Below, piece by piece: positions 1-64,000 of a stretch of DNA of 64,000 nt (position 1 is its first letter; every line of letters starts with the position of its first letter). This stretch comes from Octopus vulgaris (taxonomy: Eukaryota). Under the pieces are notes generated by a model. It was not told where the DNA came from, did not search any database, and worked only from the letters and a program-made list of their open reading frames with translations. Location of the stretch: positions 186,001-250,000 of the forward strand of contig OX597827.1 in the NCBI GenBank assembly GCA_951406725.2, written 5' to 3'. The translations under genes were made by a program, and so were the position numbers.

Positions 1-227
1 AGGATTCTGCCTTTTCGAGTCAGGTTGCCTAGTGGGTAAGATGGGTCAGCACGTTGTTAAGGTTTGGGAGAAGCAGCTGCTATCTCTAGCGTTCGGGTCG
101 GGCTGTGTTGAAGGATCCATACCGCTGAAGGGTCTCCATCTGAGCGAAGAGAAGGTAGGTGCCTTTATTTCGAATCTCTCGCACACACCACAAGCTATTT
201 CGGCACTCCATATAAGACGTCACCACA
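1..227 (+). repeat. 5' LTR (partial) of the Gypsy element
   Basis: Ends GACGTCACCACA (216-227), the 11/12 inverted match of the 3' LTR start TGTGATGACGTC; followed by a TGGCAGCG PBS-like motif. Confidence 0.85.
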
Positions 228-992
228 ATGGCAGCGAAAATCAGGATTGCCAGCGACATCATCAGACCCTTTAATGGTGAAGGCGATGTAGTGGTCTGGA
301 TTCGTAAAATCAGGGTAGTGGCAAGACTGCAAGGTATAAGCGATGTGGCAAGTCTTATGGCGCTGTATTTGGAAGGGAGCGCGTTGACGCTATATCTTGA
401 GATGGACGAGGAAGAACGTCTGAGCGAGGAAAAGATAGAGCAACGTCTGAGGGATGCCTACACAGAGTGTGAATACACAGCTTTTGCTAAGCTGGGTACG
501 ATTAGATGGACGGGAGGACAGGTGGACGAATACGCAGCAGAAGTCAGAAGGTTAGTGACGCTGGCTGGGTTTACAGGAGAAGGGCTGGAGAGAGCAGTGC
601 GACTGGCGTTTGTAAATGGGTTCCCCGACGATGTAGGGATTCACCTACAACGATTGCCCGGGATTAAAAAGATGGCACTGAGCGAACTTGTGACTCAAGC
701 CCGCATGTTGACGCGACACTCTGGACAGAAGGCGATAGTGATGGCGGTGGCGGAGGTGAATAAAGACGGACGACGACTGGAGAAAGACGTACAGAAGCCT
801 ACCATGCAACGACAGCGGCCGTTCTCAGGTCGGTGTTTTAGATGTCAGGGGTCGCACATGGCGCAGGACAGTACGCAACCGTGGTCCGTTTGCCATCGAT
901 GCAAGCAGACAGGGCATATCGCCCGTGATTGCGACCAGGGAAACGACCGCGGGGAAGTTGCTGCCTCTCGAACTTTCCCCACAAACGAGTAG
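228..992 (+). CDS. gag: Gag of the Gypsy element
   Basis: Open 254-aa ORF with C-terminal zinc knuckles CFRCQGSHMAQDS (degenerate) and CHRCKQTGHIARDC. Confidence 0.9.
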   Translation: MAAKIRIASDIIRPFNGEGDVVVWIRKIRVVARLQGISDVASLMALYLEGSALTLYLEMDEEERLSEEKIEQRLRDAYTECEYTAFAKLGTIRWTGGQVDEYAAEVRRLVTLAGFTGEGLERAVRLAFVNGFPDDVGIHLQRLPGIKKMALSELVTQARMLTRHSGQKAIVMAVAEVNKDGRRLEKDVQKPTMQRQRPFSGRCFRCQGSHMAQDSTQPWSVCHRCKQTGHIARDCDQGNDRGEVAASRTFPTNE

Positions 993-3733
993 AGGCGCTA
1001 TTGGAGACGCTGCCATTAATTGACGTGGAGGCCGAGGGGAAGACGTTCAAGGCCCTCGTGGATATGGGCTGTACGACCACCCTTGTGACTTCAAGGGTGA
1101 CGAAGAAATGGAACAGGGCAAGTAGTGTCCGGGCGGTCGACGGCAGCGAAATCCATTGCAGAGGCAGCAGCAAGGTAGAGATAGTGGTGCGTGGCGCGAC
1201 ACTAAGGCTGCAGGTAATTGTGGCTGAACGCGTGATAGATGGGGTTGATGTGGTGATGGGGATGGACGCCATCAACCGCCTCGGTGGCGTCAGTATTGTG
1301 GGAGATGAGGTCATGTTCGGAAGCGTGGGGGCATCGTGCACTGCGAGTCAGGATCGCCAGAGAGAGCAGATCCCCGCGAGGGACTGCGCCGCTTACACCA
1401 TCGAGGACAAAGACTTTCAGGTGGCGTTCGATGGTCAGTGGTGGATGATAGAGTGGCGATGGAAGGACGAGCCCCCGATGCTGAAAAACAGAGTGAGCTG
1501 TTACCAGCATACCCTGAAAGGCCACGCCAGGGTTTAGTTTGAAGACGAGGTGGAGAGGTGGATCGAGGAAGGGGTCCTTGTCCCTTGGGAGGAGGAGGTA
1601 GCGGGCGGTGCTACTCCTGATGGCGGTGGTGCCTCTACGAAGGGAAAAGTCAGACCGGTGCTGGACTTCAGGGAGCTAAACCAGCATATATCGTGTCACA
1701 CGGGAGGTGAGGCGACAGACGTTTGTGGCGAGACGTTACGTGCGTGGAGACGGTCGACCAAGGCAGCGACGATTGTCGACTTGAAATCAGCATACTTGCA
1801 GCTCCATGTGAGCGACAAACTGTGGCGATATCAGCTGGTGCGGTACAAAGGCCGGACGTACTGTTTAACCAGGCTGGGTTTCGGGCTGAATTCCGCTCCG
1901 AAGATCATGGCGGCAGTGCTTAAGTCCGTCCTAGGGAAAGACGGCAAGATTAGAAAGGCCACCAGCTCCTACATTGATGACATTTTGGTGGACGAAACTG
2001 TAGCGCCAGCCAACGAGGTAGTTAGACATCTGGAGAAGTTGGGACTGATTGAGAAGCCACCGGAGTCGATGGAAGGAGGAGCCACGCTGGGGCTGAAGCT
2101 GCGAAGAGATAGATCGGGTGAATTGGTGTTCTGGAGAGGGAATGAAATCCCAGAGCTGAGTTCCAGCGTCGCTGGATGGCTGTGCACGGCGTGCAGTTAC
2201 ATCAAGAGACGAGCGGAGGGGGAGAGTTGGAGCGACAAGGTGGGAGAAGGGACGGTGGCGATGATGCAGGAAATCCGAGAGAGGACGAGAGCGGAAGACC
2301 CGGTCAGGGGGAACTGATACGTGCCCAAGACGGAATGCGGGACCGTCTGGTGTGATGCTAGCAGTATAGCGATAGGGGTTGTGTTGGCAATCGAAGGGGC
2401 TGCGGTGGAGGACGCGGCCTGGCTTCGGAAAGCAGATGACTTCAACCACATCAATGTCGTTGAATTAGATGCGGTGCTGAAAGGGCTGAACTTGGCCCTG
2501 AAATGGGGGCTGCGCACAATTGAAATCCGGATGGATTCAGCCACTGTGCTTGGCTGGGTAGGATCAGTGATCACCGGTGAAAGGAGAGTGCAGACGAAAG
2601 GTGCCGCGGAGATGTTAGTGAAGCGCCGTCTAGGAGTTCTAGGTGAATTGATCACCGAGTTCGGACTGAAGCTGAACGTGGTTTTCGTGCCTTCGGAGAA
2701 AAACAGGGCGGATGCACTGACTAGGGTGAAAAGAGCGTGGTTGGAAGAACCGGAGGAGGCCCGGAAAGGGATAGCTGTGGCGTGTCGGTTGGATGACTCT
2801 GAACTGAAGAGACTGCATGCTATGCATCACCTGGATGTGGACAGGTCCCTGTATCTGGCGAAGAAAGTTGATGCTGACGTCACTAGGAGAAGCATCCGGA
2901 AAGTGGTCGGGAGCTGCGACAGGTGTCAGTCCATCGACCCTGCTCCGTGTGGGCATGAGCAGGGAAACCTTTCGGTGGAGCACAACTGGAAAAGACTAGC
3001 TGTGGATGTGACGCGCTACCGTCAGGGAATGTATCTCCCCATGGTGGACTGCGGGCCGGGCCGGCTGGCCATTTGGAGGGAGTTGAGAACGGGCATTGCT
3101 GACGAGATCGCGCAGATCTTGAACGGGATATTTTTAGAGAGAGGTCCCGTGGAAGAACTGCTGATGGACAACGGGGCGGCGTTTCGTTCGGAAGCATTGA
3201 GGGTTATGCTTGAGCGGTGGAAGGTGCGTCGCTTGTTCAGAGCAGTGTATAGGCCAAGCGGTAACGGGATCGTAGAGAGGCACCATCGGACAGTCAAGGC
3301 CATAGCGGAAAGAGGGCACATTTCGCCACTTGAAGCAGTTTTTTGGTACAACTTGTCTCCTCAATCCGGACAAACTGAAGAATCTGTGCCGCAGAGAGTT
3401 GTATTTAAATATGAATGGAGGCACCCGAGCAAAGCGCCGGAGGGCCACGAGGAAGAGAAGGGACCCGTTTGCATGAAAATAGGGGAGGAAGTCTGGCTTA
3501 AGCCACCAAAGGCGCGCTGTACGTCTCAATGGAGCAGAGGAACGGTGACGGCGGTCAATTCCAAAAACAACGTCTCCGTGGATGGGATGCCGCGACACGT
3601 CTTGGACCTTCGCAGGATTATCGCTTCGACAGACGACGATTGTGGAGAGGAGGAGAACAAGGTGCCCAGCTTGAGAAGATCTCGACGCGCAAGGCGCCCT
3701 CCCGGTTGGATGGTGGACTACGACATGGAGTAG
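938..3733 (+). pseudogene. pol: Pol (protease-RT-RNase H-integrase) in the -1 frame to gag, with in-frame stops at 1535 and 2315
   Basis: Motifs ALVDMG, RPVLDFR, RLGFGLNSAP, YIDD, WCDAS, H-H-C-C, LMDNG, NGIVERHHR; the three ORF pieces share one frame. Confidence 0.92.
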
Positions 3734-3766
3734 AGAGATTGTGATCTTTAAGATCAGGGTGGAGTG

Positions 3767-4041
3767 TGTGATGACGTCAACAGCTGGGCAGCTGACCGGA
3801 ACTTAGGGTTGACCGGAAGGGGCAGCGGTGATGCGCGCGCAGCGAGGGAAGATTCTGCCTTTTCGAGTCAGGTCGCCTAGCGGGTAAGACGAGTCAGCAC
3901 GCTATTATGGTTTGGGAGAAGAAGCTGCTATCTCTAGCGTTCAGGTCGGGCTGTGTTGAAGGATCCATTACCGCTGAAGGGTCTCCATCTGAGCGAAGAG
4001 AAGGTAGGTGCCTTTATTTCGAATCTCTCGCATACACCACA
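3767..4041 (+). repeat. 3' LTR of the Gypsy element, lacking the last 35 bp
   Basis: Starts TGTGATGACGTC after AGGGTGGAGTG; matches the 5' LTR up to the internal CACCACA. Confidence 0.88.
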
Positions 4042-4840
4042 GATTGATTTGATGGAATTACAAAATTCAACGTTGATATGCGCTTTAAATGTCTCTGAAA
4101 GAAGCAGACAGTAAGGTACTATCCATCTATTGTCAGCTTCAAATTTCCCTATGGTTAAGATCGAGCCTCTGTCGCATGGCTTCCTGCACCTATACAGAAG
4201 GTACCCGTTTTGAGCAGCTTGAGTATGGGACACGAATTTTTTTGGATAATTCTTAGAGCATACACCATTTATCAAGCAATCTTTCCTTGTGTAGGCAAAC
4301 CCACAAGGGCCATGGAGCATATTAGACTTCACTATGCCATGGAGTTCACTATCAACGCCCGGATCAGGTATTTCAGCAAAAATTAGCCTGTCTATGCCAT
4401 TTGTATTTATTTTCTGACTTAACCATAGAAGTGTGTGTACGTGAGGCATGTCCCTCTTTTGCCACTCAATAGTGAACATGAAGCTTTTAACATGGCCAAA
4501 TATTTGGCCATTGGTGAAGAGGTCCTTGAATTTAAGTAGTTCAAGTCTAAAAACTCTCGCAATGACATCAGGCTTATCATGGGCTTGTTGACCTGGCTGA
4601 AGACTCACTTATATTTCATTCCACCTGGCATTACAAGTGAAGGTAATGAAAAGGTCGGGCCCACCGTAGTGCCGAACGTAAATCATGGTGTCTTACGTAC
4701 ATTCGTGCATATATAGAGGACTACCAGTAAAGGAAGACGTAAGTATGCACAATTGGCCTATCCTTCCAGGGGCAACATCGTTATTGATGCTATCCTTGAG
4801 ATGGATGTACTTTGCAGCTCGTAGCTTTGCCTGATTGAAT
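4042..4840 (-). mobile_element. Helitron Rep (HUH endonuclease) fragment, cut by the Gypsy insertion
   Basis: Motifs GSPLYMHE, GPDLFITFTCN, IEWQKRDMPHVH (HUH), MLHGPCG, DNRWIVPY, HINVEFCNSIKSI. Confidence 0.93.
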
Positions 4841-4868
4841 AGTAGCAGTCTAAGTAAGTGAGTTAGTT

Positions 4869-5117
4869 AAAAAAGAAATGGAAGAAAGCAGCCTGAATGT
4901 TGGGTATGTAAGTGCCTGATTAAAGGACGAAGTAAATGGTTCAATGCAGGAATGTGGTTGGTGGGGTCAAGCCCATTCCACGTCCATTCATTTTTTTCAT
5001 TTTCATCCGAAATTATAATGCATTTATTCATCTATGTAATCACATCCAATAAGTCCTCGACCCCTATTTGCCCGTGTATTCTCCCCTCTTTGTTTAACCC
5101 TTGTGGTTTGAATAAAA
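4869..5117 (+). mobile_element. Short 3' remnant of an L1/Tx1-type element inserted in the Mag 5' LTR
   Basis: Starts right after LTR GTTAGTT; 3' UTR motif GGGGTCAAGCCCATT plus T-rich tract resembles the units at 33010 and 33213; ends AATAAAA. Confidence 0.5.
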
Positions 5118-5131
5118 TCATCGTGCTAGTT

Positions 5132-7003
5132 CCACTTTGTGTTAAAAAGCGTATTTGTAGTAAGTCACTCTGTTAAATTAATTGCTGTATTGTTGAATTG
5201 CTGTTTATTCTACTTGTTTTGTGTTGAACAACACTTTGTTTTGCTGCCTTACAGCAGTTTTATTGACGTGTTCCCTCTTGTTTGAAGAGGGTAGCATAGT
5301 TTTAAAAAATGGAGTACGAAAATCTGAGTTCTTCCGAGGAAGAACTGCTGAAAGCAATTTCTGTGAAAGACAAAACAGAAGAAAAAATTAACTTTGCGAC
5401 CGTGACCAAAAGCCACGACAAAGAAATTGATGTAAAGGAACTTAGTAAATACAAGAATATGCTTCGTAGGGAGAGGCACAACATAACGGTGTCCTCTCCC
5501 GCAAGAAGTATTACAGAAAACCAAAGAAAAGAAATGATAATCTATGGAACTTAATCTGTCAAAATCAAGAAAATCGACTGAATGACTACAAATCAAATTG
5601 AAAAGGCGTTAAAACCCATCTGGCAGAGAATTTCTTACCTTGCCAGAGGAAGAGAGTTTGGAACGGTAGAGGTACTGTTCCGAGATGAAGCAACTGCCAG
5701 GCTACACTCGGAAACCCCCTTAAAAACTGACGAGGTGGTACTTCTGCCCATATACCATGGAAGACGTGTAGAAGACATACCCCCGGAAATAAATGTGGCT
5801 TGGCTAGTGGCTGCTAAACTGCTGGGCATGCAAAAAAAGATAGTGGCCCTCCAAGCTACCAGAACTCCACATAAAAATTGGCAAGGGCAGAGCCTGGATA
5901 TGGTAATCCAGGCAGCCCTGGAGAACCTAGAAAATATGGTAGAAACCATTACACTCAAAGATGTAATACTCAGGCTTAGAGAGGAGAACAGGATCCCTTG
6001 TTGTTGCAAATGTGGCCAAAAAGGCCACATTAGAGTGGAATTTCCTCCACCGCCCGTAAAGTCACAAGAGGCACCTGTGATCGTAAAAGAAACTGCACCT
6101 CCACCGCCGGTGAGAACCAGCGGAAGAGAGATCAGCACAGAGGAAGGAGGAGAAAATAAAACCAAAGACAGGTGGGAAACTGCAGGAAAGAAGAGCAGAA
6201 AGAGGAAAAAAAAGGCACAATCTGTAAATGATAACCCCCATCCCACATCCACCCGACTCCCACTTAGACCCACACTGCTCCACCCTTCTCCTGCAGACAC
6301 TAACTTTCATCCTACCCCTTCTGACACTGACAAATTAACCACAAGCGCACAATCTTTTCGGTTTGAACGGCAGTTTTTTCTAGCGGTGTCATATGAAATT
6401 GTCACCCATAATTATGACCCTAGTATCGATCTATTGCATTTCAATCTGTTTTAGGGTTAGGGTAAGGGGTGGGGGAAGGGTATTTTTTTTTCTTCACAAA
6501 TGTAAAAAAACCCAATCTGTTTCTTAAACGAGGGACATATTCATACGGCACAGAATGTTTTTTACCTCAATAGACGTCAGTGATTGGTTGAAATTGCAGA
6601 AATTGAAGAAAGACAACAAATATCTTACAAACTATAGAATTTTCTCAATAAAGCCAAGAGAAAAAGATGTTTTATAAACACATTCTACCAGTATACGAAG
6701 TTTAAAATTTTTTAGTTACCTAGAAATTATGTTAAAAACTGCCGTTCAAACCGAAAAGATCTGCAAAAGAAAATCAACACCAGTTGTATACTAACAACGG
6801 TAGATTACAACGAACTTCTTAAAGACTTTAATATAGACATTCTATGTGGTGAATAAGGTTTAAAAGTGTTTTGAAATAAGTAAATTATCGGGTATAACAA
6901 AGCCCGGATGTGGGGCCTAGTGGTTTCATTTCATTTTTCATTTCATTATTTAATTAATCCTTTTCATTCGATTTTTTTTTGTCTCCACTGTATTTTCGTC
7001 TGT
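5132..7003 (+). mobile_element. ORF1-only L1/Tx1-like unit (ORF about 5309-6856, disrupted)
   Basis: RGREFGTVEV, LLPIYHGRR, IPPEI, CCKCGQKGH; C-terminal VDYNELL; no RT between the stop codon and the 3' UTR motif CCACTGT..TTTT.GTCTGTT. Confidence 0.7.
6352..6760. mobile_element. MITE with 27-bp TIRs inserted in the ORF1-like gene
   Basis: ATCTTTTCGGTTTGAACGGCAGTTTTT ... AAAAACTGCCGTTCAAACCGAAAAGAT. Confidence 0.85.
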
Positions 7004-7039
7004 TGCAGTGTATTCGTTTATCCATAAAGATATAACATC

Positions 7040-7052
7040 TGGCGACGAGGAT
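7040..7052 (+). promoter_or_regulatory. Primer-binding site, tRNA-Ser(GCU)-like
   Basis: TGGCGACGAGGAT 2 nt after the LTR end; complementary to the ...ATCCTCGTCG-CCA tRNA 3' end; second copy at 8427-8439. Confidence 0.8.
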
Positions 7053-7092
7053 CGTTCGAAACTCACATTGGTTATTTGACAATTTTTGCGTC

Positions 7093-9350
7093 ATGGAAAA
7101 TCTATTAGCCGCAGTAGTACAGCTTCAAGAGAAGCAACAGGAACGACTACAGGAATTGCAAATACAAATACAACAACAACAATACCAGTAACAACAACAA
7201 CAATTAACTGAGTTACAGTCGGTGAAGTCCGACGGCGTGGCTAACAAAATTTCTGAATTTACGTATAATCCGGAGGAGGATATTACGTTTCCCGTGTATT
7301 ACAGAAGATACGAGGAAATTTTTAACAACGAGTGCAAGTCATAGTTGGAGGAGCAGAAAGTAAGGCTTTTACTACTCAAAGTAGCTCTTGCCGAACACGA
7401 GCATTACTGTAACTTTATCCATAAGGATATTGTTATGAGTAGGTCAATTCGGGAAACAAATGCTATGACCTACTTTGCTCGTTGTAGTCTGAAAGTCTGG
7501 AATACAAAGTTATTGTCCTTTGTTCCGTCAGATTCTGGAAGGATTAATGAGTTTTGAGGCGACCTTTGGCCTTGTGCCGGTCAGGGAAAGTTCGAGGAAG
7601 CTACCCTTTAAAAAGCGAACGAGCTGTGAGTTTGGGACAGTCGGCCGGCAGCTCTAGCAGAGACGGGACTGATACGGGGGTGGTCAGTTGAGAAAGACAG
7701 ACAGACAATGTGAGGGATGACAAGGAGAGAATGACGGTGAATGTGAAAGAGGAGGACAGGCGGATAGGATTACCGCGAGAGGCGGCGACAGCGTAGAGGA
7801 AGACAGACAGACAGATAAGATTAAGGAGCTAAGAGAGAGGGACTACGGTATGAGGGCACTGGCTATTGTGTAAAGACATTGTGAAAAGAACGTAACGGTA
7901 TGTGTTTATTTATGCTTTGATATGTGGGAAAAAAAAGAAGGAAAAAGAAAGAACAGTGCTAAAAGAAAAAGAAAGAACTGTTAAAGAAAGAAGGAGAAAG
8001 ACTCTAATGTAGACTTTAAAGAACTTTGAACTGTATCGTTAATGTGAACGTTATTTGTTTTAATTGATCTGAACTGTATATTGAATCTGCATGCTTTAAT
8101 TTGATTGCACGTATGTTCTTTAATGTATACCTGATGTATCTTTGATTTATTTGATGTTGTAATAATTGTATAAACTGTTGTTAAATGTAGCCAATTGCCT
8201 TCCGCCGTCTCTCTCTGTATCTCTTCCTGTTGTTGTTATCTCCGTTCGCCGGTCTTGCCGTGTTCGCTGCCGCCTTTCCCCCCACCGAATTCTCTCTCTC
8301 CCTGAGTCCGTGGCGAATTCACCGATCGATCGGGCCGGTAAATCGTCGTCGCTCGACTTGGTAGGGTCCCGGGTTTTTTCCCGAAGAGTTTGAGCGACGG
8401 CAGGTGGTTCGTAACAATATAATATCTGGCGAGGAGGATCGTTCGAAACACACATTGGTTTTGACAATTTCTGCGTCATGGAACTGCTTTTTTTGTGATA
8501 GAAGTTCATTATTCAACACCAGAATGGAGTGTTGAAACAACAAAAAATGAGGAGGAGGATTTTATCACCAACACCAGAGCAGTCAACCGTATGTGCGAAA
8601 ATTTCAAACTCCAGGAATCTCACTCATGATATGGTCAAATCACTTATCTTCGTGCAAGGACTTATAGCCCCTGAAGATAGAGAAATTCTGACCAGGATTT
8701 TTTCGAATGTGGAGCAAGCGAACCAGGATTTATCTCTACAGACCATCTTAAACACGATGTGAAAAAATACAAGATAAAAACTTAGCGAAAATTCAAATGC
8801 ATCTCGGGAAGCACAATAAAAAAATGTCAGGCCCCAATCCGTGTTATGGTTGTGGAGGCCTACACGTCAAAAAGGATTGTCCATTTAAAAACAAAAAGTG
8901 CTATAGTTGTCAGAAACTGGGACACATGAGTTCTCACTGTAGAACAAGACTACGAGCTCGAACACAAAAAGTTCTAAGGTGTTTACAGCGAAGACTGATT
9001 GCGACGGAAAAAAGAAAATTTGTGCTCGTAAAAATAAATGATGTGAATACCAAATTACAGTTAGACTCTGGTAGTGACATCTCGATTATAAATGCGGATA
9101 CTTGGAAAAAGTTGGTAAACCGAGATTACGTAAAACAGCGAAAATAGCGTGTGGTGTAACAGGCAATAAATTTCATTTCAATGGCAAAACATGTACTGAT
9201 GTCACATTTCGAGAAGAGACACGCGAAGCAAAATTATTCGTTGTGGATAATACAATCAATCTGTTTGGCACAGATTGGTTAGAACTATTCGGTTTATGGC
9301 ACCTCCCCATAAATCCTTACTGCAATAACATAAATGGTTGTTCCGTTTAA
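7093..9350 (+). pseudogene. gag: Mag-type gag and protease, fragmented and interrupted
   Basis: Q-rich N-terminus, FTYNPEEDITFPVYYRRYEEIF, KVRLLL, LIFVQGL, CYGCGGLHVKKDC, CYSCQKLGHMSSHC, LQLDSGSDISII. Confidence 0.85.
7431..8416. mobile_element. Solo LTR (986 bp) of an unrelated LTR element
   Basis: TGTTATGA...TCGTAACA termini; ATAT duplicated at 7427-7430 and 8417-8420; removing it restores an LTR-end plus PBS sequence. Confidence 0.85.
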
Positions 9351-9419
9351 AAACAAGTCTTCGGAACTGCTGATGAAAAAATTGAAAAGAAAATGTTCTC
9401 GTAAGTGTTATCAGAGGAT

Positions 9420-11890
9420 TTAAGTCTATGAAGAAAGGCGAAGATCTATTTCCAAGTAAGTGAAAACGCTATACCTGTATTTAAAGCAAGCAGAGAAGTA
9501 CCGTTCGCAACAATTGAAACCTTAAATGAAGAGTTGGACAAACTCGAAAAGAGTGGAGTCATCAAAAAGGTGGATTGCTCGAAGAGGGCGGCACCCACGG
9601 TATGTATTTTGAAAAGAATAATAAGATCAGGCTGTGTGCAGATTTCTCTACAGCAGTGGTACTCTAACTGGAATCCACGGTCCCCTGGGGGACCGCGAAG
9701 GGATGCTGAAGTATCGTGAAAACGGGTGGGTTGCGACAGTTAAGTTACAAAATTTCAGGACTTTTAGCTTTTCGCATGTTATCATCCTTTTTTGTCGTTG
9801 GCCTCAAAAACCCACGCCACTCCTAATCGCTCATTTGCTAATCACACTTGTTATACAACAAGTGTGATTGGCCGATTGAAAATATGCGAGTATAACTGTT
9901 GATCGTGCATGTGCTGTCGGTATTCAACTCTCACATGATTCACCACTCCACTATTGCAGTTCACACATTTGCATGTCTCTTGCCGTCGTTATCCTCATCG
10001 GTGCATGTTCCAGCATGACTGTGCACTTTGCCAGACACCAATTCTCATCCCGCATGGTGGCTGGGCTTTATGCGAAATAAACATGTGATGTAGTTATATT
10101 AAATTGGTTTACTGAATTTTATCTTTTTTATAATGCCGTCAGAAAAGAAAATGAGATATGCCGAATGAGATATGAGCGGTTCATAGTCCGGAAATTATAG
10201 TACATGAATGCATATAATTTTTTCCATGTTGATTACCCTGCATTTTATAAGGGGCCGTGAATCCTCGAAAAAACTAAGGGGACTGTCACGTAAATCTTTT
10301 TGAATCACTGTTCTACAGGATTGAACCACTGCTTAAAAACATAACAGCATCCACTCCCGACTGAAGGGGACATTTTTTTCTAAGTTAAATGGTGGAAAAT
10401 TATTTTCCAAATTAGGTCTGTCTGAAGACTATTTACAAATACAAGTAAATGAAAAATGCTCAAAATATTTGACAATAAATACACACAAAGGATTGTACAG
10501 ATACACATGATTACCTTTTGGATTAAAAGTTGCACCAGCAATATTCCAGCAGATCATGGATACTAAGTTATCTGATTGTGAATTTGCAATCCCTTACTTG
10601 GACGATATTTTGATCAGGAGTAATTCTTGCGAACAGCATGTTGAACATAAAAACTGTGTTTAAGAAAATTAAAGTTTTGGGGTTCACTTTGAGCGAAGAC
10701 AAATGTGAATTCTTCTACCCCAAATTAAGTACTTAGGGCAATTATTTAATAAAAGTGTAAGACGTCCTGACCCGTCGAGGGCAGACGCAATAAGGAATAT
10801 GACTGCGCCGACAAATATTCCAACTTCACAAGCATTTCTTGGATCGGCAAATTATTATTCCTAATATTGCACGAGTTAAGAGCTTATTAAAAAACGACTT
10901 ATTAAAAAAAATGAGTAAAGTGGAATTGGTCCATTAAATGACAGAACACTTTTGATGCACATTATGATTTCAAAATGGTCATCACTGTAGTATCTGATGC
11001 TCCCGAGCACGGATTAGGTGCAGTTCTGCTTCATAAATACGAAGACGAAGTACAAAACCAGTGGTTCATGTTTCGTGCTCGCTAAAAGCGACAGAGAAGA
11101 GATATAGTTAAATTGAAAAGGAGGCCCTAGAAATTATTTTTACAGTTAAAAAATTTCACTGGTTTCTGCATGGCAGAAGTTTTTTTATTGCAAACAGACC
11201 ACAGACCTTTGCTGTTGATTTATTGGTCTAAAAAAGTGTTCCAACTACATTACAAAAAGATGTATAACAACAATTTCACGGCGAACATCCAGGAATGGCA
11301 AGGATGGGGGCTCTGATGAGGAGTTATGTCTATTGGCCGTCTACAGACCGAGATATCTAAAACTTGGTGAGAACCTGCCGAGGTTGCGCGCTCGGTAAAT
11401 ATCAATCGCGGCCAGAGATGGAGAACCCATGGTCAAGGTTACGCATTGACTATGCCATACCGGTAGACGGCGCTTACTACCTAATCATAGTAGATTGCTG
11501 TACCAAGTGGCCGGAGGTTTGCAGGTGCTATAGATCAACCTCTAAGACAACTATAAAGTTCTTATACGAATTGTTTGCACGATACGGTATCCCTAACACG
11601 CTAGTTTCAGACAACAGAACGTAGATCTCTGAGTATAAATTCAAGAACTTCGGTAAAAGACCTGCGATAAAGCATATTTTCACTTCACCCTACCACCCGA
11701 GGTCAAACGGGCAGGTAGAAAGATTTGTGGACACCTTTAAGAGGGCGTTAAGAAAAGCGAGGAATAAATTAAGTAAAGACGAAGCACTGACAAATTTCTT
11801 AAGAATATACAGAGTGACCACCCAATCAGGGAAGTCTCCCGCAGAATTGATAACCTATTAACAAAAAAAAAAAAAAGACGAAAAGAAAAC
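9420..11890 (+). pseudogene. pol: Mag-type pol (RT, RNase H, integrase core), many frameshifts and stops
   Basis: DFSTGLN, LPFGLKVAPAIFQQIMD, YLDD, VSDA, HPGMARM, PWSRLRIDYA, LVSDN, PYHPRSNGQVERFVDTFKRAL. Confidence 0.9.
9654..10310. mobile_element. hAT (Charlie-like) non-autonomous element
   Basis: CAGTGGT...ATCACTG termini; 8-bp TSD CTCTACAG/TTCTACAG; splits the RT DFSTG motif. Confidence 0.85.
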
Positions 11891-11894
11891 ACGA

Positions 11895-14800
11895 AAGAGC
11901 CAACGGAAAACGTCGAGATGGGTGATAAAGTGTATTTCAGAAAAGAAGAGCCAACGGAAAACGCCGAGATAGGTGATAAAGTGTATTTCAGAAAAGAAGA
12001 GCCGACGGAAAACGCCGAGATGGGTGATAAAGTGCATTTCAGAAACGAAGAGCCAACGGAAAACCCCGAGATAGGGGATAAAGTGCATTTCAGAAACGAA
12101 GAGCCAACGGAAAACGCCGAGATGGGTGATAAAGTGCATTTCAGAAACGAAGAGCCAACGGAAAACGCCGAGATTGGTGATAAAGTGCATTTCAGAAACG
12201 AAGAGCCAACGGAAAACGTCGAGATGGGTGATAAAGTGCATTTCAGAAACGAAGAGCCAACGGAAAACGTCGAGATTGGTGATAAAGTGCATTTCAGAAA
12301 CGAAGAGCCAACGGAAAACGTCGAGATAGGTGATAAAATGCATTTCAGAAACGAAGAGCCAACGGAAAACGTCGAGATGGGTGATAAAGTGCATTTCAGA
12401 AACGAAGAGCCAACGGAAAACGCCGAGATGGGTGATAAAGTGCATTTCAGAAACGAAGAGCCAACGGAAAACGCCGAGATGGGTGATAAAGTGCATTTCA
12501 GAAACGAAGAGCCAACGGAAAACGCCGAGATGGGTGATAAAGTGCATTTCAGAAACGAAGAGCCAACGGAAAACGCCGAGATGGGTGATAAAGTGCATTT
12601 CAGAAACGAAGAGCCAACGGAAAACGTCGAGATGGGTGATAAAGTGCATTTCAGAAACGAAGAGCCAACGGAAAACGCCGAGATAGGTGATAAAGTGCAT
12701 TTCAGAAACGAAGAGCCAACGGAAAACGCCGAAATGGGTGATAAAGTGCATTTCAGAAACGAAGAGCCAACGGAAAACGCCGAGATAGGTGATAAAGTGC
12801 ATTTCAGAAACGAAGAGCCAACGGAAAACGTCGAGATGGGTGATAAAGTGCATTTCAGAAACGAAGAGCCAACGGAAAACGCCGAGATGGGTGATAAAGT
12901 GCATTTCAGAAACGAAGAGCCAACGGAAAACGCCGAGATAGGTGATAAAGAGCATTTCAGAAACGAAGAGCCAACGGAAAATTCCGAGATGGGTGATAAA
13001 GTGCATTTCAGAAACGAAGAGCCAACGGAAAACGCCGAGATAGGTGATAAAGTGCATTTCAGAAACGAAGAGCCAACGGAAAACGCCGAGATAGGTGATA
13101 AAGTGCATTTCAGAAACGAAATGCCAACGGAAAACGCCGAGATAGGTGATAAAGTGTATTTCAGAAGCGAAGAGCCAACGGAAAACGTCGAGATGGGTGA
13201 TGAAGTGCATTTCAGAAACGAAGAGCCAACGGAAAACGCCGAGATAGGTGATAAAGTGCATTTCAGAAACGAAGAGCCCACGGAAAACGTTGAGATAGGT
13301 GATAAAGTGCATTTCAGAAACGAAGAGCCAACGGAAAACGTCGAGATAGGTGATAAAGTGAATTTCAGAAACGAAGAGCCAACGGAAAACGTCGAGATGG
13401 GTGATAAAGTGCATTTCAGAAACGAAGAGCCAACGGAAAACGCCGAGATGGGTGATAAAGTGCATTTCAGAAACGAAGAGCCAACGGAAAACGCCGAGAT
13501 GGGTGATAAAGTGCATTTCAGAAACGAAGAGCCAACGGAAAACGCCGAGATGGGTGATAAAGTGCATTTCAGAAACGAAGAGCCAACGGAAAACGCCGAG
13601 ATGGATGATAAAGTGCATTTCAGAAACGAAGAGCCAACGGAAAACGCCGAGATGAGTGATAAAGTGCATTTCAGAAACGAAGAGCCAACGGAAAACGCCG
13701 AGATAGGTGATAAAGTGCATTTCAGAAACGAAGAGCCAACGGAAAACGCCGAGATAGGTGATAAAGTGCATTTCAGAAACGAAGAGCCAACGGAAAACGC
13801 CGAGATGGGTGATAAAGTGCATTTCAGAAACGAAGAGCCAACGGAAAACGTCGAGATGGGTGATAAAGTGCATTTCAGAAACGAAGAGCCAACGGAAAAC
13901 GCCGAGATGGGTGATAAAGTGCATTTCAGAAACGAAGAGCCAACGAGAAAACGCCGAGATGGGTGATAAAGTGCATTTCAGAAACGAAGAGCCAACTTAA
14001 ACGAAGAGCCAACGGAAAACGCCGAGATGGGTGATAAAGTGCATTTCAGAAACGAAGAGCCAACGGAAAACGCCGAGATAGGTGATAAAGTGCATTTTAG
14101 AAACGAAGAGCCAACGGAAAACGCCGAGATGGGTGATAAAGTGCATTTCAGAAACGAAGACCAACGGAAAACGCCGAGATGGGTGATAAAGTGCATTTCG
14201 GAAAACGTGAAGAAACCAACGGAAAACGCCGAGATGGGTGATAAAGTGCATTTCAGAAACGAAGAGCCAACGGAAAACGCCGAGATGGGTGATAAAGTGC
14301 ATTTCAGAAACGAAGAGCCAACGGAAAACGCCGAGATGGGTGATAAAGTGCATTTCAGAAACATTTCAAAGAAAGAGCCAACGGAAAACGTCGAGATGGG
14401 TGATAAAGAGCATTTCAGAAACAAAGAGCCAACGGAAAACGCCGAGATGGGTGATAAAGTGCATTTCAGAAACGAAGAGCCAACGGAAAACGCCGAGATG
14501 GGTGATAAAGTGCATTTCAGAAACGAAGAGCCAACGGAAAACGCCGAGATGGGTGATAAAGTGCATTTCAGAAACGAAGAGCCAACGAGATAGGTGATAA
14601 AGTGAGAAACGAAGAGCCAACGAAAACGCCGATGATAAAGGTGATAACGGAAAACGCCGAGATGGGTGTGCATTTCAGAAACGAAGAGCCAACGGAAAAC
14701 GCCGAGATGGGTGATAAAGTGCATTTCAACGGAAAACGCCGAGACGCGAGATGTGATAAAGTGCATTTCAGAAACGAAGAGCCAACGGAAAACGCCGAGA

Positions 14801-15806
14801 TGGGTGATAAAGTGCATTTCAGAAACGAAGAGCCAACGGAAAACGCCGAGATGGGTGATAAAGTGCATTTCAGAAACGAAGAGCCAACGGAAAACGCCGA
14901 GATAGGTGATAAAGTGCATTTCAGAAACGAAGAGCCAACGGAAAACGCCGAGATGGGTGATAAAGTGCATTTCAGAAACGAAGAGCCAACGGAAAACGCC
15001 GAGATGGGTGATAAAGTGCATTTTAGAAACGAAGAGCCAACGGAAAACGCCGAGATGGGTGATAAAGTGCATTTCAGAAACGAAGAGCCAACGGAAAACG
15101 CCGAGATGGGTGATAAAGTGCATTTCAGAAACGAAGAGCCAACGGAAAACGCCGAGATAGGTGATAAAGTGCATTTCAGAAACGAAGAGCCAACGGAAAA
15201 CGCCGAGATCAGAAACGAAGAGGTGATAAAGTGCATTTCAGAAACGAAGAGCCAACGGAAAACGCCGAGATGGGTGATAAAGTGCATTTCAGAAACGAAG
15301 AGCCAACGGAAAACGCCGAGATGGGTGATAAAGTGCATTTCAGAAACGAAGAGCCAACGGAAAACGCCGAGATGGGTGATAAAGTGCATTTCAGAAACGA
15401 AGAGCCAACGGAAAACGCCGAGATGGGTGATAAAGTGCATTTCAGAAACGAAGAGCCAACGGAAAACGCCGAGATAGGTGATAAAGTGCATTTCAGAAAC
15501 GAAGAGCCAACGGAAAACGCCGAGATGGGTGATAAAGTGCATTTCAGAAACGAAGAGCCAACGGAAAACGCCGAGATGGGTGATAAAGTGCATTTCAGAA
15601 ACGAAGAGCCAACGGAAAACGCCGAGATGGGTGATAAAGTGCATTTCAGAAACGAAGAGCCAACGGAAAACGCCGAGATGGGTGATAAAGTGCATTTCAG
15701 AAACGAAGAGCCAACGGAAAACGCCGAGATGGGTGATAAAGTGCATTTCAGAAACGATGAGCCAACGGAAAATGCCGAGATAGGTGATAAAGTGCATTTC
15801 AGAAAG
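11895..15806 (+). repeat. 51-bp tandem repeat, about 75-77 copies, inside the integrase C-terminal coding region
   Basis: Unit GAAGAGCCAACGGAAAACGCCGAGATGGGTGATAAAGTGCATTTCAGAAAC encodes EEPTENAEMGDKVHFRN. Confidence 0.97.
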
Positions 15807-15854
15807 GATAAAGAAGGCTGAAAAGACGGTCGTGTATTTGGAAGTAGACTCTTT

Positions 15855-16254
15855 ACTCTCTCTTTTACTTGTTTCAGTCATTTGACTGCGGCCATGCTGG
15901 AGCACCGCCTTTAGTCGAGCAATTCGATCCCCGGGACTTATTCTTTGTAAGCCCAGTACTTATTCTATCGCTCTCTTTTGCCGAACCACTAAGTGTCGGG
16001 GCGTAAACACACCAGCATCGTTTGTCAAGCAATGCTAGGGGGACAAACACACAAACACACACACATATATACATATATATACATATATACGACAGGCTTC
16101 TTTCAGTTTCCGTCTACCAAATCCACTCACAAGGCATTGGTCGGCTCGGGGCTATAGTAGAAGACACTTGCCCAAGATGCCACGCAGTGGGACTGAACCC
16201 GGATCCATGTGGTTGGTTTGCAAGCTACTTACCACACAGCCACTCCTGCGCCTA
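15855..16254 (-). mobile_element. tRNA-derived SINE (GGCGCAGGAGTGGCTGTGTGGTAAG family)
   Basis: A/B box-like head on the minus strand; homologous copies at about 20885, 21220, 47760, 47910, 51495 and 61105-62430. Confidence 0.85.
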
Positions 16255-16257
16255 TGA

Positions 16258-16469
16258 TGTATGATGTATTTGATTAAAGGGTTACTTGGTCAACATAAGA
16301 CACATACAAAACCAACTAAGGAAGAGGCATAGCCAAGATCAGGAAGAAATTCCTATGGAAGTATTCTGTGAAATATTCGATGTAGCGGTACCAAAAGTAA
16401 TTGAGTCCCGTAGAATCAGCATAAGGAAAAGAAAGCAGACTGAACACCTTGAGATAATACCCAAACGAA

Positions 16470-16475
<6 letters not shown>
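16258..16475 (+). pseudogene. Remaining integrase C-terminus of the Mag element
   Basis: MMYLIKG...HIQNQLRKR...RRISIRKRKQTEHL; continues the GDKVHFR..W..G motif across the SINE. Confidence 0.7.
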
Positions 16476-16524
<49 letters not shown>

Positions 16525-16635
16525 ATGATCACATGACTGACCAGGCAATCAGATGTTGCTACACATCGCTGGTCACAATGCGCTTCGCATTGTTCTAGCC
16601 TTCAAACGACGCCACCTCGCTGGCTAAGCGAGCAG

Positions 16636-16700
<65 letters not shown>

Positions 16701-16745
16701 AAAAATTCTTTATTCTTTTGGAATACGAAGTCTCAAAAGAGGAGA

Positions 16746-16831
16746 TGTTGTGCGAGAGTACGACGCTCCCTGGCGAGAATGGACTGGACCACTATATATA
16801 AACATTAGCAGTCTGAGTAAGTGAGTTAGTT
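16746..16831 (+). promoter_or_regulatory. U3 part of the Mag 3' LTR with TATA box and initiator-like TTAGT
   Basis: TG start after the PPT; TATATATAAA at 16793-16802; TTAGTT about 30 nt downstream. Confidence 0.75.
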
Positions 16832-17690
16832 CGTGAGTCAGGGAATGGTGGTATTGATCACTCTACTTAACGAAGAGTTGAAGATTCTGGCCAAGGTTTT
16901 AGCAGAAACGTTGGTGAAAGTTGTGGATAGTATCGTCGTGGAGGCGCAAGCCAGCACCATCCCTGGCAAGACCATACACGATAATATCCACCTTAAACGC
17001 TATACCTTAGAAAGGATAAATAGGATTCCTGTCAATCCAAAGCCATTGATAGGGGAGACCATCGGCATCTGGTGGCGGTCCTCGAGGTGGCCGGTTTTGG
17101 CCCGACATTCCGCGGCCGGATCAATGCTTTATATAGCAACATCAAGTCAGTAATTCCGGTGAACAGTTTCTTTTCAAAGCTGTTCAGTATCGATCGCTCG
17201 GTTCGTCAAGGTTGTCCACTCTCACCACTGCTGTATGTATGGCTATCGAGTCACTACTGTGGAGATTGGAGGCGACAAGTGGAGACCTGCAAGATCTAGG
17301 GTATGGAAAGTCAGTCACAACATGTACGGACGATGTCACTGTCATTGTATCCAGGGACCAGGACCTATAGAGGGTAGGTGAGGCCCTAAAGGATTACGAA
17401 GCGGTGGCAGGAGCAAGAATTAACCGGGATAAGTCGGTCGGCTTGCAGCTCGGCACCTGGAGAGGCAAGTCGATGCCGTGCAACAGCGTCGTCGGGCGCT
17501 GGACAGACGATCCGGTGAAAATACTTGGAATCTGGTTTGGTCCAGACCTCCAGATAGAGAAGAATTGGAGCGAAGTTACGGGTAGGGTGGCGTCCATAAC
17601 TCAGACCTGGTCTGGTGGAGGCTATCCCTGAAAGGGAGGACGGAGGTAGCAAATGTGTTTAGCGCACTTGTCATTACCTACCGCCTAACC
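16832..17690 (+). mobile_element. 5'-truncated L1/Tx1-clade ORF2 (RT) fragment inserted in the 3' LTR
   Basis: ITLLNEELKILAKVLA, PGKTIHDN, GFGPTF, VRQGCPLSPLLY, TDDVT, INRDKS, VKILGIWFG. Confidence 0.9.
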
Positions 17691-18119
17691 TAACGTACTC
17701 ACACACTCATACGCACATATAAAAGCACACGTACACACACAGCGACACACTCTCACACACATCACCTAACCTCAACACCACGTCCGTCTACTGCTAAACA
17801 AAAACTGTAGCGTCTGGCTTTTCAATAAAATGCATACATTAAGTATGCCACCTAGATAATAATTTTACTTGAGAGCTTCTATTGCACAGTTCAAATTGTA
17901 TTCAGCCTAAGCTGCATCGTAGCAAGCCATGTTTATATTTTCGACAAGCTGATTTGTCACTTTTGGGCCAATTTCATTTTGTATTTTTTAATAGAATATG
18001 TCTATAAAGTATTTTAAGTCCTGGATAAAAGCTGCGGTATCTGGCTTTTTAACAATACACATATGTTAAGTATGTCATATAGATAATGATTTTACTCGAG
18101 CTGCCTACTCAGTTCAAAA

Positions 18120-18540
18120 TACCTGGACCTCATCCTACCTTCCCCCAGTCACTTACCTCCCATTCCACGTCCAAGATACCAATCATACTCTCCATCTTTT
18201 GAATTCCTTTTTCTTCCCACTGAGCCCCTCCCACTAACGTGACCATGAAATCCTTCTATACTGTCATCGCCCACAATGATGACCTCCTGGCCCTTCAGTA
18301 CCTTCGCAACCATGGTACTGTATTCAAATCCAGCTTATCTACACTTCTTCACCTCTCTGGACTCGTTCTCCCCACCCCCCAACTGCTTCACGTTTTCAGG
18401 TGAAGTTTATCATCAGTTGTCTGGGATCGTCATGGGAGCGAGAATGAGCCTCATCGTCCCCAGCTTATTTGTTAGGCCAAAATCTCTCAATTCACTGGAC
18501 CAACCCCAAAGCTGTACAGCTGGTCTTTCGCCCCTCTCTT
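18120..18540 (+). mobile_element. Penelope-like RT relic
   Basis: HVQDTNH, KSFYTVI, NCFTFSGEVYHQLSGIVMG. Confidence 0.7.
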
Positions 18541-18559
18541 GAGATCACCTAGAGAAACT

Positions 18560-20812
18560 TCTGAAAAAGCCTGAAGTGTGTTGTTCTTGGTATTGTGGCA
18601 AAGCGACGTTCCATCTGAAACACACAAGACTACAAAAGTGATCAGTGCCTAAGCACATTCATAGTCTGCCTTTGAAAACTGTTGAAAAGTAGGCTGAGCT
18701 CTCTATCAAGTTGGACACTACTCAACACTGTTGATATCAATCATGACATAGAATCATCTTGAAAGGCTCGGCACTCTGCATCTGTAGCGGTTCTTGGTCT
18801 TCCTGTTCGTAAACATCAAGATTGGTTCAACGATAACAACACAGATGTCCAACAGTGGATAGATAAAATGCACAGCTCTCACAAAACTTGGATAAATGAT
18901 AAAGAGAATGCCTACAAGAAATGCAGAGGCCAGGTCCAACATGCTCTGAGACAGATGAAGGAAACTTGGTGGTTTTTCAAGGCTACTGAACTCCTACAGA
19001 CAGAAAGGATTCTAAAGTCTCTTATGATGGCCTCAAGAAAGTGTATGGTCCTCAAGAGCACGGTGTTACTCCTACTTTTTCATCAAATAGAGAGACACTG
19101 CATACTGACAAATCTGACATCCTGAAACGATGGAAAGATCACTTTGAAACTCCATCTCAGTCACTAAAGACGACGTCATAATGTCGGTTCCACAGCATAC
19201 TTTAATACTTGGACTGTCTCTGGAGCCAACCTTACTGGAAGTGGTAAATTCTATTAAGCAGATCTCTTCTGGTGAAACACCTGGAAGTGATGCTATCCCT
19301 CCTGAAATTTAAAAACATGGTGGACAGAAGCTTTTTTAAGAAATTGCATGACCTCTTCATAAATATTTGAAAGGTAGGCTGTGTACCTCAGGACTTCTAG
19401 GATGCCTCAATTTAACATCTGTATAAGAACAAAGGAAATAGAAGTGTCTGTGATAATCATTGTGGTATATCGCTTTTGTCTATTGCTGGTAAGATTCTTC
19501 CTCGACTTATTCTTGACAAGATCTTCAAACACGTTGTAAATATCTATTCAGAATCACAGTGCGGATTTCGCTCTGGTCGTGGCACTATCGACATGTTCTT
19601 TTCCCTTCGACAAGTCATGGAGAAGGTATGTGAGAAAAATCAAGAGTTGTTCTTGATATTCGTTGAACTTACTAAGGCCTTCGACACTTAAATAGCAAAC
19701 ACTATGGAAAGTTCTGAAAAAGCTTGGTACACCTGACAAGATGTTGAATGTTATCATCTCCTTTCATGAGAAATTGAAAGATGCTGTCGTGTCCGGTGGG
19801 GAATCTTCGGCTCCCTTTGACGTTACAAACGGCACAAAGCAAGGGTGTGCTATGGCTCCTGTTTTGTTTGCACTTTTCTTTTCTTTTCAGTGATGCTGAG
19901 GTATGCTTTTGGCGTACAAAGTGGTGTCAAATTCCACTTTCGAACAAGTGGTGGACTATTCAATCATCAGCGTTTTCAAAGCCAGAACACTGCTATGCAT
20001 CAGTATCATTCGTGATCTGCTTTTTGCGGATGATACTGCACCAGTAGCGACCTCTTTAGAGGAATCGAAAGAACATCTAAACAGTTTTCTGCTGCATGTA
20101 AAGTCTTTGGTTTGACCATCAGCATAAAGAAGACGTACTCCTAAACAAATTCGGTGTCAAGCAGAGGCCACCGGTTCACAATTTTCCTGACACTCCTATA
20201 CAGGTTGATGTGAGAAGCGTAAATTATGCTAAGTCATTTACATGTCTTGGTAGTAAAGTGAATTTGAGCGCTTCTCTTGATGATGAAATCGTCAACCGTC
20301 TTGCAAAGGCAATCAACGCATTTGGCAAACTCCGTCATCGCCTATCGAATGAAAACGGCATCAAACTTTACACCAAAGTAGGGGTCTATAAAGCAGCCGT
20401 TCTTACTACTCTCTTGTATGGCTCAGAATCGTGGACACCCTATAGACGACACATTAACCAACTAGACATCTTCCACAAAGACTGTCGGAGGACAATCTGC
20501 GGTTATTCCCTAAAAGACAAAATTTCTTATACCGACTTGTTTAGTAAGTGTAAGATTGGTGGACTTGAGAGCTTCCTTATACAATGACAATTGCGCTGGG
20601 CTGGCCATGTCGTCAGAATGAGTGACAAAAGAATACTTAAAGTCTTCATGTACAACCAGCCTGAGAGTGGAGACAGGAATGTTGGTCAACCATGGGTCAG
20701 ATATAAGGACAAGCTGAAGGGTAACCTCTTAGTGATGAAGATAGCTCACAAAACGTTTGAACGAACAGCCTTAGTACGAACAAAATGGAGATCGTTCTCA
20801 AAATGGTATTAA
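18560..20812 (+). mobile_element. RTE-clade LINE, 5'-truncated and degenerate
   Basis: SIAGKIL, SESQCGFRSGRGTIDMFFSLRQ, LTKAFD, KQGC, LLFADD, TLLYGSESWT, LRWAGHVVRM. Confidence 0.92.
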
Positions 20813-21219
20813 AAGACTATATATATGTGTGTGTGTATATACATACATACACACAGATATATATATATATATATATATACACACGACATGCTTTCACATA
20901 GTTTCCACCTGCCAAATACATTCACAAGGTACTAGTCGAACCGGTGCTATAGTAGAAAACACTTACCCGAGGTACCGTGCAGTGGGACTGAACCCAAAAT
21001 CATGTTGCAAAGTGAGCTTGTTAACTACACAGGCATGCCTCTGTGTATTCATTAAAATACATCTAATCAGAATCAAATAGTACTGACTGAAAAACTGGGA
21101 AAATAAAATGGCAGGTTTGGCAGAATCCTTAAAGCCTTAGACGCAAAAGGCTCGCATCTTTTACATTCTGAGTTCAAATCTTGCCAAGATCAACTTTGTC
21201 TTTCATCCATGTAATCTTC

Positions 21220-21429
21220 TGTCTTTTACTTGATTCAGCCATGGTGGGGCACTGCCGTCAAGAATTTTTAGTCGATTGAATCGAACCCCGTGATTGTATT
21301 TCTTAAACCTGGTACTGATTCTATCGGAATCTCTTGCCGGACCGCTAGGTTACGGGGACGTAAACTCACACCAGTTGTCAATCAGCACTGGGGGACAAAC
21401 ACAGATAAAAGACACACACACACACATAC

Positions 21430-21495
<66 letters not shown>

Positions 21496-21655
21496 GACAA
21501 ACTTCTTTCAGTTTCCGTCTACCAAATCCACTCACAAGGCTTTGGTCGGCCCGAGGTTATAATAGAAAGCACTTGCCCATGGTACTCCCCAGTGGGACCG
21601 AACCGGGAACCATAAGGTTGGGAAGTAAACTTCTTACGACACAGCTACGCCTGCA
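21220..21655 (-). mobile_element. tRNA-derived SINE with internal (TA)n
   Basis: Homologous to 15855-16254. Confidence 0.8.
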
Positions 21656-21777
21656 TCAATAAAATTAAGTCCGCTGACACTTGAGTTTAAGTCACTACTT
21701 TCACTTTCGTCAACCAGCTGCTTGTTTGATTTCATCTGGCAGCTGGTAAATATTATTATTATTATTTCACCTGTTTA

Positions 21778-22017
21778 AGGCGACGAGCTGGCAGAAGCGT
21801 TAGCACGCTGGGCGAAATGCTTAGCGGCATTTCATCTGTCTTCATGTTCTGAGTTCACATTACACCGAGGTTGACTTTACCTTTCATCCTTTCGGGGTCG
21901 ATAAATTAAGTACATGTGAAACACTGGGGTCGATGAAATTGAATATCCCACTCTCCTAAATTGCAGGCCTTTGCCTATAGTAGAAAGGATTCTTATTATC
22001 ATTATTATTATTATTAT

Positions 22018-22082
<65 letters not shown>

Positions 22083-22160
22083 TCGCAAAATTGTGGAGGG
22101 TTTAGCTCCTTGTTGTCCGGCAAAAACTGAACTCTCATACGTCGTCGTCGATGCGAGTGT

Positions 22161-22212
<52 letters not shown>

Positions 22213-22695
22213 GAAGGCGGTGAGCTGGCAGAATCGTTAGCACGTCGGGCGAAATGCGTAGCCGTATTTCGTCTGCCGTTACGTTCTGAGTTCAAATTCC
22301 GCCGAGGTCGACTTTGCCTTTCATCCTTTTGGGGTCGATAAATTAAGTACCAGTTACGCACTGGGGTCGATGTAATCGACTTAATCCGTTTGTCTGTCCT
22401 TTTTGTTCCCTCTGTGTTTAGCCCCTTGTGGGTAGTAAAGAAATGGGTATTTTGTCTGCCGCTACTTTCTGAGTTCAAATTCCACCGAGGTCGACTTTGG
22501 CTTTCATCCTTTCGGGGTCAATAAATTAGGTACTTGTGAGATACTGAGGTCGATGTAATCAACTAGTCCCCTCCCCACAAATTTCAGGCTTAGTGTCTTT
22601 GGTAGAAAGGATTCTTATCATTACTATTCAGTAGTCTTATTTTTATTACGTGCTTTCACTGCACTACCGAGCGCAACTCTGTGTGCCTTATTAGT

Positions 22696-22736
<41 letters not shown>

Positions 22737-22899
22737 TCGCTCGTCTTTATGTTCTGAGTTCAAATTCCGCCGATTCGACTTTGCCTCTCTTCCTTTCGGG
22801 GTCGATGAAATAAGTACCGTTATGCACTGGGGTCGATAAAATTGACTATCCCACTCCCGCCAAATTGCAGCTTTATGCCTATAGTAGAAAAGATTATTA

Positions 22900-22900
<1 letters not shown>
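21778..22900 (+). mobile_element. Cluster of SINEs (GGCGAGCTGGCAGAA...GAGTTCAAATTCCGCCGAGGTCGAC family) separated by (TAT)n, (TAG)n and (CAT)n
   Basis: At least four homologous copies starting near 21778, 22215, 22450 and 22740; B-box-like GTTCAAAT. Confidence 0.85.
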
Positions 22901-22965
<65 letters not shown>

Positions 22966-22970
<5 letters not shown>

Positions 22971-23313
22971 TAGTTTTATTTTTATCCCGTGCTTTCACTT
23001 CACTACCGAGCGCAGCTCTGTGTACCTTGGGTATGTGCTGTGGTTTGCTGTGATGCTCTTATGGTTACTGTATTGAAAGTGTTTTACGTAGGATGTGTGC
23101 ATTATCTAGTACTGCTATTTCCTGTATGTTATATATATTTGTAAGTCCTGGTGGTGTTTTTGTTATGTATTTGTCTGAATATTTTTTTATCATACCTAAT
23201 GCGCCCACTATGATAGGAATTGTTTCTGTTTTTAGACTCCACATTCGAGTTACCTCTATTTCCAGGTCTTTGTATTTTGAAAGTTTCTCCATTTCTTTTA
23301 GAGAAACGTTATC
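22966..23313 (-). mobile_element. 3' end of an R4/Dong-like RLE non-LTR element ending in (TAA)n
   Basis: KEMEKLSKYKDLEIEVTRMW...IPIIVGALG...AHILRK, then a 3' UTR abutting the (TAA)n tract. Confidence 0.82.
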
Positions 23314-23329
23314 TTGCATGCGTAGCGGG

Positions 23330-23845
23330 TTCGCTACCTGCAGCCTACCGTACCATGGCAATGTTCTTTTCAACTATCTAATACTTTCCTGATTATTCTG
23401 GCCGTGCCAAGAAGGTAAATCTTTTTTAACAGGGCATTCTATTCCGACTTCCATTATATTCCTCTTGGTGCCTTCTGTTACTGTCCTCAAAAAACCCAAC
23501 AATAATTGGCGCTATCTTTACCTTCGTTTTCCGGCTGTTTCGTACTTAAGAGGATTGTATATATCTTTTTTTTTTTGCCTTCCATCTTGACTGTTCAACG
23601 GTCAAAGTGGCACGAATCATCAATTATATAGCACATGTGACGCACCTTGTCCACCACCACTAGATCCAGTTTGTTATGGTCTAGCACCTGACCAGTTTCG
23701 ATTGGGAAATCCCCCAGGATTTTTCAGGTCTCCGACTCTACTACTCTCTGCAGTTTGTGCTCATACCACGTCTTGCCTCTCTCTCTAGACTCCACTTTTC
23801 GCGTAGTTTCTAAACTAGCACTTTCGCTACCTCATCGTATCAATT
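23330..23845 (-). mobile_element. Second, older R4/Dong-like RLE fragment
   Basis: Minus strand KILGDFPIETGQVLDHNKLDLVVVDK (degenerate LWDF..TD....HN.PD motif); abuts (TAA)n at 23850-23937. Confidence 0.65.
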
Positions 23846-23873
23846 AGCATTATTATTATTATTATTATTATTA

Positions 23874-23937
<64 letters not shown>

Positions 23938-24054
23938 GGCAATGAGCTGGCAGAATCGTTAGCACACTGAACAAAGTGCTTAGCAGCATTTCGTCCGCCT
24001 TTACGTTCTGAGTTCAAATTCCACCAAGGTTGACTTTGTGTTTCATCCTATCGA

Positions 24055-24137
<83 letters not shown>

Positions 24138-24179
24138 TATATATGTATGTATGTATGTATATATATATATATATATATA

Positions 24180-25540
24180 TGCCTTGTATTTAATCAAGCC
24201 ACTGGTAAATTTTGATATCCAGCTTCCTCGCATATTGCATTATACTTCTTTCGTCTATTTAGATTGTTTTTATGACTTGAGTAGCGTTAATAAATCATGT
24301 TTAAATGTTTGCTTGGTGTTGTTAAATCATTACATGCAGCTTCATCAAATCAACCAGCAACCATCACAACAACAGCTCATCCCAGCAACATTGGTAAAGA
24401 GGCTCCTACAGAAATAGATATATATGGTGGTTGATAACCACCGTAATAGGTGATGAAGATGAAAGGTGTATCATACGTTTCACCTGGAAAGTGGATGGTC
24501 GGGTACTGGTAGAGAACTGACCATACAAACGCAACTTGAAAACAGAAAAGCCCAAACACAACTGCACACACAATTACACACTCACCTTCCCCAACTACCA
24601 CAGAACATAGCCGACCCAAAAGTGAAATCAAAAGGGTACTAGACGTTTCACAAGGTCAGAATATATCTCTACCATTATCACAACCGCAACTCAAACGAAA
24701 ATCATAAACACAATCATAACAATTGCAAAAACAGCAATTACAAAAGAAAGAGAAGAGACCACCTTGACCACAAGATCAACAATAATGATAACTACAACAA
24801 CAACAACAACAACAAAACACACTAGATCAGCCTTCGTACATCAGCTTCACTGTTGTTGGGAAGAGCAACATTGAACTAATAGAAGAGATGGTAAATGACA
24901 AACGATATAAATATCCCTTAATTGGGGGAAGATTTCGGAAGATTCTCCCCAAACCCCCAACAGACAGTCTACAGCAAAAACTGACTCACAAACTTACAGA
25001 CACCTAGAAGAGGACTACCCTTTCGACGTTAAGCTTTTTAGAAAAATACCCAACAAATACGTCTTAGAATATCAATTTGACGTTTTCCTCCAAACCAACG
25101 AAGAAGGTGGATCATGTGATCTTCTCCAAGGGCAAGATGAATAAACTCTCTATTTACTTTCTCTGACAAACATAGCTGTGCTGAGTGCGGGATGTATAAA
25201 TGTACGTGGCCTGGGGTCAGCCTTTAAGCACGTTAACCTGCTCAATGATCTTAGGTAGCTAGACATAGATAATATAGCAATCAGCAAGACCAGGATCTTT
25301 AGAGTGCAAGCATTCATCAATTTTCAACGACTATGAGATATTCTCATCTCCATCTCTATCAGGATCGGTGATGAGGTGGCAGCGTTATTCCGGAAATCTT
25401 TAGAGCTCGAGGTACAGGCTATATTCCTGGAACCAGACGGTAAACTGGTAGTCCTAGATGTGAACGGTAATAAAAGCAGTGTCTTCGGACAAGAGACTAT
25501 CTATGCCCTCGTCAGTGAGAGGACAAACTGATTGGAGCGG
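24180..25540 (+). mobile_element. Degenerate two-ORF L1/Tx1 element (ORF1 remnant and start of the ORF2 APE endonuclease)
   Basis: APTEID..WLITTV resembles the ORF1 units; GCINVRGLG...DNIAISKT at about 25185 and DPDGK-like EPDGKLVVLDV. Confidence 0.7.
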
Positions 25541-25549
25541 ATAGACGGG

Positions 25550-26015
25550 TGGAAAATCCATGAGCTAACTGCGCAACTGGACTGTGGTTACAATGAATTA
25601 CAAAAGATGGTAGAAGAATTTCGGTATCGGAATGTGTGTACGTATAGTAAGATGATACCCGATTTAATGGAATGAAATGGGGAAGTCTGCTATGATTTGC
25701 TAGAAGTGTTTGAAGTTAATGAAGAAAAGATTTTTATTCCCCGATCTGGAGAGAAGGCATGAAATGTAGGCATATCTTTATGATCCAGAAATGAAGGATC
25801 AGTCGATAGAATGGCGTCATACTTCCAATCTAAGACCTTAGAAGTTCAAGAGCCTGATCGGCACACAAAGTCATAGTGACTGTTTTGGTAGAATGATAAG
25901 AACGTTATTATCCTTGATTTTCTGAAACGTGGCTGTATCTTGAATAACGAACGGTATTTTGAGACACTACTTAGAGAAGTCATTAGAAGGAAGAGAGCAA
26001 ACAAGAATCTGAAAA

Positions 26016-26079
<64 letters not shown>

Positions 26080-26420
26080 CAGGAAAATACTTTACCACAA
26101 ACACCATTGGGAACAATTCAGGCAAGCGGCAACCTGTACTGGTCAGTGATCCCTATCCACTGTACAACCCGGATCTGGCGCCCTCCAACTTCCACTTGTT
26201 TGATACTATCAGTCTTCGAAGACAACCATTTGATGACACAGGCGTGGGAAAAGTTACTGTGTAGAGTGGGAACAACAGTGCACATCTGACATTTTTCAGA
26301 TAAGTTTCAAGAGATGAGTTCAACGATGGCGAAAATACTTCGTCTGTGATGGAGTCTATGTTGAGTGATACCTTTGTGTATATAATACCCTGTTTTGCAT
26401 TACTTTCAGTACAACCCTCA
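25550..26420 (+). mobile_element. Degenerate mariner transposon
   Basis: YDPEMKDQSIEWRH, TVFW, YNPDLAPSNFHLF; TIR-like end ..GTACAACCCTCA-TA. Confidence 0.8.
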
Positions 26421-27182
26421 TACACATACACATGAACGTATGTTTGTCATTGTCTTTATATTATACATGCTTGTTTATATCGACGAATGTGTTTGTATGT
26501 CGTAGCAACATCCATCCATATGTTTACATATTCCCTCTATCTCCCTGTTAATCTCTATCCGTTACTCCTTATAATTTCTTTTTCCATTTCACTTACAGTT
26601 CAGTCTGTTAGGATGGAACGACTGAAGGAGTAACTGACAATTAGTCGAAGTCACTTCTTCCAGAAGCAGGAAAATAATGCAACACATACTGATACAATGC
26701 ACCCCCTCTGACATTCATTAATAAATAAAAAAACTAGACAAACAAAATATTACATGTCAAGAGGGAATGGAGAATGTAAACGATGAAGAGAAGGAGAAAC
26801 AGAGAGTAAAGAAGGTGAGAGAGAGAGAGAGAGAGGAGAGGGTGACGTTAGAGGGGAGGAGAGACAGTAACAGAAGCAAGAGAAAGAGAAAGAGAGTGTG
26901 TTAATGCATTTAAAGTGAGAGAGAGGAGGAGAGAAATTGCTTTGTGTACGTATCGGGTGTAATACACACACAAACACATACAGAATATATTTTATATTAC
27001 ATTCCGTTATTGTTTACGTCGACAATAATGAGGGAGATAAAATAGGGGCTGACAGCTTTAGTTACTTTAGTGTGCGCGTGTTTATTAAATGTGAGTAAAA
27101 TGTGAGTGCTATTATGTGTCTAGGAAGCATTTGAACAGGAAGGAGGCCAAGTGATAGATAAATAACGTGTTTGTGTTTATAT

Positions 27183-27248
<66 letters not shown>

Positions 27249-27447
27249 GACAGGTAATTAGTAAATATGTGCACATCTTTAATGCGTTTGCATGTGGCAG
27301 AGAATGACAGAAAAAGACAGATTGATATGAGAAAAGAGAATTAAGAGAAATATGAAATGAAGCGAGAAGAACAAGTAGTCAGACATAAAGTGAATAAGAG
27401 TAATGTCTCTCTCTCTCTCTCTTTCTCTTTCTTTGTCTCTCTGTCTG

Positions 27448-28160
27448 TACACACACATACATACACACATACACACATACATACATACATACATACATAC
27501 ATACATACATACATAAATACATACATACACACATACATACATACATACATACATACATACATACATACATACATACATACATACACATACATACATACAT
27601 ACATACATACATACATACATACATACATACACATACACACATACATACATACATACATACATACATACATACATACATACATACATACATACATACATAC
27701 ATACATACATACATACATACATACATACATACATACATACATACACATACATACATACATACATACATACATACATACATACATACACACATACATACAT
27801 ACATACATACATACATACATACACACATACATACATACATACATACATACATACATACATACACATACATACATACACACATACATACATACATACATAC
27901 ATACATACATACATACATACAGACATACACACATACATACATACACACATACATACATACATACATACACACATACATACATACATACATAAATACATAC
28001 ATACACACATACATACATACATACATACATACACACATACATACATACATACATACATACACACATACATACATACATACATACACACATACATACATAC
28101 ATACATACATACATACATACATACATACATACATACATACATACATACATACATACATAC
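27448..28160. repeat. Long (CATA)n/(CA)n microsatellite, about 710 bp
   Basis: Seen directly. Confidence 0.98.
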
Positions 28161-29804
28161 GGTTAAACGACAACAAATATGTGTGCTGTATAGTACATGT
28201 AAATGTGAGCGAAAATCTTGTCTTACCTCTCTTTTTTTGTAGCTGCTAGATTAGAGGGCAGTCTTTTACTTTTTCTACATTAGATGCCATCAAGGAAAAG
28301 GGAGTTGACGGTGGCAGCGACCACGCCTGGTCCAGGTGAGGGAAGCTACCTTCCTTGAAACGACGGTCAGTTATATAATAACTGTTAAGCCCGAGAGGCA
28401 AAAACAAATGCATACGGTGTCATGCTGTTGCAAATCTACTGTCCGTTTCTTCAGATATCGGCCAGTAGTTTGCTCCTTCTATATTTTGAGATTCCGCTTT
28501 CTTGACAATCCGCCATGGAATCGTTTAATAACCAGCGCTCTGCACTTATCAACAGACACAAAAAAAAAAGCATAGGGGGGACCAACGAATACTGAGAAAA
28601 TTAGAGTCAGTAAATCGAAATTAATACTATTCACACGTGTGCATTGTCTTGAAAGAGAAAACAGTATTATTAAAAATGAATCAATTTCGTTTGAAATATT
28701 AGTTTTAAGCATTTAATGAAAATTTAACTTTGCGAAACGAAGTCAAATTTCAGCAATCGCTTCCACATTTTGAAAGCACCTGAAAATAATTTAATTTAGC
28801 GTCTTATCCAAACAAGAAAAGTATCGTTCACTGAATGTGTTTACGTTTACGTGTGTGTTTGTATATGCGCTTTTGTTTATTTTACTGTATGTGTCTAACT
28901 GCTGTGATTAGAAAGATGAAGAGGAACAGAACGTAAAAAAATGTAACCTTTCTCCATACAATTTAATCATAAAATATTTATGTATCACTCCACTTATATA
29001 TCTCCCTCTTTCTATCTATTTTGTTAGCTAGCTATCTGCCTGACAATCGTCCGTCTGTCTATCAGATTGTCAATGTATTGGTGTAAACTTGCTTACGTAG
29101 GCACACAAACTTACTGTTGAAGGAGATAGAAAAATATAGAAAATTAAAAAGGAATGAAGCTGTTATGTGTCAGAGAGACAGAGACAGAGTGTGAGAGTGG
29201 TTGTGTGTGTGTGTGTGTGTGTGTGTGAATTATATGTTTCGCTATGTATCGATATCTGTGTAAAGAACACCGATACACACATTACAACCCGTGTTAACCT
29301 ATAGACATGACATTTCAAGCTTTAACGTTGCTTAAGTTGCTACATCTAAAGCTAATAAGTTTGAGATGTTTTTTCTTTCATGTTTCCAACACACTGCCCT
29401 GGCTCTCTTTTGTTTGTTTCCAGTTGTCATACGGTGGATTTAGACTGAGATGTGTATCTAGTTTGATACCTTACTATTCAGAGTTCAATTCACATTCGAA
29501 TCAATATTTGCAAGTATAATACATAGAGGTCCGTGCTTGACATTTCTTAATCAAACAGTTGTATAGAATTTTGATATGCTGCATCGATTTGTTTCTCCAC
29601 AGTAAAGTTCGAACTGGACGAGAAAAAAAAATCAGTTATACAGTGCTCCCGCTGCATACAGCTGTAAACTGTTTCTACAGAATGAGACGAGTTGGCGCTG
29701 CTGTCTGGACGTCGGCGATTCGGCACGGCTGACTTGATATTCAACCTCCTTTGGAGGTGGTATGTTTTGGCACTGAAGATTGCACAGGCGCGCACACAGA
29801 AATA

Positions 29805-30140
<336 letters not shown>

Positions 30141-30745
30141 ACATTAAAACAAAAGAAACGTTAAAGCGTCTGGTGTGAAGTCATCGTCGAGCCAACGACA
30201 GCAAATAAGCGGAGCCAAAACAGATGTGCCAAAATGTCTCATACCTTTACGACTAACTAGACATAAGAACTCAACGAAGTCTTTGCATGGCAGTCAGACA
30301 ATTTGTTGTCACTACCAACTACAACTATAACAAAGTGATTGGCAGGAATCCTCTGCTTATACGTGAAATAATGAGTTCCTGGAAAAATTACTGTAACATG
30401 AAATCACGACGTGAAATTGACTTTGCTATTGGTTTTCATCCTCTAAAAAATACATTCGAATGGAATTTCTTCGAAACGACTACAACCAAGCAACATAACT
30501 ACTTTTACGAATGAAAATAATTATAGACTCTTCCTGTGTTACGGTTTCCCCCGGTTGTTTCGCGCTTACGGAAATTTTAAAGTATGATAACTAATTTCGA
30601 AATACTATCTGCAATTCTGTCCTTACGGAAATTCGGATGAATTTTAATAATTTAAATACTACACTTTCTTCTTAGTCAAAAGGCTACCCCTCGACGTTTT
30701 AGCTAAGATCAAAATACAGTTTACAATCTCAAAATCTATGATTAA

Positions 30746-30943
30746 ACATACATACATACATACATACATACATACATACATACATGCATACATGCATACA
30801 TACATACATACATACATACATACATACATACATACATACATACATACATACATACATACATGCATACATACATACATACATACATACATACATACATACA
30901 TACATACATACATACATACATACATACATACATACATACATAC
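30746..30943. repeat. (CATA)n microsatellite
   Basis: Seen directly. Confidence 0.97.
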
Positions 30944-31382
30944 AGACATATATATGTACGTACTATCTGGGGAAAGCTACAAGTATCTTGAAAGGATGAG
31001 CTATGAAGAGGCCATCAATAAGGAGAGGACAGAAATGCTTCAAGAGAGTTTTAAAGCATATGATCGTCTGAACTCTCAGCTTATCGCCCACATCTTCACA
31101 TTCCTTATCCTCACATCCACATTCTAAACTGGTTACTGCAGGAGATAGACGTACGGACTCGCGAGCTTCTCGGTGATTCCGGAAACTTCAACATCAGTGG
31201 AGATGTAGACAGGCTATACTTCCCACATCAGGGTGATGGCAGTGTTCTAAAATCTGTATCGATGTCACATGAGGCACCTATCGTGTCAGTGATGCAACAT
31301 CTTCAATAGAAGAAAGACGTCAGCAACTATCGTGCTTATAGTTTGCAAGTAGGAAAACTAGAACATCATTAGGTTAGCAAAG

Positions 31383-31464
31383 TGTTGTGGTGGACGCCCC
31401 CAGGTGAGAAGTGGGCTGGACCACAACTAATAAATAGTGGACTGACACAGTCAGTAATGTCACT
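31383..31464 (+). promoter_or_regulatory. U3 part of an LTR related to the Mag LTR at 16746
   Basis: TGTTGTG..GACGCCCCCAGGTGAGAAGTGGGCTGGACCAC..ATAAA versus TGTTGTG..GACGCTCCCTGGCGAGAATGGACTGGACCAC..ATAAA; TCAGT at 31451. Confidence 0.72.
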
Positions 31465-33170
31465 GCGCGAGGTATTTTGATGTTTTTAAAATCATTTTTG
31501 ATCCCTGTGAGTTAAATAGTGAGTTAAAAAAATTATACACTTGCTGAAGATCTCCCGTGAGGGTGAACCTGCTGGTTGAATATCATTGTTAAACTGTTGA
31601 ATTGTTGTTGGTGTTTTTGTCTGTGAAATTACAATTGTTTTCTTCCCCAGTCATAGGTGAAGAAGACAAGAAACAGAGGATGAAGTGCGAACCAATTCCA
31701 GCCGACAGCTATGCTTCAGCCACTGGAAGAAGTTTGACAGCTGACGTGTTGCAGGTACGAGAGATAAAGATGGAGCAGAGGAAGCTGAAGTTCAACAGAC
31801 TCATACAGAAATATAGAACCAGTTTGAGGTTGACACCGCCAGAAAATTTAACAACGAGCGAGATGAAGCGGACAGTGGTGCATAGAACGCTGTCCAAGAC
31901 ATCGAAGAAAATAGAAATAGCACAGTAGAAGCTATACAGGAATGCTTAAAGGAGGTAAAAAGCTTCACAGCATTTTATACGAGAGGGAGGAAATACGGCA
32001 CAGTGGAGGTAAGGTTCGCTACAAAAAGCGATAAACCACTCCACTGTGGCACAAAGGATACCTGAGTGGACAGGGTAAGGATTGGCAGAGTACCCCCGCA
32101 AATTGAGGAGGCGTGGCTGGTGGTAGCCATCCTGTATAATATGGAGGAGGACGTGAAGGTGTTGAAGGTGACGAGGACGAGAGAGGTGAACTAATGGGGC
32201 TACAGCCTCGAAGTAGCCATCCAGCTCGGTTTACAAGACTTGCATAAGATAGCGGAAGAGGTAATACTACCAAAGGATGTGAAATTGAGAGTAGAGGTGG
32301 AGGGAAGACCTCCAACCTGTTACCTATGTGGAGTAAGGGGATACATGAGAGCAAGGTGTCCCAGAACGATGATAAAGATGAAAAGGAGCAATAGCAGCAG
32401 GTGAAGAGCAGCAGCAAAATGCAGAAGCGACGAACCCAGTGTCCAGAGAAGGTGGAGGAAGAGTATATGGTGGTGAATAGGAAGAAGAAAGGAAAGAAGA
32501 CGTGGACTCACCGCCAATGAGACCACTAAAGAAAAGAAAGAAGAGTAAACAAGAAGCACAACATGAGATACCAACAACATGAAAGGAAGCCAACGCGGAA
32601 AAACAAGTGGGACAACAGAAACTAACGAATAAAAAAGAACCAAAACATAAATGACATATGGTAACATATGCGAAAAGTACAGAGATAGAGAAGAAAATCA
32701 CAAAAATGAAAACAGTAATAAGAGTGAAACTAACGACGGAATACTATCCAGAGAGCACCAAAGAAATTATTATTGACTACGAGAGCTGTTCGGAAAGAAA
32801 ATAGACCCAACGGAAGTACGCGTCGAGTTCGACGACTTGCCGCCAGTAATAGAGTACGATGACCTGTTGCTGTACATAAAATTGTAAAAAAAAGTAAATA
32901 TTAAAAAATTTTAGATGAGTGTAAAAACATGCAAAAAGGGGGAAAAGAGGAAAAAAACTGATTCATAAACATTAAACGGAAAACATTTAAATGATACTGC
33001 CAGAGAGTGGGGAGCAGGCAACCCATTTCATCATCAGTGTTATAATCCATCCTTCCTTTGTTCGTTCTGTGTTTCATGCCCCCACTGTGGTGTTTTGTTT
33101 GTCCTTGTGCTGTCCCCTCAGTGTTACGGCCTGCATGCCGAATAAAGGAAAAAAATAAAGGAAAAAAGAA
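31465..33170 (+). mobile_element. ORF1-only L1/Tx1-like unit (ORF about 31680-32887, frameshifted) with 3' UTR, AATAAA and A-rich tail
   Basis: MKCEPIPADSYASA, GRKYGTVEVRF, GRPPTCYLCGVRG..RARCP, VEFDDLPPVIEYDDLL; no RT. Confidence 0.8.
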
Positions 33171-33174
33171 GGAA

Positions 33175-33357
33175 AATGATATAAAAACTTTGTATTAAAA
33201 CAGTTAAGAGTGAGGTTCAAGCAACCATTACATCCTCATTTAATTATTATACATCACTCATTCATTCGTTTTATGTTTTTTGTCCCCACTGTGGTGTTTT
33301 GTCTGTTCTTGTGCCGTCCCCCGGTGTGTCGTAACCTGTGTGCCAAATAAAGAAAAA
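33175..33357 (+). mobile_element. 5'-truncated 3' UTR copy of the same family
   Basis: CCCCACTGTGGTGTTTTGTCTGTTCTTGTG...AATAAAGAAAAA, paralogous to 33080-33155. Confidence 0.8.
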
Positions 33358-33361
33358 CAGT

Positions 33362-34852
33362 CCGCGAGGTATTTTTGTTAGTGTTCAATCAATTTTGATT
33401 CCGGTTGACGTAAGTCGTGATGTACTTTGTTGTATCTTTGTTGAAGGCTCTCCATGTTTTGTTGACTTTGTTTAATACCGTAGCTGTTTTTGCCTGCGGG
33501 CCTGTTAAATTTCGTGTTTGTCTTCTTCCCCATTTTGGAGTGAAGTAACTGAAAAAAATGGAAAAATGGAATGTGAACCAGTTCCAGCACATGCCGGGAG
33601 TTATGCTTCAGCAGCTGGGAAAAGTGCAGATTCGCTAGAAGTGCGAGAAATTAGAATTGAACAAAGGAAGCTAAAGGAATACTACAGGCCGATTCAGAAA
33701 GAGAGAGCCAGTTTAAAGCTGACCCCTCCAGAAGAAGTGACAACCAGTACCAAGAAAACAACAGTGGTGTACAGAACACTATCGACAGCGACCAACAAAA
33801 TAGAGATAGCTACAGAAGAAGCAATTGAAGAATGTCTGAAGGAAATTAAGAACCTGACAACATTCTATACAACAGGCAGAAAATACGGCACAGTGGAGGT
33901 GAGATCTGCCAACGAACAGGAGGCAATAAATCACTCCATTGTGACGCTGAAGACAGAAAAATGGGTACTCTTGCCTACCTACTGCGGCAAAAGGGGCGCC
34001 TGATGAGAATAGGTAGAGTGCCAACAGAAATCAAAGAAACGTGGCTGGTGGAATCCGTAATGCATAAAACCGAAGAGGAGTCCAAAAGTCTAAATGTGAG
34101 ACGAAGAAAGATGGTAAATTGTGGGGATACGGACTAGAAATGGTCATCTAGGTGGGACATCAAGATCTAATGAAATTACTGAAGAAGTAATACTACCGGA
34201 GGACATAAGTTTGAGAGTGGTGGTAGAAGGAAGGCCACCAACTTGCTATCAATGCAAAAAGGACACATTAGAATAAAGTGTCCTCAGAAAATAAAAAAAA
34301 AGAACGAGGAAAGCCAACAGGATCAGAATACCGAAGTGGCGGACCTAGAAAATGAAAAATGCTCGAAAGAAGCGGAAGAACCATTTACCAAAAGATAAAG
34401 GAAATGACTTGTGAACTCACCTCTGAAGAGTCCAATAAAGAAAAAGAAGAGTGAAGTAGATTGAACATATTTTTCACTTCATGAACCTCCACCAGCATCA
34501 ACAACAAAGGAAAAAGAAAATGAAACCATCACAGGCAACCAAATTCCACAGCAGGAACGAACGGTCAAGAGACCCGGAAAAAAACAAAAAATAAATGGCA
34601 TATGATAACATATACAGAAAACACAGACATAGAAAGGAAAAAATCAAATTTAAATCGGTGATAAGAGTTAAATTACCAACGGAACATTTCCCAGAAAGTA
34701 GAAAAGCCATTGTAATAGACAAAAGAGAGATATGAGAAATTGAAGAAATGGTTTGGAAATAAAACAGAATCAATGGGGGTGAGGGTAGAGTTTGACGATC
34801 TACCGCCAGTTATAGATTACGACGACTTTTTGCCATATATAAAATGGTAAAG
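33362..34852 (+). mobile_element. Second ORF1-like unit in tandem (ORF about 33566-34849), 3' end lost at a Penelope fragment
   Basis: Same 5' end CGCGAGGTATTTT; MECEPVPAHAGSYASA, GRKYGTVEV, LLPTYCGKR, GRPPTCYQC..GHIRIKCP, VEFDDLPPVIDYDDFL. Confidence 0.82.
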
Positions 34853-35180
34853 CTTTTAAAACCAACGGGTACCCTAGAGCCATTATAAATTGGCTTAAGT
34901 ACCCGAGACGGACCAATACGCCGAACACATAGAAAACCCAGCAACACATACTTTCTTAAAATACCCCCATTTTAGCGAGAGGATAACTACATCCCTTCGA
35001 AGAGCCATAAGAAGAGAAGGGCTAGACATACAACCAGCCCACTCCGGCCCCTCTCTGAGAGGACACCTCGCAAAGAAACAAACAAGGGACAACAATCAAT
35101 GCACACTTACAAACTGTCCCATCCGTGACACAGATTTATGTCAACGGGTAAATGTCGGGTATAGAATACAATGTAACAAC
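34853..35180 (+). mobile_element. Penelope-like fragment (RT to GIY-YIG linker)
   Basis: NGYP, FLKIPHFSE-like, IRREGLDI, CTLTNCPIRDTDLCQRVNVGYRIQC. Confidence 0.75.
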
Positions 35181-35679
35181 CTCTCCCCCGAAATTGCTGG
35201 CCTTGTGCCAAACTTTGAAATCAGTATTATGTAGGCATTTCATTCTAAGTTCATGAGACTTATAAAGGATATTACCTGGACATTTAAGAATTTCCCATAA
35301 TTCAGCACAGCAAATGGTGCCCATGCCTATCATTTGAGTATGGTAAAACATATTTTATTATGCTCCGAGTAATTTGGAATTCAATTTTTGACCGTAGCCT
35401 TAAAACAATTATTGAAGGAAAAAAGAATTATTGTAAAATCTTTACTTGAAATTTGCATGAGGTGGAACCGATATAGGTAAAAGTGTATAGGTTAGTTATG
35501 TAAAGCATAAATTATTCAGAGGACATAGAAATTTGTTTTTAGAATTAGATAATTGAGATATATGGCAATCAGTGCAACTAGTTTTATGTAAGGCTGGTAG
35601 AGAACCGAGATTATTGTTTGACCCAATAGAATTATTCAGTTACATAATTCACTTGCCAAGGCACCAGGCTTAAAAAATA

Positions 35680-35760
35680 TACAGGTCGTCGTCGACTTAC
35701 AAACTATCCGACTTACGACCGATCGACTTTACGACGATTGACGCGCCAGCTCCTGCCAGC
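35680..35760 (+). mobile_element. Tigger/pogo-like terminal remnant
   Basis: TA-CAGGTCGTCGTCGACTTAC with repeated CGACTTAC subterminal motifs; only one end seen. Confidence 0.5.
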
Positions 35761-35997
35761 AATAATAAATAGTCCTGTTGAAATCTAATGGGTTTAATTT
35801 CTTGGATTAATTGTTCCATAAAAGAAAAGAGATGACGGGTGAACAGATGACAAAGTCTAGTTGATTCAGTTTAAATGTATTGCATTCTAACTACAAATAT
35901 TATTTTTAAAATGTAATATTTAAAAACATATTATTTAAAAAATAGCCGAAAGCCCTAATTATATGATAGTTGTAAGGGTAAGAACATGATATATATA

Positions 35998-36516
35998 TGA
36001 GGGGATGCTGAAATGTTCCTGGGTTTAAGAGTATCACGAAAGGCCTAGTTGGAGGCCCAATCTTCCGAGTTATTTTACAGTGTTTAAAAAACTGAAGAAC
36101 TGCTGCGAAAAATGTGTGAATCTGAGAGGGAAATATATTGGAATACAGAGACATTGTTGTGTGATGGAGGAAAAAGACAAGAGAAAAAGAAGCAAAAGGG
36201 AGAAAGAAATACAGAGACCTTATCTGCTGACCGAAGCGGGATGAGCAATCACTGTCCTTATCGTCAAGAAAAAACACGTCCTTCCACACTCGCCGTCTCT
36301 CTTCGAACTGCCCCACGTGCTTCTGCCCGCGCATGTCCCCGTGGCTCTTCTGCCGGCCCCTGCAGTCTTCACTTCCGTTTACCTCATCTGCAATCCTCTC
36401 CACCAACACCACATAGATCATCACAGCCCATAACACCACTAACACCACAATCATAATTGTCTAATCACCCTGTATTTTCTTTTACCCAAAGCCAGGAACT
36501 TTTCAGCACTCCCTCG
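35998..36516. mobile_element. Mariner-derived MITE
   Basis: TA|TGAGGGGATGCTGAAATGTTCCTGG ... CCAGGAACTTTTCAGCACTCCCTCG|TA. Confidence 0.85.
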
Positions 36517-36598
36517 TATTGTGCCAATAAAATAAAACAAAGTGACATCAAATTTAAAAGATCAAATTTTGCAAAACTCGAAGGAATATACAATAATA

Positions 36599-37890
36599 CG
36601 AGGGACGATCAATAAGTAATGCCCCTGACCCATTTGCAGTTGTTTGATCTAGCTAAAATTTTGCATGTGAAATTATTACTATCTATATAGATTAAGTGGT
36701 AAATTACAGCTCTAAACTAATTGTGGTTTCTGATTTACAGGTGTTTGAACTGAGTCAAGTGTGAAATGGAGCCTGTTGAGTGTCGAGCAGTGATCCGGTT
36801 TTTGTATTTGAAAGGACGCACACCACGGGAGACTTTTGATGAAATGAAAGTAACTTATGGTAATGATGCCCCATCATATGACCTTGTAAAACGCTGGCAT
36901 CGTGAATTCAAACATGGTCGGAACTCTGTGGAAACAGCTCCCAGATCTGGTTGCCCCCTTTCTGCCATTGATGAGGCACCTGTCCGTCAAGTTGAGGCTG
37001 CCATTTTGGAAGATCGACGCATAACTATTCGCCAAATAGCCTATGAGGTCAAGATTAGTACCGGGTCTGTGGAAACTATCATTCATGACCATTTGCATAT
37101 GCAAAAGGTGTCTGCCAGATGGATTCCCAAGTTGCTCACACCTTTCCAGAAGCAAGAACGCGTTGAGTGCTCAAGGATGAATTTGGAGATGTGCCAAGAA
37201 GATAAGTCAAAATTTTTCAAAAGACTGATTACCCAGGTTTCATCCTGGATCCATCACTATGATCTAGAGACCAAAGCCCAGTCAATGCAGTGGAAGCACC
37301 ATGACTCACCTCCTCCAAAGAAGGCAAGGGTGCAGCCCTTCGCTGGTAAGGTCATGCTCACAGTCTTCTGGGACCAGGACGGAATAGTGATGACAGGTTT
37401 CCTGGCAAAGGGTTCCACAATTACAGGAGCCTATTATGCTTCACTTTTGAGGAAATTAAGAGAAGCTATCAAAATCAAGAGGCGGGGCAAGATCAGCAAA
37501 GGCATCCTCCTCCTGCAGGACAGCGCTCCGGTCCACAACTCACGTGTTGCCAGATCAGAAACACAGGCGTGCGGCTATGAACTCTTTCCCCATACCCCTA
37601 CTCTCCTGACCTTGCACCCTCTGATTTTCACCTCTTCCCAGCCATGAGGTTGTTTTTGAAAGGAAAGCGTTTCCCAGATGATACGGCCTTGATTTCTGAA
37701 GTTATGTCGTGGTTGGAGGACCAAGCTGGGGTCCTCTACAAAAACGGTCTCCAGAGCTGCATCAAACGATGGGGAAAATGCGTAACTCTGGGTGGTCCCT
37801 ATGTAGAAAAAGACTAATAACTGTGCCAAGTTTTGTTGCTCTACTGCTATGAGAAGTGAGTCAGGGGCATTACTTATTGAACGCCCCTCG
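36599..37890 (+). mobile_element. Full-length mariner transposon (1292 bp)
   Basis: 31-bp TIRs CGAGGGACGATCAATAAGTAATGCCCCTGAC and GTCAGGGGCATTACTTATTGAACGCCCCTCG; TA TSD. Confidence 0.96.
36766..37817 (+). pseudogene. Mariner DD34D transposase; frameshift near 37590 and first catalytic Asp lost
   Basis: HTH region, ARWIPKLL, ITQVSSW (in place of ITxDETW), LLQDSAPVH, YSPDLAPSDFHLF in a shifted frame. Confidence 0.92.
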
Positions 37891-37964
37891 TATGATATGA
37901 AAAAATTTTATATGGAAAAAATATTTTTTTCGAGACACAAGCATAAAATCATTGGGGTTAAGAA

Positions 37965-38092
37965 TATGTTCGGTAAATTCACCGTCATCTGTTCACTGTG
38001 GGGGAAGTTCACCGAATGGAATGTTCACTGCGAAGAAAGTTCACCACAAGGTAAGTTTATGGAGAGATAAGTTCAAGGTAAAAGAATAATTA

Positions 38093-38133
<41 letters not shown>

Positions 38134-39300
38134 TCATCAGCATCATCATCTTATTTTTGTGTACCCTTACTGTACTGCCGAGTAAAGTTCGGTGGCCTTC
38201 GAAGTGTTCAATAGTTTATTACTCTTTTTTTTTTAATCAAGGTTGCCTTGATGCATTTGTCACGCCGAATCTCATATCATTTCCTCTACTAAAACCATAT
38301 ATTCTCTGTAGCATTGTTTCTAATTGTTTAGCATCTGCTGCGTACTCTCCGCCAAGTTCACCGTCAACAATTTCCCGCAAGGAAAGCTCACAGTAAGGAA
38401 TGTTCACTGCGAGGGAAGTTCATTGCAAACAAAATATACGGAGAGATAAGTTCACAGTAAAAGAAGTAAAAAAATCTAATTTTCGAACTCTAAAGTGTTT
38501 AATCAACGAATAGGAAATTTCACAGTAAAAAAATAAAGGAAAAAAATAACCTTATCATCAATTTATTCAAAAATTAAATGGGTTTAATCAATCAATTTAA
38601 TGAACAAAATTTTAAAGATTAATGATTTTAATTAAATAAGTAAACCAGATTTCTAATAAGTGATGTTATGCGCTATTCCGCGCAAGTAGTCGCGGATACA
38701 ATTTATTTTCATTGTAACTTTGATTGAGTCTGAATTTGCACAGCAAAAGCAACGTAGGCTTTTTATCCTTTGTTAAGAGCTTCTCCAGAAATGTACCGTT
38801 CAATTTTAATTTCAGTTAGCTTTTGTTCTTTTTTAATGCACTCCAATAATTTCCATATACTGGAATGACAAGACGTCATTTTCTCTTCAAAGGCGCTATG
38901 CTTCCCTTCAACATTATTATTAGTTTTTGGTAAATTACCTCTGACGGAAGAGTAAACATTCCACATTTCGAGGAGATATTTAGGGTGTCTACGACGTTGT
39001 CTTCTGTCTGGACGCCCTCTCCAGGTCTTCGAAATAATCAATAATGTTTTGAGTCTCTGAAAGGAAAATGTCATCATTACACAGCGTTTTAAAAGTATCA
39101 ACATCTTTTCGTACAGACAAACGCCAGAGCACACACGATGCGCATTTTTAAAGCAAACTCAGCGTCTATTCCATAAGCTTGAATTTTTCGGACAATACAC
39201 CGCGAAAAGTGAAAAAAAATATCTAAGATTAACTGATTGGAAAAATGTTACGGCATACTTTAATCATTGCATTCACAAAATCTCTAGTGATTGATAAGAG
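37965..39300 (-). mobile_element. MULE (Mutator-like) transposase relic with subterminal GTTCAC repeats
   Basis: WNVYSSVRGNLPKTNNNVEG.H, HSSIWKLLECIKKEQ, FHFSRCIVRKIQ; repeated AAGTTCAC blocks at 37970-38075 and 38350-38460. Confidence 0.8.
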
Positions 39301-39307
39301 ACTAGAC

Positions 39308-39890
39308 CAGTGGTTCTTAACCTGGGGCGCGCCCCCTATGGGAAGGCATCAGTAGTTTCTAGCGGGGGAGGGGGCAGCCCGTGAGAAAAAGCTGTAATTT
39401 CTCTAATTATATTTGTTATTCTCTTAATGAGAACATGGTCAAATAATGAGAAGTTTATAAAAAAATGCAAAAGTATTGCCTTATACCTTTAGTATTCTTA
39501 TTCTACTATCTTAGCGCCACTTACCATTTTCTTTACTTATTGACCCCCACTTCATATCCCTCAAACCCCTCATTAATTCTGAGTTGTAGCTTTAACATTT
39601 ACCTTTATTTTGTTAATTTTTTTTGTTACAACAAAGAACCACTGGTATAAAGCTTAAATATTATTATCGTGTAAAGCCAAACATCCTTTTCAGTTAATAG
39701 ATTATAAGCAAACTTGATCCACAGTTTTCATATCTATGAAATAATGTGATTCTTAAAAACCAAGAGGCATGCTGAAACATTATCAAATCATTACAGTAAC
39801 ATACTAAGAAATATTAACTTAATTTAAAAAATTGAAACCTATTTTTAAATTTTAGCAAGATGAAAAGTATGATATATCTAAAAATAAGAA
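39308..39890. mobile_element. Probable hAT-type non-autonomous fragment (one end)
   Basis: CAGTGGTTCTTAACCTGGGG start preceded by ACTAGAC; the other end was not found. Confidence 0.5.
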
Positions 39891-39897
39891 ATAAGAC

Positions 39898-40325
39898 AAA
39901 ATGTGCAGGACTTCCGAGAGTTCTGTGTGGAGATGGCTCTTATGACAAGTGCCGGGTTTCCGGGATTTCTGTATTGAGAGAGCTGTCTGGAAAAGTGCCG
40001 GATTTCCGGAAGCTCTATGTGGAGGTGGATGTTGGTAAAAGTGCCGGACTTCCGGGAATTCTGTGTGAAGGTGGCTGTCAGGCAAAGTGCCGGATTTCAG
40101 GTAGTTGTGTGGAGCTGGCTGTCAGGAACAGTGCCGGATTTCCGGGAGTTCTGTGTTGAGGTGGCTGTCGGGAAAATTGCGGGATTTCCGGGAGTACTAT
40201 GTGGAGGTGGCTAAGCACTGTTGGAAAGGCTTTTGCTCGCATTATCCTGTCCAGGCTACAACTGCTTGCTTCTCGAATTTATCCAGAATCGCAGTGTGGC
40301 TTTAGAAGAAACATATCAACGATTG
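39898..40325 (+). repeat. Inverted duplicate of 42881-43308 (43-bp minisatellite plus RTE junction)
   Basis: Near-identical reverse complement; the ORF track gives near-identical peptides at both sites. Confidence 0.93.
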
Positions 40326-40527
40326 ATCAATTTAATAAAGTTAAAAAAATATTAAAACACAGATTGGAAAAATAAAAGATTTTAACAATAAAATCCAAAT
40401 TTTTAATATTAGATGTTTATATTAAAAAATATAGTAAATTTTTTGTAAGAAAAAAATTACAATATATAGCCAAATGTTAAACTAAAATTCAGATTTAAAT
40501 ATTACAGAAAGTACCATATATATATAT

Positions 40528-40757
40528 ATAAATTAGTAATGCAATACTACAGTATTGCTTTCCAGTAAAGAATAGCCCGTGAGGGAAAAATACACAAAGT
40601 AGTAAATAATACGACATTAGCGTCGTATTATTACGTTCGCTATTTCCAGTAAATATCGGTACTTCGTTGTGCCATATATTTACTACTTTGTGTATTTTTC
40701 CCTCACGGGCTATTCTTTACTGGAAAGCAATACTGTAGTATTGCATTACTAATTTAT
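40528..40757. repeat. Perfect 81-bp inverted repeat with a 68-bp spacer
   Basis: 40528-40608 is the reverse complement of 40677-40757. Confidence 0.93.
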
Positions 40758-41118
40758 TGAAGCTTCTTCACCGTTTTCGTGCTGTTGGCGTTTCGGCGTT
40801 TCAGTCGAGTGTAATGGCTCTAATGTGGTAACATCTGAGATTTTGTCATGGTATATGCTTGGCTGATGAAGATAGAACAAGATTATGGGTGGCAGACATA
40901 TCTTGTAAAATCTGTAACCTGCAGGTCCCACATTATCCTTTTCCAGGTATTTCATCTTTCAGATGTTCTCCCTGGAGGTAAGACAATTTTTTCTAGTTTG
41001 TTGCACACACGCATTTTTGCTAATACACACGCGGTGGAGCTATACATTAGCGCCGTATTATTACGTTCGCTATTTCCAGTAAATATCGGTACTTCGTTGT
41101 GCCATATATTTACTACTT

Positions 41119-41188
<70 letters not shown>

Positions 41189-41464
41189 TACACACACATA
41201 CAAAGATAAATTGATAGATACAACTGAGTGGGCAAACAAAAATATGAGACACAGCCTAGTGCTTTTTTTATGTTGATAAGCCTGGTACTTATTCTATTAG
41301 TTTGTTTTTGTGAAACCAGTAAGTTATGTGGATGTAAATAAATTAACAGCAGTTGTGAAGCAGTGGTGAGGGAGAAACACAAAGACACACACATAGACTT
41401 ACATATATACATACATATATGATTGATTTGTTTCAGTTCCTGTCTACGAAATCCATATATAATG

Positions 41465-42995
41465 TTGTTGGCATCCTTTTTGTCTCGGGAGACAATGGAG
41501 TTGCGCATAAAATAATCTAGTCCGGCTTTTACATTTCATGTTCTAATACATCTCCTGCTGTGGCTGTGTAGTCCTATCCTGGACAAACACTCCCTCTGGC
41601 AGGTGCCGCAAATGTAACGAAGACTTTGCCTGGCTGGTTGTAATGTCATAGTTTCTTGTTGACGTCTTTTCTTGTCTTTCCATTTCTCCTCTCTCTCTAT
41701 GTCACTCCTTTGTGTCCCCTCTTTTACGGTACGTCTCCAATCTCCACGGTTGCTGGCAACTGCTTCCCAGTTGGTAATATTGATGTTGCAGGCATTCATG
41801 TCCCTTTTGCAAACATCCTTGTATCATAAGAACGGTCTTCCCACAGACCTAGGGCCCCTAGCAAGCTCTCCGTTGAGTATGTCCTTCGGGATTCTGCCAT
41901 CATCCATACGGCTAACATGTTCAAGCCATCTCATACATCTTTGTGTGAGGAGTGCAAACATGCTTGGTATTCCTGCTTGCTTGAGGACATCTTTGTTGGG
42001 GACATGATTCTGCCATTTGATGCGAAGGATTTTCCGGAGGCAGCGCAGGTGAAAGATATTTAGGCGACGCTCTTGGCGTGTGTGTGGCGTCCAAGTCTCA
42101 CTTCCATACAGTTGAGTGCTAAGTACACATGCCTGGTAAATCTTCATTTTTGTGGTCTTGGTCAGCTTATTGTTGTCCCATGTCCGTTTGGAGAGTTGGG
42201 CCATCACAGCAGCTGCCTTGCCAATGCGTATATTGAGCTCAGCATCTAGGGATAGGTTGTAGGTGATGGTAGAGCCAAGATAGGCAAACTCCAACTCCTG
42301 TAGTCTGTGGTCTCCAATATGTATGTTTGGGATGTCCAATGTAACCTGACCCATGATGTTGGTCTTCTTGAGGCTGATAAATAAGCCAAAGTTGCTACAT
42401 GCTTGCTCAAAACAGTTGATGAACCTTTGTAGGGCTTCTTTTGTGTGTAATACCAGAGCAGCAGCAGCAGTAGCAGCAAATAGCATCTCCTTGATCAAGA
42501 CGCTTCTGATTTTGGTTTTGGCATGCAGACGCGAGAGATTGAACAGTTTCCCATCACTTCTACTGTGCAGAAACACTCCATCATCTGATGTCTCAAAGGC
42601 ATGTGACAGCAGCTGCGAGAAGAAAATGCCAAATAATGTAGGAGCAAGGACACAACCTTGCTTTTCTCCATTTTTTATTTGGAAGGCGGCTGATGTTGAA
42701 CCATTGTGTTGTATGGTGCCTTGCATATCATCATGGAAAGATTTGATGATCCTCAGCAGCTTTGGTGGACATCCGATTTTTTGGAGCAGGATGAAGAGGC
42801 CTTTTCTACTTACCAAGTCAAAGGCCTTTGTCAGATCAATGAAGGCCATATATAATAGCCTTTTCATGGAGAATATCATGTCAATAGTTGATATGTTTCT
42901 TCTAAAGACACACTGCGATTCTGTATAAATTCGAGAAGCAAGCAGTTGTAGCCTGGACAGGATAATGCGAGCAAAGGCCTTTCCAACAGTGCTTA
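41465..42995 (-). mobile_element. RTE-clade LINE, 5'-truncated, with a long open RT frame
   Basis: FIDLTKAFD, KQGCVLAPTLF, EMLFA(DD lost), YLGS, LYGSETWT, RWLEHVSRM, CGTCQRECLSRIGLHSH. Confidence 0.94.
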
Positions 42996-43610
42996 GCCAC
43001 CTCCACATAGTACTCCCGGAAATCCCGCAATTTTCCCGACAGCCACCTCAACACAGAACTCCCGGAAATCCGGCACTGTTCCTGACAGCCAGCTCCACAC
43101 AACTACCTGAAATCCGGCACTTTGCCTGACAGCCACCTTCACACAGAATTCCCGGAAGTCCGGCACTTTTACCAACATCCACCTCCACACAGAGCTTCCG
43201 GAAATCCGGCACTTTTCCAGACAGCTCTCTCAATACAGAAATCCCGGAAACCCGGCACTTGTCATGAGAGCCATCTCCACACAGAACTCTCGGAAGTCCT
43301 GCACATTTACCGACAGCCACCTCCAAACAGAACTCCCGAAAGTCTGGTACTTTTACCGACAGCCACCCCAACACAGAACTCCCGGAAATCCGGCATTTTG
43401 CCCGACAGCCACCTCCACACAGAACTCCCGGAAATCCGGCACTTATCCCGACAGCCACTTCAATGCAGATCTCCCGGAAATCTGGCACTCTTCATGACAG
43501 CCATCTCCACACAGAACTCGCAGAATCCCAGCACTTTTTCCGACAGTCAATATCACAGAGAACTCACGGAAATCCGGCACTATTCCCGACAGCCACCTCC
43601 ACACAGAACT
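42996..43610. repeat. About 43-bp GC-rich minisatellite, about 14 diverged copies
   Basis: Unit approximates CCACCTCCACACAGAACTCCCGGAAATCCGGCACTTTNCCGACAG. Confidence 0.92.
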
Positions 43611-43679
43611 GGTCTGTATTCTAGCAACTATAATTTCAGAACATCCCACTCCATTGCTAATTAGATCACCTAGGTAACA

Positions 43680-44360
43680 GAAACCTCTACTACCTCAAAG
43701 GATCCTCCTGGGCATTTGAGAAAATCTATTTTACATGTTTCGTAGTGTTTATTGTTCATGTGCATCTGCCACAAACTCCTGCCTGCACATTAAATTTGTC
43801 ACTATACTCATTATTAACCCTCACCTTATAAACACAATCTATGTACATGGCTTTGATGGCTCTCACAAGCCATTCATCTGCTACCTCCCTCAGTGATCGT
43901 CAGATCAAGGAGCAAAGGACCCTGTCAAAGAGTTTTCTCTATGTTAATAAAAGCTAAGTACAGCAGTTTAATTTTGGCTAAATACTTCTCCTGCAGTTGC
44001 TTTACTGGGAAGAAAGCATGAGTAGTACTTCTCCTTGGCACAAAACCAGACTGCATCACATCTAATCTTACTTTCTTCCTAATTAGTTGAGCTGTAACTT
44101 GCATAATTTTGTCCAGCAATTTGATACCTCTGTAATTACTCCTCTCAGAGACAACTCCTTTACTCTCGTAACAGTTGACTTTAATACTGCTACACTAGTT
44201 GTTGGGTATGATATTTTTATGTATAGCCTGATGAACTATATGAGTGACTAGGCCATATCCCATTCTGCCAAATACTTTAAGCATCTCAACAGAAATTCCT
44301 TATGGATCAAGGACTTTCCTTGTCTTTATATCCTTAATTGCTTTATCTATTATATTACTG
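43680..44360 (-). mobile_element. RTE-group LINE RT relic
   Basis: NYRGIKLLD, MQSGFVPRRSTTHAFF, QLQEKYL, LYLAFINIEK. Confidence 0.82.
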
Positions 44361-45350
44361 TTGACTAGAAGGCTCTTTTTTGCTCAGTTAACTAGTAGAC
44401 TGAGCTATAGAAGAATACAGATGCAAAACTAAAATACTACACATCAATGAGTACACCTAATAAAAATACACAAACCACACATAAAAATCTATTATGTGGA
44501 TCAAATGCATAAACACTATTGAACAGATGAGCATATGAGGAAAACCCTCACAAAACAGAATACAAAATGCAACACACTTGATCAGGAACTTAAACTAATA
44601 ATATTCTGCAAAAACACCAAAACAAAGAACCTTTATCTATAACACACCACAAACATGTAAACCTGAGTACTAGTTACAAATGACTAATATAGTCTATAAA
44701 TTTGACTACAAAATTGTTGGCATGCTGGGAAAAATGCTCAGCTGCATTTTGTCTGTCTGTACATTCTGAGTTCAAATTCTACTGAGGTTGACTTCACCTT
44801 TCATCCTTCCAAGATCGACAAAATAAGTACCAGTTGGGCACTGGGATCAATGTAACCAACTTACCTCAGTACCTCAAAATTGCTGGCCTTGTACCAAAAT
44901 TTGAAATTATGATAATAATAATAATAATTATTATTACTATTATTATTATTATTATTATTATTATTAGCAGTAGCAACAGCAGAAATAATAGTATTTTAAA
45001 GATGCCAATCTAGTAAAATCAAAACCTGCAGGGACATTTGTCTGCCTTTACATTCAAATTCTACCTGGGTCATCTTTGCCTTTCATCCTTTTTTCTCCAA
45101 GATTTTATTGGTTTTGAATTGTTTTTAATGCTTGGTGGGTGTCAGCCCTATGCAAACCTGGTTATATCACTGGGAAGAGGTGGTCTGTATTTGTTTGACC
45201 TGTCTAACATGGGAGGCCTTACCAGGAGTTTGCATTCCACTGGTATAGCTCTCAGGGTTACTGAAGCACATAAGCACTACACTGCAACAAAGACTGGATC
45301 ATGTGGTGGTTTTATATGCACACACATTTTAAATTATGTGCATGTGAGCG

Positions 45351-45387
<37 letters not shown>

Positions 45388-47061
45388 AATGGCACAGGAT
45401 CACAGTGTCATTGATTTGGTTCTTTGATTGGAACACGTGTTGAGTCCTTGAGCAAAGCATTTCATACCATATTATTCTTACCATGTTATACTCAGATGAA
45501 CTGAATAGCAATGAAATGCTGGTAGATAATGAGAGAAGGAGCATAAATGGAGACAGGAGTACGTGGGTGGTGGAGGCAGAAATTCAACCACTTCTAAGGA
45601 ACAACAGCTATTATAATAGTGAGAAAGGTAGAAAGGGGATGTAGCAGACTTATGACCCAGAGGCTGAAGCATGTCTGTGAGCGATTTCACACCAATCAGT
45701 TGTGTAGCCTAGCCTTGAAGAGAAGGGCATCCCAGGTATGTTAACAATCTGCTTTCACCAGGATAGATCCTTGGTGATAATGAGATCCAACAAGATAGAC
45801 ATATCATCTGTTGCACTTATATTTCTGAATCAGCTGTAGAGATAAAGCTTGATTACATCATTTATTTGTATATGCAACTTTCCATGTGAAGAGACTCCTT
45901 GTCTCTAATTTTGCTTATCTATCTTTTCTGCGTTTATATATCTTATCATCAGAACATTCCATGATTACTGCATATTTTTCTTGCTACTGGTACCAATTGG
46001 TTGGGAGTTAGAAATGGGAGCTACAATTATTTATATTACCTTAAATATTATTGCTATTCATTATTTTTTTTTCCTTTCCAATTTTCTAATTTCAAACACC
46101 TTCTTGTATTGAATACAATGTTGATCTGCAATGAATATTTTTACAAAAAATATTTTTAAAAATAACCACCTAAAAACATGTGTAACATCAGTGTGCCATT
46201 GGTGAAGTGTAGAGTTCATTGAAGAGACAGCAACAACAACAATAATAATAATAATAATAACAGAAAGGGCCTAAATCAATGGTTTGATTAAACCAGTTAT
46301 TATTTACTATTTTTTGGTTGTTTATTTCATTCTTTCATTTCCCAGCTTTTTTTAAAAATTTTATTTACCTAATTATCTCTGCTAAAATGCTTGTGGTATT
46401 CTTTATATTCAAAGATCCTTACTTTCTGGGAAGAAAAGAAATAATAATAAGAATAATCAATAAAACAAAATCAATAACATAAAAAAAAAATTGAAAATCA
46501 TTTGAATGTTTGGTAAAATACTGAGAACCCAATTTTTAAAACCAATATTGAACTATACCTTGGGGTCTACAATTTTTTTTGTCTTATTTTCCAGATTATA
46601 AAGACTGTAACTTTGCAACATAAAAAAAATGAATAAATGAAACGTATTGTTTCTTAAATAAAATAACCAACATTTTAGATTAAAATATATATGTATACCA
46701 CTCACTTCTTTCTTACTTTAACCCTTTATTCCTTAGTATAAAACCCTACCACACAAAACCATTTCTTTTAGGATTCATTGTTTGGTGAGCTGCATGGGAA
46801 CCTAATTGTGCTCATGGTAAAAAAAAAAAAAGAAGCAATTTGTATGCATTGTAAGGTAGTTGGTAGCAGGAACCATGCCAAAGTGGACACTGGAGTACAG
46901 TGGAGTCCTTGGACCTATCAGATCTCGTCAAACTGTCCAACCCTTGCCCATATGGAACATGGACCTTAAATAGAGATGATTGTGTTGACAATAATGTTGA
47001 TGTTGTATGTATGTATATCTCTGAATGCATACATATATATCTGCCCATCCGTCTGTCCGTC

Positions 47062-47092
<31 letters not shown>

Positions 47093-47401
47093 TGACTTTG
47101 CCTTTCATTCTTTTGGGGTTTATAAAATAAGTACCAGTTGAGCACTGGGGGCTGACATAATTGACTTACTCCCAACCAATATTAAATCAATCAAACAAAG
47201 CTACAGATAATATGTTTTACCTGTTACTTGATTCAGTCATTGGACACAGAGGGGCACCACCTTGAAGGGAGCATCGGAACAGTACACCCATTACTTATTT
47301 TTCAAGTCTATTACTCATGCTATTGGTCTCTTTTGTTGAACTAAGCTATGGGAACATAAACACATCAACACTAATTGTCAAGCAGTGGTGTAGGGAGTGA
47401 A

Positions 47402-47740
47402 GGCACATGGCTCAGTGGTTAGAGCGTCGAGCTTACGATCATGAGGTTGTGAGCTCGAATCTCAGACCAGGCTGCGTGTTGTGTTCTTCAGCAAGACACT
47501 TTATTTCACGTTGCTCCAGTTCACTCAGCTGTAGAAATGAGTTGCGACGTCACTGGTGCCAAGCTGTATCGACCTTTGTCTTTCCCTTGGATAATACTGG
47601 TGGCATGGAGAGGGAAGGCTGGTATGCATGGGCGACTGCTGGTCTTCCATAAACAACCTTGCCCGGACTTGTGCCTGGGAGGGTAACTTTCTAGGTGCAG
47701 TCCCATGGTCTGTGTCGTGACCGAAGGGGGTCTCATGTGT
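47402..47740 (+). mobile_element. tRNA-derived SINE, third family
   Basis: TGGCTCAGTGGTTAGAGCG A box and GCTCGAATC B box, followed by a non-tRNA body. Confidence 0.75.
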
Positions 47741-47759
47741 AGGGAGACATACACACACA

Positions 47760-48322
47760 CAATGAGCTTTCGGAAAGTTTCAGTCCACCAAATTCATGCA
47801 CAAGGCATTGGTTGGCCTAGGACTAAGGTAGAACATACTTGCCCAGGGTGCCATGCAGTGGCACCATGTGGTTGAAAAGCGAGCTTCTTAACCACACATC
47901 TGCCTATTCATCTTTTACCTTTTACTTGTTTCAGTCTTTAGACTACAGCCATGCTGGAGCACCACCTTGAAGAACTTTTAATTGAATAACTTGCCCCCAG
48001 GACTTAATTTTTACATTTTTTTAAAGTCTGGACCCTTTTGTCAAACTGCTAAGTTACAGCGATGTAAACAAATCAAAACCGGTTGTCAAGTGGTGGTTTG
48101 GGACAAGCACAAAGATACACACACGCATGCACGCACACACACACATACACACACATATGAGGGGCTTCTTTCAGTTTCTGTATATCAAATTCACTCACAA
48201 GGCTTTGGTTGGCCTAAAACTATAATAGAAGACACTTGCCCAAGGTGTCCCGTAGTGGAACTGAACATGAAACCATGTGATTGGGAAGCAAGCTTCTTAC
48301 TACACAGCTACACCTGTGCCTA
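47760..48322 (-). mobile_element. Two adjacent SINE copies
   Basis: Homologous to 15855-16254. Confidence 0.78.
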
Positions 48323-48702
48323 TTACAAAAAAAAAGGGAGAAAACCTAAAATGGGTTGATGTACCACAAAGTCCCATTTTATTGAAATAGGAAGTAAGCA
48401 ATGCAGTGATGGGGAAAATAATCCGATTTTATTGATCTTGTTTTTTTTTTCCATTGAGTCAATAAGTAACAACAATGTGTGAGTTATTAACCACACCTCT
48501 TTCCTGATTGAAGATCAAATCTTGGCCCATTTTGCTCCAACTCTTATGCATCTGAGAACTATGTTCCCTATAGAATAAAATTTATTTATATATTTAGTTT
48601 CATTTAAATGAAACCAAGCTAGCAGCCTGCAGGCTGATTTCTTATGTGGAACATCGAGGTCAGTGGTGTATTCTTGTGAGTCTGTGAGATGTTAAGTGTC
48701 AT

Positions 48703-48743
<41 letters not shown>

Positions 48744-50260
48744 GCAGTTAAAAACAACAGCAGAGATTTCAGTGTTTATTTACAACCAAAATGTCACCTT
48801 CCAATAAACATTATTTTTTTTTTGCATCTGGTTATGATGGCTGAGTGCAATGTTAATGTGGAGATGGATGTGGTGGTGAAATGTAGTCTTTGTTAAGGTG
48901 GTGGTAGTGGTAGTGGTACTGATAGAAGTGGGGTGTAGTAGTGGTGGTGATATTGGTGTTGGTGACAGTGATGATGGCGAGGGTAACTATGTTAAGTAGT
49001 GGATGTAGTCTTATATAGCAGAGCTGAGAGTATTTCTATTGGAGGTGGTTTATGTGTTAACAGTGGTGGTGGAAGTATCTATTTAGGGATAAGAGACGAG
49101 GGGCTGTACTGGTCTAATTTAGGGAAATACTTGTTATGGTTTATATAAGTGGTTATTATTTAACCCCAGGTCATCCTTGACTGAACAGACTTATGGTCAA
49201 AGGTGTTTCACCTATGATTATACCAACTTAAGATCGCAAAGCATAAGCTTATAGAAATTTGGCTACTATTTCTAGCAGGTTGAGTAACAAGCAGAGGCAC
49301 TTGTTAGCTTGTAAAAGAAATGGTTGGTGGTGGGGCATTTATTGGTGATCTGCTTAGAAGGGGATACTGTTGGTGTAGTAGTGGTATGAGTACGGTGGTC
49401 TATGTCACAGTGGTTAGCCCTTTTTGCTGTATTATATATCTGTGGGTGGTCTCTGTGGTTGTACAAGTGGTCTATATACTGTTGTCTAACTAACAGTTTA
49501 TACAACAGTGCAGGTAGGACGTAGCAAAGTGTTGTAGAATTACATCTACAGAAATAATAAAATTGCTAGGGGTGGACAAAATATCTTGGCAGTAGAATTT
49601 GGTTAGGGCTCTTTATATTCTGTGTTTTGGGTTCAAACCCCAGTTTGGTCAACTTAACCTTTCAGCCTTTCAGGAATTAAGGGGAGGATGGGCCATTAAA
49701 ATGAAGTACGAGTCAAGTACTGAAATCAATTTAAATATTCCTGTAAAAACATCCTAGATATGAATGGAATTATAGTGGAAGACACACGCATATATACACA
49801 CACACGCACAAAAGCGCGAGCGAGCGAGCGCACATACACACACACAATCGTCCCAGTATGTTAAAGATTCAGGTCATTGGGTTTTTTTATTGTCTTTTTG
49901 TGTTTGGTCAGATACAAAATGGTAAGTTGTACTACACTAGGCTAGCACGGTTTGATAAAAAATGTCTTTGAAGAGAGATTACACGGATTCTTGTAAGCTA
50001 GTCTTTGGCTGAGAAGTAGATAGATGAAAGAGAGTAAAATAGAGTGAGAAAGAGAGGAGGGATAAAAAAATATTTAAAACTAAATCGATAATTCTCTTTA
50101 CGGTTTTATATTCTCCAACAGAATATATCGTCAGCAGTATTGCATTTGAAGAACCGATTCTAAGAAAAGAAAAGGGAAAAAAGATCATAAATAAACAAAC
50201 ACCACCAACACCAAATATAGAGCTGCTGCATTCCATTCTCCAAGTAGGAAAGACAGCACG

Positions 50261-50311
<51 letters not shown>

Positions 50312-51494
50312 ATCACATACGCGCACGCTTTCTTTAAACAAGGGAGATAACCCTGAATTAATTATCGATTTTAATTGCAACTCACCTGAATATTTTCTTT
50401 GCTTTGATATTTTTATTAAATTCATTTTGATTAAGGATATATTTAAGTTGTTTTATTTACTTTATAAATATCTAACATCAAAGAAATTAAGCGTGTTGTT
50501 GTATGTAAAGTGTTTGTCAAGACCTGAATTACATTTTTCGGATATTCGAAGAGCGTGGCTGTGTGGTTAAGACGTTCGGGTTTTTTTTAACTACTCATAT
50601 ACAGGCTCAAATCCACTGTGCGGTACATAGGGCAAGTGTTTTTTTTTTCCGTAGCTTTCAGTCAACCAAAGTTCTCTGAGTGAAATCTGGTAGTAATCCA
50701 GGATAGTCTATTCTAGAATAATAATCATAGATGGCGTGTTCACAGTATGGAGTGCTTTTGATCATATGTCTGATCAAGTTTGACTTGTAGGCATTGGGGG
50801 ACTGGGTCTAAAAAGATTGGTTGCCAGGAGACTAAGCAACTACATTTTGTTAAAAGTATTCTTTACAACTGTCTACAAACACAGACTGGATGAAATAATG
50901 CATTCTTCTAGGAGTGAATAAAAAAAAATTCAAACTTGAGGAGATGTGCCCCTTAGATACTAACATGAGGCCCCATATATGGATTCTAATGGCGCAGGTG
51001 CCCACTTGCATGGGGAAAGCTGGTAACCTGGCCAGTCCACCACTGTTTGCGGGTCAGTGTTGTCTTAAGGCATGGGGGCACTGGGTAGTTTCCTGGCAGC
51101 TTCACGGATCTTGGGGCCCAATTCTAATCTATGTATGCTATGATGTTGTCAATAGAGAAATACTATAGGGCTCAGTGCATCGAATTGTCTGGGAATATAT
51201 AACGCTGCTGGAGTGTTAAGAAAAAAAAACACAAACAGGAATCAGCAGATATTAATGCCAGGATTATGATACATGAAAATCGGCAATGGTGAACAAACAA
51301 ACAAAAAAAAAAAAAAGAAAAGAAATCGTAAATGGATCATTAGGGAAAGGCACAAATGGTCGCAGACACAGTTATGTGGTTCAGAAATTCGTACCGCAGT
51401 TTGCAAGTATAATAAGCGCAATGCTTATTATGCTATATCTCCTTGAAGTGATCAGTATTTTGGTATCGATAGAGGGAAAGTGAGCAGAACATCG

Positions 51495-51644
51495 TCTGTG
51501 TGGTAAGAAGCTTGCTTCCCAACCACATGGTTCCGGGTTCAGTCACACAGCGTGGTATCATGGGCAAGTGTCATCTCTTATAGCCTTAGGCATTGTCAGT
51601 GGATTTAGTAGACGGAAATTGAAAGAAGCCCCTCGTATAAATGC

Positions 51645-51709
<65 letters not shown>

Positions 51710-51725
51710 TATAGATATATATAGG

Positions 51726-51797
<72 letters not shown>

Positions 51798-52097
51798 AAT
51801 GACAAGACAACCAAAGAATGAGAGAGACCTTGATATTATGTAAACAGAGGAATTTATCTGTAAAAACTCGGAGTTTTATCATGGCTACCGAATAATTGTC
51901 ACATATTATATATGTGTGTGTGTGCATCTGTTTGTCACCCACCACCGCTCGACAACCAGTGTTGGTGTGTTTACGTCCCTGTAACTTAGCTATTCTAGGC
52001 TTTTAAAAAAAGTCCTGGGGTTGATTTGTTCGACTAAAACCCTTCAAAGCGGTACCCCAGCATACCCACAGTTAAATTACTGAAACAAGTAAAAGAT
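51495..52097 (+). mobile_element. SINE with internal (TA)n(GATA)n
   Basis: Head CTGTGTGGTAAGAAGCTTGCTTCCCAACC...GGTTCAGTC; tail CTGAAACAAGTAAAAG. Confidence 0.8.
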
Positions 52098-52369
52098 GTG
52101 TGTGTGTGTGTACATAAAATCGTTTTTGTTTTTTCTTGAGCCTTAGGACTCATAAGGCCGGCTTTCAAGGCGTATAAAAGATCGACATCACAATATTCCT
52201 TTTCAACGGGACACTGATCCGTTACAGAGTCTAATACCAGCAATTTTGCGGCGAGTGGGGGTAAACTGGGAGCAAATCGATTACATTGAACCCTTGATTG
52301 GTATTTTATTTTATCGACCCTGAAGAGATGAAAAGCAAAGTTAACCTCGGTGGCGTTTGAACTCAGAAT

Positions 52370-52507
52370 GTACATACATACATACATACATACATACATA
52401 CATACATACATACATACATACATACATACATACATACATACATACATACATACATACATACATACATACATACATACATACATACATACATACATACATA
52501 CATACAT
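52370..52507. repeat. (CATA)n microsatellite
   Basis: Seen directly. Confidence 0.97.
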
Positions 52508-54039
52508 GTCCTGATGCAGTACCAGGCAATGGCTCTTATGTCTTCTGATCTTCACTGATTGGAAGTGTTATCATGTACATATTTTGTCTTGGTATAAAAG
52601 ACGGGCTACAAGAAATGTTCTTCTCAATACCACAGATCTGCATGCTAGTTGTTTGACCTTAACCAGTTGAACATGTCCCTTAGTATCTGACAATATGTGC
52701 ATCTCTGATCACAAGCAGAAGTAGTGGGGGAGCATCAAAGCCATGTATTGAGATGAATTCCTTGGGTTTGAATAATTCACCTCTGGAAACATGGGTGTTT
52801 CGTTCATCATCCTTAAAGAAACCATATTTAGAGACCTTTTGATCGGAGTAGGCTACTCAACTTGAAGGAAATTCTAACTGGGCCCTACCTGCAATGTCGT
52901 ACCCCGTTTATCTTGACATATGGTCACCATGTCGCGCACATATGGTTGTGATGCATGTGCCTGGTGTACCCATAACAGATGGTACATTTCTACCCCACTG
53001 TCGCTTTGATGGCGTGCACTGCTCTCTCACACATTAGCATCATCGTTTTACGTTCGCTTTTCTATGCTGGTATGAATCTAACGAATTTTCCCGGTTCGCA
53101 TCATCTTAGACACAACTAAGTAAACCAGCCAACTTCGTGGTTTGGCGTATCTTGCCAATATAAGAAGAACTAAGGTGTCCCCTATACATTGTACCAATAG
53201 TTATTCAGGTAACTATTAAGTTGGCTAAGATCTAGACTGCGGTCTGACTCATAAGAACCATTGTGGCACGTTTTCTATAACTGGATGTCCTTCCCATCAT
53301 CAACTAATCTACAGAGTATAGTAGGTGCATTTTATCGTCCATAAGTACTTGCGTGGTTGTCCACTATGAAGAGATTTTACCCCCCTCCCCTCCTCGACTC
53401 CGCTAACTTGTATCAGTTCTTATTTAGAGTTACTACCTTCCTAGACGGATTACTTACGATGCAGATTCGCTCTATTTTTGGCATGATTATATGAGGAAGT
53501 GTCTTCATGGTAATATGCTGGAGTGACCGAGGTTATTTATATGTGTCCTTATCAGTAGCCACCATTCAACAGCGCAGATCGGGTTCATTTTGTCATGTCA
53601 TCAGCGGTCCTACAGCCGGCTTTCTGTAGCAAAACGAGAAATTTCTGTTTACCCTATATCTGTTTTTTTTTTTTTTTATCACAGTTCTACCCTCGTTGAC
53701 GAATTGCCTGTGCTACGATTTGTAAAATCTAAATCTCCGTTCATTAAACACACACACACACAAATTGGAACACCGACACAGCGTATATGACCTTAAAATT
53801 GTCAAGAAATTTATAATTACATGTGTAATAAATGTATTTTTAGCCTTACTGTGCAAATAGACCCCGTGGTTAAAGGCAGGACACCCGGAAGTCAAGTGGG
53901 AGGAATTATCTGATTAGTTTCGATTTTTGTTAAGGCCGTCATCAGGATTTGATTTCTATGTTGAAAAAAAATTGTGAGAACTATTTTACTATCATTAAAC
54001 CAGTTGATAAGTAACGCCATGATGTCTGACAGACTTAGC

Positions 54040-54846
54040 TCTACAGGCACATCTTTCTTCCTACAGCATCTTGGTCGAGGATTTTACTTGGTACCAGCCA
54101 CTAACTCTATCATAACTACATTTGGAACCTTTACAATTTACTTCCTTCTCCAAATCCACAAACCCGACCACTTTATCATCTCTGCTTATACTCGTCTCAC
54201 CGAATTCATCTCCGAGGACCTCAACAAATTGTTCTCACCCCTGTCCTCACTTTCTTACCTTCCAGTATTAAACACACAACCATGCTTTAAACTTTTGCAA
54301 CTCATTTTCGTTTCCCCTAAACTCTCCAAACTTCTCTTCATTGCGTCTGTAACAGTTACTTCACATGGTCATCCTCCGCCTCCTAAAATGTGGGTCTACG
54401 AGCCCTTAAGCACTTTATTAATCATCACCCCAACAAAGTGTAGGGGTGGTGGTGATCGTCATCGCGAGTTTACCACCACCACCATTATCCTTCTTCACTT
54501 AGTTGAACATATCCATATTCTCAACTGCTTCTCTACGACTGTGGAGTTTTACTAGCTGGTCAGCAGGGTCGCTATGGACACTAAAACGAGACTCAATTCT
54601 TTGTAGGCCACTTCGAAGTCCAGATTTTTATCCTGTTCTCTGGACTAACCCCAGGAACTGTACGGTTGTAATACTGGTGCTACCTCACTCACCTGATATA
54701 AATTCAATTGGTTTAGCTTTAACACATTTCACCCTGCATTGAAATTCATTTCCACCATAACTAACACTTCTGTAGTCATCTTTGACACCTTAAAGACACC
54801 ACCTGTTCACTTCTAAGCTCACTCATGTCTTGTCTATTGCATCTGT

Positions 54847-54900
<54 letters not shown>

Positions 54901-55440
54901 ATTTCATTGATATCCAATTCTCTCAATTCCTCTGGTTGCATACATTAGTTATGCAGCACTGATCCAGACCTAAGATCGAGCAGGAGAACTGGAGAAATAC
55001 GGTGGTATTTATCCGTAATTGCAAGTCCTCTTGGCCGGTTGTGCTTATCGCGCATTCAACCAGTACCACCCTCCTACCCCAATACCCACACCTACAAATC
55101 GGATTCCAATTTTCTTTAACTTCTACTTGATCTGCCTCACATTCAATCACATACTCCACCAACATTTTCGTATTTCTTCTTTCTTATCCTATATCTGCAA
55201 CGACGTTCTTCCTACTTAGTCATCTCTCCTTCAAGAGAGACAAAAATTGTTGCTACATTTTAATTAGAAGCTTCTTATTTCTGCAATCACACTCAACTTG
55301 ATGCCTTCAAATTGTCTCACCGTATCGACCTCACCTGTTTCTTTTATCTGCATAACACTACAACCATCATCGACCCAAAACATTTCAAACTTTAACTGCA
55401 TATATCGTCATCCTCCGTTCCCCACGATCTGCAGTTATAT
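54040..55440 (+). mobile_element. Highly degenerate Penelope-like element
   Basis: YFLLQIHKP, ALTHF/FHPALKF, Y.SQ.L..H..C-type segments; C/T-rich sense strand like 18120-18540. Confidence 0.55.
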
Positions 55441-58400
55441 GTATCATATATTTATATGCTGAGGTATTTTGCAATATATTTGTGAAGATATACAATGGTG
55501 TGAATGTGAATGTGAGCAAGTGTGCGAATATGTGGACTGTATTTATGTTTTTCATGTTGACGGGGATATATGTATGTGTACATGCACGTATAGGTATACT
55601 TACACACTATACATACATTAGCATGTGTGTGAATATGTGAATGTATATGCGTATGAGCGTGCTGATATGTATGTGTATAATATCAATGACATGCGTGTAA
55701 GTGCCTGTGAATCTGAAAGCAGCGGTATAAGTATGTTTTATGTATGCGTTTATTCATGTGTATCTAAAGTTATTTACCATTTGTATTTTTAATTAATGAT
55801 AAGTAATTAAAATTTCAGGATTATTTCCACTACATTTCTTAACTAGAAATAATCATTACGCTAATGGGTCTTTTTTCTCCATGTTATGAATTAATTTTAA
55901 TAAATTAAAATTTCTTAATCTACTAAATTAAATATGCTAACATCCACTAATCCATCGCAAGGTCAAACCCTTGTTGCGACGTGGTAACTTTTGCCCCTCA
56001 ATGATTCTGAGAGCAATGCCAGAGGAGTGCAAGCTCTAGTAGGGCTTCTCATGCTGGATAGGTCAAGGAGTAGAGGTCAAACTGATACGGGCTACCTCTT
56101 TCCAGAGCTAAAAATGGTTTGCATCGAGTCAACACCTTAAAAAAAAAAAGCAGTTACAGAAGTATCGGCAACCAGTGGCGTAGTTAATATGGAAGCAAGC
56201 GGAGCCACCACAACCCACGAGCATAATTTTCAAAATTGGCGCTTTTTATAGAATGTATAATCAATGAGTTAAAAATTGTTTGGTATGTGTCACGGCACCT
56301 TTTTATGTGCTCGCTCTCCCAAAGTTTAGGACCTGGCTACGCTCCTGTCGGTGACAATTCAAATCCAATGAGAAAAGCCTCTCCTCAGAAAAGACAGGAA
56401 TCTTTTAAAATAGCTGGAGACACTGAGGAAGAGCTGGTGGAAGGGGGACAAAAACAGAAAAACGGGGACCAGTCGGAGAGAATAAGAAAAGACGGCCCAG
56501 AGTCGAGAACGGTGGGAAAGAAGTCGATGGAGCGAAGGCTTAAATATAAAAAACATAAAAAAAGTAACATGCAATAACCCCTAACTAACCCCTTTAATTT
56601 GAAGGCTTACAAGTGCCGCACATCCACAACACTTTCCTTCTTATTCTAATTCATTTTCGATCCCAATTTCAATTTTTCTCAGTTTCTTTTCTAAGCCGAA
56701 GGACTCACCCAAAATGTTTTCCGAGCCAAGAGAATTTCTACCTGGTCGTTCGACCTGCTAGAATTAACAGCCAAATCTTTCTCGAATCGCATCATACTGC
56801 TTTATAAAAGGTGGTGGGTACCCTGCACATTGGCAAAACGAGATGGTCACATCTGGGATGCGTTTGACAAAAAGCTTATTCAGTATTAACTTGAGGATTA
56901 ACAAAAGCTACAACGACGAAAACGTTACACACAAACATACAGAGGGAGGGGAGAGGGGTTTCTTTGCTATGGAGTAGGTGAGATGATAGAAGTTTTACAT
57001 TCATCTACTATACATACAAGTATACACACACAGACACAAATGCATATAAAGATAAAGGGAGAGAGACAGCAATATATAATTGATAATATGCATGTGAATG
57101 TCTATTTATTTTTATCAAATGGTTTCAGTTTAGACTAGGAATCGAAACTAATGAAGTTAAGAAGGTAACAAGGCGATCTTTCGTCTCTAGAAGACCTTTC
57201 CAGACGAAAGATTGCCGGTAACAATACACAATTACTACCTATCCTAACGGACTTGATACACTTTGACGGTAAAATCCGAAGTCCTGAGATGGCCTGCATC
57301 AATAGCATAACTTCACCATCACCACCACCACTACCAAAACATCTCATCTTCACTTCAGTCTCTTCATTATTTAAAAACTTGAAAACAAAGCAACAACGGC
57401 ACTTTCTTTCTCTTACCCTCACTCTCAGACGAAGAGTAAGTCTCCGAAGCGTTAGATGTTTCCCTCCTAACACCGGAGGAACTTAAGGAGATCTTCTAGG
57501 AACTCCAGTTTGAAGTTCTGCTGATCGTGCATATAATTTCAGGTGGCGACTGAAGCCGGCTGACACCGGTCTATATTTGGACTCCTAGAATCAGCTTCGA
57601 CTGATTATGATTTATTTCCATCATCTGCTACAACCGTGATTAACCTCATCTGCATGGTAACCCGACAGTTTCGCTTGTCTTCTGCTTTATTTACCAACAC
57701 AACCACGTCGGTATAGATGGGATTTATTTCTATTTGAATGGCCAGAAAGTGTCCGCTTTTCTCCTGCTTCGTTGCGCTGTCTTTCATCTCATGGTGAGTA
57801 ACTTCAATCGAAAAACTCTCAGATGTGTGTGTCTGTGTGTCCAGACCCACACATACATAATATATAGGCATAAATATACTCACACACGCACATTGTATTT
57901 CTATCTATCTATTTGGTCGACACACAAGAGAGTCGTAAACATTTGAATTACCGAAAATCATTTTATATAAAATAAAAGGAAAAATTGATCGGATATTTTT
58001 AGCCGGTTTTGGAACATGAAATGTTTTTATGATTGAGACAAAACGATATTGGAAGATTCTCTGTAAAAAAATGAAAATTGATTGCAAAAGAAAACACATT
58101 TTGTAAAAACCCTTTTCTTTATAATTTTAAAGATTACAACTAAAATAATGATTCGATCGGTTTCGATGCATTTAATAAAACATCTCGAGGAATGTTTGTG
58201 CTTTAGTAAATAATGCACTTTTAACATTAGCCATAAATCCTTAAGAAAAAGTATTGAGTGAGCACAATGCCGTAGATTTGTATATGAAGGGGGTAGAGTT
58301 GAGAGTCGAGCCCATTATATAACTGGTATGTATGCAAACAATGTCTGTGTGGCGGGATCTCTACAAGATCGCTCAATATGATACAAATAGCTGTGAAGTT

Positions 58401-58894
58401 TCTTTCAAATAACATCCTGTTTTTTTTCTTTTAAAAAGGGACACGTTGGATGTAATCTTCGATATATTTTTTAAAAGGTGTTTGAATAAGAAAAACAAAT
58501 ACATGCCAGGGTGGTCATTTCTGGAACATGATTGATCATAAGTCTGCTCTGACGGGGTCGAAATAGTAATAACAACTAGTATTTATTTGATCGACATTTA
58601 CTAGAGGTGATAGATCGATTTTAGTGAGATTTGAACTCCAGAATGTGAGGTAGCGAGTTTTTTGCTTAAAACAATTAATTTTGACTAAGTGCAAAGAAGC
58701 AGAGGCTTAGAAGTTGTGACGTTCATGCATTTCGCTTTCGATCTAATTATTTCCTCATCAATCAATACAAAATATTAATTAAAAGAAATAACTGTAACTC
58801 GAAGAACTCAAATACACACATAAACACATGTGTATGCATACATATAAACATGCACATGTACACGCACGCATACACACATATATAATGAGCATGT

Positions 58895-58936
<42 letters not shown>

Positions 58937-58954
58937 GCAAATCGTTGCTGAACC

Positions 58955-59018
<64 letters not shown>

Positions 59019-61104
59019 TGCAAACATGACTTATTTCTTCGCTTTGGCACTGACAGATCTAATTTATTATTTTTTAAACAACTCCTCCTAAAAAACATGA
59101 ACCAAAATGTCTTTCTCTTTAACATTTTCTATGTAAGTAGGGAAACAGAAGGAATGATGCCGTGTTGGGTAGATTTCGACCAAAAGCATCTCTTTTTTTC
59201 TTTTTTATTCCGAGTGTTTCATCTCTGTTAAAAAGTAAGAGAATCGCGGGAACATTTTTCTGTCACGAGATATTTTATTTATCGACTTAATTGTTAAAGC
59301 AGTTCATTTTTTAGAGCAAAACATCAACAGATCTGTTCAGATATTTTTTATTCTTATTAATTAACAATTTAATATTTATGCTTTATTTTTTACTAATATA
59401 ACTTTCCTTTAATTTAAAATTCTGCTAATTTTATTAGGCCAGATATATATTTTGGTTTCTAGTAATATCGTTTTTGCTTACTGAATGTGTCTACAAGAAA
59501 AAACAAACCAAAAACGAATGTTTTCCACCAGAAAAGAGATTTGAAAAGCAAAGCCCAATGTCGGATCGCGTTTTGTTCTGCTCTGTTATCTTTCTATCCA
59601 TCCGAATATATGAAAATGTGCGTTAATTTCTGTACTAAGTTCGTCTCCGGTTTAGATATATATATTTATATAGACCAGGTCCAGTTCATACACCTATTAA
59701 AATAAATTATTATATTTATATAGACCAGGACTAGCTCACCCATCTATAAAAATATATATAGTTAACTGATGAAGAACCAGGTTAAATCCTGTTTTTTATG
59801 TGTGTGTGTAACCATCACTAATAACTTTAAAAAGTTTGTGACGACAGAATAATTAGCGGTATTATACTGCTACTAATTTAATTAATTAGAACACCTCCTG
59901 CACAAAAGTACTCACCACGTACCCGTTACTTTAACTCTTTGCTTGCATTTTCGTGACTGTGTTGTAGTCAATGATTATTATTTAAGCATGAATGTCACAT
60001 AATATCACACTAGTACAGCCGGACCTGTGGAGTGCCGGATTAGCGAGTTTGCTTGGATAATTTAGATTCTTCGATTAACATGCACTTTTACTCATCAGTT
60101 AACCATCACATCGTATCTTTTAAAATACCCTGTAAATCCATATGATCGTCAATAAGGCGGGGAAATGGACATTAAATGAAAAGCAAATGAAATTTTGATA
60201 AAGAACAGGTAAAACAAGGGGGTATAGATAAGTACCCAGGTACTGTTGACTTGCGTAAGAAAGTTCAACGCTACCTCTTTCAAAATGAAGAGCTGAAATT
60301 TAAATTTCAGTTCCATATTAAGAAGTGGGAGCTAACAGGATCGTCATCTTTATCTCGAAAGGTGAGTAAAACATCTGAAACTGGTGATGAAATTGTCCTG
60401 TTGTCTTCAGGAACTGATGATGATAGTGGCAGCATGCTTGAGTGAACAGAAGTCCATGGTATTAAATTTTCAAATGTCAGTTCCCCTATTTCATTATTTC
60501 AGTTTTTAGCTATTTTTTAAAATGAATCTTTCAATCTAATCTGTTTCATATATTTTGGCCTTTCTTTGTTTAGTTTATTCTACAAAATGTAAACTTACAT
60601 AATTTCTTGTTAAGTTATAAAATTCTTATTCTACATCAGCTTTTCTCAACCTTTTTCACCCTTTGGGAATCTGCTAAAATATATTCTATGTATCAGGGAA
60701 ACCTCGCAAAAAAGTTGGTACATAGTTTTTTTGGTGCTACTTTAGCTTGCAGTCTACCAGAGTATTCATAGTTTATGCTGTGAAATGACCTGATCTGAAA
60801 TTAGATTTAGGATTAGCCTGCATGCTAAAGGGTTAATGGCCAAGTAGACCAAGCTCAAATGTAGCATCACTTTTTTATCTTCTTAGTCTTCTGTAGGAGA
60901 TCAAGCAAATTGTAAAACTGTCTTTGAAAGGTTTAGCTGTCTATGGTCATTAGATATCCCAATGAATATTTGAGAAGTTTTATCTAATACCATGCTTAGA
61001 TAAAATATCCCTACAATCCTCCGCTAAGAGGTCACTTTATGCTATGTGTTTGTATAATAAAATAATGATTATAGAATTAAACATAAAAATGCATTTGCAT
61101 ATAA

Positions 61105-62189
61105 GGCGCAGGTGTGGCTGTGTGGTAAAAAGGCAGGGATCTGGCCAAAACGTTAGCAGGCCGGGTGACATGCTTAGTGGTTATTCGTCTGCCGCTACGT
61201 TCATCATCATCATCGTCGTTTAACATCCGTTCTCCATGCTAGCATGGGTTGGACGGTTCGACCAGGGATCTGGGAAGCCAGAAGGCTGCACCAGGCTCCA
61301 GTCTTATCTGGCAGTGTTTCTACAGCTGGATGCCCTTCCTAACGCCAACCACTCCGTGAGTGTAGTGGGTGCTTTTTACGTGCCACCTGCACAGGTGCCA
61401 GGCGAGGCTGGCAACGGCCACGGTCGGATTGGTGTATTTTATGTGCCACCGGCACGGAAGCCAGACGAGGCGGTGCTGGCATCGGCTACGAGTCGGATGG
61501 TGCTTTTTACGTACCACCAGACCAGGGATCCTGGCTGGTCCAATTCGATTTCGATTTCGCTTGCCCCAACATGTTTTCGCAAGCAAGGGGGTTGGCATGG
61601 GTGCCTGTTGTACGGTCAGATTGGTGTATTTTATGTGCCACCGGCACGGAAGCCAGTGGAGGCGGCACTGGCATCGGCCACAAGTCGGATAGTGCTTTTT
61701 ACGTACCACCAGACCAGGGAACCTGGCTGGTTCGATTCGATTTCGCTTGCCCCAACATGTCTTCGCAAGCAAGGGGGTTGGCATGGGAGCCTGTCGTACG
61801 GTCAGATTGTTGTATTTTACGTGCCACCGGCACAGAAGCCAGTGGAGGCGGCGCTGGCATCGGCCACGAGTCGGATAGTGCTTTTTACGTACCACAAATT
61901 CCGCCGAGGTCGACTTTGCCTTTCATCCTTTTGGGGTCGATTAAATAAGTACCAGTTATGCACTGGGGTCGATGTAATCGACTTAATCCCTTTGTCTGTT
62001 CTTGTTTGTCCTCTCTATGTTTAGCCTCTTGTGGGCAATAAAGAAATAAGAAACTTACTTCCCCAACCACATGATTTTGGGTTGAGTCCCACTGTGTGGC
62101 ACCTTGGCCAAGCGTCTTCTACTATAACCTTGGGCTGACGAAAGCCTTGTGAGTGGATTTGGTGCACAAAAACTGAAAGAAGCCTGTCT

Positions 62190-62220
<31 letters not shown>

Positions 62221-62430
62221 CTGTGTTTGTTCTGTCAACTGCTTGACAACTGGTGTTGGTATGTTCACATCCCTGTAACTTAGTGGTTTAACAAAAAAAA
62301 TCAATAAAATACATACTAGGCTTTAAAGAAAAATGTCCTGAGGACTATTTGTTTAACTAAAAGCAGTCAAGGTAGTGCCCCAGCATAGCTGCAGTCAAAT
62401 GACTGTAACATGTAAAAGATAAAAGAAAAA
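61105..62430 (+). mobile_element. Nested SINE within SINE, carrying a third repeat (61202-61895) with about 190-bp internal tandem units
   Basis: Outer SINE head at 61105 resumes near 62055; inner SINE is split at GCTACGTT|...|AAATTCCGCCGAGG; tandem units start at 61422, 61614 and 61800. Confidence 0.8.
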
Positions 62431-62658
62431 AATGCAGATAATTAGTTTATTTCTCATAGAATCCATAGTGACTTTTGGAATGGTAGGGTTTTGATGAACC
62501 CCGTGATTCCATGTCTTTTACTACTTCATTGCCAAGTGACTTAACTAATCAACAGAATCTACTACAATTATTACTAGTTACTGCTATTTTGTTTCTCAGT
62601 ACTTACATCCATCAGTATAATAACGATCATTTCAGGTGGCGAGCTGGCAAAACTTTTA

Positions 62659-63225
62659 TTGGGTTGTCCGGAAAGTTTGTGCTGATTTATAGTAGCTTAA
62701 CTTTTGACTTATTTTAGAAAAATGGTTGAGTCCATAAAATAGGATTTGACTACACCTCCATTTAGAGCACAGTTTAAGCTATCTTTTCGTGGAAGAAGGC
62801 TTATGTTCCTATAAACTGTGTTAATTCTGTAACCCTTTAAAATAAAAGATGAGAAAGTTCATTTTCGGCACTTGATGCTTTGGGAACCAGACAAAAATTG
62901 CTGCAGCTCGGCTGGGATGTGTTACCCCACCCTCCATATTCACCAGATATTGCTCCTTCGGATTTCCACTTATTCAGGTCTCTGCAGAATAGTCTTAATG
63001 GTAAAAATTTCAATTCCTTGGATGACGTAAAAAGATACCTTGATGAATCCTTTGCCATGAAACCACCTCAATTCTGGGAAGAGGGTATTTTCAAGGTAAA
63101 GGAAACATGGAGATGCATTGTGCAACAAAATGGTTCATATTTAGTTGATTAAAAATTCAATGGCAAGTATTTATTGACCATTTTCTTTCCTTTAAAAATC
63201 AGCATGAACTTTCCGGACAACCCAA
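62659..63225 (+). mobile_element. Internally deleted mariner inserted into a SINE
   Basis: TA|TTGGGTTGTCCGGAAAGTT ... AACTTTCCGGACAACCCAA|TA; LGWDVLPHPPYSPDIAPSDFHLF. Confidence 0.93.
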
Positions 63226-63719
63226 TAGAATGCTGAGCAAAATGCTCAGTAGCATTTTGTCCATTGTTATGTTCTGCATTCAAATTCCACTGAGGTTGAC
63301 TTTGTCTTTCATCCTATGAACACTGGGGCTGATATTATCAACTTAGCCCCTCCCACAAACTTACTAACCATGTGCCAAAATTTGAAACCAATATAATAAT
63401 GACCATTTACCACATTGTCAGCAATGTTCATCTATTCTGTAACATTATCTTCAGTTATTGTGGATGCAAGACCCACAGCAATAGGTTTATAAGCAAATTG
63501 AAAGTAATTAAGTATAATCATTTTTTTTCTTTTAAAACCCTACTTATAGGTGCTGGCATGGCTCTGCGGTTAAGAGGCTTAACTTGCAACCATGTGGTTT
63601 TTTGTTTATTGTCAATGGTCAGCACCTTGGGCAAGTGTCTTTTACTATAGCCCTAAATCAACCAGTACTTTGTGAGAGAATTTGGTAGAGGCAACTGTGT
63701 GGTTGGCTGTCATAGTTAG

Positions 63720-64000
63720 TGACTTTAGGATCAGGACTAAGAGGATGACCAACATGGAGAAGAAGGATCTGGAAGCTTAAAAATCCTGCGAATGGACAGA
63801 GATTTAGGAACATCTTACTTGAAGCCGTTGACGAGGTAGAAGGGGATATAGCTTCACATGGGGTAGAAGACAACTGGAGGTCTCTAAGGGACAACCTGCT
63901 GAGAGCCACTGACCAGATCTGTGGCTGATGCAAAGTCCCCCTCTCGACCCAAAATAATGTGATGGTGGAACAATGTTGTAGACAGGGCTATTAGAGAAAA
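63720..64000 (+). mobile_element. LINE (RTE-group) fragment running off the window end
   Basis: SDFRIR...RRRIWKLK...W.SLRDNLL..TDQICG...WWNNVVDRAIRE, typical of the segment after an APE domain. Confidence 0.6.

Follow-up and report, generated by a model that had tools for sequence, protein, structure and literature searches.

Targeting of a Gypsy LTR family by LINEs is real and genome-wide in Octopus vulgaris. Based on the junctions described below we favour, with a confidence modestly better than even, a reading in which several Tx1-type families insert in sense orientation and with nucleotide precision at, or 4 nt past, the point where transcription of Gypsy LTRs is predicted to begin, and in which this site has likely been kept for the promoter that it offers.

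The window, i.e. the whole analysed stretch of 64,000 nt, contains a Gypsy element with LINE insertions in both LTRs (all features given are on the plus strand unless stated otherwise). The 26-nt motif that the initial annotation had placed at 4843-4868 and 16806-16831 is present at both positions, its sole exact matches in the 2.8-Gb genome. One position of the motif is a G in most copies of the LTR family, termed LTR1 here, and a T in both window copies, and this common variant makes it very likely that the two are the LTRs of a single element. TTAGT, which had been proposed as an initiator, turned out to be a private variant of the window element. The 5' LTR is reduced to a U3 remnant that has lost its TATA box (4838-4868, corresponding to LTR1 positions 56-86 in the alignment to the natural empty copy L004), the rest of U3 being absent from the 20 kb upstream, and to the end of U5 (7000-7037, 95% to LTR1 233-270). 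The primer-binding site follows at 7040-7052, in agreement with the earlier placement of LTR end and PBS at about 7004-7052; it lies 3' of the LTR in many 5' copies too, and it probably matches tRNA-Ser. The decayed internal region (gag, protease, pol; 7053-16745, 78-85% to the two-LTR copy L201), presumably of the Mag lineage, contains zf-CCHC and Asp-protease matches, is interrupted by unrelated insertions and harbours a 51-bp tandem array at ~11,800-15,800. The 3' LTR is as clear as first described: the PPT (16739-16745) adjoins the TG start at 16746, and U3 (16746-16835, 90% to LTR1 1-90) carries a TATA box at 16795, so that the TATA spacing in PMC1779604 predicts +1 at ~16828. The target thus has the hallmarks of Gypsy/Ty3 elements, i.e. 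TG...CA LTRs, PBS, PPT and a gag zinc knuckle followed by a protease, and further two-LTR copies are L195, L075 and L087.

Both window LTRs hold Tx1-type sequences in sense orientation, as the initial annotation stated, but the assignment of the pieces had to be revised. In the 5' LTR a 5'-truncated LINE of family B, comprising the last ORF2 codons and the 3' UTR (4869-5121, 81% to positions 4823-5072 of the full-length copy L082), ends at the fixed junction 5121/5122. LTR1 positions 87-100, the start of R, follow at 5122-5135 as a target duplicate that precedes the next element on its 5' side, an arrangement that recurs in L105, L106 and L107. This next element, described before as an ORF1 unit, is a separate, non-autonomous ORF1-only Tx1-type element of type A (5136-7000, 82% and 78% to L164, which is contained whole in an LTR1 copy). 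Its ORF1 is broken from ~5311, a MITE-like sequence with 27-bp inverted ends was inserted later (6352-6760, no strand assigned, 85-96% to copies in seven other loci), and the final ~50 nt of the type-A element have been deleted, as has most of R/U5. The 3' LTR holds a broken RT fragment (16836-17690, 80% to L082 3297-4050) with 67-78% amino acid identity to an intact sister ORF2; the window lacks the 3' part of this LINE and R/U5 of the 3' LTR. The remnant at 4869-5121 and the RT fragment, described at first as different sequences, are two truncations of one family, B. Similarity had also been said to stop at one base in both LTRs, but the 3' LTR matches an empty copy up to 16835, 4 nt further, where these last 4 nt fit the LINE too (microhomology). 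Moreover, both endpoints are 5' junctions, which span LTR positions 39-98 across copies, and it is the LINE 3' junction that is fixed.

The motif constitutes the U3 end of LTR1, a 270-bp Gypsy LTR, and runs on into R/U5 in empty copies, i.e. it is part of intact LTRs rather than of the LINE. Using a tail query devoid of target sequence, the family-B 3' end was found joined to LTR1 at 86/87 in 35 of 40 copies, and 15 of 20 exact tail matches genome-wide are joined at the same nucleotide; both fractions exceed the >20% of flanks in one sequence that Kojima uses to define a target preference. The union of both samples has 41 of 49 tails at this junction, an enrichment with a chance probability of ~1e-97 if 1000 LTR copies are assumed, and one of the eight off-target tails shows a clear 12-bp duplication. 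The 3' junctions are nucleotide-fixed and in sense orientation, which bears out this part of the first interpretation. The 5' ends vary, with 27 distinct truncation points among 30 family-B junctions, and full-length copies are flanked by 12-18-bp duplications; tandem re-insertion into the re-created target site is also observed. Viewed from the LTR side, 23 of 40 LTR1 matches anchored in R/U5 are filled, all in sense orientation, 15 by family B and 8 by other tails, which join at 82/83. Four elements (L201, L075, L087, L317) have one LTR filled and the partner empty, and in L321 the two LTRs are filled by different elements. Paired LTRs were thus filled independently, indicating that insertion came after Gypsy integration; for L098, L187, L188, L293, L167, L164 (with a +1-type insert in one LTR) and L184 upstream extension did not reach the partner LTR. 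Finally, the LTR1-LINE junction recurs as loose contig ends in three public runs (9, 6 and 6 contigs), which were located with a stretch of a sister family (L264) rather than with family B and which are represented by contigs only, none being on record as RNA.

Mouse CAGE data give -31/-30 as the optimal TATA position (PMC1779604), and on this basis the insertion site is predicted to coincide with the start in the ORF1-only families and to lie 4 nt past it in family B. Non-B Tx1-type tails, mostly ORF1-only, join LTR1 4 nt before the family-B site, at TATA+31 or predicted +1, and family B, the best-sampled one, joins at predicted +5 rather than +1. The offset between TATA box and junction is 31 in L164, L184, L098, L168, L368, L321 and L320, 32 in L293 and 30 in L180. 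Altogether at least six different tail types use the site in the LTR start region, and ORF1-only elements with an LTR target include L164, L184, L098, L320 and L321. The proposal of an initiator-targeting LINE is thus supported as regards the position relative to the predicted start, with the 4-nt difference of family B, but not as regards a single family. The ORF1-only relatives L164 and L168 (79% at the amino acid level) reside in unlike sequences at equal TATA distance, which simple sequence recognition does not explain; most of the other ORF1-only relatives checked for a TATA box are 5'-truncated or have no detectable duplication.

We label these LINEs Tx1-type from their architecture and target specificity; none of the proteins retrieved in searches bears the name Tx1. 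Family-B ORF2 has an N-terminal APE, an RT and a C-terminal zinc finger: pieces of L082 match Exo_endo_phos (weakly), RVT_1 and zf-RVT, and the intact sister ORF2 of L264 matches all three above cut-off. The RT of L264 is nearer to L1, with an E value of 2.8e-69 to human L1 ORF2p over residues 10-875 versus 6e-22 to R2. ORF1 carries a CCHC knuckle, detected as zf-CCHC in L264, just below cut-off in L098 and degenerate in the window copy. Sister families in the same genome are directed to (TC)n, to (TCTA)n and to one constant position in a SINE, the latter with a 14-bp duplication, and the closest intact relative of family B (78% amino acid identity in the RT) is the one in (TC)n. Thus, the idea that the whole clade aims at start sites was discarded, as its young sisters use microsatellites or a SINE instead and a SINE sharing the tail is dispersed: of its 21,687 exact tail-pattern matches 30 were examined, none of which is followed by the LTR1 target.

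According to the scheme we favour, the LINEs would use already resident genomic LTRs as insertion targets, target-primed reverse transcription being the likely mechanism. The APE endonuclease would nick the template strand after LTR1 position 86 in family B and after 82 in the other families, each family presumably recognising a short sequence specific to it, in the manner of the sister families. The full-length elements would then be transcribed from the LTR, i.e. promoter capture is likely, and the RNA would begin with the first ~15-30 nt of R. This leader may aid annealing and fix the 5' junction; the LTR2 inserts L320, L321 and L293 have a common R-like 5' leader carrying changes of its own. 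The ORF1-only elements would be mobilised in trans. As the LINE polyadenylation signal precedes R-U5, a filled LTR is predicted to be no longer a source of replicable Gypsy RNA, and the site has probably been retained because it places the LINE right behind a borrowed promoter.

Alternatively, the site may be read by position, i.e. a LINE particle tethered to the Pol II pre-initiation or open complex, e.g. by ORF1p binding TBP as proposed for TRE5-A at tRNA genes, would nick +1 whatever the sequence. We regard this as possible, though clearly on the doubtful side. Support for it comes from LTR2, where the site is located at TATA+31/32 both in long-U3 copies (three copies, position 96) and in short-U3 copies (two copies, position 114). 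U3 of the short variant is 18 nt shorter and the junction shifts by 18 nt along with the TATA box; the sites at 96 and 114 are unlike in sequence, yet each sequence is present in both variants. Empty LTR2 copies are of the short variant in 4 of 29 cases (Fisher p = 0.03, with tail family confounded with U3 variant), and the junction of L368 was predicted before its sequence was examined. Moreover, the offset is 30 for a single insertion in the unrelated LTR3, ORF1-only elements that are highly divergent (31-79% at the amino acid level) converge on 31, and TRE5-A, including its ORF1-only derivative, provides a precedent (PMC5391098). On the other hand, the short-variant copies number two, one being the seed, and a search for more junctions at position 114 returned six matches, comprising four empty LTRs, the seed and a single new insertion that lacks U3; the position-114 insertions L385 and L283 have lost U3 and are uninformative on TATA distance. 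The tails at 96 and 114 differ, so that each may belong to a family with sequence specificity that has evolved alongside one particular LTR subfamily, and the sites of LTR1 and long LTR2 agree in 9 of 12 letters. L169, L170 and L352, which are ORF1-only with a visible 5' end, have no clear TATA box at -31, a mariner target has only a weak TATA-like word, and none of the insertions was shown to lie at the start of a host gene. LTR3, filled in 1 of 22 copies, the seed itself, is not supported as a regular target, which counts against the scheme favoured above. The full scenario, in which a LINE clade docks on the TATA-bound complex, inserts at the LTR +1 and seizes the promoter, leaving the host element cut off, is equally tentative.

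A simpler option is that sequence-specific Tx1 families settled on an abundant repeat as a safe haven and are driven by promoters of their own, the overlap with the start site being incidental. This fits the sister families in microsatellites and inside a SINE, places without an evident Pol II start, the (TC)n preference of the closest intact relative of family B, and what is known of crocodilian Tx1 elements (PMC4494074). Against it stand the junctions at TATA+30 to +32 in as many as three LTR families, the displaced site in LTR2 and the leaders that resemble R, and we consider it unlikely. Capture during Gypsy reverse transcription, in which minus-strand strong-stop DNA ending at +1 primes copying of LINE RNA, would account for sense junctions exactly at +1 without sequence recognition. 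However, it predicts identical inserts in both LTRs and is largely refuted by the four half-filled elements and the different inserts in the two LTRs of L321 and of the window element; as similar 14-18-bp duplications also occur at the mariner and SINE targets, it is very improbable. A single amplified LTR-LINE chimera or an assembly artefact could explain the identical duplicates L055/L056 and the common 5' junction of L023 and L031, which lie on different contigs and could mean that an LTR was copied once after being filled, but it is refuted by the variety of truncation points and tails and by the recurrence in independent runs, leaving it next to no probability.

LINEs that target other transposons are already known, and the claim that the system is undescribed was too strong. 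Kojima 2015 (PMC4494074) describes the crocodilian elements Tx1-8_Crp and Tx1-4_AMi as favouring particular groups of LTR retrotransposons, and these two, Tx1-Mar and Tx1-9_AMi are, like the families here, Tx1-type LINEs with a preference for other transposons and tandem insertion; SINEU transcription from the flanking target is suggested as well. The main text links this preference to no LTR position, TATA box or start site, although the supplement may differ, and in contrast to the crocodilian elements at least six tail types share one site here and a large share of LTR copies is filled. Xenopus Tx1L in Tx1D, Kibi/Koshi in (TC)n/(TTC)n and Keno in U2 are sequence-specific APE-type LINEs too (PMC4494074), whereas here it is an LTR that is targeted, at its predicted Pol II start. 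TRE5-A of Dictyostelium resembles our case as an L1-group LINE with orientation-specific insertion at a fixed promoter distance, and its ORF1-only derivative TRE5-A.2, which is moved in trans, parallels the ORF1-only elements. TRE5-A inserts upstream of Pol III genes, at a distance of ~47 bp with some spread and through a proposed ORF1-TBP contact (PMC5391098), whereas the octopus site is nucleotide-exact and at or just past a predicted Pol II +1. R2 in 28S rDNA depends on target transcription, and co-transcribed target sequence strengthens its specific integration (PMC4494074); R2 differs in its restriction-like endonuclease and Pol I host-gene target, and co-transcription with the target is a prediction for the octopus elements. 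L1-Tx1 families are listed for an octopus in PMC13282606, in whose accessible text neither 'target' nor 'nested' occurs. Neither Tx1 insertions at an LTR start site nor a LINE landing site that tracks the TATA box were found in the openly accessible papers searched, the main text of Kojima 2015 among them.

What appears to be new is a landing spot that seems to track the TATA box. The system offers a clear natural example of a transposon that parasitises another one: per 40 LTR copies sampled in one family, 14-23 hold a LINE at one promoter position. Should the promoter be the reason why the site is kept, this would explain LINE expression and possibly the curbing of a Gypsy family. If it is read by position instead, as the LTR2 shift hints, the LINE would be aimed at Pol II start sites, unprecedented in the literature searched, and would be for Pol II what TRE5-A and Ty3 are for their targets. 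As young, intact sister ORF2s with different targets coexist in the same genome, what determines the choice of target can be put to a direct test.

The 26-nt motif at window positions 4843-4868 and 16806-16831 has no further exact match across the whole 2.8 Gb genome; its assignment to an LTR by the initial annotation is borne out. A genome search with window 16720-16900 gave 40 scored matches among 318 candidates, and the flanks of the 29 other loci read reveal a 270-bp Gypsy LTR (LTR1, numbered after L004, a naturally empty copy). There the motif forms the end of U3 and continues into R/U5. As both window copies carry T where most copies carry G, they very likely belong to a single element as its two LTRs; the sequence that separates them matches the two-LTR copy L201 by 78-85%. 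In the 5' LTR, U3 is reduced to LTR1 56-86 (4838-4868), with the TATA box lost, followed by the 253-nt tail of a LINE of family B (4869-5121), LTR1 87-100 (5122-5135), a MITE-bearing ORF1-only element (5136-7000), a deletion reaching to the end of U5, the U5 end itself (7000-7037) and the PBS (7040-7052). In the 3' LTR, U3 1-90 (16746-16835) runs into a family-B RT fragment (16836-17690), beyond which no more of this LINE or of the LTR is found inside the window. Similarity had been said to stop at the same base in both LTRs: by the window anatomy these endpoints are a pair of 5' junctions, at LTR 86 and 90, and the invariant junction is the 3' end of the LINE, not its 5' endpoint.

The place expected for the 5' part of U3 is occupied by an unrelated Gypsy element (1-4041; 190-bp LTRs at 3-192 and 3851-4041, 94% identical) and a Helitron fragment (Helitron_like_N, 3934-4840). 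A 1-kb stretch (7419-8483), unmatched among the loci fetched, has the LTR end and PBS once more at its own end (8417-8483). At the end of the Gypsy pol, a unit of 51 bp (17 codons) is repeated in tandem ~75 times (11800-15800), and the first part of this array is open for 729 aa. At 39899-43308 a 428-bp inverted repeat, 99% perfect and with 2.5 kb between its arms, adjoins a 46-bp tandem array.

The 3' end of the family-B LINE is mostly joined to one LTR1 position. With the LINE 3' UTR alone as query (40 scored matches among 81 candidates), 35 of 40 matches run into LTR1 at 86/87 and five lie off this target; the 35 include the window copy, the duplicate pair L055/L056, a copy without its last ~15 nt and a copy split by a later insertion. 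An exhaustive search for the exact tail pattern, C being excluded at the last position, found 20 matches genome-wide, 15 of them on target (chance ~1e-97, assuming 1000 LTR copies), and the union of both searches has 41 of 49 tails on target. In three public runs, 9, 6 and 6 contigs have the B tail as a loose end at this position; in one run, 5 contigs have an A-type tail. The 30 5' junctions with visible U3 comprise 27 distinct LINE start points, the LTR side spanning 39-98: the insertions arose independently, with 5' truncation as is usual for LINEs. L023 and L031, on two contigs, share one 5' junction (LTR 89, LINE 4137), which may be a copied filled LTR or a microhomology hot spot. L082, a full-length but broken copy of 5.07 kb, sits in a lone LTR and has ORF1 and an APE-RT-zinc finger ORF2. 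ORF2 falls into the L1 group, its nearest named relatives being from Argonauta (62%) and Sepia (51%); "Tx1-type" is a provisional label, membership in Tx1 proper being presumptive.

Anchoring in R/U5 (40 scored matches among 241) gave 23 filled and 12 empty LTR1 copies, the query counted, and with U3 as the anchor 14 of 40 were filled, one of them the window copy, both being ranked samples rather than genome fractions. The remaining five R/U5 matches all stem from a single locus that has been duplicated on contig C11 (L145-L147, L153, L191; ~40-kb spacing), with 16 nt inserted at the target site. In L025 the insert at this point measures 15 nt, and in L024 another kind of element, with inverted repeats and a ~12-bp duplication, lies close to this point. 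Fifteen of the 23 filled copies carry the B tail at 86/87, 4 nt past the site of the other tails, and eight carry at least five other Tx1-type tails at 82/83, the start site predicted from the TATA box 31 nt before it. Most traceable 82/83 elements are ORF1 only (L164, L184, L098, L187), with 14-18-bp duplications, and L186 has ORF2 remains; the seven closest matches of the type-A tail, from such an ORF1-only element, are all in LTR1. Pairwise identity is 85% for B copies and 86% for LTR1 R/U5 copies, filled and empty alike, so family B and LTR1 were active long ago, at about the same time.

Two other LTR families bear on the start site. LTR2 (40 matches, 6 filled) has long U3 variants and variants 18 nt shorter. 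Long copies are filled at 96, three with visible U3 and TATA-to-junction offsets of 31, 31 and 32 (one TATA box mutated), short copies at 114, two with an offset of 31 each, and both sequence sites are present in long and short variants alike. Among 29 empty copies, 4 have the short U3 (p = 0.03 by Fisher's test, with two filled short copies); L168 prompted the idea of a shift and L368 was then fetched as a test. Two more insertions at 114 are without U3, and one of 22 LTR3 copies is filled, with an offset of 30. The main rival explanation, which we consider rather unlikely, is that the elements would be tethered by position to the Pol II initiation complex, by analogy to TRE5-A at Pol III genes (PMC5391098).

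Other targets count against a general start-site rule. The RT of family B as query identified young sister families with intact ORF2s of 1138-1150 aa (L262-L269, L270-L277, L278-L281) and three different targets: in this order, (TC)n (8/8 read), a fixed site ~23 nt inside an abundant SINE (7/8, 14-bp duplication; the eighth copy is a variant at similar sequence elsewhere) and (TCTA)n (4/4 read). In L273 (2568-6300, minus strand) a variant of the family that targets the SINE lies in tandem at similar sequence, immediately before a promoter-like stretch with NRF1-, initiator- and ETS-like words, possibly a host gene promoter. ORF1-only elements (L175-L179, L246, L249) have repeatedly entered one site, in sense, in a mariner-like transposon: it lies ~20 nt short of the transposase ATG and 161-168 nt from the inverted repeat, shows a ~17-bp duplication and has a weak TATA-like word only. 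Some other ORF1-only relatives are at sites without clear TATA. The SINE, LTR1 and long-LTR2 sites have similar initial letters, which favours recognition by sequence. A very abundant, dispersed SINE (L202-L231) shares its ~60-nt tail with ORF1-only Tx1-type elements (21,687 exact matches of the 20-nt type-A tail pattern) and hence probably depends on a Tx1-type partner; none of the 30 matches read is followed by the LTR1 target.

We lean, slightly beyond even chances, towards site-specific target-primed reverse transcription, which family-specific endonucleases would drive at a site that may be retained because it lies directly behind the LTR promoter, an R-derived leader possibly aiding insertion. 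Three long-LTR2 elements have a common 5' leader, R-like with its own changes, as expected if their ancestor was transcribed from the LTR. The order of events speaks against capture on strong-stop DNA. In L201 and L317 only the 5' LTR is filled, in L075 and L087 only the 3' LTR, and in L321 and the window the two LTRs carry different elements, which places insertion after integration. Disabling of the Gypsy element is predicted from the position of the LINE polyadenylation signal.

Kojima 2015 (PMC4494074) reports Tx1 families whose preferred targets are Mariner, Harbinger and LTR retrotransposons, and suggests that such elements may be transcribed from their flanks; no paper in the literature searched, the main text of that one included, places such insertions at the start site of an LTR. 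The targeted insertion is real and varies a kind already known, its potentially important part being the possible tracking of the TATA box; the sister families with intact ORF2s are ready material for studies of target choice.
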